IMG/VR virus record: IMGVR_UViG_3300017917_001336
Location: 64,001 to 128,000 of that record
Source of the DNA: a virus
Direction: 5' to 3' (one strand)
Length of the DNA: 64,000 nt
Made by a program: the position numbers and the translations under genes. This document shows, piece by piece, positions 1 to 64,000 of this stretch. The notes beneath the pieces were generated by a model. The model worked only from the letters and a program-made list of their open reading frames with translations. It was not told the DNA's origin and made no database searches. Every line of letters starts with the position of its first letter. Within the stretch, counting starts at the first letter, position 1.

Positions 1-11
1 GTGAAGATGAT

Positions 12-1211
12 ATGCCAGCTACAATTTTAGATTTACTAACTTCAGACTATGTAGATTTTGACGCTCCAGATCCAGCATTATATCCAAAAGGAATCATGCT
101 ATGGAACTTACGTCGTAGCGGTAACAACGTGAAAAAGTTTGTTCGTAACTATGTTGATGTTAATGATATTAACACAAGAATGAATGAGAACATGACTAGT
201 TACTATCCACATCGCTGGGTGACTGAATCTGGCAACCAAGAAAATGGTGCAGGAACTTTTGGTCGTAAAGCACAGCGTAAGGTTGTTATCCAAGCTCTAC
301 AAGCATTAGTTAATACAAACCAACAAGTTCGTGACGAAGAATCACGTATCTTTAACTTAATTGCTTGCCCAGGTTATCCAGAACTAACAGGCGAACTAGT
401 ATCACTAAACACAGATCGCGGTTTAACAGCATTTGTTGTTGCTGATACACCGGCACGTTTAACACCAGACGCTACAAGTTTAGCTAACTGGGGTAATAAC
501 GTAGCAGGCGCATTGGAAGATAACGATAAAGGTTTAGTAACTAGCGATGAATACTTAGGTGTGTTCTATCCATGGGGTTACACAAGTGACAACTTAGGAA
601 ATAACATTGTTGTTCCTCCAAGTCACATGATTTTACGCACTATTGCGTTAAATGACCAAGTTAGCTATCCATGGTTTGCACCTGCAGGTACACGCCGTGG
701 TGGTATTACTAACGCTACAGCAGTTGGCTATGTTGACAGCAACGGAGAATTCCAATCAGTTGCATTAAACAACGGTCAGCGTGATACATTAGCAAGTGTT
801 AAAGTTAATCCAATTACATTTATTACAGGAACAGGTCTTGTTAACTACGGTCAATATACTCGCGCTAAAAATGCAAGTTCATTAGATCGTATTAACGTAG
901 CTCGTTTAGTGGTTTATCTACGTCGTCAATTGTCGCAGTTGGCAAAACCATATGTGTTTGAACCAAACGATAAGATTACACGTGATGAATTAAAAGGTGC
1001 AGCAGAAAGTTTATTACTAGAACTAGTCGGCCAACGTGCTCTTTATGATTATGTTGTAGTTTGCGATACAAGCAATAATACACCAACACGTATTGACCGT
1101 AATGAACTATATTTAGACATTGCGATTGAACCAGTTAAAGCAGTTGAATTTATTTACATTCCACTACGCTTAAAGAACACTGGCGAAATCAAAGGCCTAA
1201 ACAATCAATAA
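12..1211 (+). CDS. Tail sheath protein, C-terminal part (likely begins upstream of the window)
   Basis: Sheath motifs PWFAPAGTRRG, INVARL, FEPND, CDTSNNT, IEPVKAVEFI. Confidence 0.93.
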   Translation: MPATILDLLTSDYVDFDAPDPALYPKGIMLWNLRRSGNNVKKFVRNYVDVNDINTRMNENMTSYYPHRWVTESGNQENGAGTFGRKAQRKVVIQALQALVNTNQQVRDEESRIFNLIACPGYPELTGELVSLNTDRGLTAFVVADTPARLTPDATSLANWGNNVAGALEDNDKGLVTSDEYLGVFYPWGYTSDNLGNNIVVPPSHMILRTIALNDQVSYPWFAPAGTRRGGITNATAVGYVDSNGEFQSVALNNGQRDTLASVKVNPITFITGTGLVNYGQYTRAKNASSLDRINVARLVVYLRRQLSQLAKPYVFEPNDKITRDELKGAAESLLLELVGQRALYDYVVVCDTSNNTPTRIDRNELYLDIAIEPVKAVEFIYIPLRLKNTGEIKGLNNQ

Positions 1212-1227
1212 TATCGGAGCATAGAAT

Positions 1228-1854
1228 ATGGCAATCGCAAGTTTATCAAAATTTACAGTACCTTTAGCTAGTGATCAATCAGCTAGCGCACAAGGTATGT
1301 TGATGCCAAAGCTCAAATATCGCTTTAGAGTGATGTTTGAAAACTTTGGAGTATCAACACCAACAACAGAACTTACAAAACAAGTTCAAGATGCTGCAAG
1401 ACCAAACGTTCAGTTTGAAAACCAAAAGATTATGGTTTATAACTCAACAATTAACTATGCTGGCCGCCCAACTTGGCAGACAATGACTGTTAAGCTACGT
1501 GATGATGTAACTGGGTCAGTTAGCAAGTTAGTCGGCGAACAAATGCAAAAGCAGTTTGACTTCTTTGAACAAAGTTCAGCGGCTTCAGGCGGTGACTACA
1601 AGTTCTTAATGCGTGTAGAGATGTTAGACGGCGGTAACGGCGCTAATGCTCCAACAGTATTAGAAACTTGGGAGTGCTATGGTTGCTACGTTACTCAAGT
1701 TAACTACAACTCACTAGGTTATGGTGATCAAACTATGTTAACTATTGATTTAACAATTCAACCAGACAACTGTATCCAGACTACAGGTGGTGCAGCTGCA
1801 CCAACTATAAGAGCTCAAGGTACAGCAGCAACTGCATCAGGCAACAGAGTATAA
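1228..1854 (+). CDS. Tail tube protein (T4 gp19-like)
   Basis: Follows sheath; YAGRPTW motif, size and beta-rich pattern of gp19. Confidence 0.85.
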   Translation: MAIASLSKFTVPLASDQSASAQGMLMPKLKYRFRVMFENFGVSTPTTELTKQVQDAARPNVQFENQKIMVYNSTINYAGRPTWQTMTVKLRDDVTGSVSKLVGEQMQKQFDFFEQSSAASGGDYKFLMRVEMLDGGNGANAPTVLETWECYGCYVTQVNYNSLGYGDQTMLTIDLTIQPDNCIQTTGGAAAPTIRAQGTAATASGNRV

Positions 1855-1858
1855 GAAT

Positions 1859-1887
1859 AAGGGCCTACTTAGTAGGCCTTTATTTTA
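1859..1887 (+). terminator. Intrinsic terminator
   Basis: GGCCTAC-TTA-GTAGGCC hairpin followed by T-rich tract after the tail tube gene. Confidence 0.75.
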
Positions 1888-1931
1888 GGCATTCATTATA
1901 TACGTAGATTATTCGTTGAATAAATATTAGT

Positions 1932-2921
1932 ATGGCCTTTACCCCTAATCGATACTTACGACAAAACACATCAACAACATTGCGTGATCCGCAGCATGCC
2001 GCACGATTGTTTGTTGACGATCAATTTAGACTTGCACCTAAACACAAATTTTTATTCCACGTAGCATTTAATATTAATCCTGCCGCATTGTCAGATAGCA
2101 GTCTTATACAAAGGCACAGAAATGAAATTAATATGTTAGTTAAGAGTTGTGACTTACCTAACTTTAGTGTGCAATCTGAAACACTAAATCAATACAACAG
2201 AAAAAAGAATATTCAAACCATGATGAAATACAATGCAATAAACATTACGTTTCATGATGACAATATGGGGTTAGTAAATTATTTGTGGCAAAATTATTAC
2301 AGTTACTACTATGCTGATCCGTTAGTTTCTACAGACCCATCTGCATATAATAGAACAGCTACTAAAAACGGAAGTTTTATTAAAGTGCCTTATGGATTAG
2401 ATAACGGTAGTACATTACCATTTTTTAATTACATTACCATTTACCAAATGGCACGCCACGAGTATGTTAGTTATACTTTGCACACACCGTTGATTACCGC
2501 ATGGAATCATAATAAATTAGATTCATCGGCTACAGGTGTGCATGATAACTCAGTAACAGTTGCGTATGAAGCAGTATCATATGCATCGGGTGATGTCATC
2601 ACAGGAGACCCAGAAGGTTTTGGCCAAGAGCATTATGACACTGGCAGTAGCTCATTACAAGGTACTCCTTTAGCAGGATCACAATCCCCGTCGTTCGTTA
2701 ATAACAATCCAACAAACCCTATTGGTATTATTAACACCATAACAGAACAAGTTAGTACCTATCAAAATTCACAACAAAAAGCTAGCCCGTCTACTCCTGG
2801 AATAATTAATGCTGCTGTGACTCCAAACGCAACTACAGTTACCGGATTACAAGGAGTTGTATTTCCAAAAAGTAACATTGCTAACACAGATACAACAGTA
2901 GCATCACAAATTAAATTATAA
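1932..2921 (+). CDS. Tail tube-like / baseplate-tube junction protein
   Basis: gp19/gp54-like pattern (LVKSCDLP, ITFHDD); position in tail module; TAAATA promoter 5 nt upstream. Confidence 0.6.
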   Translation: MAFTPNRYLRQNTSTTLRDPQHAARLFVDDQFRLAPKHKFLFHVAFNINPAALSDSSLIQRHRNEINMLVKSCDLPNFSVQSETLNQYNRKKNIQTMMKYNAINITFHDDNMGLVNYLWQNYYSYYYADPLVSTDPSAYNRTATKNGSFIKVPYGLDNGSTLPFFNYITIYQMARHEYVSYTLHTPLITAWNHNKLDSSATGVHDNSVTVAYEAVSYASGDVITGDPEGFGQEHYDTGSSSLQGTPLAGSQSPSFVNNNPTNPIGIINTITEQVSTYQNSQQKASPSTPGIINAAVTPNATTVTGLQGVVFPKSNIANTDTTVASQIKL

Positions 2922-2933
2922 TTAGGAAAACAA

Positions 2934-3302
2934 ATGATATCTAATTTGCCATCAACAACAGTCACTGACTCTAGCTTAGAAGTTAGACAGTTTTTTAATA
3001 AATTTTACGACCATCAAGTTAGTTTTCCAGCAACAGAAATTGATAGTACTGTTGGATTTTTCCTCAAACATAATTTTGATGAAGAAAGTGCAAGAAGCAC
3101 CGCAATCGTTTTATTAAATCAAGCAAAAGAAGATGGCGTTAATGTATTCGAATTGTTAGATTCTTTAAAGCAATTAAATGATATTCAACTTAGTCAAGTT
3201 GTTGCACAAGTATTAAATGCTTACAGAGAAAAAACAAGTTTACTCGGTTATCGAGTAACACAAAACATTGACACATACGAAACTAGAAATATATTAGTGT
3301 AA
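2934..3302 (+). CDS. Hypothetical virion-module protein
   Basis: ORF with RBS, in operon. Confidence 0.6.
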   Translation: MISNLPSTTVTDSSLEVRQFFNKFYDHQVSFPATEIDSTVGFFLKHNFDEESARSTAIVLLNQAKEDGVNVFELLDSLKQLNDIQLSQVVAQVLNAYREKTSLLGYRVTQNIDTYETRNILV

Positions 3303-3739
3303 TGGGTAGAAAATTCGCAAGTGGCAAATTTCAAATGACACATCCAGAAAAGTATGTAGGAACTAAGGTGCCTACATACAGATCAAGCTGGGAGTGGAGT
3401 TTTATGCGATTTTGTGATACTAATGTTTCAGTACAAAAATGGGCTAGCGAAGCCGTTCAGATACCTTACAGAGATCCGTTAACTGGAAGACAAACAGTTT
3501 ATGTTCCTGATTTCTTTATTCAATATATTGATAAGAACAGGAAAATGCATGTTGAGCTTATCGAAATCAAACCTGCAAGCCAAGCAATATTAGAGCGTGT
3601 AGGTAAGAACAAATACAATCAAGCACAATATGTAAAAAATCAAGCTAAGTGGGCTGCGGCAAATCTATGGTGTAAACAGCAAGGTATAAAGTTTCGTATA
3701 GTTAGCGAAAATGATTTATTTCATAATGGCCAAGCATAA
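3302..3739 (+). CDS. Head completion nuclease (T4 gp4 / TnsA-like PD-(D/E)xK)
   Basis: YRSSWE...WASE...YVPDF...EIKP...AKW motifs. Confidence 0.88.
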   Translation: MGRKFASGKFQMTHPEKYVGTKVPTYRSSWEWSFMRFCDTNVSVQKWASEAVQIPYRDPLTGRQTVYVPDFFIQYIDKNRKMHVELIEIKPASQAILERVGKNKYNQAQYVKNQAKWAAANLWCKQQGIKFRIVSENDLFHNGQA

Positions 3740-3747
3740 GTAAGAGT

Positions 3748-4236
3748 ATGACTAAAAAACTTGAAGAAATTTTAAACTTACCCGAAAGCAAGAAAATTGT
3801 TAAGGACGAAGAAAAGAAAGCAGTTAAAAACAGTCTTTCTAAACCCGAACCTTTTTTGCGTAGTATGGAAGAATTTGACAAAATCTCAGCTAGTTTGCCA
3901 CAAGTAAAAGGGTTAGGCGATGCTGCAGATTCTGAATTTGATGCACTAGCTCAACGTGCTACGGATGCCTACGATGATCTAATCGATTTAGGCATGAACG
4001 TTGAAGCTCGTTATTCAGCACGTATTTTTGAAGTTGCTGGTACAATGCTTAAAAATGCTATCGATGCTAAATCAGCTAAAATTGACAAAAAACTAAAAAT
4101 GATTGAGCTACAGCTAAAGAAAGCTAAGTTAGATCAAGATGCGAGTACAGCAGATGACGGAATAAGTTTACAAGGTGACGGTGTTATTATTACAGACCGC
4201 AATAGTTTGTTGGAAAAACTTAAGAATTTGAAATAA
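3748..4236 (+). CDS. Probable terminase small subunit
   Basis: Helical/coiled-coil protein of suitable size near the large terminase. Confidence 0.5.
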   Translation: MTKKLEEILNLPESKKIVKDEEKKAVKNSLSKPEPFLRSMEEFDKISASLPQVKGLGDAADSEFDALAQRATDAYDDLIDLGMNVEARYSARIFEVAGTMLKNAIDAKSAKIDKKLKMIELQLKKAKLDQDASTADDGISLQGDGVIITDRNSLLEKLKNLK

Positions 4237-4257
4237 ATATAGTATCAGGATTATAAC

Positions 4258-4800
4258 ATGAAATCGTTTAAAGAATATCTAACAGAAAGCAAAAAAGTTT
4301 ACGAGTTTAAAATTAAACTTGCAGGCGATTTTGAAAAAGGCGGCGATGCTATTAAAAAAGCATTAGCACAGTACAAAGTTGAGTCTTGCTCATCAGGCAA
4401 GCGTACACCAATTGCGGAAACTCAGCCAGACTTCCCAAATCATAAAAATACAAACGTAACAGTTTTTGACGTTGTATTAGCATATCCAACAAATAGTCCA
4501 CGAGTACGTGCTGCTGTTGCTGAAGCTTTAGGTTGTGGTGAAGAATGCGTAAAAGTTCGTAATTTACAAGAAGAAGCAGAAGATGCCATCAATCACCAAC
4601 ACGATGAAAAAACAGGCGTTTCTGTGTTAAGCAAAGACTACGAAGCAAGTGATAATCAAAAACTTGTTGGTGATAAACATGTATTCAGTTTATTAAAAGA
4701 ATTAGGTAAAACCAAACACTCTGGTGAACAAGTTAAAGGCATCAACGATGAAATTTTAGCAAAGTCTGTTCCATCAGAAAAGACTGCTGGAGGAAAATAA
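4258..4800 (+). CDS. Hypothetical internal head protein
   Basis: N-terminus MKSFKEYLTE resembles the T4 capsid-targeting sequence; TAAATA promoter upstream. Confidence 0.55.
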   Translation: MKSFKEYLTESKKVYEFKIKLAGDFEKGGDAIKKALAQYKVESCSSGKRTPIAETQPDFPNHKNTNVTVFDVVLAYPTNSPRVRAAVAEALGCGEECVKVRNLQEEAEDAINHQHDEKTGVSVLSKDYEASDNQKLVGDKHVFSLLKELGKTKHSGEQVKGINDEILAKSVPSEKTAGGK

Positions 4801-5909
4801 TGAATTTTCAAGACTTACTAACAAGAATCAAATCAATTGAAGAAGGCAATGGCGCCGGTGCCGGCGACGAATGCGATACTAACATGCCTACATCAACTGA
4901 TAACTTACTAATTGGTGAAAAAGGTATTGGTGGTGATCCAACTGATGATCTTATTTCAGATGTTACCGCAAAGGAATGCGGAATGATGCCAACAGCTGGC
5001 CCAAAACAATCTGATTCAGTTACTATGAATGTTAGCATGAATGGCAGCGGCGCAGGTGGCATACGTGACCTGATGGCAATTTTAAAGAATATAGAACAAG
5101 GCGGCGGCAAAGGTGATGTAGTATTTGGAACTGATGAAAATGCGTCAGCAGGTGCTACAAGCTCTGGAGCCATTGCTCCAATACCTAACGCTAAAGAAGA
5201 ATTTGCAAATGAACCAGACACGCATGTGTCTTCAGCTGATGCAGTTACGCCAACTGGTAATGACTTATCAAGCAAGGGCGGTGAAGCTGAAAAAGTCAAT
5301 GGCGGCGGAAATCCAATGGGCGTAGATGAAGCACTCGTACAAAGATTATCACAGCACTATCAGCGCATTAAAGAAGATGTCGGCATGCCAAACACAGCAA
5401 GACCACAACAACGTGCAATTGATCCTGTGAGACAAGCAGATGTTCAGCAAATTCCACAAAAAGTATCGCCACAAGCAAACCGTCCGGGACTTGCACCAAA
5501 TGGTGATCCTAAATTGTGGGATATACAGTTTGAGTTACAGAAAAAAGGATATAAAATTAAAGCTGACGGCTTAAATGGGCCAGCAACTGAAAAAGCTGCA
5601 CGTGAAGCAGGACTTGTACATGATAGTATGCAAGACATTGCTAATCCTACCGCAGTAACGGTTGGTGATAAAATTGGACATACTTTAGGTTCTGGAACAG
5701 GTTGGATTGAAACTGCATGGAGAAACATCAAGCAAGGATTTAACCGAGGCCGTGCCGGACTTGAAGAAGGCGACGAACCAAAGACTATGAGTCGTGCAGC
5801 CAAAGGTGTTATGAAGTACGGTAAAGACGGTATGAAAGCACTAGCTAAAGCTGGCAAAGAAGGCAAAGACTTAGATAAAGTTAGAGACAAATATAACAAA
5901 TACGATTAA
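4800..5909 (+). CDS. Hypothetical virion protein with a peptidoglycan-binding-like segment
   Basis: IQFELQKKGYKIKADGLNGPATEKA matches the PG_binding_1 pattern. Confidence 0.55.
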   Translation: MNFQDLLTRIKSIEEGNGAGAGDECDTNMPTSTDNLLIGEKGIGGDPTDDLISDVTAKECGMMPTAGPKQSDSVTMNVSMNGSGAGGIRDLMAILKNIEQGGGKGDVVFGTDENASAGATSSGAIAPIPNAKEEFANEPDTHVSSADAVTPTGNDLSSKGGEAEKVNGGGNPMGVDEALVQRLSQHYQRIKEDVGMPNTARPQQRAIDPVRQADVQQIPQKVSPQANRPGLAPNGDPKLWDIQFELQKKGYKIKADGLNGPATEKAAREAGLVHDSMQDIANPTAVTVGDKIGHTLGSGTGWIETAWRNIKQGFNRGRAGLEEGDEPKTMSRAAKGVMKYGKDGMKALAKAGKEGKDLDKVRDKYNKYD

Positions 5910-5943
5910 TATTGTTCGTTGCAGTAGGGTAGATTAAGACCCC

Positions 5944-5970
5944 AAAACCACCCTTAGGGGTGGTTTTTTT
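5944..5970 (+). terminator. Intrinsic terminator
   Basis: AAAACCACCC-TTAG-GGGTGGTTTT plus T-tract. Confidence 0.8.
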
Positions 5971-5983
5971 ATGTAAATAAAGT

Positions 5984-7576
5984 ATGGCTAAAAGTTTAGA
6001 TGGCGTCTTAACAAAAAAGGCGCATACTAAGGAAAAATTTACAGAACAGCAAGTACAAGACTTGCTAATGTGTGCTGACCCCGTAGAAGGGTACATGTAC
6101 TTTGTTAAGAATTTTTTCCATATTCAGCATCCTACCAAAGGCAAGGTTAAATTTGAACCTTTTGAATACCAGGAAAGGTTACTTCACTCATACCACGATT
6201 ATCGTTTTAATATTAACATGATGCCACGTCAGTCTGGAAAGACTACGTGTGCCGCAGGTTATTTGCTATGGTACGCCATGTTCCACCCTGATCAAACTAT
6301 TTTAGTTGCTGCTCACAAATATACAGGTGCTCAGGAAATTATGCAACGTATTCGCTACGGATATGAATTGTGTGCAGATTATATTAGAGCAGGTGTAATA
6401 AGTTACAATAAAGGATCTATTGAATTTGAAAACGGATCTCGTATTGTAAGTCAAACAACAACTGGAACAACGGGTCGTGGTATGTCTATTTCATTACTAT
6501 ACTGTGACGAGTTTGCGTTCGTACAACCTAATATTGCTGAAGAATTTTGGACTTCTATATCTCCTACACTAGCAACTGGTGGTAAGGCAATTATTACATC
6601 TACTCCTAATAGTGACGAAGATACATTTGCTAATATTTGGAAAGAAAGTAAAGAAACATTAGACGAGTATGGAAATGAAACAACAACAGGATTAGGGCGC
6701 AACGGATTTCATGGCTTTAGAGCCGAATGGTACGAACATCCTGACAGAGATGACGACTGGAGAAAAGCAGAATTAGGACGCATTGGCGAAGAGCGTTTCC
6801 GTCGTGAGTATGGATGTGAGTTCTTAATTTATGACGAAACTTTAATTAATTCTATTAAATTATCTGACATGACAGGTAAGGAGCCTGCATTTAAGATGGG
6901 GCAAATACGTTGGTACAAAAAACCAACATCGGGCAATACATACTTAGTGGGATTAGATCCTAGTTTAGGAACTGGTGGAGATTTTGCAGGTATACAAGTA
7001 TTTGAATTACCAAGTATGATTCAGTGTGCAGAGTGGCAACATAACTTAACAATCGTGCAAGATCAAGTTAAGTTGTTAAGAGATGTTATTAGATATATCC
7101 AGGACGAAATAGGACAAGATTATCAAAACAGCATTTACTGGAGTGTTGAAAATAATACGTTAGGTGAAGCTGCACTTGTAGTTATTGCTAATTTAGGCGA
7201 AGAAACATTTCCTGGCTTATTTTTAAGCGAGCCCGTAAGAAAAGGACATGTTCGTAAATTCCGTAAGGGATTTAATACTACACACGGATCAAAGATTTCA
7301 GCATGTAGTCGTTTAAAATATTTTATTGAAGAAAATAAAATGACTGTACACAGCAAGTCGTTAATTAGCGAGCTTAAAACATTTATTGCACAAGGCCCAA
7401 CGTTTAAAGCTAAAGAAGGACAACACGACGACCTTGTATCTGCATTATTACTAATAGTACGTATGACTGTAGTATTAGCAGAGTGGGATCCAGCTGTATT
7501 TGAAAAACTTAGCATCGAAAGTGTAATAGACGACGATTGGGAAGCTCCGCTGCCAATCTTCATTAGCAGTAATTAG
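5984..7576 (+). CDS. Terminase large subunit (T4 gp17-like)
   Basis: PRQSGKT Walker A, LLYCDEFAF Walker B, ITSTP, nuclease motifs GLDPSLG and HDDLV. Confidence 0.96.
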   Translation: MAKSLDGVLTKKAHTKEKFTEQQVQDLLMCADPVEGYMYFVKNFFHIQHPTKGKVKFEPFEYQERLLHSYHDYRFNINMMPRQSGKTTCAAGYLLWYAMFHPDQTILVAAHKYTGAQEIMQRIRYGYELCADYIRAGVISYNKGSIEFENGSRIVSQTTTGTTGRGMSISLLYCDEFAFVQPNIAEEFWTSISPTLATGGKAIITSTPNSDEDTFANIWKESKETLDEYGNETTTGLGRNGFHGFRAEWYEHPDRDDDWRKAELGRIGEERFRREYGCEFLIYDETLINSIKLSDMTGKEPAFKMGQIRWYKKPTSGNTYLVGLDPSLGTGGDFAGIQVFELPSMIQCAEWQHNLTIVQDQVKLLRDVIRYIQDEIGQDYQNSIYWSVENNTLGEAALVVIANLGEETFPGLFLSEPVRKGHVRKFRKGFNTTHGSKISACSRLKYFIEENKMTVHSKSLISELKTFIAQGPTFKAKEGQHDDLVSALLLIVRMTVVLAEWDPAVFEKLSIESVIDDDWEAPLPIFISSN

Positions 7577-7589
7577 TGATAAATATAAC

Positions 7590-9806
7590 ATGGACGCAAA
7601 TTTAGATAAAATCGCCAAAGATTTATATGGCAAAATACAGACCCGCTTTCGTAACATTAAAATTGGGGACGAAAACGCCGAAGTCTTGAGTAAAAAAGCA
7701 GACATTCCTAACGCTCGTTTCTTTGAATTTGAATACGAAGAAAACGGTGAACCGTTAGGAACTATTGCTATTACTTTAGATGCCGAAGACGGAATTGTAG
7801 TGCAAGTTAGCGGCGACCTAGTTAACGATGATGATACTACTACTCACCACGGAGCATATCAATTTATTCGCGGTTTTAGACAATTTGCTAAAGATAGATT
7901 ACTAAACTTTGATGTGCAAAATATTGGTAAAAGTAATTTAGATAAAAGAGATTATGAGTTTCAAGCGAAACGCAAGGAAGAACCTGTCATGCAACAACCA
8001 GCGATAATGGAAAATAAACTATACGGTAATGCTAGAATGAGCTATCAAGATTTAGGCGAAGCACGTTTAATTATTAAACACAGCCAACCTATCAACTTAG
8101 ATTTACCAGCAGGCCGAACAATGCATATTGAAAGCATTTACATTGAAAATGCTGAAGGTGAAAGATTCAAGTATCCGTACAAACATATCAATGGTGCTCG
8201 CGCATTAGCAGAACACATTAAGCATGGCGGTAATCCTTACGATGCAATTGGCAAACACATTTGTAACCTAAGCGAAGAACTTGCAAGCCTGAGAAAGTTT
8301 AAAGGATATGTTAGCCGTCAAGAACAGTTAAGCGAGGCAATGGCTAATGTAACATCTCGTGTTGTTGAACGTATTGAAGAAATCAAAGAAACAATCTCTA
8401 AATTACAAAGACCAGCTTACTACGAATCATTTGTAGAATCTTTTGAAGCACAAGAAGAACAAATGATTCCTGAAGAAGTACAAAATGATCTAATTGACCG
8501 TTTAACTATTCGCACGTTTAATGAAGAATTAAAATCTGTATTCCCATACATTTACAAATTTGTTGACGAATCAGAATTGCCAATTATTGAAGTAGGTGTT
8601 GAAGATATCCTAGGCGAAGAAAGCAAGACAGAATACTGCGATGCTTGTGATCGTCCAGAAAAAGACTGTGTATGCGATGATCATACTCGCAAGACAGACG
8701 AATCTTTAGATCCAGAGACAGCATTTGAATCATTTATGGACGATATTGTTCGTGAAGACAAGGACGAGTTACTAAGTCCTAACCCTGATGCACAAGCGGT
8801 GGCTATTAAAAAATTAAATGATTTATTAGCACAAAATATACAAATCGGTGTTAACGGTATGAATGCTATAGGTTCTCTAAAAGGAATCATAGATGATCCA
8901 AAATTTATTGATTTGTTGCAAACTGCTCCAGCTGAAACAGATCTAAATGATTTAGTACAAGGTTGGGTTGAAACTAATCACGAAGACCTATTACCTAAAT
9001 TAACATTTCCAGAGGGAGAAGAACCAGCACCAACACCTCAGCCAACTGTTACAGCAAATCAGGCTCCTGCTACTGAACCTCCTCCTGCAGCCGCAGAACC
9101 AACAACTGAGCCTACACTAGAACCTAGTGCAACAACTCCAACTGAACCAGCTCCAGTAGCAGAAGGTAAGAAAGATAAAGAAGAGGATAATGATCCTCCG
9201 TTTGATCCAGATCCTAAACCACACGGAAAAACAACTCCAGGTAAACATGGTCAGGGTTATTCACAAGCACGTCATTTAGCACGTCAAGGAATGGCCGCTG
9301 CTATGAAGAAAGCAGTCAAAGCAGGTGCAACTTTAGAAACAGCATTAGACTTTGGTTACGGTGTTAAAACTATCCAAGAAATTTTAGACGAATGCGGAAT
9401 GACTCCAGCAGATGTTGGATTTGATTCTCCACAGGAACAAGGCTTGCCAGGTATGCTAAAATACATTAGTGGTTTCTATAATAAAGAAGAAGGCAACTTC
9501 CCACTCGGCGGTATGCGTGTTAAAATTAAAGTTAAGAAAGCATTTGAAGATGGTGAGTTTGGCAGCGCAAGCCCAGAAGATCTAGCTAAAGTTATTCATT
9601 TTATTGATAAGAAAGATCCAAGCGGTGATGAACAACAAAGTATGTTAAAACTAGCAGGTGTCAAACATGATCATAACAAAGGTGTTCCAAAGTTTGACGA
9701 TCATATTGACGAGATTATGGCTGAACTAATAGAGACTAAGGAAACATCAAAGGGTTATACCGAAGATGAAACATTAGCTCGAATCATTGGATTAGCTAGA
9801 GGATAA
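7590..9806 (+). CDS. Large acidic hypothetical protein, probably virion-associated
   Basis: 738 aa with Pro/Glu linker; TAAATA promoter 4 nt before ATG. Confidence 0.55.
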   Translation: MDANLDKIAKDLYGKIQTRFRNIKIGDENAEVLSKKADIPNARFFEFEYEENGEPLGTIAITLDAEDGIVVQVSGDLVNDDDTTTHHGAYQFIRGFRQFAKDRLLNFDVQNIGKSNLDKRDYEFQAKRKEEPVMQQPAIMENKLYGNARMSYQDLGEARLIIKHSQPINLDLPAGRTMHIESIYIENAEGERFKYPYKHINGARALAEHIKHGGNPYDAIGKHICNLSEELASLRKFKGYVSRQEQLSEAMANVTSRVVERIEEIKETISKLQRPAYYESFVESFEAQEEQMIPEEVQNDLIDRLTIRTFNEELKSVFPYIYKFVDESELPIIEVGVEDILGEESKTEYCDACDRPEKDCVCDDHTRKTDESLDPETAFESFMDDIVREDKDELLSPNPDAQAVAIKKLNDLLAQNIQIGVNGMNAIGSLKGIIDDPKFIDLLQTAPAETDLNDLVQGWVETNHEDLLPKLTFPEGEEPAPTPQPTVTANQAPATEPPPAAAEPTTEPTLEPSATTPTEPAPVAEGKKDKEEDNDPPFDPDPKPHGKTTPGKHGQGYSQARHLARQGMAAAMKKAVKAGATLETALDFGYGVKTIQEILDECGMTPADVGFDSPQEQGLPGMLKYISGFYNKEEGNFPLGGMRVKIKVKKAFEDGEFGSASPEDLAKVIHFIDKKDPSGDEQQSMLKLAGVKHDHNKGVPKFDDHIDEIMAELIETKETSKGYTEDETLARIIGLARG

Positions 9807-9950
9807 TTGGCTTAAAAATACCAGATTTACGGCAAGATTTCTCTTGCTATACTAAATAAAAGTGCGTACAATAACATGTATGCACTTTTTGTTTATGTAA
9901 GTTCATAAACACTATAAGGCAAAACAAAGGCATATTAAAGGAGAAATATT

Positions 9951-10943
9951 ATGGCATCTTTGGCTGAAATTCGAGCAAAACTAAAAGCAGCTGAGCAACG
10001 TGGCTCAGACAACAATTCTAGAACCGGTGGAGACAATTCCATTTATGCGTTTTGGAACTTGAAAGAAGGTGATGAATCTGTTCTAAGATTCCTTCCAGAT
10101 GGAAACACCGATAACACTTTTTTCTGGGTAGAACGTGCAATGATTAAATTGCCATTCGCTGGAATTAAAGGTGAAGCAGAAAGCAAACAAGTAACTGTCC
10201 AAGTACCTTGCATGGAAATGTACGGTGATACTTGCCCAATTCTAACTGAAGTCCGTCCTTGGTTTAAGGATCCTGCATTAGAAGATATGGGTCGTAAATA
10301 CTGGAAGAAACGCAGTTACATTTTCCAAGGCTTTGTCGTCGAAGACGGCTTAAAGGAAAAAGAAACTCCAGAAAATCCAATTCGTCGTTTCATTATTGGT
10401 CCACAAATTTTCCAACTAATTCGTTCAGCACTAGTTGATCCTGAGTTGGATGAATTGCCAACAGACTTTATTAAAGGTCTAGACTTCCGTATGAAGAAAG
10501 GTAGCAAAGGCGGTTACGCTGACTACTCAACTTCTTCATGGGCACGTCGTGAACGTCCTCTAAGTGACGATGAACAAGCAGCTATTAAGGCACACGGCTT
10601 GTTTAATTTGTCCGACTTTTTACCTAAGAAACCAACTGATGTTGAACTTAAGGTAATGAAGGAGATGTTTGAAGCATCTGTTGACGGTGAAGCATATGAT
10701 ATGGAACGCTGGGGTCAGTATTTCAAACCAGCTGGCATGAGCCAAAACACTGGTGATCCTAACAAATCAACCACATCAACTCCTAAAGCATCTGCATCAG
10801 CAGATGACTATGATGACGAACCTGCTCCAGTAGCTAAGGCAGCACCTGCCCCTGCTCCAAAAGCAGAATCACAAGATGCAGGTAGTGGCGATAGCCGTGC
10901 CCAAGACATCTTGGCGATGATTCGTAATCGTCAAAAGCAGTAA
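9951..10943 (+). CDS. Single-stranded DNA-binding protein (T4 gp32-like)
   Basis: LRFLPD, CP..C, YWKKR, YADYSTS motifs; acidic flexible tail; upstream of UvsX. Confidence 0.9.
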   Translation: MASLAEIRAKLKAAEQRGSDNNSRTGGDNSIYAFWNLKEGDESVLRFLPDGNTDNTFFWVERAMIKLPFAGIKGEAESKQVTVQVPCMEMYGDTCPILTEVRPWFKDPALEDMGRKYWKKRSYIFQGFVVEDGLKEKETPENPIRRFIIGPQIFQLIRSALVDPELDELPTDFIKGLDFRMKKGSKGGYADYSTSSWARRERPLSDDEQAAIKAHGLFNLSDFLPKKPTDVELKVMKEMFEASVDGEAYDMERWGQYFKPAGMSQNTGDPNKSTTSTPKASASADDYDDEPAPVAKAAPAPAPKAESQDAGSGDSRAQDILAMIRNRQKQ

Positions 10944-10996
10944 TTATATAACGCTCGGGTTTGCGCCCGAGCCTTCACTATTTTAGGAGAATAACT

Positions 10997-11188
10997 ATGG
11001 CAAAATTAACAAAGCTAGCAAAGGTTAACGAGTCAATTACTATCAATCGTTATGATAACGCATGGATGGTTGAGATTGGCGGTCGTGACAAGAAGGAAGA
11101 TTGGAAAAACACCAAGACAGTATGTAATACTGAACAAGAACTGCTCGATGTAATTAAAGAGTGGAATACTATGGAGTTAGACACATAA
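10997..11188 (+). CDS. Small hypothetical protein
   Basis: AGGAG RBS before ATG 10997; stop overlaps the uvsX start. Confidence 0.65.
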   Translation: MAKLTKLAKVNESITINRYDNAWMVEIGGRDKKEDWKNTKTVCNTEQELLDVIKEWNTMELDT

Positions 11189-12252
11189 TGGCCACTAAAG
11201 CATTTGATTTATCAAAATTTCGTAAAACACTAACTAAGTCTATTGATGGACTTAGCGTAGGTTTTACAGACCCAACTGATTGGGTTAGTACAGGCAATTA
11301 TGCCTTAAATTATCTTATTAGTGGAGATTTTAATAAAGGAATCCCATTAGGTAAGGTTACTGTGTTTGCAGGTGAATCTGGTGCAGGTAAATCTTACATT
11401 TGTTCTGGTAACATTGTAAGAAATGCACAACAACAAGGCATCTATGTTGTATTAATTGACAGCGAAAATGCGCTTGATGAAGAATGGTTAAAGGCACTTG
11501 GTGTTGATACTAGCGAAGACAAGCTTCTTAAGCTAAACATGGCTATGATCGATGATGTTGCTAAGACTATCAATGAATTCATCAAAGAATACAAAGAAAT
11601 GCCCGAGGAGTCACGTCCAAAAGTATTATTTGTTGTTGATTCTTTAGGTATGTTGTTAACCCCAACTGATGTAAATCAGTTTGAGGCAGGAGATCTAAAA
11701 GGTGACATGGGTAGAAAGCCAAAAGCACTTACGGCGCTTGTTCGTAACTGTGTTAATATGTTTGGTAGTCTCAATATTGGCTTGGTGGCAACAAATCATA
11801 CATACGCAAGCCAAGATATGTTCGATCCTGATGACAAAATCAGCGGAGGACAAGGATTCATTTACGCATCTTCTATCGTGGTTGCCATGAAAAAGCTAAA
11901 ACTTAAAGAAGACGAAGACGGTAACAAAGTTTCAGAAGTTAACGGTATTCGTGCCGCATGTAAAATCATGAAAACACGTTATGCTAAACCTTTTGAAGGC
12001 GTCCAAGTTAAGATTCCTTATGAAACAGGTATGAATCCTTACTCAGGTGTTGTTGACTTGTTTGAAAAAGAAGGATTACTCAAGCAAGAAGGTAACAGAC
12101 TTAAATGGGTCGATCCAGAAACTGGAGAAGAATTCAAATTCTATCGAAAAGAGTGGAAAGATGATAAATTAGATATGATAATGGAGAAATTCAATATCAG
12201 AGCTGAAACAAAAACTACCATTCCTGAGGAGATAGACGAGAATGTTGAATGA
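11188..12252 (+). CDS. uvsX: RecA-like recombinase UvsX
   Basis: GESGAGKS Walker A, IDSE, VVDSLG, GG..F.YASS motifs. Confidence 0.93.
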   Translation: MATKAFDLSKFRKTLTKSIDGLSVGFTDPTDWVSTGNYALNYLISGDFNKGIPLGKVTVFAGESGAGKSYICSGNIVRNAQQQGIYVVLIDSENALDEEWLKALGVDTSEDKLLKLNMAMIDDVAKTINEFIKEYKEMPEESRPKVLFVVDSLGMLLTPTDVNQFEAGDLKGDMGRKPKALTALVRNCVNMFGSLNIGLVATNHTYASQDMFDPDDKISGGQGFIYASSIVVAMKKLKLKEDEDGNKVSEVNGIRAACKIMKTRYAKPFEGVQVKIPYETGMNPYSGVVDLFEKEGLLKQEGNRLKWVDPETGEEFKFYRKEWKDDKLDMIMEKFNIRAETKTTIPEEIDENVE

Positions 12253-12475
12253 AACACAAATTGGTGATATCTGGTTGCTTTTTGCAGACTATATCGATAA
12301 AAAGCAAATAGAACAAGCCGCTGAAAGGTATGTGGATTTACTAGCAGATTACGGTGTTAGTGATCGTATTATGCAAAGTGCAACAGGAATTGATGAAAAT
12401 CTTGATGCCGCTATTGAATACTACCTTGACGAGCCCGATGAAGACGATGAAGATTACAAGGAATTGGATTTCTAA
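12242..12475 (+). CDS. Small acidic hypothetical protein
   Basis: Translationally coupled between uvsX and uvsY. Confidence 0.65.
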   Translation: MLNETQIGDIWLLFADYIDKKQIEQAAERYVDLLADYGVSDRIMQSATGIDENLDAAIEYYLDEPDEDDEDYKELDF

Positions 12476-12930
12476 TGAGTTGGTACGCTAAAGTTTCAAA
12501 AGACATTTCGTACATACCGGATGCAGTTGAGTATTTTAACGCTGAACTGCAAGATGCTAGGTCTGAATGCCGAATTACTGGCAATGTAGAAAAAGCTGCG
12601 GCAAATATGCCTGGTATCGTAGAACAACGATTTGGTCAGCTTCAAGAAATTGAGGCAATTTTGGAATATTTAAATATTGAGCTCCGTCGTTTAAAGAGCC
12701 AACACTTTCGCAAGTACTTAGAAAACTACCAACGTGCTCTAAGTTCAAGAGATTGTGAAAAATTTGTTGAAGGTGAGGCAGATGTTGTTGACTTTGAAAA
12801 AATTATCAACGAATTTGCCTTACTACGCAACAAATGGCTTGGAATCACAAAAGCATTAGATCAAAAACAGTGGCAACTTACAAATATTGTAAAATTGCGT
12901 GTTGCAGGTATGGAAGATGCAACGTTATAA
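12475..12930 (+). CDS. uvsY: Recombination mediator UvsY-like
   Basis: Helical 151 aa protein with a KQWQL-type C-terminal motif, in recombination cluster. Confidence 0.7.
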   Translation: MSWYAKVSKDISYIPDAVEYFNAELQDARSECRITGNVEKAAANMPGIVEQRFGQLQEIEAILEYLNIELRRLKSQHFRKYLENYQRALSSRDCEKFVEGEADVVDFEKIINEFALLRNKWLGITKALDQKQWQLTNIVKLRVAGMEDATL

Positions 12931-12954
12931 CTAATTTGTCCAAACTTAACCACA

Positions 12955-12988
12955 TAGGCCTTAAATATTTATGAGGCCTATTTTTTTT
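12955..12988 (+). terminator. Intrinsic terminator
   Basis: TAGGCCT...AGGCCTA hairpin plus long T-tract. Confidence 0.75.
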
Positions 12989-13030
12989 ATAAAAGGTTGA
13001 CTTTTAGATTTCCGGTGTTATAATAAAAAT

Positions 13031-14221
13031 ATGAAGACTATTGACCAATTATTATTGACTATTGTAAATGATACAAGCCCTACTATTGAAGAACAAATTG
13101 CTAGTAGAGATGCAAAAGTATTAAGAAGCCTTGCAACTGCAATTTCCAGTCAAAAATTTATAACTGAAAATCAATCAAAACTATTAATTAAAATTTTGTC
13201 AGAAAATTCTGAAAAAATCCAAAATTTTACAGATGAAATTTTAGTAACTATTTCAACACCGTCGTGGTCAAGAGTGTTTAGACAAATCGATCAAACAAAA
13301 AAATTATATATTTCTCAGTCAATTGACGGTGTTGACCTGTTAGTGGTAGAATTTGCATTTAATTCACAAGTTCGCAAACTTTTGTCAAATTTTTCCAAAA
13401 AAATCAGTGGTCTAGTTCAACACCATAACGGTAGAATTTATCATGCCGAGCTTACTGAAAGAAATATTGTTACATTGGTTGAGCTGTTAACACCACATAA
13501 TTTTGAAATTGAACAAAAAATCCAAGATTTTTACAAAACCATAAAATCTTGGTCAGAAAATGAGGTAAAAAATCAATTTTTAATTACCTCCATAACACAT
13601 CCAAATTTTCAAAAACACATAACAGAAGATTTGGGATTAGAAACTGAAATTGATAAAAACATTATTAATGACAGACGAGTAAGATATCAATATTTTGTTG
13701 AAGATATCAAAAAAACACCAGAAAATTTGACTGAAATTATTGCAAATCGAAAAAGTACAAAACTATGGATTGATCAAACCACTTGCGATCTTTCAGATGT
13801 TATTGCTAGTTTGATTTTCTTAAAAAGACTACCAATTCTTTTTATATTTGACACATATGACACTAAAGGGTGTGTTGAAAATTTGAAAATTTTGTCAAAA
13901 TCTTTGAAAAAAAATGAAATTTTTGACCAAGTAGGAATTTACTTTAGATTACCTAATTCAGAGACCGGTATAGAATTTAATAAATTTATTGCAGACAATC
14001 AATACAACTGCCAACTAGATCAAGACACAAAAATAGTGGCGGTGCAAAATGGAAAAATACCAAAATTTTTCCTAAAAACTGACTGGAAACCAATGAGCGT
14101 TATTGCAATTGGTAATTCATTAAAACAGACAAAAACAGCCGTCTATGCTAACATGTGTGACTTAATTATTTCATACACTACACAACAACCAATTATAGAG
14201 ACAAGAACGCTATGGGAGTAA
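13031..14221 (+). CDS. Hypothetical protein (AT-rich)
   Basis: 396 aa ORF with TTGACT-N17-TATAAT directly upstream. Confidence 0.6.
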   Translation: MKTIDQLLLTIVNDTSPTIEEQIASRDAKVLRSLATAISSQKFITENQSKLLIKILSENSEKIQNFTDEILVTISTPSWSRVFRQIDQTKKLYISQSIDGVDLLVVEFAFNSQVRKLLSNFSKKISGLVQHHNGRIYHAELTERNIVTLVELLTPHNFEIEQKIQDFYKTIKSWSENEVKNQFLITSITHPNFQKHITEDLGLETEIDKNIINDRRVRYQYFVEDIKKTPENLTEIIANRKSTKLWIDQTTCDLSDVIASLIFLKRLPILFIFDTYDTKGCVENLKILSKSLKKNEIFDQVGIYFRLPNSETGIEFNKFIADNQYNCQLDQDTKIVAVQNGKIPKFFLKTDWKPMSVIAIGNSLKQTKTAVYANMCDLIISYTTQQPIIETRTLWE

Positions 14222-15678
14222 AATTAGTCATAAAAGACGAGGTCAATATCAAATTTGAGAATCTTGCATTAGACGCTCGCAAGAAATTAGCCAACACCTT
14301 TAAATATGAGATTCCATACGCTAGATACCATCCGGCATTTAAATTAGGTCGATGGGATGGCATGGTTAGTTTGTTTGGATTAGGCGGTAATGGATACCTA
14401 AGTCAATTAGAAACTATATTAGACATACTTGGTAAAATGGGTGTTGAGATCGAAGAAGTAGAAGATCTAAGAACTACACAAAAAATATCCTTTATACCGG
14501 TTACAGAAACATACTGGGCGGATAAAGGCAAGGTCTGGCCAAAAGGGCATCCACAGGAGGGTCAGCCCATTATGCTTCGCGATTATCAAGTTGAAGCGAT
14601 TAATAAGTTTTTAGAAAATACGCAGGCATTACAAGAAATTGCAACCGGTGCCGGCAAGACAATTACTACTGCAACTCTGAGTCATCTTGCTGAAAAATAT
14701 GGTCGAACAATTACTATTGTTCCAAACAAATCACTAGTTGAACAAACTGAAGAAGATTTTCTAAATGTTGATTTAGATGTTGGTGTTTATTACGGAGATC
14801 GAAAAGATCTTAATAAAACTCATACAATATGTACTTGGCAAAGTCTCAACATTTTAGATAAAAAATCTAAAAATCATGAACAAGATATCGTTACTTTAGC
14901 AGAATTTTTAGATGGTGTAAAAACTGTAATTGTTGACGAGGTCCATATGGCTAAAGCTGAAGTTTTGAAAAATTTACTTACACAAAACTTATGTAACGCA
15001 GCAATTCGTTGGGGACTAACCGGAACAGTACCTAAAGAAAAATTTGAAAGCGAAAGTATTTTTGCCAGTATTGGTCCGGTAATTGGCGGTATTAAGGCGC
15101 ACGAACTACAAGAAAAAGGTGTGTTATCAAACTGCCATGTTAATGTAGTGCAAATGATAGATACCGTAGAATTTAGGAGTTATGCAGAAGAATTAAAGTA
15201 TCTTGTCACAGACGAAGATCGAATGATTTATATTAGTAAATTAATTAAGGGCATTAGTGAAACAGGCAATACGTTAGTGTTAGTTAATAGAATTGATTCA
15301 GGCAAATTTTTAATAAATGAAATCGAAGACGCTGTTTTTATTTCAGGCGAAGTAAAAACAACAGCAAGAAAGGAAGAATATGACGAAGTTAGGACCAGTA
15401 GCAACAAGATTATTGTGGCGACTTACGGTGTGGCCGCTGTGGGTATTAATATCCCTAGGATTTTTAATCTGGTTCTTTTGGAGCCCGGAAAGAGCTTTGT
15501 CCGCGTTATACAAAGTATTGGGCGAGGTATTAGAAAAGCCGAAGACAAAGACTTCGTTCAAATCTGGGACATTACCTCTACATGTAAGTACGCAAAGCGG
15601 CATCTTACGGAGAGGAAGAAATTTTATAAGGAAGCCAAATACCCGTTTACGTTAGAAAAAACGGATTGGTCTAAATAA
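14212..15678 (+). CDS. uvsW: SF2 helicase UvsW-like
   Basis: LRDYQ, ATGAGKT, DEVH, LTGT, QSIGRGIR. Confidence 0.9.
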   Translation: MGVKLVIKDEVNIKFENLALDARKKLANTFKYEIPYARYHPAFKLGRWDGMVSLFGLGGNGYLSQLETILDILGKMGVEIEEVEDLRTTQKISFIPVTETYWADKGKVWPKGHPQEGQPIMLRDYQVEAINKFLENTQALQEIATGAGKTITTATLSHLAEKYGRTITIVPNKSLVEQTEEDFLNVDLDVGVYYGDRKDLNKTHTICTWQSLNILDKKSKNHEQDIVTLAEFLDGVKTVIVDEVHMAKAEVLKNLLTQNLCNAAIRWGLTGTVPKEKFESESIFASIGPVIGGIKAHELQEKGVLSNCHVNVVQMIDTVEFRSYAEELKYLVTDEDRMIYISKLIKGISETGNTLVLVNRIDSGKFLINEIEDAVFISGEVKTTARKEEYDEVRTSSNKIIVATYGVAAVGINIPRIFNLVLLEPGKSFVRVIQSIGRGIRKAEDKDFVQIWDITSTCKYAKRHLTERKKFYKEAKYPFTLEKTDWSK

Positions 15679-15684
15679 GGAATC

Positions 15685-16191
15685 ATGCAGATATTAACAT
15701 TAGAAAACAAAACATTTAGTTTAAACAATCTACCAGACGAAGTAGATGATAGTACAAGATTTGCTGTGCTAGATAATAGTTCACCAACCGAACCCGACTT
15801 CTTTTTTATGCCGTTAATATTTTTAGAATCATTTAATGCACCTGCAATGGTTTTAAGAATTGGAGAAGACGAAGTAACAATGCCAATTGATTGGTCAATA
15901 GCTGTTGGGGATAGTACAGCAGCAAGTGATATTGAAATTTTACCATTAACTAGTCTAAATGATAGGGGCTTTGAAGCATTAATTTTTAATCCATTAAGTT
16001 CATTTAGAGTGGAATTTAAAAAGATTGAAATTGTAAATTTTTACAACGATGTTAAATGGTATTTCCCTAAAATGAAGAATGGACAATTACTAGCAGTCCC
16101 TACTACATTCGGCGATAAACCTAGCTGCGCATACTTTGTTAAAGAAATTAGTAGACAAAGTGAAATAATTCATCTGGATAAAATATTATGA
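15685..16191 (+). CDS. Hypothetical protein
   Basis: ORF with RBS, in operon. Confidence 0.6.
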   Translation: MQILTLENKTFSLNNLPDEVDDSTRFAVLDNSSPTEPDFFFMPLIFLESFNAPAMVLRIGEDEVTMPIDWSIAVGDSTAASDIEILPLTSLNDRGFEALIFNPLSSFRVEFKKIEIVNFYNDVKWYFPKMKNGQLLAVPTTFGDKPSCAYFVKEISRQSEIIHLDKIL

Positions 16192-16832
16192 CATTAAGAG
16201 TTGCATACTTTCAACCCACAGTATTAGCCATTGACGATATACCGCCAATGGAATTTAGTAAGATCTATAATCTTGCTGAATCATTACACGGACACCCCGA
16301 ACTTAACGATAGCGGAAATCCTATGATTAGCATTAGAGGTGGTCAACAGATACATGTATATCCTAATCAGTTAGGGCTTGATGTTACATGGCTAGTTAAA
16401 TGGTTAGAAACTATCTGTCAAGGGTATTTAGAACTAATTTCTGCACAATCAGGCACCGAAGAATTAAAATATTGTCAACCAAAAATTGTAAGTATATGGA
16501 CTATTAGACAGTTTGAAGGTGATTATCAAGAAATGCATAGTCATCCAGGCGGGCACCTTAGCGGAAACATGTACATTAGTTCTCCAGAGTTAGCACCCGG
16601 TAGTAGTTCGAGTGATAGTCAAATTTTATTTCGATTGCCTGTAACTAAGGATATTACTAAATTTGTAATGAATGATACTTGGAAATATAATCCAACACCG
16701 GGTACTGTTATTTTGTTTCCAAGCACATTACCTCACACAGTTTATCCATGGAAGGGAACTGGACATAGAACTGTCATGGCATTTGATGCTGTATTAGAAC
16801 CAAAAAAGGATCTTCAAGATGGGAACTCTTAA
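16188..16832 (+). CDS. 2OG-Fe(II) oxygenase family protein
   Basis: HxH (MHSHP), LSG..Y, LFPS.LPH.V, R...AF. Confidence 0.8.
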   Translation: MTLRVAYFQPTVLAIDDIPPMEFSKIYNLAESLHGHPELNDSGNPMISIRGGQQIHVYPNQLGLDVTWLVKWLETICQGYLELISAQSGTEELKYCQPKIVSIWTIRQFEGDYQEMHSHPGGHLSGNMYISSPELAPGSSSSDSQILFRLPVTKDITKFVMNDTWKYNPTPGTVILFPSTLPHTVYPWKGTGHRTVMAFDAVLEPKKDLQDGNS

Positions 16833-17085
16833 ACCTGGAGCCACTTATATTTACGAGCGTGACAAAGGTGTTGTTTATGCTAGAGAAGTTGGGGCAGATC
16901 CTAGCACTAAAAAAGCAATTGGTTGGGACCACGACTCTAACATTTACAAATCGATGTCAGATAACTATCATAATTCGATACTTTGGAAAAATATTTTTGA
17001 AGAAGCAAAAACCAATCACACTTTACAACAAGCAATTGAACGTGTTATAATATTATATAAATTGAGTGTATCTAAGTATGAGTGA
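16819..17085 (+). CDS. Hypothetical protein
   Basis: Coupled ORF. Confidence 0.55.
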   Translation: MGTLKPGATYIYERDKGVVYAREVGADPSTKKAIGWDHDSNIYKSMSDNYHNSILWKNIFEEAKTNHTLQQAIERVIILYKLSVSKYE

Positions 17086-17554
17086 AAAAGTTGAACTAAA
17101 AGAGAAGTTACAAGCAGTTGATCAAAACGTCCGAGAACTATGGGATGCGATGGATGCTGAACAGCAAAAAGCTCTTAAGAACGAATTTTTTATTCTTAAT
17201 CGGTATATTAGTAATGTCCAAGGACAAAAAAGAGAAATACAAGAACATTTTGTTTTAACAGTCAACGAATATTTTAACAAGCATTGGAACTTACTGCAAA
17301 AACATCCTAAACTTATGTGGATGTTGTTGTGTATGTGTAATTACAACGGACAAACATTTTTCCATCAGTGGATTGGTAACAAAAAGAAAGACAGCACCAA
17401 CAATAAAAAAACTAAATTTTTGTTAGAAATATATCCTAATAAAAAATCTGATGAGATTGAATTGCTTAGTATAATGACTACTGATAAGGAAATAAAAGAC
17501 CTTGCAAAACGCCACGGATTTGATGATGCAACTATCGCAAAAAAGTTTAAATGA
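17078..17554 (+). CDS. Possible clamp-loader small subunit (gp62-like)
   Basis: FILNRYIS and FHQWI-type pattern; replication context. Confidence 0.45.
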   Translation: MSEKVELKEKLQAVDQNVRELWDAMDAEQQKALKNEFFILNRYISNVQGQKREIQEHFVLTVNEYFNKHWNLLQKHPKLMWMLLCMCNYNGQTFFHQWIGNKKKDSTNNKKTKFLLEIYPNKKSDEIELLSIMTTDKEIKDLAKRHGFDDATIAKKFK

Positions 17555-18246
17555 TGTCTTTAATTGATTCTCAAGCATATACCTGCCAGTATTGCGGACA
17601 TAAATTTTCAAAAGAAAAAACATTAGCAGTACATGTCTGCGAGCAAAAACGTAGGGCGTTAGCTAAAACAGAAAGACATGTTGTTCTTGGGTTTGACACA
17701 TACAATAAATTTTTTAGAATGTCTCAAAATTCAAAGCACGATAAAACATACGAAGAATTTGCAAAAAGTCCATACTATAATGCTTTTGTAAAATTTGGCA
17801 GTTTTGTAAGCAATGTTAATCCGTTATATCCAGATAAGTTTATTCATTATGTAGTCACAAGTGGTGTTAAGTTAGACCATTGGTGTAGAGACGAACTTTA
17901 TGAGAAGTATGTGTTAGATCTTATTAAAACAGAAAATGTTGAAACTGCATTAGAACGCAGCATTAGACATATGATGGACTGGGCAGACAATAATCAAGCA
18001 CAATGGAATCATTACTTTTTATATGTTAGTCTTAACAGAGCAACGTACGATATTAAGGACGGAAAAGTTAGTCCTTGGGTAATACTAAACTCTAAAAACG
18101 GCAAAGAAATGTTACAAAAACTCAGTGATGAACAGCTGGCGGCAATAAGTAATATTATAGATTTACAATTTTGGCTTAATAAATTTAAGAAACTGCCAGC
18201 TGATACAGAATTAGTGCGGCAAGTAGTTAAGGAATCAAACATATGA
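17551..18246 (+). CDS. Hypothetical protein with N-terminal C2HC zinc finger
   Basis: CQYC-x12-HVC. Confidence 0.6.
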   Translation: MMSLIDSQAYTCQYCGHKFSKEKTLAVHVCEQKRRALAKTERHVVLGFDTYNKFFRMSQNSKHDKTYEEFAKSPYYNAFVKFGSFVSNVNPLYPDKFIHYVVTSGVKLDHWCRDELYEKYVLDLIKTENVETALERSIRHMMDWADNNQAQWNHYFLYVSLNRATYDIKDGKVSPWVILNSKNGKEMLQKLSDEQLAAISNIIDLQFWLNKFKKLPADTELVRQVVKESNI

Positions 18247-18637
18247 CAAATCCATCAAACCATGTAAGCGGAAATCCAGACGCACTACATTTAGATTTAG
18301 AAGTAATTGTATCAGAAGAAGATAATTCTGTTTATGTAAAATTTATTGGCTTTGATACCATTGAAGAAGCAGACGATTATGCAACCTACTTAACTGATAC
18401 ACTTCCGTTATTACTATTTGAGTCACAGGTGAAACATTGAAAACTAGAATTTTACACGATGGCAAAATTGTTGAAGAACTTGACGAAGCACGAGTGTATT
18501 CTATTAAGACAAGATGCCCCGATAAGTGGGTACTAATCGATATGGAAACAGGGGAGCAATACCGGCCATATCGAACAGATGGTAAAAATGATTGGGAACA
18601 AGTACATGCAGTTGAATGGAAAAGGGTTGATTACTAA
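18243..18637 (+). CDS. Two small coupled hypothetical ORFs (18243-18440, 18437-18637)
   Basis: Overlapping start/stop codons in operon. Confidence 0.5.
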
Positions 18638-19215
18638 TGCCTGATATTGATATTGACTTTGCTGACAGAACAAAGGCACTTGAGCATTTCAAGCATGTTA
18701 CTGCGGCTATTGAAGATAATAGTACTTTTAAAAAGCACAATACTGGAATATATTGTACTTCTGTGCCGCACAACCCGTTCACAGGGCTAAGTACAATAGA
18801 TTATAAAGAAGCAGAAGATAGAGGTTATTTCAAGATAGATTTCTTGAACGTTAGTGTATATGATAAAGTGCGTGACCGAGCACATCTTAAACAATTAATG
18901 GAGACTGAACCACTATGGGATCTACTGGAACAAGACGATTTCACGGATTTACTATTCCACGTAAATGGGCATGGGAGCTTATTGAGACAGATGAAGCCTA
19001 CTTCCATCGAAGAATTGGCAATGTGTCTCGCTTTAATCCGCCCAGCGAAGAAACACCTTATAGGGAAGGGATGGACGGAGATTGGGAAGACGATTTGGGA
19101 GAAGCCAGAGAACGGTGAGTATTACTTTAAGAAAGCTCACGCTATTGCTTACGCTCATGTTGTAGTAGTGCAAATGAACTTAATTTGTGAAAGTATTAGT
19201 TACGGATTTAGTTAA
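18637..19215 (+). CDS. Miniature DNA polymerase III alpha (DnaE)-like protein
   Basis: PDIDIDF, KH.TG, KIDFL, LIRPA, FKKAHAIAYA motifs of C-family polymerases. Confidence 0.8.
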   Translation: MPDIDIDFADRTKALEHFKHVTAAIEDNSTFKKHNTGIYCTSVPHNPFTGLSTIDYKEAEDRGYFKIDFLNVSVYDKVRDRAHLKQLMETEPLWDLLEQDDFTDLLFHVNGHGSLLRQMKPTSIEELAMCLALIRPAKKHLIGKGWTEIGKTIWEKPENGEYYFKKAHAIAYAHVVVVQMNLICESISYGFS

Positions 19216-19586
19216 CGAGTTTTTCTAACAAGTTGAACAGATTTACGTTTAACCCGCTTCATTGTTAAGTTCATTAAGTTTACTACAGGTCCTAGTATTA
19301 TTCGAACATCTTTGCTATTAAACGTCTTAATTGCGTATGCAAATGGTTGTATTTGATCCTTGCAAATAATACTAATGGGATACTGTCTATTTGATTCCCA
19401 CCACCAAGTTTCTCCTATTTCTAAAAATAGAGCTTGCTCTTCGGGGGATCTTATAGCGTTAAGATCGTAGAAACTTGTTACATACTGATCTTGATTAATT
19501 ATAATACCCACATACTCGCTATCGCCGTAGTTTAGTACGCTGATAAAGGGCATATTTTGTTCAATGTTGTCTCTTAATTTTGCCAT
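19212..19586 (-). CDS. Hypothetical protein
   Basis: 124 aa ORF filling the gap, convergent with the DnaE-like gene. Confidence 0.65.
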   Translation of the reverse strand: MAKLRDNIEQNMPFISVLNYGDSEYVGIIINQDQYVTSFYDLNAIRSPEEQALFLEIGETWWWESNRQYPISIICKDQIQPFAYAIKTFNSKDVRIILGPVVNLMNLTMKRVKRKSVQLVRKTR

Positions 19587-19614
19587 AAATAGTATATAAA
19601 GGGTCTTGCCAGGT

Positions 19615-20703
19615 ATGCAAAAAATCTCAAGTTATTTATATCCGAATAGAGTAATACTATTAGCCGATTTGGCGGGCTTTCCTGTGGAGTGGACAAACGT
19701 GTACCAAAGAACAATAAAAATTTACAATGGCATTGATAATACTATCGAGTTTGATATTAAGAATGCTGATCAAAAACGTATCGATTTAGATACATTAACG
19801 AATATTGAATTGAATGTTATGGATGCCCAAGGGATTGCATTACCTAACAGCCCTTATACTATAACACCGTTTGATCAAACTAGCAGAAAAGGTTTAGCAT
19901 CTGTTACAATTCCGCAAGATGACTTAATTGATTTAACATCTCAAAATCTAAAGTATAGTGTGAGTGCTAATTCCAACGGAAACAACGTATTACTATATTG
20001 TGATAGTAGATTTGGTGCTGTAGGTACTATTGAGCTAGTCGGTAGTGCAATGCCTGTAGATAGAGCTAGTAGAACATATGATTCTTTTACCGCAGAAATT
20101 GATTTAAAAGGCTTCCCAACTTGGCATTCTAGTGCAATACCTACAAAATTTTATGAAGCAGTTCCTACAACAACATTACAGTTTGATATTGATGTTAAGG
20201 GGTTAACTGGAAACGTTTGGATTGAAGGCACTAAGAAAAGCACCATTAATACCGAAGCATTCAAAACTGGAGATATAGTATATTCTTTCTCAGATTGTAA
20301 TGACACTACTGACACACTTTCTTCGCCAGCTTTGAATATAGGTGATTATCAATATTTTAGAGTTTCTTATGCTACACAACTTGGAAACGGCATTGGTGCA
20401 GCATTTGCAGTTACTCAGCGAGATGGCGACTATGATGTAGTTGTTAGAGCAGGCGGAACTGGTTATGCTGTAGGAAGTCAAATTAAAATTTTTGGTAGCT
20501 TAATTGGCGGAACTGACGGTGTGAACGATCTAATTATAACGGTTACCCAAGTTGACGGCGCATCAACTGGATACATTTCAAGTTATTCTGTTAGTTCAGC
20601 TTCTGGTATTTCTTGGACAGGTAATGCAGCACCTGGCTCGTCAACATTTGTAGTAACGGGCAAAAATATTACCGGAACTGTTGACAAAGTTACAGTAAAT
20701 TAA
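19615..20703 (+). CDS. Hypothetical structural (beta-rich) protein
   Basis: TAAATA promoter upstream; GGTGYAVG-type segment. Confidence 0.55.
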   Translation: MQKISSYLYPNRVILLADLAGFPVEWTNVYQRTIKIYNGIDNTIEFDIKNADQKRIDLDTLTNIELNVMDAQGIALPNSPYTITPFDQTSRKGLASVTIPQDDLIDLTSQNLKYSVSANSNGNNVLLYCDSRFGAVGTIELVGSAMPVDRASRTYDSFTAEIDLKGFPTWHSSAIPTKFYEAVPTTTLQFDIDVKGLTGNVWIEGTKKSTINTEAFKTGDIVYSFSDCNDTTDTLSSPALNIGDYQYFRVSYATQLGNGIGAAFAVTQRDGDYDVVVRAGGTGYAVGSQIKIFGSLIGGTDGVNDLIITVTQVDGASTGYISSYSVSSASGISWTGNAAPGSSTFVVTGKNITGTVDKVTVN

Positions 20704-20716
20704 GTATAATAGTGCT

Positions 20717-21721
20717 ATGAGCCTCATAGCCGATACTTTACTAACTTATCTTCCTGCTAAAAAGAAACACACTCCAAGTGGTTGGATTAGTTTTAACGCA
20801 CCCTGTTGTGGTGATAAGCGTATGCGTGGCGGATTTATTGTTAACGCAGGCGATGCAGTAAGTTATCATTGTTTTAATTGCGGGTTCAAAGCAAGTTGGC
20901 AACCTGGCCGAACAATCAGTCAAAAGATGAATAAACTCATGCGGGATTTGAACATGCCCGATGATGTTATTAGCCAATTAAGATTAGAAGCATTGCGTCT
21001 TAATGAAAATTCAAACGCAACTGTGAGACAAGTTATTCCAACATTCGAAGAACGTGCTTTGCCAATGGACGCAAAGAGTTTAGAAGAATGGAGTACCTGG
21101 ATTGAGCTACAGGGTTGGGAAAATACTGACCAAGAACTAATCAATGCGTTTTGTTATTTACGAAACAACCGAGCAATAGATCCATATTCATATCCGTTTT
21201 ATTGGACTAACAAAATAGGATTTAAAAATAGAATTATTATTCCTTTTTATAAAGACGGCAAAGTTGTAGGCTATACTGCCCGTGCTACTAATGATGCTAA
21301 ACCTAAGTTTATTAGTGAACAACAACCAGGTTATGTTTTTAATTTAGATAGACAAACGCAGGATAAAGAATTCGTAATTGTATGTGAAGGCCCATTTGAT
21401 GCGATAAGTATTGACGGCTGTGCAATTTTAGGTGCAGAAATTAAAGATAGTCAAAACTGGTTATTAAAACAACTAGGCAAAGAAATTATCTTAGTACCAG
21501 ATAGAGACCATGAAGGCCCACGTACAGTAGAACAAGCACTAGAATTTGGTTGGTCAGTTAGCATGCCTGAATGGTCCGACGGCGTTAAAGACGTTAATGA
21601 CGCAGTTAAAAAATATGGACGTTTAGCAACACTATATTTGATTTTGCAATCACGAGAATCAAATAACCTTAAAATACAACTAAAGGCAAAGAAATGGTTC
21701 AAGGAACAAGAGAATGTATAA
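20717..21721 (+). CDS. DNA primase (gp61/DnaG-like)
   Basis: Zinc finger CC...HCFNC, RIIIP, TOPRIM EGPFD and PDRD, KDVND. Confidence 0.92.
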   Translation: MSLIADTLLTYLPAKKKHTPSGWISFNAPCCGDKRMRGGFIVNAGDAVSYHCFNCGFKASWQPGRTISQKMNKLMRDLNMPDDVISQLRLEALRLNENSNATVRQVIPTFEERALPMDAKSLEEWSTWIELQGWENTDQELINAFCYLRNNRAIDPYSYPFYWTNKIGFKNRIIIPFYKDGKVVGYTARATNDAKPKFISEQQPGYVFNLDRQTQDKEFVIVCEGPFDAISIDGCAILGAEIKDSQNWLLKQLGKEIILVPDRDHEGPRTVEQALEFGWSVSMPEWSDGVKDVNDAVKKYGRLATLYLILQSRESNNLKIQLKAKKWFKEQENV

Positions 21722-21823
21722 ACTTTGGCAATTCTTAAAAAACCCGTTTACGTATATTCAAAATCGTAGATTGCTCAAGAAACGACTCGACGAGTTGCGT
21801 AAAAGAGATCCGTTTATATACAA

Positions 21824-22771
21824 ATGATTGAATGGGGAATAAATGCTCTAAACCACGGCAGTAGTTTAGCCGTGTTTAAGAGTGGAGAATATAAAGCTAA
21901 TATGATAGCTAATACTGACGAGATTCCGAGCGAAATAATTCGTTCAGCATTAGATTACGGGTCTCCAGATAAAATATACTGGTACGAAAATCCATGGACG
22001 AAAAAGGCTAGACAAATTTACGCAGGACAATATAAGACAGCAATTGATTTGTCTGTGCTTCCAAGTAAATATCTTAAACGTGCGAGGCTAGACTATGCAT
22101 CCTTATATTATACTCCTCATCATGCTAGTCATGCTGCCGCTGGGTATTATACTAGTCCTTTCAACCATACTGCGATTGTGGTTTTAGATGCTATTGGCGA
22201 ATTTGATTGTGCAAGTATTTGGGAAGGAAAACACGGAGAAATTCGGAAAGTGTGGAGCAAACGTTATCCACATAGTTTAGGATTATTTTATTCAGCCTTT
22301 ACAAAATTACTTGGATTAGAGCCAATTAAACAGGAATTTTTATTACAACAAATGAGCGATCAAGGAAACCCTAATAAGTATTATTTTGATGTAAAAGAGT
22401 ATATAGGTACGTTAGTGCAAGCTCATAAAAATATGCATAGAGGCATTAACGATTGGCCGCATGAAATTAAAAATTTACAAGATCAATGTGATATTGCAGC
22501 CGCAGTTCAAGAAATATTTACAGAACAAGTAGATATGGTAATGAAACAAGCTATCGAGCTGACTGGCGCTGATTCTTTGGTGTACATGGGCGGTTGTGCT
22601 ATGAATAGTAAAACAAACAAACAAGTTGTCGAACCTAAATTTAAATGGATTTGGTCATTGCCAAATCCCGGCGATCCTTCTAGTTCAATTGGTGCAGTTA
22701 CATATCACAATAAACAACGAGTCTGGCGTAATGATTGGACACCAATCAAACATATTGCTATTAAGGTATAA
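21824..22771 (+). CDS. Carbamoyltransferase (NodU/CmcH family), N-terminal domain only
   Basis: HHASHAA, DAIGE, SLGLFYS, GGCAMN, PNPGD motifs. Confidence 0.85.
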   Translation: MIEWGINALNHGSSLAVFKSGEYKANMIANTDEIPSEIIRSALDYGSPDKIYWYENPWTKKARQIYAGQYKTAIDLSVLPSKYLKRARLDYASLYYTPHHASHAAAGYYTSPFNHTAIVVLDAIGEFDCASIWEGKHGEIRKVWSKRYPHSLGLFYSAFTKLLGLEPIKQEFLLQQMSDQGNPNKYYFDVKEYIGTLVQAHKNMHRGINDWPHEIKNLQDQCDIAAAVQEIFTEQVDMVMKQAIELTGADSLVYMGGCAMNSKTNKQVVEPKFKWIWSLPNPGDPSSSIGAVTYHNKQRVWRNDWTPIKHIAIKV

Positions 22772-22789
22772 AGATAATATAATATAACA

Positions 22790-24220
22790 ATGAAACAAAA
22801 TACAGATTACGGTTACGATATTCAAAAAGTATATTTAGAAATGATGCTTGCAGATGCAGCAACATTTGCTCGATGTCAAACAATTTTTGATCCTAGCTTG
22901 TTTGATAGAAAATTGCAACTAGGCGCAGAGTTTATCAATGAATATATTAAAGAACATTCAGTGATGCCAACTGAAGAGATTGTAAATGCTGCTACCAGCA
23001 TGAATTTTAAAGTTCCACACGATTTAAGAGAAGAGCACTTTGATTGGCTATTAAACGATTTTGAAACTTTTACAAGGCACAAAGGTCTTGAACGTGCTAT
23101 CCTTGAATCAGCAGACATGTTAGAAAAAGGTGAGTACGGAACTGTAGAAGAAAAAATTAAAAAAGCAGTACAAGTTGGTCTAACCAAAGACATGGGCACT
23201 GATTACTGGGCTGATCCTAGGGCCCGTCTAATGAAAATCAAAGATAAGAATGGTCAAATTAGTACAGGCTGGAAGTCAGTTGATGACAAACTATTTGGCG
23301 GAATGAATCGAGGCGAATTGAATATTTTTGCGGCAGCTTCGGGTGGCGGTAAGTCTTTGTTCCTTGCAAACTTAGGTGTTAACTGGGCAATGGCAGGATT
23401 AAATGTAATTTACTTAACACTTGAACTTAGTGAAGAACTAGTGTCAATGCGTGTTGATTCGATGATTACAGGAATTCCAACTAGAGAAATTTTTAAGAGT
23501 CTTGATGATGTAGAAATGAAAGTTAAAATGATTGGTAAAAAATCTGGTAGCTTTCAAGTCAAGTACATGCCAAGCGGTAAAACAGCAAACGATATTAGAA
23601 GTTATCTAAAAGAATATGAAATTAGAATGGGCCAAAAGTGTGATGTATTGTTAGTTGACTACTTAGACTTGTTAATGCCAATGAGTAAGAAGATTTCAGC
23701 AGAAAACTTGTTTATTAAAGACAAGTATGTCTCTGAAGAATTGCGTAACTTAGCAATGGAAAAGAATTGTATTTTTGTAACTGCGGCACAGTTAAATCGC
23801 GGAGCAGTTGAAGAAGTAGAATTTGATCATTCACACATTTCAGGTGGACTATCTAAAATCCAAACCGCAGATAATGTAATTGGTATCTTTACTAGTCGTG
23901 CAATGCGTGAACGTGGACGTTATCAAATTCAATTTATGAAAACACGTAGTTCTAGTGGTGTTGGACAAAAAATTGATTTAGAATTTAACATTGATACTTT
24001 AAGAATTACTGATCTTGAACAAGAAGATAGTTATGGCAATAGTAGCGTACAAAGTGCAGGTAGCACACTATTGGCTAGTATTAAAAATCGAGCAACCGTT
24101 GATGCCCAAACTGGAGAAATTGATCCAAACAGTTTAACACCAGTACCAAAAATTAAAGCACAAGTTGAATCGAGTAAACTAAGAGAATTACTTAACAATT
24201 TACCATCCGACGATCTTTGA
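22790..24220 (+). CDS. Replicative DnaB/gp41-like helicase
   Basis: ASGGGKS, LELSE, VDYLDL, AQLNR, TAD, KTR. Confidence 0.93.
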   Translation: MKQNTDYGYDIQKVYLEMMLADAATFARCQTIFDPSLFDRKLQLGAEFINEYIKEHSVMPTEEIVNAATSMNFKVPHDLREEHFDWLLNDFETFTRHKGLERAILESADMLEKGEYGTVEEKIKKAVQVGLTKDMGTDYWADPRARLMKIKDKNGQISTGWKSVDDKLFGGMNRGELNIFAAASGGGKSLFLANLGVNWAMAGLNVIYLTLELSEELVSMRVDSMITGIPTREIFKSLDDVEMKVKMIGKKSGSFQVKYMPSGKTANDIRSYLKEYEIRMGQKCDVLLVDYLDLLMPMSKKISAENLFIKDKYVSEELRNLAMEKNCIFVTAAQLNRGAVEEVEFDHSHISGGLSKIQTADNVIGIFTSRAMRERGRYQIQFMKTRSSSGVGQKIDLEFNIDTLRITDLEQEDSYGNSSVQSAGSTLLASIKNRATVDAQTGEIDPNSLTPVPKIKAQVESSKLRELLNNLPSDDL

Positions 24221-24278
24221 TTATCTGGCAGTTTATTGTAAAATTAATAAATACGCATATAACTGCTAGGAAACCGCC

Positions 24279-24722
24279 ATGGAATTGCACCACATCAAAG
24301 ATTTATCTGACCCTCTTGTTAAAGTAATTAAGGACGATCCCGTTCGCCCACACATCCCATTAGAACAAAGAATTAATGATGCTGCTGAAATTTTAATTCT
24401 TAAGGCAGGAGAAGAAATTCTTGCGGCTACTTGTATGCAGTGGTTAAAAGACATTCCTGAAGACGAACAAGATCTAGTTGAAATGGAAAAGGATAAAGAA
24501 GTAGCAGTATTCTATACTATTTGGAGTTATAAGCCAGGTGCAGGACAAGCATTGATTAAACAAGCTGCAGATTGGTTATTAAGCGAATATAAGGATATTA
24601 AAAACATTGTTACGCTAAGTCCACAAACAGAAATGGCTCGTCGTTTCCACCATAAAAACGGTGCTAAAACTCTACGAGAAAATCAAACAAGTGTTAATTA
24701 CGAATATTACTCAAAAAAGTAA
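24279..24722 (+). CDS. Hypothetical protein, possibly GNAT-like fold
   Basis: FYTIWSYKPGAG...ARRFH.KNG pattern. Confidence 0.5.
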   Translation: MELHHIKDLSDPLVKVIKDDPVRPHIPLEQRINDAAEILILKAGEEILAATCMQWLKDIPEDEQDLVEMEKDKEVAVFYTIWSYKPGAGQALIKQAADWLLSEYKDIKNIVTLSPQTEMARRFHHKNGAKTLRENQTSVNYEYYSKK

Positions 24723-24740
24723 CTAGTAAATCACACAAAT

Positions 24741-24764
24741 AAACCCCGAAAGGGGTTTTTCTTT
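24741..24764 (+). terminator. Intrinsic terminator
   Basis: AAACCCC-GAAA-GGGGTTT plus T-tract. Confidence 0.85.
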
Positions 24765-24803
24765 GGGCGATAAATACAGTACCTATTCAAGGACTGTGAC
24801 CTA

Positions 24804-27569
24804 ATGAAACACGTAAGATTACCGGCGTATGACGCTTACGATTTAGATAGACTAAGCTATTCTAACGGCGAATTAGTAAATGATACAACTAATGCGATTA
24901 TCCGTTATATGGACGGAGAAACCCCTGGCGGCTTTAAAATTGCTACCCAAGACTATGTGCAGGCTAATGCTATTACACAGTCTAACTTAGATTCAGCATT
25001 AACTGTAAAATTACAACCATATGCAAAAACAACAGATTTAGCACCATACGCTCTTACAGTTGATGTAAACAATGCGATTGCTGCTATTCCAGTTTACTCA
25101 TTACCAACTGCATCTACCTCAATTAAAGGTGGTGTTAAGGTTGATGGTACAACGATTCTTATCGATGGTAATGGTGTTATTAGCGGTGCTAATCAATATG
25201 TGTTGCCAACAGCCGGTGTAGGATCAGGTGGAACAAAAGGTGGTGTTAAGGTAGACGGCACAACAATTCTTATTGATGGCAACGGTGTTATCAGTGGTGC
25301 TAACCAATATGTACTTCCTACAGCATCTACTACAGTTAAAGGTGGGGTTATTATACCTGCTGTGGGGACTAGCGGTCTTAACAACTCAGCAGGATCGATT
25401 ACACTAGCTACTGCTAGCACTACACAGTTAGGTGGTGTTAAAGTTGATGGTACAACTATTACTATCAGTAATGGAGTTATCAGCGGTAGTAATCAATACG
25501 TATTACCAACTGCAACAACATCAGTTTTAGGCGGCGTAACTGTTCCTGCAACAGCTAACTCAGGTTTAACAAATACATCAGGTGCAATACGTATTGCAAC
25601 AGCTAGTACAAACCAAATTGGTGGTGTTAAAGTAGACGGTGTTACAATTACTATTAACGGTTCTGGTGTTATTTCTGCTAACATTACAGGTGCAATTATT
25701 TTCCAAGGCGGTTGGGATGCTAGTCTTAACAGTCCAACCCTAAACAACTCTAGTGGTGCATTTAACGTAAACGGTTATGAATTTGTTACAACTGTAGCTG
25801 GTACAGTAAACTTTGGTGCAGGTAACGTAACATTTGCTGTTGGTGATAACGTAATTTATGATGGTACTAAATGGGTTAAAGTTCCTATTGGTTCAAGTGC
25901 TGGACAAACTAATAGTATATTAACAGTTAACAACTCAGGCACAGGTGATGCAAGTGGTACAACTTTTAATGGTTCTTCTCCTATAACAATCAGTTACAAC
26001 TCAGTAGGAGCAAGTCCGTTAGCTGGAAGTAGTAGTTTAACAACTGTAGGCACAATAACATCTGGTACATGGAGCGGCAATATTATTAGCCCAACTTACG
26101 GCGGTACTGGGATTAACAATGGCTCTTATACATTAACAATTACAGGCGCCAACAGAACATTAGATCAAAACGTATCGTCAGGTTCTAGCCCATCATTTGA
26201 CGGAACAAACTTTTCTGGAACTGCATCAAGTTTATCAGTAGGGTCAGCTTCAAATGCAACATCAGCAACATCAGCAGGTAAGTCAACAAACATTGCTGGT
26301 GGTACTGCTAATAGAATTCCTTATCAAACTGCTGCAGATACAACAAGTTTTATTGCTGCACCTGCAGACGGTACATTCCTTAATTATACTACAGCAGGTG
26401 GACTAGCATGGACTAGTACAATAGCGGCTACTACTGCAACAAACGTAAGTGGTGGTGCAGCCAACAGAATTGTATATCAAACAGGTGCTAGTACTACAGG
26501 ATTTATAGCTGCGCCAGCAAGTACCAACACATACTTACAATGGAACGGAACAGCGTTTGTGTTTGCCGCAGTTTCTGGTGCAACTGGTGGTACAGTAACA
26601 TCTGTTAGTGGTACTGGTACAGTTAGCGGTATAACATTATCAGGTACTGTAACATCTACTGGTAACTTAACATTAGGCGGCTCTTTAAGTTTAGTAAGCC
26701 CTCCTGCAATTGGTTCAACAACACCAAACACCGGTGCATTTACTATCCTTACAGTTAACTCAGCTTCAACTTCAGCAGTTACACTAAGCCCAACAGGAAC
26801 TGGTACAGTAACTATAAACCCAACAACTGCTGGTACAATTAATAACATGAGTATTGGTGCTACAACAGCATCAACTGGACGCTTTACAACAATTACGTCA
26901 ACTGTTACTACTGGTACTGCTCCATTTACTGTTGCTTCAAGCACTAACGTGGCTAACTTAAATGCTAGTTCGTTAAACGGTGCAACTTTTGCAAGCCCCG
27001 GACAAATCGGTTCAGTTACTGCATCGTCAGGAAGATTTACTACTATTGAATCAACAGTAACAACAGGTACTGCACCATTTACAGTAGCGTCTACAACTAA
27101 CGTGGTCAACTTAAACGCTAGTTCACTGAATGGTGCAACGTTTGCAAGTCCAGGATCAATTGGTAGTAGCGTAGCAGGCAGTGGTGCATTTACTACTGTA
27201 ACTGCTACAACAAGCGTTAAGGCCAGTGGTAGTGGTGGTGTTGGTTATAACACAGGTGCTGCCGCAGGTGGTACTGTAACACAGTTAGTTTCACGTACAA
27301 CAGGTGTTACCCTTAACAAAATTACTGGACAAATTACTTTGTTTACAGCAGCTGGTGATAACACTCAATGGTTAACATTTACAGTTACTAATAGTACTGT
27401 AGTCGCAACTGACGTTGTTATTGTTACTGGAGATACTGCTACTAACAAATATATTGCCAACGTGTCTAATGTAACTGCAGGATCGTTTGATATTACTTAC
27501 TTCTCTTTTGGTACAGCTATTGATGCACCAACATTTAACTTTGCTGTAATCAAAGGATCAAATAACTAA
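24804..27569 (+). CDS. Tail fibre / virion fibre protein with internal repeats
   Basis: Gly/Thr/Ser-rich; repeated LPTA..GGVKVDG.TI units and two TVTTGTAPFTVAS..NLNASSLNGATFASPG units; TAAATA promoter. Confidence 0.8.
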   Translation: MKHVRLPAYDAYDLDRLSYSNGELVNDTTNAIIRYMDGETPGGFKIATQDYVQANAITQSNLDSALTVKLQPYAKTTDLAPYALTVDVNNAIAAIPVYSLPTASTSIKGGVKVDGTTILIDGNGVISGANQYVLPTAGVGSGGTKGGVKVDGTTILIDGNGVISGANQYVLPTASTTVKGGVIIPAVGTSGLNNSAGSITLATASTTQLGGVKVDGTTITISNGVISGSNQYVLPTATTSVLGGVTVPATANSGLTNTSGAIRIATASTNQIGGVKVDGVTITINGSGVISANITGAIIFQGGWDASLNSPTLNNSSGAFNVNGYEFVTTVAGTVNFGAGNVTFAVGDNVIYDGTKWVKVPIGSSAGQTNSILTVNNSGTGDASGTTFNGSSPITISYNSVGASPLAGSSSLTTVGTITSGTWSGNIISPTYGGTGINNGSYTLTITGANRTLDQNVSSGSSPSFDGTNFSGTASSLSVGSASNATSATSAGKSTNIAGGTANRIPYQTAADTTSFIAAPADGTFLNYTTAGGLAWTSTIAATTATNVSGGAANRIVYQTGASTTGFIAAPASTNTYLQWNGTAFVFAAVSGATGGTVTSVSGTGTVSGITLSGTVTSTGNLTLGGSLSLVSPPAIGSTTPNTGAFTILTVNSASTSAVTLSPTGTGTVTINPTTAGTINNMSIGATTASTGRFTTITSTVTTGTAPFTVASSTNVANLNASSLNGATFASPGQIGSVTASSGRFTTIESTVTTGTAPFTVASTTNVVNLNASSLNGATFASPGSIGSSVAGSGAFTTVTATTSVKASGSGGVGYNTGAAAGGTVTQLVSRTTGVTLNKITGQITLFTAAGDNTQWLTFTVTNSTVVATDVVIVTGDTATNKYIANVSNVTAGSFDITYFSFGTAIDAPTFNFAVIKGSNN

Positions 27570-29569
27570 ACGCCAGCTAACTTACGCACACGAGTTAGCT
27601 CTGCGCTTTCTTTAAATCCGTCTATAGTATTTGATGCACTTGCCGGGGTATTAAAGTTTTGTGTTGGCGATTGCGGAGGAGTAGTTCCGTATGCATGGTC
27701 TACTAGCATGTCAATAAACTGTTCAACAGTATTGCCAAATGCCTTGTTAGCCGCCACTGCAGCCGCAAAACCTGTACCAGCACCGATGATAGCCGCCGGA
27801 ATAACACCTATAACAGTTGGACTGGCCACAGTACCTGCCAAGGCCGCGCCAAATATAGCAGCCACAATCTCAAGACCAAAACGTGCAATAGGTTGTGCAA
27901 TAATCTTAGTAACTTCAGCACGATACTGATCCTGTGTCATCTTCTTAGGATCAAGTGCTTGATACTTGGCAACAGCATCGCTTACTTCAACGTAAATTGA
28001 ATAACCTAACAACAACCAACCACCTGCTTTAAATGCAGCACCAGTAGCGGCTTTGGCATTTGTTACAGCAGTCTTAGGTGCTTGTGCTACTTTAGCGGCA
28101 AACTCATCAGCGGCTAAATCTAAACGTGTGGTGCCAATTTTAACCGAGTTCCAAGTATTTGGTAATAAACTTTTTTGAATACTGTCTTGTGGAATGCCTG
28201 TTAAGAATGCACGGAATCGAGCACTCCAAGATGCTTTACCAGCGGCACTGGATAAATCAACTGGACTGGTTTGTTGTTGGCTAACAAACTTAACAGCTTT
28301 GTTAAACAGTTTACGAAACTCTGGATCTTTAAGTGCAGAACTAAGTGCTTCCTTTTGAAACTCGGGCGCACTAGTTTTTAAACTACTACGCAAAAAATTT
28401 CTAAATTCTTTGTCCGCTACTTCACCATTGGGAAATGACTTGGGCATTTTGTTAGGGTCAACAAACTCAGCAGTAATGTTTTGATCCAAGAAGCTTTTTT
28501 CAATCATAGCAACAATTTGCTCGTTAGACATCTTGGGTTTAACATCCCGGGCCATTTGTTCCACGGCTTGTTGTAATCGTGAGTTAAGTTCTACAGGGTC
28601 ACGCCAATAAGCATCACCATGATAGTCTGTGGGTATCTTAGGATTAGCTGGCGCCGCACCGGTCTTTAAACGATCACGTAACACAGCCATTTCTTGACGA
28701 TGTGCTGTTAGTCGTTCGCTAGCTGACTTAATAGCAGCTTGATCACCACTGCGAGTAGCGGCAGTTAGTGTTTTTTGTAATTCAGGTTCTTGTTTGACTA
28801 ATTCAGCTAAACGATCGCGATTTTCTACAGCTTGTCGTAAAAATGAGTTAGGAATAGTCTTAGGATCAGTACCCGGAGGAATAGCATCTAGTTGGGCCTT
28901 AAACTTAGCACGGTCGGCGTTTGCATTAACTCGACGCTGTGTGTCAGCCATGCTCATACCTTGTAGTGCGTTATAATGGTGATTTAATTCGTGAGCAATA
29001 GTAGAACGCATACCCTTTAAATCACTAGTAACACGATTGGTAACCCAAAGTCTGTTTGCACGTGGCCCCGGAGAATTAATATTCATGTTGCCCGTGATAG
29101 TTTCTGTGGGTATGTTAATTTGTAGTTTATGCCCTTGCTTTTCTAACCAACTAGCCATGCGGGGATCTTGGCGGAAATCACCCATGCTTGGGCGAGCATT
29201 AGCCTTGTCTGATCGGGCCAAGTCCCAGGGATCAGCAACCTTTGGATTATACTGATAGCCCGTCTTAGGATCAGCAAACCATGTACTAGCACTAGCACGG
29301 GGCATGTCAATAGTATATCCCCCATCGGGTAACTGTTTAAACTTAGCCATGGGCTCAAAGTTAACTTGCCCAGACTGCGCTAATATCTGAACTTGTGGAC
29401 TTTTAAAATCTGCAGGATTAATACCCATGTCTGTTAAATTAACACGAGACCCGTCTTTGACTTTACCGGGGTTGGCATTTAAGTAGTCAATGATCTTTTG
29501 ACTAATTAGTGATAGTTCCTGTTGTGCAACAGCATCTTCTTGTACTAATTGAATATATTCGCGGAGCAT
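27566..29569 (-). CDS. Hypothetical virion (internal/ejection) protein with HExxH motif and C-terminal hydrophobic helices
   Basis: AHELNHH; Gly/Ala-rich hydrophobic segments; TAAATA 5 nt upstream of ATG. Confidence 0.55.
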   Translation of the reverse strand: MLREYIQLVQEDAVAQQELSLISQKIIDYLNANPGKVKDGSRVNLTDMGINPADFKSPQVQILAQSGQVNFEPMAKFKQLPDGGYTIDMPRASASTWFADPKTGYQYNPKVADPWDLARSDKANARPSMGDFRQDPRMASWLEKQGHKLQINIPTETITGNMNINSPGPRANRLWVTNRVTSDLKGMRSTIAHELNHHYNALQGMSMADTQRRVNANADRAKFKAQLDAIPPGTDPKTIPNSFLRQAVENRDRLAELVKQEPELQKTLTAATRSGDQAAIKSASERLTAHRQEMAVLRDRLKTGAAPANPKIPTDYHGDAYWRDPVELNSRLQQAVEQMARDVKPKMSNEQIVAMIEKSFLDQNITAEFVDPNKMPKSFPNGEVADKEFRNFLRSSLKTSAPEFQKEALSSALKDPEFRKLFNKAVKFVSQQQTSPVDLSSAAGKASWSARFRAFLTGIPQDSIQKSLLPNTWNSVKIGTTRLDLAADEFAAKVAQAPKTAVTNAKAATGAAFKAGGWLLLGYSIYVEVSDAVAKYQALDPKKMTQDQYRAEVTKIIAQPIARFGLEIVAAIFGAALAGTVASPTVIGVIPAAIIGAGTGFAAAVAANKAFGNTVEQFIDMLVDHAYGTTPPQSPTQNFNTPASASNTIDGFKESAELTRVRKLAGV

Positions 29570-29580
29570 GATAGTATTTA

Positions 29581-29660
29581 CCGCGCGAAGCGGCAGCGCA
29601 GATTTTAAGAAGCGCGAAGCGTTAGCGCAAAAAAATAACCGCGAAGCGGCAACGGTAAAC
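29581..29660. repeat. Three GCGAAGC mini-hairpin repeats in a divergent intergenic region
   Basis: GCGAAGC at 29585, 29614, 29641. Confidence 0.8.
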
Positions 29661-29701
29661 GCGATACCGAGCGTTCTGTTGGCTGTGCCATAAATAATTA
29701 T

Positions 29702-30133
29702 ATGTTAAACATGACTGCAATCAACGGTTTCCGCAGCATCTTAGCTGACACTTGCACCCGCCATGGTTGGCAAGCACCCGAAACTGTACTAGACTACTCT
29801 GTTAAGATTCTAGCTGACAAGCTGGATAAAAATCCATGGCAACCTGAGCCTAGCTACGCAGAACGCTATATGACCCTTAAAAGCATCACAGAAGCTATAG
29901 AATTGGGCAATACTTGTTGGTTCACTAGGGCTGTATTTCCAGAGCTAATGCAGCGTAGAGGTTTAAGCAGCCGTTACTTTGTAGATATGGGTCAAGGATG
30001 CTATAGTATGGTTCTTAAGCATAATCCGCACCCAGCTATATCTATACTAAACAAACACTTTGAGTTTACAGCTGAAATAGCATATACAGCAGTACGCCAC
30101 TTTAACAGTCAGCGTGAAATGTGGGATTTATAA
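29702..30133 (+). CDS. Hypothetical protein
   Basis: 143 aa; TAAATA 5 nt upstream. Confidence 0.65.
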   Translation: MLNMTAINGFRSILADTCTRHGWQAPETVLDYSVKILADKLDKNPWQPEPSYAERYMTLKSITEAIELGNTCWFTRAVFPELMQRRGLSSRYFVDMGQGCYSMVLKHNPHPAISILNKHFEFTAEIAYTAVRHFNSQREMWDL

Positions 30134-30340
30134 GGGCAAACCTGTAGCTAAGTCTAGTGCGGGATCTACATGTTCTACACTAGAACCAAAACGTATAATA
30201 AACTCTGTTAGTAACGGACCTTCTGGGATCCAAAAACGTGTACGATTTAAGTGCATTTCACTGGCTATACTATGACTCTTGATATAGTTGATAACGTGTA
30301 CAAAGTTTGGATTTTGGGTTAGAATATAATAGTGTCTCAT
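30128..30340 (-). CDS. Hypothetical protein
   Basis: 70 aa ORF; TAAATA upstream. Confidence 0.55.
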   Translation of the reverse strand: MRHYYILTQNPNFVHVINYIKSHSIASEMHLNRTRFWIPEGPLLTEFIIRFGSSVEHVDPALDLATGLPL

Positions 30341-30468
30341 GCTAGAATATTTACTTGTGTGCCCTTGGGACGAGTATTATTATAGAGCCACATGTGATAA
30401 CGATGTAGTGTATTGTAGCTAGTACGATTAGGCGGGGATTGTTTTAAGTATTGAGCAGTTGTCCACAT
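30337..30468 (-). CDS. Small ORF, 43 aa (MWTTAQYLKQ...), not in the ORF track
   Basis: AAGGAGCGAA RBS, TAAATA upstream, stop overlaps the next ATG. Confidence 0.5.
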   Translation of the reverse strand: MWTTAQYLKQSPPNRTSYNTLHRYHMWLYNNTRPKGTQVNILA

Positions 30469-30722
30469 AGTTTCGCTCCTTGTGACAACGTATTTAATGA
30501 TATTTGACTATTGCCCAGAATGGGTCCTGCAGGATAAAAAAATAGCCGCGCAAAAAATTATAGGGAAGTACTTACAGATTCATGATGGTGATTTTGAGTC
30601 TATATGGGGTGTTTTTTTAGGTTGCGCTGTTGCAAAAATGCCACACATTTTATATTATATACCCCGACCCCCCATAAACCGAACCGAGCCCCACCGACCA
30701 CCGAGAGGCCGAACCTGAGACC

Positions 30723-30864
30723 AAAAAAAACCCCTAGGATACCGGGAGCGAATCGGGTTTATACCTAGGGGCACTACAAAGGCCGTTGCCTCGTTGGCGT
30801 CGACCGCTGACAGCTTACCGGGAGCGAATCGTTGGGCTGTCTACTACAGTATGCACTACAGCTC
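30723..30864 (-). ncRNA. Candidate 3'UTR-derived sRNA with two anti-RBS stem-loops and an intrinsic terminator
   Basis: Identical 16-mer CGAUUCGCUCCCGGUA in the loops of stems GACAGC/GCUGUC and CCCCUAGG/CCUAGGGG, then U8. Confidence 0.7.
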
Positions 30865-31770
30865 TTAGCGGCTGTTACGCATACACGTTACTTCTACTAC
30901 GCTACGCCAGTTGCTGGGCATACTAACACGAATGTCCGCAACCTTAAGCACCATACGCAGGCTTAGCTCTCGCATACGCTCTGCATTGTTATTAATGTAG
31001 TCTACTACTTCTTGCTTGTCCTCATCAGTTAGCTTGTAGTCATCGAGCATACCGCACTCGTTAACTACCTGCTTGATACGCAACAGCTTCTCACGGGTAG
31101 TATCAATAGTCAGATCCAAATAGTGACAACGTGACTCCAATGCTTCCAAGTGATCGCGCAGCTTCTTTGACTTAACGTGATCGAACTTGATGTTGCTAAT
31201 AAAGATAGCACCACCGTGGAAGTCGAAACTGTTGGGCACACCTTCTTGTCTAAGCAAACGGCTGTCCGTGTTCCAATGGATAGTACGCTTCTTACCTGAG
31301 TCTAGCGCAGCCTTTAGGATGTTCAAGCTAAGGTCATCTAGCAGTACAGAGTCGCAGTCATCAAACACTAGGATGCATTTACGATCGCTGAACTCGTAGA
31401 GCTTTTTGTACAAGCCAATGGCACTCATTGCGCCCTTGACTACTTCGTATTTCTTCAGCTTGGTATCGTTGGCTACATTAGCAAACACATCATGCTTGCC
31501 CAGTACCCGTTCTACACCAAAGCTCTTACCAACACCCGGAGGGCCAGTTACGATCATAGCACGAACATCACCCTTCTTTACAGCACGGGTCATGTCTTCT
31601 AGAATCTGAAAACGTTGGCCCAAACGTTCCATAATACTTTCATCGGACTCGGCTTTGAGCTGGCGCTCTTTTTCTTTAATATAGTCCTTGTCCTGCTCCA
31701 AGCTGGCTGTAGTGCCTGCTGAGCTCTTTTTACCTTTGGGCATGTCTGCTAGTGTCATTACTTTTGCCAT
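30865..31770 (-). CDS. P-loop AAA-type ATPase
   Basis: GPPGVGKS Walker A, LVFDDCD Walker B, FISN, ALESR. Confidence 0.85.
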   Translation of the reverse strand: MAKVMTLADMPKGKKSSAGTTASLEQDKDYIKEKERQLKAESDESIMERLGQRFQILEDMTRAVKKGDVRAMIVTGPPGVGKSFGVERVLGKHDVFANVANDTKLKKYEVVKGAMSAIGLYKKLYEFSDRKCILVFDDCDSVLLDDLSLNILKAALDSGKKRTIHWNTDSRLLRQEGVPNSFDFHGGAIFISNIKFDHVKSKKLRDHLEALESRCHYLDLTIDTTREKLLRIKQVVNECGMLDDYKLTDEDKQEVVDYINNNAERMRELSLRMVLKVADIRVSMPSNWRSVVEVTCMRNSR

Positions 31771-31824
31771 GTGTGTTCGCTCCTTTATTTAAAACATCTA
31801 GTATACTATCGAATGCAGTCTTGG

Positions 31825-31983
31825 TCAACTCTTTTGAAACACGCTTTGCACATAGCACTCGGAGCCATATTGGGCTTCTACTAGTGCTCGAGCCTGTTGC
31901 GGATGGTTGGCCTGAACCACTTGGGTAATGTTTCTCAGTTGGGTGTCGCCACCCACTGAGAATGTAACTTCATACATGTTCAT
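31825..31983 (-). CDS. Small hypothetical protein, 52 aa (not in track)
   Basis: ATG overlaps the stop of the upstream ORF; open frame. Confidence 0.5.
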   Translation of the reverse strand: MNMYEVTFSVGGDTQLRNITQVVQANHPQQARALVEAQYGSECYVQSVFQKS

Positions 31984-32324
31984 TAGTCGAGCCTCGAACC
32001 TGCGTAAGCATCAAACCCATACTTGCGGAGTACTTGGGCGCAAGCTTCTGCACCCGCTTCTAGTGTATCCACGTTCTGGACATAGAGCCCGGATGGGTTC
32101 CAAAGCTGGAATGCCTTGTTATAGCTTTGGCGGATGCCTGCTTCTTTGAGTGTGCGACCCAGTTTGGTGTTGCCTTTGATACCCAGGATATCAACCCAGG
32201 CAAAGCCACATGCGAACTGGTCACGTCCGCCTAGTTTGGTTTGGAAGAACAGGGTTGCTGCTTCGGTAGCTGCTTGGCTAGCTTCTGCTACGATGTCTTT
32301 GACTTGCTCGACTGTATATTGCAT
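31983..32324 (-). CDS. Hypothetical early protein
   Basis: Own promoter and RBS; CGFAWV motif. Confidence 0.8.
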   Translation of the reverse strand: MQYTVEQVKDIVAEASQAATEAATLFFQTKLGGRDQFACGFAWVDILGIKGNTKLGRTLKEAGIRQSYNKAFQLWNPSGLYVQNVDTLEAGAEACAQVLRKYGFDAYAGSRLD

Positions 32325-32496
32325 GGTTCGCTCCTTGCTGTGTTGTTTAAGTATGTATTATACTATTTCAGGGCCGGGTTGTCAACCGTTTGATTCCGGT
32401 ATTTTTGGACTAGACCTTCTGCGGCCATTGCGATGCAGAGTATAGCAAGGAATGCCCAAAGCTCGATGGTCATATAAAATGCGTTGATTACTTCGT

Positions 32497-32829
32497 TCAT
32501 GCTGCCTCCTTAAGGGTTAGAATTTTTGCAGGGTAAGTAATAGAACCTTCCCACTCCAACTGGCTCTTTTCGAACTCAGTCATGTAATCATCGGCTACTA
32601 CACCGTAGGACACGATGTATTGGCGTGAGCCTATATCATCCCACTCTACTTCAGAACGGAAGTAGTTGACCAGCTCTGCTAGAGCTTCATCGGAGCGACC
32701 TGCTGCACCCAGCGGATAGAAGTAGTCCTCACCGCCTTTGAACTTCCAATACTGTGGGCACTCGCCGGTGCCGTCCCAATCGTGGGCACCATAGTTTTCC
32801 ATGTATTGGCAAGTAATGTGCAGTTTCAT
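32497..32829 (-). CDS. Hypothetical early protein
   Basis: Own promoter and RBS; ENYGAHDWDG.GECPQYWKFKGG motif. Confidence 0.8.
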   Translation of the reverse strand: MKLHITCQYMENYGAHDWDGTGECPQYWKFKGGEDYFYPLGAAGRSDEALAELVNYFRSEVEWDDIGSRQYIVSYGVVADDYMTEFEKSQLEWEGSITYPAKILTLKEAA

Positions 32830-32891
32830 ATTCGCTCCTTTGTTTAACTTATGCTGCTAGTATAGCAAATTTGGGCTAGGCTGTCAACCAA

Positions 32892-33119
32892 TTAGTCCCA
32901 GCTCTTTTTATCACCGAACTGCTCGTTCCACTGGTAGCCTGCGAGATAGGCTTGAACTTCTGTAGGTGTTAGATCCGTTACACGATCCGATGTGCCAGTG
33001 CCACCAACATAGTAATGTGGCTGGCGTCCACGGCCGTAGTAGCTGTCTGCAGAGCCTCTATCAAAAGGGCCGCCGTGGCGTTGATCGTATGCGTCTCGGG
33101 ATTCGTATGTAAATGGCAT
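32892..33119 (-). CDS. Hypothetical early protein (start reassigned to 33119)
   Basis: GGAGCGAT RBS and promoter directly upstream. Confidence 0.75.
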   Translation of the reverse strand: MPFTYESRDAYDQRHGGPFDRGSADSYYGRGRQPHYYVGGTGTSDRVTDLTPTEVQAYLAGYQWNEQFGDKKSWD

Positions 33120-33203
33120 TGTATCGCTCCTTGTTAGTATGTGTACATTATAGCAAGGAACAGCCAAACTGTCAACCGTTTGGTTGTTGTATTTTTACAA
33201 CAG

Positions 33204-33280
33204 TGGCCTGCCCGGAGGGAATCGAACCCCCAACCTACGGCTTAGAAGGCCGTTGCTCTATCCGGTTGAGCTACGGGCAG
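33204..33280 (-). tRNA. tRNA-Arg (UCU)
   Basis: Cloverleaf: CTGCCCG acceptor, anticodon loop CTTCTAA, GGTTCGATTCC T-arm, encoded CCA. Confidence 0.95.
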
Positions 33281-33285
33281 ATGAA

Positions 33286-33363
<78 letters not shown>

Positions 33364-33370
33364 GGTTGTG

Positions 33371-33731
33371 TTATCTACTTAGCTGTTTGATTGATTGGTA
33401 GTCACCATCACTGGTTTCTTCGAATACTTCTACAAAGTCGCACCCGTCATTAAATGTACGTTCTGCGAGTTGTATTGCTTCCTTCTTAGAGTGTGTGGTT
33501 TCGATGAGTTCTTGATGGCCATCTAGCTCGGCCCAAACTTCATACTGAGTCCAGCTCATTTCTTTCTTTCTGGTTAAGAAGATCGCAAAGCATCTGTCCT
33601 AGTTGCTCTGCTTCGTGTCTATTGTCTCTTGCAATGATGCAGAGCACCCGCCCAGCTGGGACTGATTTAAAGTCCCTAACAACTACCCTATTAGGGCCGT
33701 AGTCGTCACTGAGCGAGCATCCGTATCGCAT
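33371..33731 (-). CDS. Two small hypothetical ORFs (33371-33559, 33540-33731)
   Basis: Coupled ORFs upstream of the tRNAs. Confidence 0.55.
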
Positions 33732-34097
33732 TTAGAAAGGTGCGTCTTCTGCGTCTGCAGGAACAGCAGCCTTAGCCTTAGTCTTTGACTGTGCCTTAGC
33801 AGGAGCCTTCGCAGGTGCTGCCTTAGCTTTAGGAGCTTTGGGTGCCTTAGGAGCCTTGTCTTCCAAGTACTCCGCAATCGCTGACTGTGCAGCGGCGTCC
33901 TGGAACTCGTCCATAGACTGAAGCTGTTTGACAGCCTCATACTTCGAAACAGCTTCGTCGAGCTCAGCAAGACGAATGTCTTCGTGGCCATGTTTAGCCA
34001 GTACTTTGATACGCATAATATCAGTTGCAAAGCGCACCTTGTACTCGCCATTGAGTTTCGAAACGCCAACGATGTTAAAAGTTTTATCTGTAGCCAT
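33732..34097 (-). CDS. Hypothetical protein with Lys/Ala/Pro-rich histone-like tail
   Basis: AGAGG RBS, own promoter; KAPKAPKAPKAKAAPAKAPAK tail. Confidence 0.75.
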   Translation of the reverse strand: MATDKTFNIVGVSKLNGEYKVRFATDIMRIKVLAKHGHEDIRLAELDEAVSKYEAVKQLQSMDEFQDAAAQSAIAEYLEDKAPKAPKAPKAKAAPAKAPAKAQSKTKAKAAVPADAEDAPF

Positions 34098-34166
34098 TGT
34101 AATACCTCTTTCTGTGTGTGGTTTAAGTTTATATGCCAGTTTCCTTAGCATGTTTCTATTATAAGT

Positions 34167-34436
34167 TCATTTGCTCGGTTTGTCAACCGTTTTGTGCCTC
34201 TTTTGGGCAACCAATTTCTCTTTCTCTTTGCCAAATTCCTTTTCTGAGTAGTATTCAATCAAATGGTGTCTAATCATTAGGGTTAGATCCATTCCGGAAT
34301 CATCTGGGCAGATAAATCGGACTGGACAGTATCCCCAACTCCTCGTTTGGACAAACTGGTAATACCAGCGCCTATGATCCTTGTTGTAAGGATCAAAGGC
34401 TACCAGCGGGCGTGAATAATATTCTAACTTACTCAC
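34167..34436 (-). CDS. Hypothetical protein
   Basis: 89 aa ORF with RBS. Confidence 0.6.
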   Translation of the reverse strand: MSKLEYYSRPLVAFDPYNKDHRRWYYQFVQTRSWGYCPVRFICPDDSGMDLTLMIRHHLIEYYSEKEFGKEKEKLVAQKRHKTVDKPSK

Positions 34437-34486
34437 GATCCTCTATCCATAGACGCATAATTGCATCCAATTGGTCCATCGCTTCT

Positions 34487-35122
34487 TTACTTGCTACCAT
34501 GTGGTTCCAATCCTCTCTTTTCAATGCCATCTTCATACCATTCCTGGACTTCGTCCATTTCCTCTGCTTCATACTCTGCCATTGACTCACTGATACCAAA
34601 CATCTCGTCCAGTTCCTCGCCAATGGTGTCTACAACAGTCTTAGAGTTGGTGCCACCGTAATCGTAGCACTCGTCGTAACCGTCTTCGAACTTGCCCACA
34701 TAAGCCATACCTGGCTCGTAGTAGTAAGCACGAACTTCAAAGCCTTGCTCAACCAACTCTTCGTAAACACCCATAGGAGGGCTCCACGCAGAGTCAAATC
34801 CAAATTCAATAGTGTTGTCTTCTACAACAACAGCCTCAGGGTCATAAGCATCAACATCCCATTTGGTGCCCCAGCGGCCTACGCAGAAGTCATACCAGTT
34901 GCCATAGCCATACTTCTCGACATTTTCAGCAGTCTTACGAACCAATTCAATTTGGTCCGGGTTGTCATCGCTACCCACGCAACCTGCTACAATGTTCAGG
35001 TCCTCTGGAACAGGAATGACGTGTTTAAGGAATCTGCCTTCGCGGACAGCACTCGCAAGCGCCTCTATTTTAGCAGAGTCAGTGTGTGAAATTGTGACGT
35101 TGTTATTGCACCAATTAGGCAT
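34487..35122 (-). CDS. DUF1281/YubB-like ferredoxin-fold protein
   Basis: MPNWC.N, WGTKWD, FDSAWSPP, YYEPG motifs. Confidence 0.8.
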   Translation of the reverse strand: MPNWCNNNVTISHTDSAKIEALASAVREGRFLKHVIPVPEDLNIVAGCVGSDDNPDQIELVRKTAENVEKYGYGNWYDFCVGRWGTKWDVDAYDPEAVVVEDNTIEFGFDSAWSPPMGVYEELVEQGFEVRAYYYEPGMAYVGKFEDGYDECYDYGGTNSKTVVDTIGEELDEMFGISESMAEYEAEEMDEVQEWYEDGIEKRGLEPHGSK

Positions 35123-35140
35123 AGTTCGCTCCTATGTTGT

Positions 35141-35404
35141 TTAAGAAAATTCGTAAAAGGTTACGCTAGGGTCAATGCTCATCAACTCGCGGGCTGCACG
35201 GCGCAGATAAGTTGCACGGTCCTGCAGGGCCTTACCACGCAGTTCGCCATCGCAAGTAAGGTTCTCTGGGCTAAGGTCCGCATCCAAAGAGTTCGCAATC
35301 TTCTGGCGGTCCTCTGCGTTGAGCAGGCTCAAGGCCTTGCTACCAAAGATAGCACCCCAACGGTTCTTTTGCTCTACATAGTGTTCGATAGTTGAAATAT
35401 TCAT
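35141..35404 (-). CDS. Hypothetical early protein
   Basis: Own promoter and RBS; LSPENLTCDGE motif. Confidence 0.8.
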   Translation of the reverse strand: MNISTIEHYVEQKNRWGAIFGSKALSLLNAEDRQKIANSLDADLSPENLTCDGELRGKALQDRATYLRRAARELMSIDPSVTFYEFS

Positions 35405-35450
35405 TTTCGCTCCTGTTTATTTACTATAACTCTATTGTAAGCTCAAATGA

Positions 35451-35696
35451 TCACTTTGTCAACCGGAACTGATCAATAACCCTATTAGCTTCAGGGAAAT
35501 CGGTGTTGTTTTTCTGCAACATTTCCTCGTCCACGCACTCCATAATCATTAGACGCTGGAGCAGTTCTGCTTGGTGTTGCTGGGCAGGGTCGAGCGCATC
35601 GTACCAGTTGAGGAAGTCCTCTTCGGTTTCAAGTTCGTTCCACATGAAGTCCAGCATCTCCACTTGTTCTTCAGTTAGGTTGTTGATCGTAGGCAT
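35451..35696 (-). CDS. Small acidic hypothetical protein
   Basis: Coupled ORF. Confidence 0.6.
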   Translation of the reverse strand: MPTINNLTEEQVEMLDFMWNELETEEDFLNWYDALDPAQQHQAELLQRLMIMECVDEEMLQKNNTDFPEANRVIDQFRLTK

Positions 35697-35697
35697 A

Positions 35698-35874
35698 TTA
35701 GGAGTTGATAGTTGCGTTAGGGCTGTATTCCTCGTCTACACCGCACCCGTTGGACTCAATCCAATCGTATACGATATCCACAGGACAGCCTAGTTGGACA
35801 GCAATACTCTTAGGGCCATAGCCCTCAATGTAGAGCTGTTCAATGTCGTATGCTAGGTCTTTCAGTTTAGTCAT
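35698..35874 (-). CDS. Small helix-turn-helix protein, 58 aa (not in track)
   Basis: LYIEGYGPKSIAVQLGCPVDIVYDWI HTH-like pattern; GAGGAGG RBS. Confidence 0.55.
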   Translation of the reverse strand: MTKLKDLAYDIEQLYIEGYGPKSIAVQLGCPVDIVYDWIESNGCGVDEEYSPNATINS

Positions 35875-36079
35875 CGTAGGCCTCCTCGCCCAATTCAGTT
35901 ACTTCTTCTTCCAGCACCATTACGTCAATGATGCGAGCTGTTTGATCTTCGTTGCTTACGCCCTGGAACGCAGTACGAAAGGATTGATACTCACCGAGGA
36001 AGTCATAGACATCCATTCGGTCCCAGCCCTCTGGCACTTCAATCTCTTGCCGGAGGATAGTTGTTACATAGGCTTTCAT
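35867..36079 (-). CDS. Small acidic hypothetical protein
   Basis: AGGAGG RBS; ATGA overlap. Confidence 0.7.
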   Translation of the reverse strand: MKAYVTTILRQEIEVPEGWDRMDVYDFLGEYQSFRTAFQGVSNEDQTARIIDVMVLEEEVTELGEEAYDD

Positions 36080-36558
36080 GCTGCCTCCTTCTCTGCTTGG
36101 AACGCAAATGCTTCTTCCAGTGTAAGGAACTCGCCGTCAGTGCCGTAAAAGTCAACAAACCAAGTAGCCTTGCCGTTTACATTGCGCAGGATGTATTCGT
36201 ACTCCTCACGCTGGTGCTCTCGTGCATATTCCTCAAAGTTCTTAAAACGCTTGGCACCCACACCCTCTTCGCCGCGATCGCGACCGTAGAAGGTAGTAAT
36301 TTGTTGGCGTGCTTCTTGCTCTGCTTGGTACTCAGGGGTACCGTACTTGGCTTGTATGTCAAAGCTGTGCTTCTCGCCAATCTCAGGGCCCAGCGAGCTA
36401 ACATCGCCCAAGTCCATAAGCTTCTGCACTTTGAAGGGATCCATGTAGTGATCGCGCAGGATAACACCGTTGTGATCTAAGTAACCGTCCCAGTGGCAGT
36501 AGATCTGATCCACAGTACCGTCTGCGTATTCAATTGCAATAGTTGATCGTGTAGCCAT
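36076..36558 (-). CDS. Hypothetical early protein (IYCHWDGY motif)
   Basis: Own promoter and RBS. Confidence 0.8.
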   Translation of the reverse strand: MATRSTIAIEYADGTVDQIYCHWDGYLDHNGVILRDHYMDPFKVQKLMDLGDVSSLGPEIGEKHSFDIQAKYGTPEYQAEQEARQQITTFYGRDRGEEGVGAKRFKNFEEYAREHQREEYEYILRNVNGKATWFVDFYGTDGEFLTLEEAFAFQAEKEAA

Positions 36559-36614
36559 TTGTTTCGCTCCTGTGTGTGTTTAAGCCTTAATTATACAACC
36601 TTTTGGGTCCGCTG

Positions 36615-36851
36615 TCAAGCCACTTCTTTGTAGACTTTGTAGCCGTAGATCGCCAGCTTGCGGATAGCCGATTGGATCTCGCCGTAGGTCTCGTTGAGGT
36701 CTTCTAGGCACTTCTTAGCATCTTTGATAGTGTCTGCGGTGCAGGTCTCGCCTGAGTAGATGTGTCTGCAGTCGTAGTAACGATCGCCATCGTCAGTGAC
36801 CAGTTGGTAAGTGCCAAAGGTCTTGTACATTGTCATCTCGCCTGTTTTCAT
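36615..36851 (-). CDS. Hypothetical protein (start reassigned to 36851)
   Basis: AAGGAGCGAG RBS. Confidence 0.7.
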   Translation of the reverse strand: MKTGEMTMYKTFGTYQLVTDDGDRYYDCRHIYSGETCTADTIKDAKKCLEDLNETYGEIQSAIRKLAIYGYKVYKEVA

Positions 36852-36869
36852 CGCTCGCTCCTTGTTGAT

Positions 36870-37064
36870 TAATCTGTTGGGGAACTCCGGACTAGCCGCT
36901 AGCACCGTCTGCTAGATCGTCTGCCTTCGTCATTACCGCCTACCTTCTCCGCCGCTTCTCCGAGCTTACGCCCTGTTTCATGTGCTTAGATTGAGCGTGA
37001 CCGTCGCCACTGTCCTAACCCTCTAAGCACCTAACGGTGTAGGTAACCCCTAATTCCTTACTAT
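36870..37064 (-). ncRNA. Candidate structured ncRNA or long 5' leader
   Basis: Consensus promoter upstream; nested helices; no credible ORF. Confidence 0.5.
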
Positions 37065-37067
37065 GTG

Positions 37068-37325
37068 TTAATTATAAGCCCAAACCTCAACCTTGTCAAC
37101 CTCTGCAATAACCCTACTGCCTGTATGGGTAATGTAAACTTTAGTACTATCTGTACCGCCTTCAACTAGGAAGACAGCCATGTAGACGAATTGCCCACCG
37201 TTGCTTATGCCCAGGAACTTGCACGAGCTGAACGCAGGGCCCTTATAGCCATTCTCGCGGGCTAGGCTGTTGAGCGTAGGCCCATTGTAGGAGATAAGAG
37301 TTTTTAGTGTCTCTGGGGTAATCAT
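37068..37325 (-). CDS. Hypothetical protein
   Basis: GAGGAG RBS. Confidence 0.65.
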   Translation of the reverse strand: MITPETLKTLISYNGPTLNSLARENGYKGPAFSSCKFLGISNGGQFVYMAVFLVEGGTDSTKVYITHTGSRVIAEVDKVEVWAYN

Positions 37326-37470
37326 TTAGGCTCCTCAATTTTTAAGTTAGACAACACGGCTTCTAGTGTGTCGTAAGCCATTTGCCAACGATCCCCAGGG
37401 ATGTTATAGATCTGACTAATAGCATCGTTGAGAGTAGCTAGAGCCTCTAGCTTCTTGTAGTCTTGCTCAG

Positions 37471-37791
37471 TCATTCTGCATCCTCCTCTACTGCTTCGTC
37501 TTCCAAGCAGTCAAAGCAGTCCTCTACACGATTGTGTCCCTGATAGATAGTGTAGTCGCCAATTTGTGTTTTACATTCTTTGTCAATGTACTCGAAGCCG
37601 CCGTAGTACTCTAAGCTACGGGCATTGTCGCTAACAATAACACGCTCGCCTCTGTCAATGTACACACGGCCGCAACGGATGTCTAGTCCCAGCTTGTCAG
37701 CACTCACCCGTTCCATACCCGCTACAAAACGCTCAATGCCGTAGCTAACCTCGTCTACAACATCCAAAATGCTAGTGCAGTCTTTAAACAT
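37471..37791 (-). CDS. Hypothetical early protein
   Basis: Own promoter and RBS; LEYYGGFEY motif. Confidence 0.75.
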   Translation of the reverse strand: MFKDCTSILDVVDEVSYGIERFVAGMERVSADKLGLDIRCGRVYIDRGERVIVSDNARSLEYYGGFEYIDKECKTQIGDYTIYQGHNRVEDCFDCLEDEAVEEDAE

Positions 37792-37847
37792 AGTTTCGCT
37801 CCTTTTGTTTAACTTAGCCTATAGTATAGCACCGAGGGCCCAAACTG

Positions 37848-38084
37848 TCAACCCCATGCTTTCAATAACCCTGCACAGCACACAAGTATTCCCGCAAGGT
37901 TGACAAGGATTTGTGCTTTGTTGCGTACCCTATAGCTCCACATAAAATAAAAGCTACCACCGCATAGCCCTGCTACTAAATTGTAGGGGTACAGTTGGGG
38001 GTAAAAAGACATTAATATGTACATTGTGAGGAGGCACATAGTGCCTGCCCACTGTAGCATATTATTAAACATTGTCTGCCTCAA
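37848..38084 (-). CDS. Small membrane protein
   Basis: Three hydrophobic segments. Confidence 0.6.
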   Translation of the reverse strand: MRQTMFNNMLQWAGTMCLLTMYILMSFYPQLYPYNLVAGLCGGSFYFMWSYRVRNKAQILVNLAGILVCCAGLLKAWG

Positions 38085-38250
38085 ATTCCATTACGTCACA
38101 GCGCAAGTCCTCTACAATGTCCTCAATCCTGCAATGCGTCTCATAGCACACGTCACTGTCACCCAGTGCATCTTGTATAAGTGCGTCTGCGTCCTCTAGC
38201 AATTCCATTGCCTCGCGCAGTTTAGCTGCTTTTTGTTTTGCTGTTAGCAT
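38065..38250 (-). CDS. Hypothetical early protein
   Basis: Own promoter and RBS. Confidence 0.75.
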   Translation of the reverse strand: MLTAKQKAAKLREAMELLEDADALIQDALGDSDVCYETHCRIEDIVEDLRCDVMEFEADNV

Positions 38251-38328
38251 AGTGTCGCTCCTTGCTGTTTAAGTGTTTTAATTATAGCGCACATAGCCCA
38301 ATCTGTCAACCATGTGCGCTTGTGTTAA

Positions 38329-38661
38329 TTAAAACGCCCCTTCAAAAATTTGTTGTGTTTCGTATGCATACAAATCGCCTGTAGCCTTTTCGCGTACAGT
38401 AATCCAATCCTGTGCATAAAAGCGTTCTTGCTCATATGCGCTACCCATAAAAAAGTAACAGTCTACAGTCTCAAACTCAATCTCGTCTGTAGCAAATTGT
38501 TTAACAATGTATTCACCACATTCATCAGCGTCTAACGCATACCCGTGTTCACCAACGCTACCTAGTACATTAGCAATCCAGCGTTCCTGCTGCTCTTGCG
38601 TGTCCTCTGTGTATGTAATGTCTTGCAGTTTGCACAATTTTACAAAATTACGCTTTTCCAT
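38329..38661 (-). CDS. Acidic hypothetical early protein
   Basis: GGAGCGAA RBS; extended -10 promoter TGCTATACT. Confidence 0.75.
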   Translation of the reverse strand: MEKRNFVKLCKLQDITYTEDTQEQQERWIANVLGSVGEHGYALDADECGEYIVKQFATDEIEFETVDCYFFMGSAYEQERFYAQDWITVREKATGDLYAYETQQIFEGAF

Positions 38662-38727
38662 TTTTCGCTCCTTCTAATTACAGTACAGCTAGTATAGCAC
38701 AGCTAGCCTAGCTGTGCTGTGCTTACA

Positions 38728-39051
38728 TTACGCCTCCATGCTAGCAAGCTCGTCCTCTTGCATACCTTGTTCTGTAAAGCTAACAGCAAAGCCTACAGCG
38801 TCACTAATAGCAGTTTCAAACCCACTATCTGTATAAATGTCCCATGTGCTGTTGTGTTGCACATTTACCATTGTATAAAATTCGCTGTCGTAAATGTTAT
38901 TAATAATAGTAATACCTGTTACATTAATAACACGCCCTGCCTCACAGCCCCACAAGCCGTCGCCTGCTGTAGTAACTGTAAATGCACACATAAATTCTGT
39001 AATAATACAGTCTACGTCACGCTCGTAACGCACAAGCACTAATTTTTGCAT
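38728..39051 (-). CDS. Acidic hypothetical early protein
   Basis: Own promoter and RBS. Confidence 0.75.
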   Translation of the reverse strand: MQKLVLVRYERDVDCIITEFMCAFTVTTAGDGLWGCEAGRVINVTGITIINNIYDSEFYTMVNVQHNSTWDIYTDSGFETAISDAVGFAVSFTEQGMQEDELASMEA

Positions 39052-39134
39052 ACATCGCTCCTTTTGCTACTTAAAAAACAATTATAGCACAGCAAGCCCA
39101 AAATGTCAACTTGCTGTGCTAATAACCCTACAGT

Positions 39135-39365
39135 TTAGTCTATTATTTGCACATTAGCACAGCGCAAAGTCTGCATAGCAGTATTAATGCTTTTTAATAC
39201 TTCTGCTTGTGCATTTACATAATCTGTACTACAAATATCTCCTGTAACTAGTACAGCATTTTTAACAGTTACTACATTATGCTTATCAAAACTAAAAATT
39301 ACGCGATAAGTGTTAAGACGCTTGTTTACTACTACTTTAGCTAACACAGTACAATTTGTTTGCAT
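39135..39365 (-). CDS. Hypothetical early protein
   Basis: Own promoter and RBS. Confidence 0.7.
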   Translation of the reverse strand: MQTNCTVLAKVVVNKRLNTYRVIFSFDKHNVVTVKNAVLVTGDICSTDYVNAQAEVLKSINTAMQTLRCANVQIID

Positions 39366-39413
39366 ACACGCTCCTTCTAAGTGTTTGTATTATAGCGCAG
39401 CTAGCCCAAAATG

Positions 39414-39653
39414 TCAAATCCCTACAGCTTGTAGGGTCTTTAGTTCTTGTTGCAATTCTGCCACACGCTGTTTTTGCAGTTGTGCAATAAACTTGACTTT
39501 TTTAGTTTCGATGTCTTTGCGGAACTTATTAATGCTTACATTTAGCATATAAGAGGTTTGTCCGTAGCTTTGCAGCTTATTTTGTGTTTTGTACACATGA
39601 GCACGAGCGGCAGACATAGCGTATGCGTTTACAGTATTAGCGTATTGACCCAT
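39414..39653 (-). CDS. Basic hypothetical early protein (start reassigned to 39653)
   Basis: AAGGA RBS and consensus promoter upstream. Confidence 0.7.
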   Translation of the reverse strand: MGQYANTVNAYAMSAARAHVYKTQNKLQSYGQTSYMLNVSINKFRKDIETKKVKFIAQLQKQRVAELQQELKTLQAVGI

Positions 39654-39883
39654 CTTTGTTCCTTTTAAAAATGTATTATAGCACACTTTGGACCCGCTGT
39701 CAACAACCCTAACGACCGTAGGGTCTCTCATGATCCATTGACGCCTAACCCAAAAGGCAGTATAATACATGTATTCGAACAAAGGGGGGTGGACGTCGAG
39801 GCTGGGCGTCAGTTTCTGAGCCTGAAATAAGAAAAAGTGTGGCATCTGCGCCACACTCTAGAATACCCTGGTTGACAGCAGGG

Positions 39884-40147
39884 TTACATGCTCCAGTATG
39901 CCTCGCTGGATGGGCTACAGTATCTGGGCGTATCAAATCGTTCCATGTACTCTTTACCACCCATCATGTTGATCCGCTTGACCATAGTCTCATGGATTTC
40001 ATAGCGGAACCCTTGACTGGCTCGCCACGTATGCTTGACAGTATGCTCTAGGGTCTTGAGGTCTGTAGTATCATAGTCACTATAATGCACTCGGCGCTCG
40101 CCTGCCTTGGTGCGAGCATCCTTTTTGTATATGATAACGGTATACAT
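39884..40147 (-). CDS. Hypothetical protein
   Basis: GGAGG RBS; C-terminal TP.YCSPSSE.YWSM motif. Confidence 0.7.
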   Translation of the reverse strand: MYTVIIYKKDARTKAGERRVHYSDYDTTDLKTLEHTVKHTWRASQGFRYEIHETMVKRINMMGGKEYMERFDTPRYCSPSSEAYWSM

Positions 40148-40425
40148 TATGCAGCCTCCAACATTGACAGTGGAACGGAGTAGACCATGTTCATGCTAGG
40201 GATATGCACATCGGCCTTCTTGATCTTGATCTTGCGGATCGTTCCCACTACGGTACCACCCAACTTGGCATGGGTCAGTTTAACCTTATCGCCACTGTGG
40301 AAGGTGCAGGCGTTAACCCGGGCAGTCTTTGAACGGGCAAAGGCCACAGCGTCTACAATACTTTGCAGATCCTGCGCAGACCACGCACCCGAAATAATTG
40401 CACGATTGATAGTACCAATATCCAT
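40147..40425 (-). CDS. Small SH3/KOW-like beta-barrel protein
   Basis: FHSGDKV...GTI.KI pattern; own promoter and RBS. Confidence 0.65.
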   Translation of the reverse strand: MDIGTINRAIISGAWSAQDLQSIVDAVAFARSKTARVNACTFHSGDKVKLTHAKLGGTVVGTIRKIKIKKADVHIPSMNMVYSVPLSMLEAA

Positions 40426-40504
40426 TTCACGCTCCTTTTTGTCTAAGTGTTTCTATTATATGCTCAAACGCACCCGCTGTCAACCTACTAAGCAGCGGGG
40501 CCTA

Positions 40505-41209
40505 TTATGCAGCTACAGCGATTGGAATCATACGGCGAACGAACCCAGTGGTGTCCTTCTTAGCACGACCCTTAGCCTTAAGCCCTGCGATGCAACCCTT
40601 AGGGTCCAAAAAGCGCAGGTCAGTGTCGTCTGCATTAATTACAGGACGGCCCATGTAAGAGTCTGGGAGCTTGTCAAAGACAGCAGCCACGTTCATACCT
40701 GCACTCACTGCCTTTTGTACGTCTGCTTCGTTACCGTCTGCAGCTGAGAACGTCAAGTGATAGTTGGGCAGGTGTGCTACCTTGCGTCCAAGCACCTTAG
40801 TATAGTCATAGAACTGTACATTGGGGAACTTCTCAATGATACCGTACTTCTCCCAAGCCAAGTCCGATGTACCGTTAAGGCGGAACACGGGTGTCAAACC
40901 CAGCTTCGCAGACTGTTTGATGCCCAGCTTGATGTCCTTCTCCAGCTGAGCCATAAATGCATCACGCTGCTCAAAGAACATCCTAGTCTTGCGAATGCGA
41001 GCCTGCTGGATCATGTTGGTGTTTTCACCGCGCTTGAACATACCACCGCGCCCGGCAGTATTCAAACAGGCAGCGGTACAGCCTGCGGTGCGCTTAGGGC
41101 AAGTCTCCTTACCGGACAGCGTCGCAGGAGCAAGATGCAGAATAAAGCTAAGATAGCCCAATTTTGCACCCTTTTGGATCTTGGGATTTGCAGTACTTAG
41201 AAGTTTCAT
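40505..41209 (-). CDS. Gp88-like phage protein with Cys cluster
   Basis: CP.RTAGC.AACL, RLNGTSD, FYDYTK, YHLTFS motifs. Confidence 0.7.
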   Translation of the reverse strand: MKLLSTANPKIQKGAKLGYLSFILHLAPATLSGKETCPKRTAGCTAACLNTAGRGGMFKRGENTNMIQQARIRKTRMFFEQRDAFMAQLEKDIKLGIKQSAKLGLTPVFRLNGTSDLAWEKYGIIEKFPNVQFYDYTKVLGRKVAHLPNYHLTFSAADGNEADVQKAVSAGMNVAAVFDKLPDSYMGRPVINADDTDLRFLDPKGCIAGLKAKGRAKKDTTGFVRRMIPIAVAA

Positions 41210-41265
41210 GTTCGCTCCATGTTCGTTTAAGTTAGCCTATAGTATAGCAAGAATTAATAACCCTG

Positions 41266-41589
41266 TCAACCGTCGGTGTATTGGTCGTTGAGCGAGGGTT
41301 GATGCTGCTTGACCCATGCCCGTTCCCAAGCATAAGCTTCAGCCCGCCCACGTATGACAGCCAGTACTTCGTGTTCCCAGTCTGTCCAAGCACCAGCACG
41401 GATATATTCGTATACAGTCCACGCCTGCTGTTCGTGACGAGCCCGGCTAATATGCTTACGCCAACGCTCTGCCACTGCCTTAGGTACTGTACGGGTGCCC
41501 TTACGGGTCAAGCCCACGTATACATTGCCTTCATGCATAGCAGCGTAGATAACATAGTTTGAATCTTTACGAGCAGTTCTTTTTGTCAT
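41266..41589 (-). CDS. GIY-YIG-like nuclease, probably leaderless
   Basis: YVIY...YVGLT...RW.KH...E; -10 box 6 nt before ATG 41589. Confidence 0.65.
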   Translation of the reverse strand: MTKRTARKDSNYVIYAAMHEGNVYVGLTRKGTRTVPKAVAERWRKHISRARHEQQAWTVYEYIRAGAWTDWEHEVLAVIRGRAEAYAWERAWVKQHQPSLNDQYTDG

Positions 41590-41901
41590 AGTCGTATTAT
41601 AGCATTCCGAGCCCAAACTGTCAACCACAATAACCCTACAGCTGACTCGGGTATTTTTGCCCCGAGTTGACAGCCTGCCCAAAATGCAGTATAATTTGGG
41701 CATAGGTTCGAACAGCTACACTGGGGATGGACGGCGAGGGTGCGCAGGTGATTCTAAGTTAGTAAGTGCCAACTTAGCCCGTGGTTAAAATACAACAAAC
41801 TAGAAAAACCCGGTTGACAAAACGGGTTTTTGGGCTGGGTGTCTCGGCCCGGCCGAGACCGTCTCGGCCCCTTTTTCTCAAAAACCATTCCGAACCGCCG
41901 C

Positions 41902-42096
41902 CTAATTTTGAATGGGTTTTTCTATGAACTTGCAAGCGTCATATTGATTATCAAATATTTCATACTCGCAACTGACATCGTTATATTTGAATATATGTAA
42001 ATTCCTAGTGGCCATGCACATGCTGATAGCTATATTATAGTCTTTACCTGCTACATGTACGTGTGCTAAATGCACTATAGTATTAGGGGTCATCAT
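41902..42096 (-). CDS. Possible small protein
   Basis: TAAATA immediately upstream. Confidence 0.45.
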   Translation of the reverse strand: MMTPNTIVHLAHVHVAGKDYNIAISMCMATRNLHIFKYNDVSCEYEIFDNQYDACKFIEKPIQN

Positions 42097-42758
42097 ATAT
42101 TTAACAGTTCGAGCTCCTTATAGCAGTTAGCAGGATCCCCACTGTGACTCCTACGAGACTCCTAGCGTGTGACAAAGTGCAAGTAGAATGCTCGATTGTG
42201 TGATCTAGATCACCCCACCATGCGTATAGAGTCATACACAGGGGTCTCAGAATAGAAAAAGTGCAGAAAAGTGTAGAATTGTGTGATAAAGTGTGACAGA
42301 ACCTAGAAAATGCGTCAGAATCGTGGCAGGCACCCTGGAACACGGTGGTCCTAGAATTTTCTACCTTGAGGTCGAGACGGGCATAGTTAAAATGGATACT
42401 ATGTATCTAGACCGCAGCGGGGCCTATTGCACACACGCACATAAACCCCCGCCCAATTGTTCTCAGCCTATATATAAGTTTTGCCAAAGCACTTGCACCC
42501 TTAACTAATAGCCTCTATACTATATGCATAAGGGTCCGCCCAATCGTATCTTATACTATAGTTCTACTGTGCTAGTAAGGTTTAGAAACTGATGCAGTCA
42601 TAGTGCTCTATACATGTACGCAGCGGGGCCTAAGCGGAGTTCGTAGAACGAGCCTCCTATGTATAACTGTGAGTTATTATGATTATATTTGATTACATGT
42701 ACATACTAGCGTTAATCGCTATAGTAGTCTACATAGTATATAAGTTGAACAAGCCATT

Positions 42759-42959
42759 ATGAATGCATTTACTGTATATAAGATCTTACAGCATGACACT
42801 AAGCAACTGTTATTAGTACAGGGTTTTGGTTCTGTAGAGTTTCAACTAAGCGTATATGATGAACACACAGGTACTACGCTCAAGAGACTATCTAACTGTA
42901 CTATAGAAGAATTTGAAGAAGCCATTAAAATTTTACGGGGAACTTGCGAGAGTCAGTAA
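42759..42959 (+). CDS. Hypothetical protein
   Basis: 66 aa ORF. Confidence 0.45.
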   Translation: MNAFTVYKILQHDTKQLLLVQGFGSVEFQLSVYDEHTGTTLKRLSNCTIEEFEEAIKILRGTCESQ

Positions 42960-43342
42960 GGGCATTTAGCTTTTCGTGTAAGCGGGCAAATACTACATTG
43001 TCCATGTGATTCTTTTGTAACACTACATCCGCTAATATACCCAAAGCCCAAGCCAAGTGTTCGTTATGTGTGTAGTCAGGGTGTATGCTGTGACTAACTT
43101 CTAATACATTTAACACTAAGTTTTTTACTCTGCTTGGGTCTACCATAAGATTATTGTTGTGCTGGTTCGTACGCTACTTTGATTACGCCAACCCAGTCAC
43201 TTGCTCCTGTTTGTTCTGCGGCCCATGCATCAGCTGCTAGTCTAGCTTCAGCAGTTTCAGCTATGAGTGTGTTGGGTTTTTCTACAGTTTTGTTGAGTGT
43301 TTCTGAATGTGCATGTATAGTATGTGTAAATGGAAATGCCAT
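42925..43342 (-). CDS. Two small hypothetical ORFs (42925-43146, 43151-43342)
   Basis: GAGGAG RBS and TAAATA upstream of 43342. Confidence 0.6.
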
Positions 43343-43454
43343 AATATTCTCCTCTTTGTACTATTTATTGGAATACAATTAAGTACCCAGAGTAAAGGGG
43401 AAGAGGCATGACTTCCCCTTTGCGAATGGTTAGCGGAGCGATCTGGACTACATG

Positions 43455-43505
43455 TGCGCTCAAAATTTTTCGCTGACGCTTCGCGTATTTTTGGCGCTGC
43501 CGCCC
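43455..43505. repeat. Inverted counterpart of the 29.6 kb GCGAAGC element
   Basis: Reverse complement reads GCGGCAGCGC...CGCGAAGCGTCAGCGAAAAA. Confidence 0.7.
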
Positions 43506-43577
43506 TACGGCTTTTTGGGCTCTTGACTGGCACCATTTTTTATGTTATAGTTATGCTTATTAGGCGGAGAATAGGCT

Positions 43578-43952
43578 ATGCAACTTAAAGTGTACAATCC
43601 ACAACATGCTCGTCGTGATGTTTACTTCTTTGAAGTAGCCGAGTTTCACTACTATACGGGTGAGGAAGTTAATGTTAAATGGGCCAAGGCGTGTGAAATG
43701 GGTTTCAAGACTGATGACGCGGTTGGCTTGCGTATTATACAGCGCAAGTGGATTCGTGAAATTGATGGCCAGCCCTATGTGTATAAGGATGAGCTAGAAG
43801 TCAAGCCTTCGGGCATCATTGAGGTTGCAGGCTCTAAAGGATCTGTGTATTATCTAGATATAGGCCAGGGTACTTGTACATGCCCGGGCTTTACATTTAG
43901 GGGTGCTTGCAAGCACATAGCTGAACATGTCAAATCATCCGGAAGAAGTTGA
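43578..43952 (+). CDS. SWIM zinc-finger protein
   Basis: CTCPGF.FRGACKH. Confidence 0.8.
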   Translation: MQLKVYNPQHARRDVYFFEVAEFHYYTGEEVNVKWAKACEMGFKTDDAVGLRIIQRKWIREIDGQPYVYKDELEVKPSGIIEVAGSKGSVYYLDIGQGTCTCPGFTFRGACKHIAEHVKSSGRS

Positions 43953-46301
43953 ATATTTTATACGCAAATATGAAGCTCAAATAGAGCCCAGCCGCAAACG
44001 AGTGGCTTACAAGCGGCCACCATATAACTATGCACTAGCATTTGATGAGCCATACACATACTCCGTAGACATAGAACGTGAGCCTTGTGTAGAAATAACC
44101 CTACCCCCTGAACGTTTTAGAGATTTATTGGATCAGCAACATACCCTGACACGCTTGATGGAAGATTCGGGACGTTATGGGGAAATGCTAGCCGAAATGC
44201 GAGCAGAAGAACGGGTACGCCAGGATAACCCTGCTGTGGCCCGTGCTTGGCGTAACTATGTTACCCTATTAGAATTAGCAAGGAGATAGTATGGAATTTG
44301 ATATAATAGCTACCCTGGTAGCATTTGGTTTGATAGCCCTATTTGTTGTGGGCATGTATAAGTGTGTAAAGGGTGACTCGGATGATTAAAGGTATTAACG
44401 GGGGCCAGTTTATAACAGTCCAGGGTGGCTCACCATCATCTACATACGTTAACAACTATTCAGGTGGCCAGGGTGTGGGCAATATGCGCTACAATACTTC
44501 TAGCCAGAACGTTGAAGTGTATGATGGTAATAACTGGGTACAGCTAGCCATGAGCTATGCTAGTGTAGAGCTGTCGGGTGATGCTCAAAGTTTACTACGC
44601 TGGGCCCAAGATGAACGTTCACGTCAGAGTCGTCGTCAAGAGCTAATTAAAAACAATCCTGCACTACAAAAAGCCTATGAAGCTATTGCTCGTGCTGAAG
44701 CTAACTTTGACATCCTGGAAAAGTTTGTGGAGAACGACAGTGAATCAGGTCAAGTCCAATCCAGCCCATAACGAGGGTAGTATCAAACTACCCGGGGAAA
44801 CGGACCCGGACTTTGCTCGTGTAGTTCACGAGTATCTTAGCCATTTTGCTTACTATAAAATCAAAAAGGACTATGCTCAACGTGAGCGTTTATACGAGTG
44901 GTGTGCCCAATACATGGGTGAAAAGTACCGGGATTGGTTTGTACACGAAGGTGGCAAGTATGACAAATGGTGGACCATAAACATACGCAGTCCAAAACAT
45001 TGCACCATTTTTAGTTTACGCTGGTCCGATATCATTATCGAATTTGTTGACAGAAAATCTAAATAGTGCTAAACTAAGGCTATCGTATATCTAAAGGTAG
45101 CTATGTTTACTGCTGAAACTTTTCAATCTAAGCACGACATCCGCACAATTCGCCAAGGCGAACCTAACTTCATGCTAAGTGATGGCATGGTCATGTATCC
45201 ACGGGCTATGATTCATATCATGCCTGAATGTCCGTTGCGTGTTCGCGAAATGATTAATTGGGCTATTACCGAAGGATATGTTAAAACCGTAGCACATGTT
45301 CAAGGAAAGGAACTGACATGGGAACAACTCACAAAATAACTGGCTTTAGAAACTGGCTACAGGAAATGTGGATGTTACACAAGGACGAGTATAGTGAAAT
45401 GCACTTGCCAATTCCAGAATCAGATCAAGCTGAATACTTTCAAAAGTACAAGTATTGGCTTAAACGTGAATACCGCCACCAAACTAAGGATGAATAATAA
45501 TGTTTGATTCTATTTTTATATTGTTAGCCTTGCTGTTTATCAAGCATTGGTACATTGACTTTGTTAATCAATCTAATGAAGAAGTAGCGGGCAAAGGCAT
45601 TTACGGCAATGCTCACGGGCTTATGCACTCTATCAAGCATGGTGCGGCTACGTTCTTAATTTTCCTGTTGTTTAGCAAAGACTTTCCTTTTAGCGTGATT
45701 ATTGGCTTTTTGGACTTTGTGCTACACTATCACATTGACTGGGCCAAAATGAATATCAACAAGCGTTTTAAATATACAATTGAAATGCCGCAGTTCTGGG
45801 CTTGGCTTGGTGCTGATCAATTAGCTCATTCGTTAACTTATCTAGGATTGGTTTGGTTAGCAGTATGAAAGAACTTCCTGTTCACAAAGACAAATTAGGC
45901 CGCGAAATTAAAGTAAATGACTTTGTGGCTTATCCTACTCATAACAGCCTTGAGTTCGGCAAGGTTATGAAAATTAACAACAAGATGATTGGTGTGTTGC
46001 CTGTTATTCAAAAGTACAAGCATCACAAAAATACAAACAAGTATCCATCTGATCTAGTTCGTTTAGAAGCACAGGATATGACATGGTATATACTAAAGAA
46101 CTCGTAGACCCAATGAAACTTCCCTGTGGAGGTACAGCATACTTTGATCAAGACTCGGGTATTGCTTATCGTTGTCAAGATTGCATGGCTGTAGTTGGAT
46201 CAATTGGGCAACCACAACGATGTAAAGATGCGGCTCAAAAATATGAAAATTGGGCGGCCATGGGTGGCGAGCCCTGGGATTACTTTGAGGAAGCAGAATA
46301 A
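43927..46301 (+). CDS. Run of small hypothetical genes (43927-44289, ~44373-44771, ~44677-45066, 45103-45339, 45500-45868 membrane DUF3307-like, ~45865-46107, ~46112-46301)
   Basis: Tightly packed same-strand ORFs; the 45500 ORF is hydrophobic with H..ID, HS..H, HYHID, DQLAH. Confidence 0.6.
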
Positions 46302-46400
46302 TGACTGATAACATGACACTGAATATTATTTGTGCTATAATCGTAGGCGTGCCTATGTTTTATGTAGCATGGCGAATTTTAAATCTAATGGAGAAATAAG

Positions 46401-46868
46401 ATGAATGTAGTCAAAGGTGATCTGCTACAAATGGGCAAGGATAATGAATTTGATATTATCATGCACGGCTGTAACTGTTTTTGTATAATGGGTGGCGGTA
46501 TTGCTGCTCAAATATCAGATCAATTTCCAGATGCTCGTTTAGCAGACGACGAAACTGTGCGTGGTGACGCTGGGAAGTTAGGCACTTATACTATAGGTAT
46601 GCACGGTAGACTTGTTATTCTAAACTGCTATACTCAATTTAGAACTTCAGCAGGTGCGGGTGACGATGTATTTGAATATACAGCCTTTGAGCGTGTATTA
46701 GATAAAATTTCTATGCGTTTTGGCAAATGGCGCATTGGACTGCCTTTAATAGGTATGGGCCTCGCTGGTGGAAACCCTGAACGCATTGTTCCTATGATTG
46801 AACGTTTTGCTAGTAAAGTTGAAAGGCAGGGCGGATCTGTTACACTGGTTGAGTGGGAACGCAAATGA
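46401..46868 (+). CDS. Macrodomain (ADP-ribose binding/hydrolase) protein
   Basis: KGDLL, HGCNC, MGGGIAAQI, PLIG.GLAGG. Confidence 0.88.
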   Translation: MNVVKGDLLQMGKDNEFDIIMHGCNCFCIMGGGIAAQISDQFPDARLADDETVRGDAGKLGTYTIGMHGRLVILNCYTQFRTSAGAGDDVFEYTAFERVLDKISMRFGKWRIGLPLIGMGLAGGNPERIVPMIERFASKVERQGGSVTLVEWERK

Positions 46869-47158
46869 TTAATTTAAAATTTGAATTAACTAATCCGTGG
46901 ACTGATCGCTTTGAAAGCATTCAGTGTTGGGTAGGTGTTACACCTTTTAAACACAAGTTCTGGGAAGTTCAAATAATGAAAACAGATGACATCGTGTCAT
47001 TTGACTTGCGTGTTACAACTAGACGAGATCACGCAGGAGCAGAACTATGGTTAGGCTTGTTAGGCTACAGCATCAATTTTAATGTTTACGACAATCGCCA
47101 TTGGAACCATAGCGAAGGTCGTTGGATGATTTATACCGAAGAGGAGGGGTTGCATTAA
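46865..47158 (+). CDS. Hypothetical protein
   Basis: Coupled ORF. Confidence 0.55.
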   Translation: MINLKFELTNPWTDRFESIQCWVGVTPFKHKFWEVQIMKTDDIVSFDLRVTTRRDHAGAELWLGLLGYSINFNVYDNRHWNHSEGRWMIYTEEEGLH

Positions 47159-47583
47159 TGTTAGATTGTTTAATTCTAGGCGATAGCCTTGCAGTAGGTG
47201 TAGGACAAATCCGCAAAGAGTGTGTTACTTACGCAAAAAGCGGAATCAATAGTTATGACTATGTTAATCGTCATGTGTTGCATACTAACGGTTCAAACAA
47301 AGAAGCTAAGACTGTTATTATCAGCTTAGGTAGTAATGACACAAAGAACATCGAAACGTACGACGAACTAGATACATTGCGTCAAATGGTTAAAGCAGAT
47401 CGTGTATATTGGATACTGCCTAACATTAAAGAAACAAAACGCAAAGCCGTTTGGATGGTTGCTGACAAATACAAAGATCATGTTATTGATGCTAGACAGT
47501 ATGACCGCAGTCCAGATCATGTACATCCAACTTATACAGGCTACAAAGGCATAGCAAATGAAACCCGTCGTACTGACCGTTGA
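47158..47583 (+). CDS. SGNH hydrolase
   Basis: GDSL, SLGSND, DHVHP. Confidence 0.8.
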   Translation: MLDCLILGDSLAVGVGQIRKECVTYAKSGINSYDYVNRHVLHTNGSNKEAKTVIISLGSNDTKNIETYDELDTLRQMVKADRVYWILPNIKETKRKAVWMVADKYKDHVIDARQYDRSPDHVHPTYTGYKGIANETRRTDR

Positions 47584-49673
47584 CCAATGGAAAACTATTC
47601 GTTCTGAATTGCAAACAGAATATCCACGAACTGTCTTTATGCTTAGAGATAAGATGAAACGTGTATTAGGTTTTACTGTGCGTGAACATAAGGCATGGCT
47701 TTCTGAACCTAAGACATCAGGAGATGATTTAAACTTTGGATATTATGAGTTTCAAATCCATTTAGATTTCTTTTCAGAAAAGAAACGTACAATGTTCTTA
47801 ATGAAATTTAGTGAAGTGATTAGTAATGCAGAACTGTGAAGTAGGCCCATTCCGTTTGCCAGGTATTGCTTTTGATAAAGGCGAGTTGCCTACTGACTTG
47901 TTAGAAGAAATGCAATCATGGGCTAATGCTGAAGGTGTTGGCATGAGCACTACAGATAGACTTTGGTCTTTTAAGAAAGAAGCACATCGCGAATGGTTTA
48001 TTTTACGCTGGTCTGATGACATAAGCAAACGATGCAAAAAGGAAGACGATGCTTAAAAAGAAATTGCTCACTGATCGATCAGGTAACTTACAAGAACAAA
48101 TTCTAGAAGAGAAAGCAAAAGAACTTGCTGACGAGATGGACGCTGAAGTTTTGCGAGGTATGCTATGTGAACTTGGATGGCATCAAGTTGTTATAGCACC
48201 AGTGACGTGGGAAACTGGTGATAGAATCGATTTGTGGGTAACAAAAACAATTAAAGGAAGGCATTGGAATCGTGGTCTTGTTTGGTTGTTTGAAGACGAT
48301 AAAGATGCTATGTGGTTTAAAATGAGGTGGATGTCAAATGAGTGAATCAGCAGAATTAGAACCGTGGCAACAACGTGCTTTAGATAAAATGAAGTCGTTT
48401 AAAGGCAAAGGTGTTGTACAAATTACAGGCCGTAATGCCGGTAAGAGTCATTGGAATAGTGTTGCTGTAAAACGGCTGTTTGATGACATTTACAGTCGTC
48501 CAATTGAAGCACTAATTTTCGATGTAGGAACAGTATACGGTGCTAGGTATTATACTGTTGAACCTATTGGCGGTAATTGGCCAGAGATGGAACATTGGTG
48601 TTATGCAACGTTTGGTGACAGCGGAGACAATATGTGGGGTGAGAAAAAAGCACCTAAACCTTCTGAGCGTTGGTATATGAATAACCGAAAGTTTTGGTTC
48701 CGTAATGAAAAAGATCGCGATTGGTTTGTGATAAGGTGGAACGCATGATTATAGATAAAAGTGTATACTGGAATCGTGTTGTTGATCATTACTACGATGA
48801 CATTCATTGGGTAGATGGTGCTCCACGCAATATCTACGATTGGTTAGAAACAGAGTTTACTATAACATCTGATACAGGAAGCTCAGTTTTAGAATTCAAA
48901 GATGCAAGTAAGGCAACATTCTTTGTAATGAGGTTTGGTTCATGATTACACAAGAACGCAAAAGCAAGTATAAGCACAAAGTAATGGTAGATAGCGGCAC
49001 TGACAGCGTATCCTTTAAGGAGATGCGTGAATGGTGCGAGAAGAGTTTTGGCCCAGGCGGCCGAAGTAAGAAGCTACGCTGGCGTGTAGGTTGGACTGAC
49101 AGTATTGATACATTTTATTTTAAAAGCGGCAAAGATGCTATGATGTTTACTTTACGGTGGAGTCATGCCTAATAAGTTTCGTGTTGATGTTGGCACACCC
49201 TGGAAAGATCCATGGGCTACTTATTTTGAGAACTTCTATCATCATTGTCAAGACATTGCTATTAAAGGCAAGTATCATGTTGATACTGTGTGCAACTACG
49301 AACTAAAACCACATGGTAGGTTAATCAAAACTAAAACACAAGGATGGTATTTACGTTGGGACGACGAGAAGTACCATACAGCATTTGTATTGAGGTGGTC
49401 TTAATGGGAATGACTTACGAATATAAGGCATGGAATATGCAGGACAAAGCAGAGCGTGATAGGTACTTTGATGCAATTAGACGTATGCGCCGCGAGTATA
49501 CAGAAGAATATAAAGGTATATATGATCTTACTGTCAGACCAACAGTTCATTATTGGGCTGAAGAAAAATATGGATTTGCAATGGCTATGGACGGTACCGG
49601 CAACTATACTGCTGAGTATACTGTAACCAATCCTAAGAAATTTATGTTGTTTAAAATAAAGTATTGGAAATGA
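47558..49673 (+). CDS. Tandem array of eight small paralogous proteins (starts 47558, 47826, 48049, 48338, 48745, 48942, 49165, 49404)
   Basis: Shared C-terminal F-x-(L/M/I)-(R/K)-(W/F/Y) motif; overlapping start/stop codons. Confidence 0.75.
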
Positions 49674-49942
49674 AAGCACCAGCACCTCCAGGATATGAAT
49701 GGGTAAAGATTAAAGATTTGAAACCTACCGCAATTATTACTAATGGATGCGACTGTTATCCGTGGCATGAAGTATTTGCTTGGTGGCCAGTTAAAACTGT
49801 AGCAGGCCGATATGTTTGGCGCCAAAAAATATTCAAACGTAAAGTTTGGGTAGTTTGGGGCGATGGCTTTCATATGGAGCCGGAAGTACAGTATGCAACA
49901 GCATTTGATCTAATAACACATAATGATACAAGACTTGCATAG
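49664..49942 (+). CDS. Hypothetical Trp-rich protein
   Basis: FAWWPV motif; coupled ORF. Confidence 0.55.
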   Translation: MEMKAPAPPGYEWVKIKDLKPTAIITNGCDCYPWHEVFAWWPVKTVAGRYVWRQKIFKRKVWVVWGDGFHMEPEVQYATAFDLITHNDTRLA

Positions 49943-51041
49943 ACTTTGGGGTGTAACAAATTATGTTACATCGGATCAGTTTACTGGTTATGAATCAGTA
50001 GACGATATTCTTGCAGGCTACACAAAGGAAGTGTATGATAAAGATCCAGAAGGCACAATAGAAAATGTGTTTAATACATATAGATCTATTAATCTTGTGC
50101 CAATTGTTTACTATACAGAAGAAGGCTTAATCAAAGCAATCAAAGAACTAACAGATACAACTGCTAATCCTGTAATAGATAATGTAATTGGTTTAGGAAA
50201 CAATCAAGGACAGACTATTAATCGTTTTTTATTTCCAAACATGATGACTGCTGAACCAAAAGGCAGAGGATCAAATAGTTTGCGTGATAGATTCTTGGAT
50301 GATCGTAAACTCAAACGTGCTATTAAATTATGCTTTGAACACAGAGAAGGCAACAATTTAGTAAGTCCTACAGCATTACGTAGAGCATTGGAATTAGTTA
50401 CAGGTGAGAATGTACAGAACTTTAAATGCCTTAATGCTCGTGCCATTGTAGAAGACTTATGTCCGGTTATGTGGGGCAATGTATATGATTATTCAGCAGG
50501 GTACGGTGGCAGGCTGTTAGGTATAACCACAAGTCGTATGCGTTACAATTATCTAGCAGTTGACCCAAATACTGAAACAGTTAATTACCTTAATTACTTA
50601 AATGAGCTAATTGATCAAGCAGTAGGTAATAAAGGTAGTATAATACAAAGTGTAAGCGAAGAATATCAGCCTACAGATATTGATCTTGCCTTTAGTAGCC
50701 CTCCTTATTTTAATCTAGAAAAGTACAGCGATGAACCTACACAATGTATGGTACGCTATACTACAATGGATGAATGGTTCGACGGATATGTTGTTCCTAC
50801 AATGAAGAACATACATAAAGGACTTAATGCAGATGGTGTGTTTGCTACAAACATTGCTGACTACAAAAGCTACGGAAATAAAGAATATCTTGTTGTTGAT
50901 CGTTGGATTGAAACAGCAGAGAGTTTAGGTTTTAAGTTTGAAAAAACTATTAAAATGATGTTAAATACTCGTCCAGGTGTTGGCAACAATAAAACTGAAG
51001 GTCGAGAGAAGTTTGAAGGCGTTTACGTTTTTAGGAAATAA
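49923..51041 (+). CDS. SAM-dependent DNA amino-methyltransferase-like protein
   Basis: YDYSAGYGGR SAM motif, VDPN, FSSPPYF catalytic motif. Confidence 0.8.
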   Translation: MIQDLHRLWGVTNYVTSDQFTGYESVDDILAGYTKEVYDKDPEGTIENVFNTYRSINLVPIVYYTEEGLIKAIKELTDTTANPVIDNVIGLGNNQGQTINRFLFPNMMTAEPKGRGSNSLRDRFLDDRKLKRAIKLCFEHREGNNLVSPTALRRALELVTGENVQNFKCLNARAIVEDLCPVMWGNVYDYSAGYGGRLLGITTSRMRYNYLAVDPNTETVNYLNYLNELIDQAVGNKGSIIQSVSEEYQPTDIDLAFSSPPYFNLEKYSDEPTQCMVRYTTMDEWFDGYVVPTMKNIHKGLNADGVFATNIADYKSYGNKEYLVVDRWIETAESLGFKFEKTIKMMLNTRPGVGNNKTEGREKFEGVYVFRK

Positions 51042-51042
51042 A

Positions 51043-51558
51043 ATGATTATATATTTAGATATGGATGATGTCGTTGCTGACTGGCGTGATGCCGCAGAAA
51101 CTTTGCTTAAATTAAAGTTTCCAAACGGAGATCAGTGGGCACGAATCCCAGACGATAAGTGGCAAGAACTAAAACGTGCTAGTCGTTTTTATCGTGACTT
51201 GCCTATGAAGCATGGTGCAAAAGAGTTAGTTGATTTTTGTCTTAATGCAGTGGAGTACGGACTTGCAGATGAAGTTCGCTTCCTGACTGCTATACCACAC
51301 AACAACGATATGCCTTGGACATTCCAAGATAAGGTTTGGTGGGCACATGAACGTTTCCCAAACATTCCTGTATTCTTTGGTCCTTATAGTCACGATAAGC
51401 AAGATCATTGTCGCCCCGGAGATATCTTAATTGACGATCGTACAGACAACTGTATGCAATGGGAAGCCCGTGGCGGACTTGCACACATTTATAGAACTTG
51501 GGAAGGATGCAGACCATGGCTGGAACTTACACTAAATCCAATGCCCGAGCTACCGTAA
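51043..51558 (+). CDS. HAD-family 5'(3')-deoxyribonucleotidase-like protein
   Basis: LDMDDVVAD, FLTA, K..W, ILIDD. Confidence 0.82.
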   Translation: MIIYLDMDDVVADWRDAAETLLKLKFPNGDQWARIPDDKWQELKRASRFYRDLPMKHGAKELVDFCLNAVEYGLADEVRFLTAIPHNNDMPWTFQDKVWWAHERFPNIPVFFGPYSHDKQDHCRPGDILIDDRTDNCMQWEARGGLAHIYRTWEGCRPWLELTLNPMPELP

Positions 51559-51857
51559 GTGAGCACTTGGGTATGTCTACTAAAACTACACAGAAATACC
51601 AAGTATATGGCGATGAAGTTTACGAACGACGAGTAGTACATAAATTTACTATGGGTGATGTTGAAGACCCCGAGTTGTATGCTGCCCAACCAATTTACGA
51701 ATGGCAACAAACTGAACACGGACAATGGGTAATGAAATATGGTAAAGATCCACAGTACCATATGAACATGGAACCAGTTACTTACGGATACCAAATTGTT
51801 ATCACAGCCCATATTACGCCCAAACGCTGGACAGAGTATTGCTTACGATTTGCTTGA
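51559..51857 (+). CDS. Hypothetical protein
   Basis: GDVEDPELYAA motif; ends YCLRFA, like the paralog array. Confidence 0.55.
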
Positions 51858-51888
51858 CAGGAGGCATCACCGATGCTATAATAACGAC

Positions 51889-52134
51889 ATGAATGAACAA
51901 CCAGAATACAATAACGAAGAAGAGGCTGAAGTAGCCCAAATCTTATCTATAACCCGTAGTATGGCGGCTGTTAATAAAGTGCAAGAAGCACTAGCCAAAC
52001 AACGTCTGCTACCTAGTCTGGAAGAATGTGAGGAATGCGGCGAAGAAATTCCAAAAGAGCGACAACTTGCTATTAAAGGAGTTACCCGTTGCATCTATTG
52101 CCAAGAACTACTGGAACGAAAAGGTCGTGTGTGA
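51889..52134 (+). CDS. TraR/DksA C4 zinc-finger protein
   Basis: CEECGEEIP.ER......RCIYCQ; TTGACA-N17-TATAAT 6 nt upstream. Confidence 0.85.
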   Translation: MNEQPEYNNEEEAEVAQILSITRSMAAVNKVQEALAKQRLLPSLEECEECGEEIPKERQLAIKGVTRCIYCQELLERKGRV

Positions 52135-53774
52135 GCAAAACAATTTTTTACAAAAAGGTTGGCAGGCGCTATCAGCCTGTAGCAGAGTTTGACAATGAAT
52201 ATATGGACAGTTTTCCAAAAGGCAACCACTTGGTTATGTGTTATCCAGGAGGCCAATCTCGCAGGTTTAATATTGATCCTGCTTATGCCCCACTGATAGC
52301 AGCTGGTCGTGTTGCTGAAGATGCTATCAGCAAACATATCATGGAAGTTAGTTCATTGCGAGTTCCAGATAAGGAAAAGCCATTAACTGACGAACAACGC
52401 AATGCCTGGCAAGCATTTAGTAAAGCAATGGGCAAGGAAGTGTATGCCCTTGAATACTGCTCATACCGTGAAGCCGCCGAGCAAGGTGTAAAAGCTATGA
52501 TGGATGAAGCAGAGAAACTATTAGAAAACCCTGTCGTTCGCAAAGCATACGAACGATTCCTATTAATCTGTGAACTTACAAAGGAACACACATGAAAGAA
52601 GTTTGGTTATTTTTAAAATGGAAGTGGGCAAAGTTTACCTTTGCTGACAAGTGTTGGTTTGGTGGCGCATTCCTGGTAGGTTCGGGAACATATGAAATGT
52701 GGACACATCCACAAGATCCAATCCCATTGAGGGTGCTTGTTGGATTTGGACTTTGGTTTACTGTTCTAACTAAATGGTTTATAGTTGATCAAATCAAAGA
52801 CCAATGGTTGAAATACAAAAAAGAAAAATCAGAGCTGTTTAACACAATTAAGGAGAGTGAACATGCAAGTAAGAGTTGAAGAAAACGCAGAAGATATTGG
52901 TAAGTGTGGTTGTGGCCGCAGTCCTACAGGTAAGTGTATTGGTCTCCATACACTAACTGAACAACAATGGATTGAAGGCAAAACACAAATCCTTGCTAAC
53001 ATTGCTATTGGCAGAACTAATATTGGTATTGAAAAACCCGTTGGGGAGCCGGACGATGAAGTGGTTTGACAAATGGTTTTATAAACAAGCCAAAAAGGCT
53101 TGGGACAACAAAGACCAATATGAAGAAGAAAGTAATTACGTCTTAAGTGCAAAAGAAGCTAGGAGTCTAAAAATGGGAACAATGGGTGCAGTACAAATTG
53201 ATAGAGGCCGCGCAGAAGGCGAAGATCGGATTAGTTTTGAACTAACATCAGCAGTTGGCGGACGCATTCTTAATGTACGCAGATATGATCAGCGTAAAGA
53301 TCAGCATGATCAACAAACCTATGTAATTCCTAGCGGCGAAGATGTAGGTGCTAGAGTAGCTAAAATTTTGAACTTGGAATTGCTTAAATAAACTATCCTT
53401 TCTGGAGAATCATAATGGAAGAAGTTCTATTGTACGTGATTGCACTTGGTTTTGCATTTTGGTTAGGTTGGCATCTTAGAAGCATCGTAATGATAGCCAA
53501 TTTAGCAACCAATCCCGATAAAGTTATTAAGATGCTTGAAAAAATCAAAGAAATTAATGCCGCCGAAGCAGACGGAAAAGATGCATCAGAGCTCGAAGGA
53601 ACAGAAATTGCACCAGAGCAAGTAGGAAACGTATGGTATGCTTATGCAAAAGATTCTGGACAATTCCTTGGTCAAGGTCCAACATTTGAAGATGCGCTCA
53701 AAATGGCCGCCGAACGATTTCCTAATAAAAAGTTTTGGTGTAAAAAACCAAAAGAAGTTAGCCATAACACTTGA
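52131..53774 (+). CDS. Run of hypothetical genes (~52131-52595, 52592-52879, ~52857-53069 CDGSH-like, 53056-53391, 53415-53774)
   Basis: Packed ORFs; CGCGRS.T..C.G.H resembles a CDGSH iron-sulfur motif. Confidence 0.55.
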
Positions 53775-53845
53775 TAAAATTTTTATATTGTAATATACTG
53801 TGTATAGCTGTTGAATTACAGCATAATCTAAAAAGAGGAAACAAT

Positions 53846-54118
53846 ATGAAATTTTTTAATCCAGAAACTAAGACTTACAAAGTGTTTAACGCATTGTATA
53901 ATGGCGATGCTCTAACCCAATCACAAGCTGAAAAGCGTTTTGGTGTTAAGAACCTAGGTGCCGAAGTTAGCCGTATCCGTCACAATGGTTACGCTGTTTA
54001 TGCAAACACACGTAAGGCAGGTAACGGTGTTCAAGTTACTGAGTATGTTATGGGTAAGCCAAGCCGTGAAATCGTTGCTCTAGGCTACAAAGCTAAGGCA
54101 ATGGGTATCACTCTTTAA
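53846..54118 (+). CDS. Winged-helix DNA-binding protein
   Basis: LTQSQAEKRFGV.NL.AEVSRIR..GY pattern; GAGG RBS; terminator follows. Confidence 0.65.
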   Translation: MKFFNPETKTYKVFNALYNGDALTQSQAEKRFGVKNLGAEVSRIRHNGYAVYANTRKAGNGVQVTEYVMGKPSREIVALGYKAKAMGITL

Positions 54119-54145
54119 TTAAGAGAGGTTAGGCCTAACCAACTC

Positions 54146-54175
54146 AAAAAGCCCCACATGCTTGGGGCTTTTTTT
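54146..54175 (+). terminator. Intrinsic terminator, possibly bidirectional
   Basis: AAAAAGCCCCA...TGGGGCTTTTTTT. Confidence 0.8.
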
Positions 54176-54186
54176 ATACATACAGT

Positions 54187-55107
54187 ATGATAATAGACTT
54201 TTTTAAACCTACTATAGATTGGATACGCGATGACTGGACTAGTAACCCATTTCGCTTTTGTATTGAGGTATTGGCTTGGGCAATCTCAATTGGCTGTAGC
54301 ATCACTATGGCTGTCACTGTCCCTAACCCGCCTCTTCTTGCTTTATATCCTGTGTGGATCACTGGCTGTGCTATGTATGCTTGGGCTAGTTATACTAGGA
54401 AATCATTTGGCATGTTGGCTAACTACATCTTGTTAACAACTATCGACACAATCGGATTGATAAGGATGTTAACATGAAGTTGAATGAAATTTATGGAAGT
54501 GTCGATGGTAAAGTTTTTAAAGTTGTAGCCATCTATAATCCTAATGAAGAAAACGACCCTTGGGTTGAATTTATTAACACAGACACAGAGCAAAAATACT
54601 CATGCAGACAAGAAGCATTCTTACTGCGATACTCATTATTGCCGCAACCTCGTTAAACGGCTGTGCCGTCTATACTGTTGCTAGTGTAGGTAGTTATGCA
54701 ACCACGGGCAAAGGTATTGGTGATCATGTTGGATCAGCAGTATCAGGCGGCGATTGCAACTTAATCAAACATACAGTTAATGGAAAATATGTTTGCGAAA
54801 TGCCTGTTGTCTATAATCGCAATGGATTCTAAATAAATACAGAATCGAGGATAACATTATGTCATTTCAATATACAGTATGGGCTAGAAGTCCAAGTTTA
54901 CAACAAGAAGTTAGAGAGTTTAATTTAACAGGCGGCCAAAACAATCCGTACCCAGATCAAAATGCAGCTAATCAAGCCGCTGGATCACTTGTTAACCGTT
55001 TAAATACAGAACGTTATCTACACACAGCAGATTGGCAACCTTTGGTAAAGTACGAAGAACTTGGTATCCAAACCTTTATCAATGCAATGAACAATCGAGT
55101 TCTTTAA
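54187..55107 (+). CDS. Four small ORFs: membrane protein 54187-54477, 54474-54656, lipoprotein 54602-54832, 54859-55107
   Basis: Hydrophobic segments; LNGC lipobox. Confidence 0.6.
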
Positions 55108-55385
55108 TATATTCTGTTCTTAAAATACGCTCAGCTTTTTTGTTGTCTTGCGTATAATACAATCGTGGGTCACCCCACCCAAACATTTCGCATACCCATT
55201 CTCCTAAATATTTGGATTGGCAGTTATTAAACGCATACCAAAATAGGAGTTTATCTAACTCTTTTGTAGTTAGATAATGGGTAGTGTTAGTCATATAATG
55301 TTCCATAATAATATTTACATTTGAACTTGACAATTTAGCCTAATGGTACTATAATACAAACTGTATTAACTAATTAAGGCTCACA

Positions 55386-56516
55386 ATGAAATTTGCATTC
55401 CAATACGAAGATGTAGTTAAAAAACCAAACCCAATGGTTAAGATTAATCCTCTTAAGCGTGGCTCTGGTAAGACTGTTAACTTACAAGATCGTGTAGATA
55501 CTCTTAATAAGAGTGCCGCTTGGAAGAAAACTATCAAAGCGTGGAACAATCAAAGTAAGCAGTTTGACCTAACACGACTTCCTAAAGTATCTATGGAAGA
55601 ATTAGGTGTACTAGACATTGACGAAGACATCCAACGTGCATTAGATGACAAACATTGTGCTAACAAAATTGCCAATCCAGATTTGTTTGATCCAGCATTG
55701 CTTCAGCCTGTAGTTTGTATTAAAACATCTAAAGGCAAGTTTATCAGTATTGATACACAACATACTGTCAGCACTATTGCTGCATTAATTGATGCCGGAC
55801 TTGTTCCAGGTGTTAAGAACTGGAAAACATTTAAGTATCCATTTACATACATTGAAACTGACAACCTTGCTTATGCTCGCCGAGCATTTGGCATTCTCAA
55901 CGGCAAGGGTAAGAAGAAACAGTCTGCCTATCAGGACTTGCGTAATGCTGTCTTTACAATCCGTATCGATAAAGATAAAACAGATTCAGACGAAGTTGCT
56001 CTTGAAAGGAAAGTTGCTATTGCAGAAAAGCATAATTGCTTTCCTGTAGAAGTAGATAGCGATTTGTCAAAGTATCCAGGAACATTTACTAACATTGCTA
56101 CATTCAAAACTCTTAACGAAGATGAGCTCGAAGTATCGTGTGGGTGGCATGATAAGTACTTCCACTATGAAAACGTTCACGTTAGTTTGTTCTTTATCTT
56201 CCGAGACTTGTGCCGACAGTTTGGTAGTGCAAAACTAAAAATTACTCCTAAGTTACAAGAAGAACTTGCCGCATTAGTGCAAAGCTGTTTTGGTAACTTG
56301 TCACAGTTCCAAGAATCAGTAACAGAAGCACATCGCCGTTGGACTGAAAAGCGTTATGGATATCAGGCTAACTGGGACGATGATGCGTATGCTTGTGCAT
56401 TGATTCAACTTTATCAACACTTTGGTGGTAAGGAAAAAGTTGCTCCTACCTTACTAGATCACTTTGACGGACTCATTGAGTTCTTTGATGAAGACATTTT
56501 AAACTTAGCAGACTAA
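55386..56516 (+). CDS. ParB-like/DGQHR-related hypothetical protein
   Basis: IQR, LQPV, IDTQH pattern; sigma70 promoter upstream. Confidence 0.5.
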   Translation: MKFAFQYEDVVKKPNPMVKINPLKRGSGKTVNLQDRVDTLNKSAAWKKTIKAWNNQSKQFDLTRLPKVSMEELGVLDIDEDIQRALDDKHCANKIANPDLFDPALLQPVVCIKTSKGKFISIDTQHTVSTIAALIDAGLVPGVKNWKTFKYPFTYIETDNLAYARRAFGILNGKGKKKQSAYQDLRNAVFTIRIDKDKTDSDEVALERKVAIAEKHNCFPVEVDSDLSKYPGTFTNIATFKTLNEDELEVSCGWHDKYFHYENVHVSLFFIFRDLCRQFGSAKLKITPKLQEELAALVQSCFGNLSQFQESVTEAHRRWTEKRYGYQANWDDDAYACALIQLYQHFGGKEKVAPTLLDHFDGLIEFFDEDILNLAD

Positions 56517-56860
56517 TGTATCATTTTTACTTAATCCAGTCACTAGGCGGCCGAGCAGGTTTTGGTATCGCGCAGGACATCAAAGAACGCAATAAACAAT
56601 ACTGCTCTCATGCAGGCGGTATTGTCAACATGCACGTCTATACTGGATTAAGGGCACACGCTAAGGCTTTAGAACGCACAATTAAAACTCAGTACGTTGA
56701 TAATATCTGGATAATTGAAGATTGGAAAACAGAATGGTTAAATGATTCTGTTCCAATGGAAGTTCTTAAAAAATATGTTGATGATCTAATAAAAGAACGT
56801 CACTTTAAGTTAAAATGCATCGCTCAAGATTGGAACTTCTTACAAGACATTCCTGAGTAA
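56516..56860 (+). CDS. Possible GIY-YIG/T5orf172-like protein
   Basis: FYLI...FGI...R...LE...EWL. Confidence 0.45.
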   Translation: MYHFYLIQSLGGRAGFGIAQDIKERNKQYCSHAGGIVNMHVYTGLRAHAKALERTIKTQYVDNIWIIEDWKTEWLNDSVPMEVLKKYVDDLIKERHFKLKCIAQDWNFLQDIPE

Positions 56861-56867
56861 ATACTTT

Positions 56868-57686
56868 ATGAGAGTTCTAATCACCGGCCATGAAGGATTC
56901 ATAGGTCGTAATATGCTTGCCTGGTGTGCAGCAGAAGAAGGTTGGGAAGTTGACGGGTATGAATGGCATCCTGTTGAGCGTCCTGATGTCCGAGAATATG
57001 ATTGGGTAATTCACCTGGGTGCTATTGCTGATATGACGTTTACAGACGTTGATCAGATAATGAAACAAAACTATGAGTTCAGCCAGTGGCTTTTTGACGA
57101 GTGCAACAAACACGGTGTAAACCTACAATATGCAAGTTCTAGTTCTGTTTATGGCGACACTAATGATTTTAGTGAACACGCAGCATGCCACCCACAAACA
57201 CCTTATGCGTGGAGCAAATACCTATTTGATCGTTGGTGGCCACAACAGCGTGTAAAAATTATGGTTCAAGGATTCCGTTACTTTAATGTATACGGAAAAT
57301 GGATGCACTTACGAGGTAATCGCGCTAATGCTATAGTTAAATGGCGTAATCAAGCTCGTAAAGAAGGTAAGATTACAGTATGGGAAAATGCTGAACATAT
57401 TAAACGTGATTGGACTTGGGTAGGCGATGTTTGCCGTCTGCACATTGATTTTATCAAACACGTAAATGGATCCGGTATTTGGAACTGTGGCGCAGGTCTT
57501 GCTCATTCATTTTTAGATATTGCTGAAGAAATAGCAGAACAAGAGGGTGTTGAAATAGAGTTTATTCCTGTTCCAGACGAAGAGAAAACCCGCTTTAGAC
57601 ATAAAACTAAAGCAGATTTAACTAATCTTAAAGCAACCATAGGTAAACGAAAGTGGCTCAACGTATTTGAGTTTCTAGCTCAGTAA
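56868..57686 (+). CDS. NAD-dependent sugar epimerase, ADP-L-glycero-D-manno-heptose 6-epimerase-like
   Basis: TGHEGFIG, HLGA, YASSSSVYG, YAWSK, RYFNVYG, RDW..V.DV. Confidence 0.8.
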   Translation: MRVLITGHEGFIGRNMLAWCAAEEGWEVDGYEWHPVERPDVREYDWVIHLGAIADMTFTDVDQIMKQNYEFSQWLFDECNKHGVNLQYASSSSVYGDTNDFSEHAACHPQTPYAWSKYLFDRWWPQQRVKIMVQGFRYFNVYGKWMHLRGNRANAIVKWRNQARKEGKITVWENAEHIKRDWTWVGDVCRLHIDFIKHVNGSGIWNCGAGLAHSFLDIAEEIAEQEGVEIEFIPVPDEEKTRFRHKTKADLTNLKATIGKRKWLNVFEFLAQ

Positions 57687-57721
57687 TTCTAATAAATATA
57701 GTATTAACTGAGTCGTTTACT

Positions 57722-58495
57722 ATGAGAGCAAAACAATTTTTACCTGAAGCACCGTTAGGCATTAGTCAAAAACGCCCTTCACGTCAAGGAAGTCGTCCAG
57801 AGCGCGGACACGAGCCTGTAGAGCGTTATACTACCACTAAGGAAGAATGGAGCCAAAAGTATAAAAATAGCATTAATTGTAGTCACCCTAAAGGTTTTAG
57901 CCAAAAGGCTCACTGTGCAGGTAAGAAGAAGCATAACGAATCTGCTGACATGGAAATGACTTGCCCAGATTGCGGAATGTGTGAAACACACGGCGACCAC
58001 ATGATGGAAGTTAAACAACGTCTTGATGCTAAATGCTGGAAAGGTAAACACAAAGAAGGCACAAAAATTAAAGGTGGTGTTCGTGTAAACAACTGTGTAC
58101 CTAACGAAAGTTTATCAGAAGGTAAAACACAAAAACAAGAAACACCTAAGCCACGTAACTTTGTGGCAAAGAACGCTATCAATACAGGTGCAGGCGCACA
58201 CAAAGATAAAAAGAAAGCAGCTAAACAAGGTGATGTTAAGCATAAAGGTAAGATGATGGATCTTGCTGAAATGGAAGACATTTTAGAAAAAGCAAGTCTT
58301 AAACTATGTAAGAGCTCAACACCAGACGAAGATTTAGGTGCTAGTAATCTAGCTTCATGTAAGTCACAAGGATTACGTGCCCGTGACGGAAACAAATCGC
58401 ATAAGTTAGGAAAAACTAAAAAGAGTCGTGTGAAGGTTGGCGGTCACAAGATCAAAGGCAACAAATACGGCGGCCCGTTACCTGACTGGAGTTAA
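57722..58495 (+). CDS. Basic Cys-containing modular protein, probably virion-internal
   Basis: TAAATA promoter; CWKG...NCVP module. Confidence 0.6.
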   Translation: MRAKQFLPEAPLGISQKRPSRQGSRPERGHEPVERYTTTKEEWSQKYKNSINCSHPKGFSQKAHCAGKKKHNESADMEMTCPDCGMCETHGDHMMEVKQRLDAKCWKGKHKEGTKIKGGVRVNNCVPNESLSEGKTQKQETPKPRNFVAKNAINTGAGAHKDKKKAAKQGDVKHKGKMMDLAEMEDILEKASLKLCKSSTPDEDLGASNLASCKSQGLRARDGNKSHKLGKTKKSRVKVGGHKIKGNKYGGPLPDWS

Positions 58496-58496
58496 G

Positions 58497-60011
58497 ATGC
58501 GATTTTCAGAATTTAAAAGATATTTCTTTGAAGCAGATGGAGAGCCGGGATATTACACTATTGGTGATAGCCATGCTAAAGGTATTGCCGATGCCGCAGG
58601 TCATCCATGGATTAACAGCGCAGTAGGTGGCAGGACCAGTACAAGTCCAGAAATAAGAGCAAAGGTTCCTACTGTTACTCCAGGTAGTATCGTAGTAGTT
58701 GCCGCAGGAGCCAATGACACAGCAAACTCTTATAGAGCATCTGTAGAAAGTGGAAACAAAGTTAAACTTGTAGATCCTAAGGTTATTGCTAGTAATGTAG
58801 CAGACTTAGTTAACATGGTCAAGGCACAAAAGCCAAAGAAGATTATATTTTTATTGTTTCCAAATGGCAAAGGAAGAACAAAAGGTAGCGCCAAGTGGTA
58901 TAACGGAGATTACCAAGAGGATGTTAGGTCAGCTATCAAATCAGCAGTATCTGGTGTAGAAATTATTGATCAAAGCGGCTACCCGATTGCTCCAGATCAA
59001 ATACACTCAGATTGGAATGTATATAGCAGATTAGGTAAAGAAATTGTACAACGCAACCCATTAGGTGGAATTTCAGGTGCACCTGAAACAAAATCAGGAA
59101 GAGAAGTAAATCCAATGCTTGCCCGCCGACATCCAGACTGGAATTTTAACAAGACTGGGTCTTCGGGAAATCCAGACGAACAACTACAGAAAGAAGGCGA
59201 AAAGTTCTTTATCGATGTTCCAACAAGTCGCAGAGGAACAGCAGTACGTGATGTACAACAAGCATTAGAAAAATTAGGGTATAGTGTTGGCCCTCCAGGG
59301 CTTGACGGTCTTCGAGGCAAGTATACTATTGCAGCAGTAAGAGCTTTCCAGCGTGACAACCCACCATTAGAACAAGACGGTGACCCGGGCCCAGAAACTG
59401 TTGCTAAACTAAACGCTATAATTAAAGCTAAACCAGAAAAGTTCAAAGGTCTAGTTAGAAGTAAACCAAACCAAGTTAAGTCATGGGGTGGTGGCTCTGC
59501 TGAAGCAGATGTTGGTGATTTATTAACTGACACAGATGATAATATTGAACAAGCAAGAAAATCAGCCGAACAGTACCTTGGTCGTAAAATGAGTGACACT
59601 GAGTGGACAGCATTACTTAAAGTAACTGCCGCAGAAGAAAATAATACTGAAGCACTTGGTTGGGTAATAGGCGCAATTTTAAATCGCGTTAAGCAAGGAA
59701 GCTGGGGTGATGATGTTGTATCAGTCTTAACAGCTGGCGGACAGTTTGAACCAGTAACGGGCACTTATGACAAAGTGAACAAACGCTGGTTAGGAAAAGG
59801 ATTACCCGCACTACCAATTCCTAGCGGAACAAAACTTCGTAAGATCTTAACAGGTGCAACGGAATTCCTTCCAAGTGTACCAAGTGATATTGTTAACTTT
59901 ACATCAGCTATTGATGCTGCATATAATAAACCTGGTCATAACATTAGTTATAAAAAACAACTGTTAGACCGCGGCGGTGTGCGTAAAGGTAACTCTATCT
60001 TTGCTAGATAA
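58497..60011 (+). CDS. Multidomain cell-wall enzyme: SGNH esterase + PG-binding + SleB-like hydrolase
   Basis: IGDSH/GANDT/DQIH; DG..G..T..AV.AFQ; AAE...ILNRV...GQFE. Confidence 0.72.
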   Translation: MRFSEFKRYFFEADGEPGYYTIGDSHAKGIADAAGHPWINSAVGGRTSTSPEIRAKVPTVTPGSIVVVAAGANDTANSYRASVESGNKVKLVDPKVIASNVADLVNMVKAQKPKKIIFLLFPNGKGRTKGSAKWYNGDYQEDVRSAIKSAVSGVEIIDQSGYPIAPDQIHSDWNVYSRLGKEIVQRNPLGGISGAPETKSGREVNPMLARRHPDWNFNKTGSSGNPDEQLQKEGEKFFIDVPTSRRGTAVRDVQQALEKLGYSVGPPGLDGLRGKYTIAAVRAFQRDNPPLEQDGDPGPETVAKLNAIIKAKPEKFKGLVRSKPNQVKSWGGGSAEADVGDLLTDTDDNIEQARKSAEQYLGRKMSDTEWTALLKVTAAEENNTEALGWVIGAILNRVKQGSWGDDVVSVLTAGGQFEPVTGTYDKVNKRWLGKGLPALPIPSGTKLRKILTGATEFLPSVPSDIVNFTSAIDAAYNKPGHNISYKKQLLDRGGVRKGNSIFAR

Positions 60012-60035
60012 GATTCATAGGAGCGTAAATACGCT

Positions 60036-60584
60036 ATGAATTTAATTGGCAATTTATTAATCGCACCACCCGCAGTCAAAGGTAACTTCTGGTATAAAAC
60101 AGTTATCATGGTAACTGAAAACCACATGCAGGGATCAGTCGGTCTTGTACTAAACAAGCGAAGTCATATGTCTATTAAAGAGTTTGGATCAGAGCTCGGG
60201 TACGACATAGACTTACCTGGATTTGTTTATCTTGGCGGCCCTGTTAATGTAAAGAGTCTTAGTTTCTTACATAGCAACGAATGGGTAAGCAAGAACACAA
60301 TGCGTATCAGTAACGAGTTTAGTCTAAGCTCGGCAGATGACATACTTCCTCGTTTAGCTATGGGTGATACTCCAGAACGTTGGAGATTATTTTTGGGCAT
60401 GTGTGGTTGGGCACATGGACAGCTAGCAGGCGAAATAAAAGGAAAAGCACCTTGGACACATGAAACAAGTTGGCTTTTGGCTAGTGCTGATTCAGAATTG
60501 GTTTTTGGCAACGATAATAAAGAACAATGGTGCAACGCCATTGATAGAGCCGGTTTAGAGTTTGCTCAAAATATGTTGGCATAA
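60036..60584 (+). CDS. YqgE/AlgH (DUF179) family protein
   Basis: LLIAPP, GLVLNK, YLGGPV, G..GW..GQL..EI. Confidence 0.88.
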   Translation: MNLIGNLLIAPPAVKGNFWYKTVIMVTENHMQGSVGLVLNKRSHMSIKEFGSELGYDIDLPGFVYLGGPVNVKSLSFLHSNEWVSKNTMRISNEFSLSSADDILPRLAMGDTPERWRLFLGMCGWAHGQLAGEIKGKAPWTHETSWLLASADSELVFGNDNKEQWCNAIDRAGLEFAQNMLA

Positions 60585-60652
60585 ATAACTTTTGAGTGTA
60601 TAATATATACTTCATAGGTTGGGTCTGTAACACAATCGAAAGAGGTAAAAAA

Positions 60653-61171
60653 ATGTCAGACACGTTGGTCTTGAATGCCGACGGATTGCCTGTAAGCGTA
60701 ATGCCGTTGAGCGTAATCCCTTGGGAAGAAAGCATCAAGTACATGGTTTTAGATAAAGCCGATGTATTGCTATGGCACGAAAATTGGATCGTGCATTCTG
60801 CTACTTGGGAAACACCAGTCCCTTCTGTTATCATGTTACGTGAGTACATGAAAGCAAAGCAAACAGTTCGTTTCTCAAGAGCGAATGTTTACTTGCGAGA
60901 TGATGGAAAATGTATGTATTGCGGTACACATGTAGAACGCAAGGACTCAACATTGGACCACGTACACCCAATTTCAAAGGGTGGTAAAACTACGTGGGAA
61001 AATACAGTTACCGCTTGCGGTCCATGTAATGCTGACAAGGCAGATAAGACCCATACTCATAAGCCTAAAATCAAACCTTATAAGCCTGACTACTACGAAC
61101 TTGTAAATAAGCGTAAGAAGCAAGGCTTCCATAACTTAAGGTTTCAAGAATGGCTCCAATTCATCGCTTAA
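60653..61171 (+). CDS. HNH endonuclease
   Basis: CMYCG...TLDHV.P.SKGG...WEN.V.AC..CN. Confidence 0.9.
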   Translation: MSDTLVLNADGLPVSVMPLSVIPWEESIKYMVLDKADVLLWHENWIVHSATWETPVPSVIMLREYMKAKQTVRFSRANVYLRDDGKCMYCGTHVERKDSTLDHVHPISKGGKTTWENTVTACGPCNADKADKTHTHKPKIKPYKPDYYELVNKRKKQGFHNLRFQEWLQFIA

Positions 61172-61587
61172 AAAAAGTCCTCTGGACTACACTAGGTCTA
61201 CTTAGTTTAGGAATGGCCTATATAGGGGTTGTCACACCTGGCATCCCCTATTCTCCTTTTGTAGTATTTGCTGCATACTGTTTTAGCAAAGGCAGTGAGC
61301 GTTTGCATCGTTGGATTTATAATCATAAGCTGTTTGGACCATTTCTTACTAATTGGGGTCAGAAGCGTGTGTTTCCGCTTAAACTAAAATTTTTTATGCT
61401 GGGTATGATGAGTCTTAGTCTAGTACTCATGTACACAGGAGGAGTTCCACTTCGTGGTATATACTATACTGGTGCTTTTATGGCCTGTGTTGCCGTTTGG
61501 GCTTGGCGTTATCCTTCCTCTGTTGCCGAATATGATAAGCGTATTGAAGAAGGCCGTAAGATAGGTTGGTTTAACAATTACATATGA
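61150..61587 (+). CDS. YbaN/DUF454 membrane protein
   Basis: G...PG.P..PF...AA.CF.KGS.R...W...H..FGP. Confidence 0.85.
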   Translation: MAPIHRLKKVLWTTLGLLSLGMAYIGVVTPGIPYSPFVVFAAYCFSKGSERLHRWIYNHKLFGPFLTNWGQKRVFPLKLKFFMLGMMSLSLVLMYTGGVPLRGIYYTGAFMACVAVWAWRYPSSVAEYDKRIEEGRKIGWFNNYI

Positions 61588-62291
61588 AACTCCTAGAGCT
61601 TGAAAATAGAAATGGAGAGCTTTGGAGTGGTGGAGATACGCCTACAAAGTTTCAACGTAATTTAGAATTACAGCCTGCAAATTGGTTGTGGCGTACTAAA
61701 GAAGTAAAATACACTCTTAACGAACAAAAGTATCGAGCACCGTCTTGGGACACAGTCGACTGGGCTAACAGTATTATTTTCTTTGGCGACAGTATGGTAT
61801 ATGGAGTAGGTGCAAGCGACGAAGATACTGTAGCACATCAGCTAAGTTTGCAAATGAACTGCCCTGTTATCAATTTAGGACAAGGGGAAGTTGGACTTGG
61901 GTTTTACTGGGGCAATGCAATTATCCTGCGAGAACATAATATTAAACCAAAAGCAGTATGTTTTGTGTGGCCTGATAGGATCCGACAATGCGAGTACTTG
62001 TCAGACGTAAAGACAATTAATTACGGGCCTTGGAACTATGATAAAAGCTGGATGCTGCCTTTAGCAACGCATAACAAGCACAACTATCATTGGGCTAAAT
62101 TTATGGTCCGTAACCTAAGATTGCTTTGGGCAGATGTTCCAGTAGCAGAAGGCACATGGTATGACAGCATGTCATGGACAGGAGCTCCTCTTTTACCGTT
62201 TGATGATTACAGTAGAGATATGGAACATGCTGGTCCAGAGAGCTACAAATTAAGTGCTACTATATTTGCTAGCCAGCTAAAGGAACTATAA
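61584..62291 (+). CDS. SGNH-like hypothetical protein
   Basis: FGDS..YG.G, INLG, RD..H.GP. Confidence 0.65.
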   Translation: MKLLELENRNGELWSGGDTPTKFQRNLELQPANWLWRTKEVKYTLNEQKYRAPSWDTVDWANSIIFFGDSMVYGVGASDEDTVAHQLSLQMNCPVINLGQGEVGLGFYWGNAIILREHNIKPKAVCFVWPDRIRQCEYLSDVKTINYGPWNYDKSWMLPLATHNKHNYHWAKFMVRNLRLLWADVPVAEGTWYDSMSWTGAPLLPFDDYSRDMEHAGPESYKLSATIFASQLKEL

Positions 62292-62324
62292 ACTAAATAG
62301 TAGTTGTTATCAAGGACAATTACA

Positions 62325-63137
62325 ATGAAGAAGTTTTTAGTTTTGCTAGCACTTGTTTCTACACAAGTGTTTGCATGGGAGCAACGTGCCCCATTACCCG
62401 TACAAAATTGCCAAGTACACAGCCCTTATGGATGGGCACAATCCAGTAGACCAGCAAGTCCAATTTGCCGAGAAGCATATCTAGTAGCATACGATGCTCC
62501 GGTTAAGATTCCGGCTTATGTTGCCTACACACTACTTCCACAAAACGCCTTAGGATGCTTTCCACGTACGAACGCATTCGTTGCGGATCAGTCAGTTCCA
62601 GGAGGTGCTACTCCTAATGACTACGCAGGCACAGGCTACGACAAAGGACATGCTGCTCCCGATGGTGACCTAAGTTGGTCACAGATTGTGGAGTATGAGA
62701 GTTTCCTAATGACAAATATGTACCCACAACACGGATCATTAAATCGTGGCATATGGAAACTACTAGAAACTTCAGTACGTGGGTGGACGGTACAGCAGAA
62801 TCGTCCGTTTACTATCTACGTGGGGGCATTCTATGGCGCTGGTGATCCATTTATTGGTAATGGAGTTATTGTTCCACACGGTTACTATAAAATCGTTATT
62901 GACCAACAAACAGGTGCTATTGCTGGCTGGGCATTCCCACATACTAAACCATATGTTAATTTAGGCAATGACTTAACTAAGTTTCGTGTGCCGGTAGCAC
63001 AAATACAACAACAAGCAGGGATCACATTCAAGTATCCTGCTAACGCAAAAGAATTACAACCAGGACAAGAGTGGCCTGTAGACTATGGAGCATTAACAAA
63101 TGCTAAACGTGCTAAGTGTGGTAAAAATGCAGAATGA
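62325..63137 (+). CDS. Secreted DNA/RNA non-specific endonuclease
   Basis: Signal peptide; YDKGH, NM.PQ...LNRG.W..LE. Confidence 0.9.
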   Translation: MKKFLVLLALVSTQVFAWEQRAPLPVQNCQVHSPYGWAQSSRPASPICREAYLVAYDAPVKIPAYVAYTLLPQNALGCFPRTNAFVADQSVPGGATPNDYAGTGYDKGHAAPDGDLSWSQIVEYESFLMTNMYPQHGSLNRGIWKLLETSVRGWTVQQNRPFTIYVGAFYGAGDPFIGNGVIVPHGYYKIVIDQQTGAIAGWAFPHTKPYVNLGNDLTKFRVPVAQIQQQAGITFKYPANAKELQPGQEWPVDYGALTNAKRAKCGKNAE

Positions 63138-63251
63138 TCCAAATGACTATCCAGTATATCCAGAAGATGACGGTTACGATCGTCCAAGAAACCCTTATAG
63201 CCCTGTATGAAGGATTAGCCCGCTTTGGTTGCGGCCTAGGAGGAATACCTT

Positions 63252-63686
63252 ATGAGAATGAATGAAGTTTTAAACGAAGATTGGCAAAAAGTCAACAAGC
63301 ATGATAAGACAGATGGCATGAGTTCTAAAGCTGTCAAAGCATATCGCAGAGAAAATCCAGGCAGCAAATTAAAAACTGCTGTAACTACTAAACCTAGCAA
63401 ACTTAAAAAAGGATCTAAGTCTGCTAAACGTCGCAAGAGTTTTTGCGCCAGGATGAGTGGTATGAAGAAAGCACATGCTAGTGCTAAGACTAAGAGAGAT
63501 CCAGATAGCCCAATCAATAAAGCACTACGTCGTTGGAACTGCGAAAGCATCGAACAATTAGAACAAATGGTGGCAGAAGCAGAAAAGACTTTAAGAAACT
63601 CAAATCCATGCTGGAAGGGTTACAAGCCAGTTGGCACAAAGAAAAAAGGTGGACGCACAGTTCCTAACTGTGTACCAAAAGAGTAA
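63252..63686 (+). CDS. Basic hypothetical virion protein
   Basis: RRKSFCARM...ALRRWNC and CWKGY...NCVP modules. Confidence 0.65.
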   Translation: MRMNEVLNEDWQKVNKHDKTDGMSSKAVKAYRRENPGSKLKTAVTTKPSKLKKGSKSAKRRKSFCARMSGMKKAHASAKTKRDPDSPINKALRRWNCESIEQLEQMVAEAEKTLRNSNPCWKGYKPVGTKKKGGRTVPNCVPKE

Positions 63687-64000
63687 ATGAGATCTAAAGA
63701 GTTTACGCCAGGCAACAGAGATTTAATTATCTTTGATATTGACGATACACTACTTCATACGACTGCTAAAATTAAAGTCATAGATGCCAACGGCAATATA
63801 GTAAGAGATTTAACTAATCAAGAGTTTAACAATTACCAACTCCGCCCAGGCGAGCAATTTGATTTTGGAGAGTTTCGTAGTGCTGAAAAGTTTCGTCAAG
63901 AAAGCCAGCCTATTGTCCCAATGATACGTAAACTCAAAACAATATTATCGCATGCCGGTACTGCTAAAGTTATCATGCTTACCGCTCGCGCAGATTTTGA
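63687..64000 (+). CDS. HAD-family protein, truncated by window end
   Basis: IFDIDDTL, LTAR motifs. Confidence 0.75.
   Translation, partial: MRSKEFTPGNRDLIIFDIDDTLLHTTAKIKVIDANGNIVRDLTNQEFNNYQLRPGEQFDFGEFRSAEKFRQESQPIVPMIRKLKTILSHAGTAKVIMLTARADF

Follow-up and report, generated by a model that had tools for sequence, protein, structure and literature searches.

A conserved RNA element with anti-RBS loops and a co-varying ribosome-binding-site tag in uncultured giant phages: a candidate regulator of early and lysis-related genes

Introduction

Early shut-off and the timing of lysis in lytic phages are known mostly through proteins, among them RegB, RegA and the antiholins. In Staphylococcus aureus, RNAIII and RsaE carry repeated C-rich loops that occlude the Shine-Dalgarno (SD) sequences of several mRNAs, and the loops of the C4 RNA of phages P1 and P7 reportedly pair with sites at a phage ribosome-binding site (RBS). 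C4 is an antisense RNA that acts in immunity control (PMC8198154). The cuckoo or CcsR1-4 sRNAs of the Alphaproteobacteria (RSs0680, alpha-r14) are built of 2-4 hairpins whose stems vary while a single C/U-rich, anti-SD-like loop stays invariant; the CcsR RNAs are processed from a 3' UTR by RNase E and end in a terminator (PMC4615179, PMC8034643). RegB of phage T4 selects early phage mRNAs, its own included, through GGAG and the bases downstream of it, and inactivates them (PMC3014915). Finally, the Pseudomonas phage PA5oct, a large myophage, has sigma70 early cassettes, and non-coding RNAs are abundant in its early region (PMC7318152).

Here we describe an RNA element found in a window of 64,000 nt of viral DNA (positions 64,001 to 128,000 of IMG/VR record IMGVR_UViG_3300017917_001336). 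Judged by its conservation, it is a real RNA element; it lies in the 3' UTR of an early ATPase mRNA, and its loops are complementary to an extended SD sequence, the tag, that precedes many of the phage's own genes. By sequence comparison the element works like cuckoo/CcsR, RNAIII and P1 C4, yet it is a member of none of these families, because the loop-motif and Rfam tests fail: (i) As in the cuckoo/CcsR RNAs, adjacent hairpins with variable stems present identical loops, and the location in a 3' UTR is likewise shared, with no internal promoter for a separate sRNA found in the window or in 90 relatives. However, the cuckoo loop CCUCCUCCC is a generic anti-SD that the phage loop does not match; the phage loop is predicted to read a private extension of the SD, changes along with it and has its targets among the genes of the phage itself. 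The Rfam search gave only two tRNAs, and no match to the element up to E=5. (ii) Like C4, it is a phage RNA whose loops face RBS sites and whose specificity varies among related phages, whereas C4 controls one operon (icd-ant) within a temperate immunity circuit; the phage element has 15-25 candidate targets, which lie in separate early cassettes and late envelope genes and not in an icd-ant immunity operon, and the module moves between 3' UTRs. The Rfam model of C4 does not match the element. (iii) RNAIII and RsaE belong to bacteria and regulate host genes whose SDs are ordinary; unlike the phage element, they have no dedicated barcode. (iv) RegB is parallel in purpose, but it is a protein nuclease that spares late mRNAs, whereas here an RNA would read the site, and the tagged genes include late holin-like ones. 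(v) The early region and terminal repeat of PA5oct share neither the tag nor the anti-tag loops, and there is no UTR behind its ATPase; PA5oct is not a ready model. As for the general class of trans-acting, SD-occluding sRNAs, the element has a predicted single-stranded seed complementary to the target RBSs, and both seed and targets are conserved and co-vary, loosely in the clade with GGAGCA tags. Cultured phages gave no DNA match to the element, and no description of it was found in the literature searched.

Results

The window comes from a single-contig assembly of 147,567 nt that is 40% complete. Its nearest cultured relatives are the Pseudomonas phages PA5oct and Paride (terminase 55%), and near-complete uncultured relatives measure 345-356 kb. 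On the minus strand, from 30.3 to 41.7 kb of the window, lies an early island of short genes behind near-perfect sigma70 promoters. The ATPase gene is its last cassette, and the RNA element is the 3' UTR of this gene (Table 1). The island also holds tRNA-Arg(TCT) and tRNA-Met(CAT) (33204-33363, -) and is headed by an untagged, leaderless GIY-YIG nuclease gene (41266-41703, -) with a perfect sigma70 promoter; strong sigma70 promoters oppose its direction at 41667-41695 (+) and 39738-39766 (+), with no clear gene behind them.

Table 1. Features of the RNA element, its gene contexts and the tagged genes, in window coordinates
Feature	Position	Strand	Remarks
ATPase 3' UTR RNA	30723..30864	-	small hairpin, loop hairpin 1, middle hairpin, loop hairpin 2 (intrinsic terminator)
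Hairpin 1	30809..30841	-	variable outer stem, internal loop, 2-bp mini stem, 9-nt anti-tag loop (16-mer 30816-30831)
Middle hairpin	30781..30805	-	without anti-tag loop; found in some relatives
Hairpin 2	30723..30771	-	identical anti-tag loop (30740-30755), then U8; also serves as terminator
AAA ATPase gene	30865..31770	-	phrog_1250, T4 nrdC.10-like; itself tagged; its mRNA carries the element
Promoter of ATPase mRNA	31800..31828	-	sigma70-type; sole promoter found for the RNA
HTH_39 winged-helix gene	53846..54118	+	phrog_4973, untagged; 3' UTR with loop hairpin in other clades, absent here
Small basic protein gene	33732..34094	-	untagged; 3' UTR with loop hairpin in other clades, absent here
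TAAATA motif	30491..30496	-	late-type promoter motif preceding the 30472 tag
Tag	30472..30479	-	43-aa ORF (30337-30468), 3' of the RNA, past the terminator
Tag	31776..31783	-	ATPase gene; cis pairing with loop 1 in full-mRNA fold
Tag	32327..32334	-	first gene behind sigma70 promoter
Tag	32831..32838	-	first gene behind sigma70 promoter; best loop duplex, -15.5 kcal/mol
Tag	33125..33130	-	first gene behind sigma70 promoter
Tag	35125..35132	-	second cistron
Tag	35406..35413	-	first gene behind sigma70 promoter
Tag	36563..36570	-	first gene behind sigma70 promoter
Tag	36856..36861	-	ends a purine-rich untranslated leader of about 210 nt, perfect sigma70 promoter (36855-37099)
Tag	37795..37802	-	first gene behind sigma70 promoter
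Tag	38256..38261	-	first gene behind sigma70 promoter
Tag	38664..38671	-	upstream promoter search: none at least 10/12
Tag	39056..39061	-	first gene behind sigma70 promoter
Tag	39369..39374	-	first gene behind sigma70 promoter
Tag	40430..40435	-	first gene behind sigma70 promoter
Tag	41211..41218	-	GP88-family gene, first behind sigma70 promoter

The two stems, the U8, the identical 16-mer in both loops and the UGUAGU ahead of each hairpin, which an initial annotation made from the letters alone had described, are all in place, and UGUAGU is not generally kept among relatives. The anti-tag loop is AUUCGCUCC in this phage and of the GCCCUC or UAGCUCC type in other clades; folding of the isolated UTR predicts the loops to be unpaired at p 0.76-1.0. 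Because the fold of the whole UTR beats shuffles only modestly (z -1.64), the evidence for structure is covariation. Among 23 aligned copies of hairpin 1, 98.1% of the cells are paired, as against 22-38% in slid controls; every one of the seven outer pairs varies on both sides, cells with double changes number 53 vs 15.6 in shuffled alignments, and the mini stem below the loop covaries too, in five forms. The loop is kept in 90/90 distinct relatives, whose ATPases are 67-90% identical. At least two copies, spaced 35-86 nt apart, are present in 83 of these 90, a U-tract ends the element in 85, and the ATPase is tagged in 82. Past the ATPase stop of four contigs (L011, L018, L019 and L020), a hairpin pairing a GGAG-containing arm with a GCUCC-like arm replaces the first loop hairpin.

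The sequence GGAGCGAA occurs 12 times in the window, compared with 0.91 +/- 0.93 times in shuffles, and the count over the whole assembly (147,567 nt), which the initial annotation had proposed, returned only those 12: ten minus-strand RBSs and the two loop complements. All 16 of the GGAGCG sites that it had listed stand 3-7 nt ahead of an ATG. CG follows GGAG in 15 of the 22 GGAG-led island genes but in 1 of 42 others (Fisher p=1.5e-8), and this lone non-island case (60020) sits upstream of the TAAATA promoter motif of its gene and is therefore probably outside that leader. The computed duplexes between loop and tagged leader, predicted to span the SD, reach -11 to -15.5 kcal/mol, and the standard 16S tail about -8 kcal/mol on most leaders. 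Behind 12 of the 16 strong sigma70 promoters the tag lies 8-16 nt past the start, in short A/C-rich leaders; the leader of about 210 nt listed in Table 1 folds no better than shuffles (z -0.26). The tag, then, marks mainly the first gene behind each sigma70 promoter (12/16), and about half of the called island ORFs (14/29) are without it, so the earlier proposal that the RNA silences the whole early island lacks support in that form. The idea of a barcoded RBS read by a loop RNA survives in its central part, the complementarity to the RBSs of the early cassettes, but the tag is not confined to early genes, since holin-like and CsgF-like late genes of relatives bear it. The remark that core-gene RBSs are mostly ordinary likewise lacks support in its original form: the core genes of this phage do use ordinary SDs, but the late holin-like and envelope genes of relatives are tagged. 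The site at 30472, which had been counted among the island tags, exists, but lies downstream of the RNA and under a TAAATA late-type motif. A homolog of the 43-aa ORF behind it was absent from the fetched loci.

Across related phages the RBS tag and the loop do change together, a check that the initial annotation had put forward. The comparison covered 99 ATPase clusters below 90% identity, with loop calls made automatically and then corrected by inspection, and with a quick tree. GGAGC tags went with GCUCC-type loops in 40/40 detected cases, and AGGGC tags with GCCCUC loops in 8/8 (Fisher 2.7e-9 for 40/40 vs 8/8). The AGGGC group is one clade on the tree, and the strongest tag/loop switch is therefore a single evolutionary event, although it altered about ten RBSs along with two or three loops. 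Calls of UUGCUCC loops were confined to phages with GGAGCA tags (3/8 vs 0/32); several GGAGCA phages retain CGCUCC loops, so that only five bases match there. The ATPase RBS of a distant clade matches the loop in its own UTR more closely than it matches other loops (mean 7.4 vs 6.1 bp; permutation p 0.0005 and 0.0009, 13 rows), and in a 182-kb record from this clade seven matching tags lie on one strand, vs 0 in the control. As to relatives that would keep the RBS without the loops, almost all tagged relatives have loops, and the four tagged contigs with no visible loop (L069, L076, L188 and L237) are partial.

The ATPase is not essential as the gene that carries the RNA. Other clades have the same hairpin on its own, between the stop codon and the terminator of a gene for an HTH_39 winged-helix protein or for a small basic protein (for the latter, as encoded here, a family was searched and none matched). 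Across clades the hairpin thus follows three different genes, which shows the module moving from one 3' UTR to another; each time CUCC is on the mRNA strand, ahead of a U-tract. Among the loop-bearing winged-helix and basic-protein mRNAs the tag is absent in 43/43, and their loop must therefore pair in trans with other mRNAs. That loop and tag pair in trans is a well supported prediction, which we hold with high confidence.

Scanning for the loop 16-mer also turned up the exact complement, in the leaders of late TAAATA genes. These full-complement late leaders number 58 distinct cases, spread over 13 protein families with CsgF-like and DUF4337 proteins among them, and in 38/58 the complement runs on by CC past the search pattern. 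Four of five large genomes have one full-complement locus besides the loops, and in one of these four the locus has two sites 40 nt apart; in a 280-kb record both loops and a full-complement late leader occur together. GGAGCG is present in 46/64 holin-like (GTA_holin_3TM) leaders and in 20/56 CsgF-like leaders, both sets having been fetched by protein and not by tag; among the remaining CsgF-like leaders are GGAGCA and GGAGCUAGAC variants. As the queries were taken from tagged phages, common ancestry contributes to these counts, yet the rest of the leader has diverged. The late holin-like and envelope genes were not found in the 40%-complete assembly studied here. Pseudoknot-free cofolding, in which the loop pairing of early leaders is not modelled, gave -13.3 kcal/mol for a late full-complement leader vs 0 to -1.3 kcal/mol for early leaders, whose duplexes of 6-9 bp brought no net gain; the duplex of late leader and loop is predicted to reach the start codon. 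Raw counts of gapped-pattern matches were near chance and were excluded as evidence. Two late leaders of one genome (G007) carry a short GAGGGCA tag, and a scan of late leaders for GAGGGC gave mostly chance matches and an ErpA-like family, for which no tie to the GCCCUC clade emerged. Such ErpA/IscA-like genes, under TAAATA and with a conserved GAGGGCAATC leader, occur in about ten phage contigs (L438, L452, L455, L465, L466 and others). Some late leaders (L278:3996, L328:12473, L274, L340 and L360) have, close to the 5' end, an extended complement to the loop and, further on, a second tag in RBS position, and could bind both loops.

Discussion

Sequence comparison establishes the structure of the element, its complementarity to the tag, the co-variation of tag and loop, the arrangement in trans and the make-up of the tagged set, namely the first genes of the early cassettes and, in relatives, late holin-like and envelope genes. 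The best explanation, which we consider probable though well short of certain, is an anti-RBS RNA in the 3' UTR of an early mRNA that would repress by SD occlusion; one RNA would thus probably control a whole set of the phage's own genes. The private tag would consist of the SD core and 2-5 bases unread by the 16S tail, and the exposed loops would pair with it in trans. The RNA would accumulate either as the whole mRNA or as a processed, terminator-protected fragment, outcompete the 30S subunit (about -14 vs about -8 kcal/mol), shut the early cassettes, its own ATPase included, and restrain lysis and envelope proteins. As an early promoter makes the RNA, this shut-off of early cassettes would be a negative feedback. 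More speculatively, the late full-complement leader (loop plus closing stem), present once per genome, might bind the RNA tightly and so lift the block late; we put this release forward tentatively. The wider picture, of an RNA-only developmental clock common to a large group of aquatic giant phages, in which a movable 3' UTR hairpin that recognises a lineage-specific RBS barcode would switch off early host-takeover genes and hold back holin and envelope proteins until a late sponge permits lysis, is less likely than not. Late genes bearing the tag sit awkwardly with a simple repressor.

Loops that occlude the SD repress in the known systems (RNAIII, P1 C4), and this counts against the first alternative, that pairing between RNA and tag activates or stabilises the mRNA, with the tag marking high-output genes; the RNA might protect GGAG against a RegB-like nuclease, for instance, or serve as a private adaptor. 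Strong early cassettes and late genes are indeed both tagged, and the loop is like the 16S tail at 7/10 positions. However, the SD itself lies within the duplex, which in late leaders extends to the start codon; we regard activation as unlikely, even with the precedent that T4 RegB cuts GGAG in early RBSs and that structure blocks it (PMC3014915). A second possibility is that repression acts mainly between genomes or states, silencing the early genes and lysis genes of a tag-matched superinfecting relative or holding the phage silent in a carrier state, with tags diverging like immunity groups. The clade-specific pairs of tag and loop would suit this, as would the targets, which are sigma70-driven takeover genes and holins, and the role of the P1 C4 antisense RNA in immunity control (PMC8198154); but the tags are common to very wide clades (90/90), which leaves little strain-level specificity, and we think such a main role quite improbable.

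The tag could also be a protein-binding site, a CsrA-type GGA-loop hairpin on the tag strand, with the element acting on the opposite strand or as a protein decoy. Late full-complement leaders can form a small GGA-loop hairpin, and in a subclade (3/90 relatives in the conservation set) an antisense TAAATA motif is aimed into loop 1. Against this, CUCC lies on the mRNA strand before a U-tract in the three gene contexts, and G-U pairs favour the CUCC strand: read on it, the six inner pairs of the outer stem include five G-U and zero mismatches. A broader count of G-U against A-C by strand, at 9 vs 3 (p=0.15), fell short of significance. Base-exact co-variation, too, is better explained by pairing, and a protein site is very unlikely. 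Less probable still is a purely cis arrangement, in which the ATPase mRNA folds its 3' loop onto the RBS of the same transcript and the remaining tags came along when promoter-RBS cassettes were duplicated. The full ATPase mRNA is predicted to pair loop 1 with its own tag at p ~1, leaving loop 2 free, and distant ATPases match their own loops; yet the 43/43 untagged mRNAs with loops, and the persistence of tags in unrelated late leaders that have otherwise diverged, speak against it. Finally, that the host 16S tail itself pairs with GGAGCG and the loops are incidental, a possibility raised by the initial annotation, can be dismissed with near certainty: although many genomes lack a 16S 3' end, none of 185,579 species genomes had one with GCUCC after the conserved flank, the sole pattern match was not rRNA and an altered tail was rejected, while core genes use ordinary SDs and the loops would be left unexplained.

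With repression by SD occlusion as the favoured reading, the comparative evidence points to an abundant uncultured group of giant phages that uses an RNA to read a barcode in its own RBSs, at early and lysis-related genes. Natural pairs of tag and loop are ready compensatory controls, and the mechanism is testable in E. coli reporters without phage culture. The tag would predict regulon membership for many unknown genes, and orthogonal pairs of tag and loop could become translation switches.

Several further observations concern the surroundings of the element. Directly past its terminator, the non-coding stretch 30500-30715 keeps its sequence in many relatives (a G-run, an inverted repeat and AT-rich blocks) and marks the island edge; it may be a DNA site, such as the end of a terminal repeat or an origin. 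Two near-complete records (G021 and G023; L050 and L044) both start inside the tagged island, and the far end of G023 has further tagged genes, which is consistent with a terminal repeat or circular permutation. In the assembly studied here (G000), many late genes are without an SD and have TAAATA at most about 15 nt from the ATG. An antisense TAAATA motif lies just 3' of loop 1, inside the element, in eleven contigs (L089, L112, L113, L116, L120, L128, L139, L175, L280, L308 and L010) and is a possible cis-encoded late anti-RNA. In PA5oct, the abundant ncRNA002 (L408:21951-22401) has several hairpins with AUGCUU recurring in or near the loops, a motif different from that of the system described here.

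Follow-up and report, generated by a model that had tools for sequence, protein, structure and literature searches.

A gene-bounded, strand-specific absence of GA and GG from early genes of an uncultured jumbo phage, possibly an escape from its own guanine modification

A group of small early genes in an uncultured jumbo phage was found to lack every GA and GG step on its template strand over 1.27 kb. The sequence analysed, hereafter called the window, is a stretch of 64,000 nt (positions 64,001 to 128,000 of IMG/VR record IMGVR_UViG_3300017917_001336) from a contig of 147,567 nt with a CheckV completeness of 40%. The purge of these steps is an inherited trait bounded by genes. It is best explained as a way for the phage to evade its own modification of guanines that precede a purine, with a probability of roughly 0.6 that covers two routes jointly, a direct block of the polymerase or a host-made lesion in the template.

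Results

The phage and its early gene array

Judging from its core genes (capsid, terminase, primase, helicase, recombinase and SSB), which group with those of PA5oct, Phosso, Atu_ph07 and GAP32-like jumbo phages, the source is an uncultured freshwater jumbo phage of the PA5oct/GAP32-like kind. Identity to cultured members is 62-72% for the capsid, 65-70% for the RecA-like protein and 45-55% for the terminase, and the capsid is 83% identical to that of the relative G008. Features of the early region are as follows, in window coordinates; TC/CC counts of genes refer to the coding strand.

31800-41624, minus strand: array of about 16 near-consensus sigma70 early promoters, each with one to a few small genes
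37471-37791, minus strand: nearby early gene, partly purged (9 TC/CC per 56 C)
38035-39304, plus strand: GA/GG-free tract (template), equivalent to a TC/CC-free coding strand, from dinucleotide counts and shuffles
38065-38250, minus strand: 61-aa acidic protein, pI 4.1, 0 TC/CC
38281-38309, minus strand: consensus sigma70 promoter of the 61-aa gene, inside an inverted repeat at about 38286-38320 (z -5.7)
38329-38661, minus strand: 110-aa acidic protein, pI 4.2, 0 TC/CC, without a family match
38691-38701, minus strand: extended -10 promoter of the 110-aa gene, without a -35 hexamer
38728-39051, minus strand: 107-aa acidic protein, pI 4.1, no proline; the marker gene of the tract
39081-39109, minus strand: consensus sigma70 promoter of the 107-aa gene, inside an inverted repeat at about 39085-39121 (z -6.2)
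39135-39365, minus strand: 76-aa basic protein, pI 9.0, 2 TC/CC near the 5' end (39305, 39317)
39389-39417, minus strand: consensus sigma70 promoter of the 76-aa gene, with a TC/CC-free spacer
39414-39653, minus strand: upstream neighbour gene, partly purged (13 TC/CC per 50 C)

The array also holds tRNA-Arg(TCT) and tRNA-Met genes (33204-33363, minus strand) and a Gp88-family gene (PF17338; 40505-41209, minus strand). Elsewhere, a gene with a carbamoyltransferase N-terminal domain lies between the primase and the DnaB helicase (window 21824-22771, plus strand); its counterpart in G008 is 58% identical, and cultured relatives lack the gene. Another carbamoyltransferase-like gene was recognized by eye among oxygenases (contig 43798-45501, minus strand). 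Long fibre-like genes (window 24804-27569, plus strand; contig about 26000-36000) are low in GA (rho 0.34-0.5) and CC on the coding strand with normal GG, which probably reflects codon and amino-acid use.

Composition of the tract

Exact counting gave no GA and no GG among the approximately 195 G of the plus strand from 38035 to 39304. Between the bounding steps, a GG at 38033-38034 on the left and a GA at 39305-39306 on the right, 196 G were counted, with 101 GC and 94 GT, and the opposite-type steps stand at a normal level on the same strand (80 TC and 62 CC). The plus strand is the template for the tract genes, and the mRNA-sense strand is without TC or CC; the right edge is set by the two TC/CC of the 76-aa gene. 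The GA/GG-free gap measures 1272 nt, the second longest in the window and in the whole contig being 156 nt, and the longest mirror gap, free of TC/CC, reaches 149 nt contig-wide. A run of 195 consecutive G without a following purine compares with a maximum of 16-18 in local shuffles; at the flanking rate (P of a purine after G = 0.38), the probability of 0 of 195 is about 1e-41. When the four genes were re-encoded with the codon use of the other early genes, 66 +/- 7 TC/CC were obtained (minimum 39 in 20,000 runs) versus 2 observed. Proline is absent from all 354 aa of the four proteins (P = 1.5e-5), all 12 serines are encoded by AGY and all 17 phenylalanines by TTT, and C content is lowered from 22% to 15%.

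The original prediction, made from the letters by eye, had put the number of G on the order of 200, had called the effect strand-specific and beyond chance or codon bias, and had assigned to it three complete genes (61-, 110- and 107-aa), most of a fourth (76-aa), their promoters and four proline-free proteins (at 38065, 38329, 38728 and 39135). The counts and the codon-shuffled control bear all of this out. Its description of a depletion fading over roughly 37.5-39.7 kb held insofar as neighbouring genes are partly purged (in the upstream one, the coding strand also has 14 GA/GG per 45 G), but the transitions at the edges are gene-bounded steps and not a smooth decay.

Inheritance of the purge and the 107-aa marker protein

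A search of related phages for the same desert, proposed with the prediction, was successful. Homologues from independent metagenomes (47-92% protein identity) carry the same gap, which indicates that the tract is not an assembly artefact. Among 108 distinct stand-alone homologues of the 107-aa protein, 60 have no TC/CC at all and 86 have fewer than 0.1 per C; the purge is kept down to about 40-50% identity in independent freshwater and marine samples, and proline makes up 0.05% of residues in 120 homologous proteins. The limits are sharp in this family, with zero TC/CC from 20 nt upstream of the transcription start to 10 nt past the stop codon and a return thereafter. The same domain also occurs within 19 long late-type proteins, whose N- or C-terminal motifs are typical of the head-packed proteins of these phages and which are, on that basis, probably capsid-targeted. 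Their genes have normal TC/CC (0.21-0.47), so the purge depends on early promoter-driven status of the gene and not on the protein.

Some 40 small gene families are purged in related loci, among them that of the 61-aa protein, a TC/CC-free family of about 15 members; no relatives of the 110-aa protein were found in IMG/VR. Marine and estuarine relatives (L018, L156-L158, L179, L141, which is G006, and L095) have larger purged blocks of up to 2078 nt, and in some of their genes most coding-strand GA/GG are lost as well, which leaves Asp-, Glu- and Gly-poor proteins. In L018 the 107-aa protein has two diverged homologues, each of 137 aa.

None of the four tract proteins matched Pfam, PHROGs or PADLOC, and no homology of the tract proteins to known inhibitors was found. 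The 107-aa protein was modelled confidently as a beta-rich fold (pLDDT 96) that resembled no solved structure in a structure search (best Z 5.0). It had no match among PDB sequences and only unnamed phage proteins in BFVD, and neither 50,697 phage records nor five cultured relatives contained a homologue. A role for it as a cis-acting deaminase was rejected: it has no deaminase motif or fold, and other purged genes exist without it. The suggested genome search for deaminases did yield a gene at contig 127687-129174 (from window position 63687), whose product of 495 aa combines a HAD-like start with a RibD-like zinc deaminase domain (PF00383). The start of this product resembles those of probable head-packed proteins of the phage.

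Purged spacers and start sites

Loss of TC/CC is not confined to the transcribed RNA strand. Promoter spacers of purged units contain 10 TC/CC per 168 C versus 591 per 1317 in ordinary promoters, and 4 per 39 C where the unit lies below an ordinary upstream gene; these spacers are untranscribed from their own promoter, with read-through transcription a possibility. On the opposite side, GA/GG of the coding strand are avoided at synonymous sites of purged genes (odds ratio 0.23 versus 0.55-0.59, one gene per family), while in the window alone this bias is the same as in other early genes (0.37 versus 0.45). Ordinary early promoters are affected as well: from -6 to +15, 10 promoters of the contig have 0 TC/CC versus 10.2 expected, and the promoters of the clade, which are related to each other and so not independent, have 71 versus 547. 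The -35 hexamer retains GA on the non-template strand. Upstream of Shine-Dalgarno-led start codons, TC/CC per C is 0.32-0.35 without a promoter versus 0.04-0.06 when promoter-led; in long-leader promoters, a set probably containing many false ones, start-site and leader effects are not separable. Since spacers are purged, coding-strand GA/GG are avoided and ordinary early start sites are clean, the banned feature appears to be read in DNA.

Inverted repeats pair the promoter spacer with DNA upstream of the -35 hexamer in many purged genes. Stems of at least 8 bp were found at 19 of 56 purged promoters versus 12 of 378 ordinary ones, and the promoter of the 110-aa gene overlaps a short repeat (about 38696-38718) that is not significant. 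Such repeats could be operators, cruciforms or terminators.

A DpdA-like gene cluster in relatives

The tract-bearing relatives G001, G006 and G008 encode a protein of 500-550 aa, located through its FolE neighbourhood, that adjoins DNA polymerase B. Because the listed Foldseek matches of its model (E 5e-6, pLDDT 66) are all tRNA-guanine transglycosylases (TGT), the protein is DpdA-like with a predicted TGT fold. It is missed by the Pfam TGT profile (PF01702; four partial records), NCBIfam and PHROGs. Beside it in these three relatives lie DpdL-like, glycosyltransferase-like, FolE and QueE genes. Across 81 DpdA-like loci, the partners are a 177-aa gene (75), a DpdL-like gene (69), a glycosyltransferase-like gene (67; its assignment is an Atlas lead) and FolE (56), and the cluster, found at 243 loci, is widespread in freshwater jumbo phages. 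The DpdL-like protein carries an LxxxHRHxF-like DpdL signature motif. Partial records of relatives contained FolE in 6 of 16 cases and QueD in 4 of 16, and the sole complete genome, G004, has FolE, QueD, QueE and the DpdL-like gene. True QueC was not found in the relatives examined, the matches in G004 and G006 having turned out to be unrelated proteins.

The gene set corresponds to the DpdL route to 7-deazaguanine as described in PMC10516641. Based upon gene content, the cluster is a candidate route to a new 7-deazaguanine, possibly a glycosylated one, and cluster-bearing phages perhaps decorate the base beyond 7-deazaguanine. The search for dpdA, queC and folE that the original prediction had recommended thus divides: DpdA, the precursor-pathway genes (FolE, QueD, QueE) and the adjacent PolB are absent from the 40%-complete contig itself, the whole DpdA block, PolB included, belonging to the part that is missing, and the tract-bearing relatives supply the DpdA-like and FolE genes.

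Among the 50,697 phage records, orthologues of the DpdA-like protein were found only in PA5oct-like phages (43% identity, to EST35_0316 in PA5oct), Phosso and Vibrio phage 2.275.O. In both G001 (L203, 3354-9922) and PA5oct (EST35_0316-0322), an unannotated DpdA-like gene lies in a cluster with the 177-aa, DpdL-like, family-1 glycosyltransferase-like and FolE genes. The gene does not always accompany a full purge. G005 and G013 have it, with the glycosyltransferase-like gene, and an ordinary marker gene, the start sites of G005 being clean (0 of 37); in G004 the marker gene is only partly purged; and Phosso and Vibrio phage 2.275.O have the orthologue and no purge.

Patches in PA5oct, and control phages

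PA5oct depends on host RNA polymerase (PMC7318152), and the resistance of its DNA to enzymes suggests, from the restriction digests in PMC12191111, that G is modified in GA and/or GG. Its genome (MK797984.1) contains five patches of 100-220 bp in which 48-56 consecutive G/C occur without GA, GG, TC or CC, compared with a maximum of about 15 in local shuffles:

239310-239460, both strands: patch free of the four steps
264997-265138, both strands: patch free of the four steps
267341-267558, both strands: patch free of the four steps
277084-277228, both strands: patch free of the four steps
27594-27698, both strands: patch free of the four steps
253409 and 21065: weaker patches

The patches are mostly intergenic or promoter-proximal and are not copies of a single repeat; two overlap small genes (EST35_0386 and EST35_0432), and one spans twin promoters ahead of a tRNA cluster. 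A Z-DNA-like purine-pyrimidine alternation was rejected, as AA, TT, AG and CT steps remain. At seven start sites (-6 to +15), 2 TC/CC were counted versus 6.7 expected. No whole purged gene was found in PA5oct, its terminal-repeat early genes included, and its anti-END gp52 is ordinary.

Two phages without the DpdA block, Ecwhy_1 and Atu_ph07 (the latter covered to 80%), are the only true negative controls. Neither has long patches, consecutive G/C runs reaching 16-17, and neither has a start-site purge (39 TC/CC versus 38 expected in Ecwhy_1, 32 versus 24 in Atu_ph07). CAjan (KP064094.1), despite preQ0 at GA/GGC, has at most one patch, of 60 nt, at an early-gene start (53678-53737; 30 G/C versus 12-15 shuffled). 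A 240-nt TC-free stretch was also seen in CAjan at 39243-39485.

Explanations of the purge

Under an escape from the phage's own modification, a DpdA-type transglycosylase would insert a 7-deazaguanine derivative at G before a purine (GA, GG), and the neighbouring glycosyltransferase may add a sugar to it. The marked template G would hinder the host sigma70 RNA polymerase on incoming virion DNA, either directly or through host modification-dependent glycosylases or nucleases that make a template lesion; damage by such enzymes would matter most on the template strand. Selection would then clear template GA/GG around the start sites of all early promoters, and a few first-needed genes would be purged over the whole unit, from the spacer of the promoter to shortly beyond the stop codon, at the price of proline and all TCN serine codons. 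Their small, mostly acidic products would probably relieve the block or inhibit a host sensor, so that other early genes become readable.

Bacterial RNA polymerase is blocked more strongly by bulky groups on 7-deazaguanine than by those on any other base, but not by unsubstituted 7-deazaguanine, and the block in vitro is mainly at initiation, not elongation (PMC4838386). An initiation block fits the clean start sites; because elongation was not inhibited in vitro, the purge of whole genes needs a bulkier, elongation-stalling adduct or a second actor. END nucleases (PMC12191111) and Dag glycosylases (10.1101/2025.10.29.685425) are candidates for damaging the marked G. The presence of the DpdA-like cluster with the tract, the PA5oct patches, the purged spacers and start sites, and the lack of a purge in DpdA-less controls make this the best supported explanation. 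Against it, DpdL alone would give plain 7-deazaguanine, which the polymerase tolerates, DpdA is absent from the contig and its link to the purge is incomplete, neither whole purged genes in PA5oct nor more than one patch in CAjan could be found, and the -35 hexamer keeps non-template GA. The original prediction had offered the same explanation, GpR modification with a clean template, which fared best of its four models, save for the DpdA gene that the contig does not contain. A bolder form is put forward tentatively: a bulky, probably glycosylated 7-deazaguanine at GA/GG may silence incoming DNA, absence of the mark serving as a built-in timing code. As a guess of similar standing, clean start sites might define all early genes, and the products of fully clean 'pre-early' genes might unlock the rest, the 107-aa protein, which other phages may pack into their capsids, being one example.

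Escape from the host terminator Rho is unlikely, if worth weighing. YC-free messages could not load Rho, and the first genes, which may encode an antiterminator, would be Rho-proof. The banned pair is exactly the 5'-YC motif (UC, CC) that the Rho primary site binds in nascent RNA (PMC12360218), the ban is strict on the message strand and runs 10-20 nt past the stop codon, and the leaders of every early promoter are purged. Left unexplained are the purged untranscribed spacers, the avoidance of coding-strand GA/GG and the both-strand patches of PA5oct. E. coli and Agrobacterium hosts possess Rho, yet the DpdA-less relatives that infect them show no purge. Moreover, since Rho loading requires many YC on a long ribosome-free stretch, escape from it gives no reason for translated genes to be wholly YC-free.

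Considerably less probable is evasion of a host enzyme, either a toxin or part of a defence, directed against unmodified YC in mRNA or on the displaced non-template strand, with the tract products as its inhibitors. An RNase, an RNA or ssDNA ADP-ribosyltransferase or a deaminase would suit a strand-specific, absolute ban on small acidic early genes, but no enzyme with UC and CC specificity was found, the same rule holds across phages of fresh and marine waters, whose hosts presumably differ, and neither spacers nor the intergenic both-strand patches of PA5oct are messages. CmdT acts on GA in RNA. It illustrates that dinucleotide-specific defences exist (bioRxiv 10.1101/2024.02.24.581662), but evasion of CmdT/CmdTAC does not fit because the tract messages are rich in GA (80 on the coding strand). 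The YpC-specific enzyme of the original prediction is best retained in the form of Rho, which it had left out.

A purely mutational origin is less likely still. YC-directed, local, strand-biased C-to-T mutation by UV or a deaminase, on the non-template strand of genes under heavy transcription, would have erased the steps without selection. The change from TC/CC to TT/CT is a UV and APOBEC-type signature, C content is lowered, the contig codes for a deaminase-domain protein, and the family-wide third-position T of 0.47 falls between the values predicted under selection (0.43) and mutation (0.49). However, four-fold sites in the tract (Val, Thr, Ala) show no rise in T (31 of 93) and prefer A. 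In homologue alignments, conserved serines alternate between TCN and AGY, a two-base change, along with the purge, as the prediction had proposed to check. The edges are gene limits, the proteins remain conserved, and neighbour genes with equally good promoters are ordinary in TC/CC. Preference for A, the serine switches and these ordinary neighbours strongly indicate that selection removed template GA/GG, and the YpC hypermutation of the original prediction is disfavoured. Its last proposal, removal of sequence that pairs with GGAG, would, if meant to leave Shine-Dalgarno sites accessible to ribosomes, suit the UC/CC complementarity and the purged leaders but can practically be discarded, as single dinucleotides cannot pair stably, promoter-less Shine-Dalgarno-led genes are unpurged and DpdA-less controls have no purge.

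Discussion

The complete exclusion of two dinucleotides from one strand, to the point that proteins are rewritten, bears a very strong mark of selection. If the phage's own modification is its cause, the ban would answer how host RNA polymerase transcribes hypermodified virion DNA and show the cost of modification shaping gene sequence. It would also give a sequence-only readout of the modification motif and allow first-needed genes, candidate anti-defence or RNA-polymerase factors, to be identified in uncultured jumbo phages. The finding draws attention to a DpdA group, as yet unannotated, that has a glycosyltransferase-like partner and occurs in PA5oct/Paride-like phages of therapy research; in PA5oct, a cultured therapeutic phage, the same signature can be seen and is directly testable.

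The closest known systems are phages that modify their DNA through DpdA, with motifs of GA and GGC in CAjan and GA in iggy according to PMC7544227 and PMC10484667. Here too the banned steps are G before a purine, the tract-bearing relatives have the predicted TGT-fold DpdA-like protein, FolE, QueD, QueE and DpdL-like genes without true QueC, and the orthologue in PA5oct is syntenic. Unlike those systems, this DpdA group adjoins a glycosyltransferase-like and a 177-aa gene and escapes standard profiles, and the motif in this clade is deduced from avoidance. Keyword searches of the CAjan, iggy, DpdL and PA5oct papers (PMC7544227, PMC10484667, PMC10516641, PMC12191111) gave no mention of gene islands or promoters free of modification.

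As with END nucleases and anti-END1 (PMC12191111), Dag1/Dag2 (10.1101/2025.10.29.685425) and T4 IPI*, modified G would become a liability. Such modification-dependent defences give a rationale for small early or virion-packed inhibitors, and the 107-aa domain occurs both early and in probable capsid-packed proteins; the anti-END gene of PA5oct (gp52) differs in not being purged, and the tract proteins have no homology to known inhibitors. Rho utilization sites (PMC12360218) share the identical two-letter set on the RNA strand but are long, untranslated, C-rich RNA, and DNA spacers or the opposite strand are not read.

No paper was found that describes such strand-specific dinucleotide-free islands in phages. 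Avoidance of restriction sites in first-entering DNA is known from the first-step transfer region of T5 and the left end of T7, where sites of 4-8 bp are avoided on both strands. There, as here, the DNA expressed first is motif-free so that counter-measures can be made. In this phage, by contrast, the ban concerns a pair of dinucleotides on one strand, is bounded by genes and overrides amino-acid choice, and the reader is likely the phage's own enzyme.
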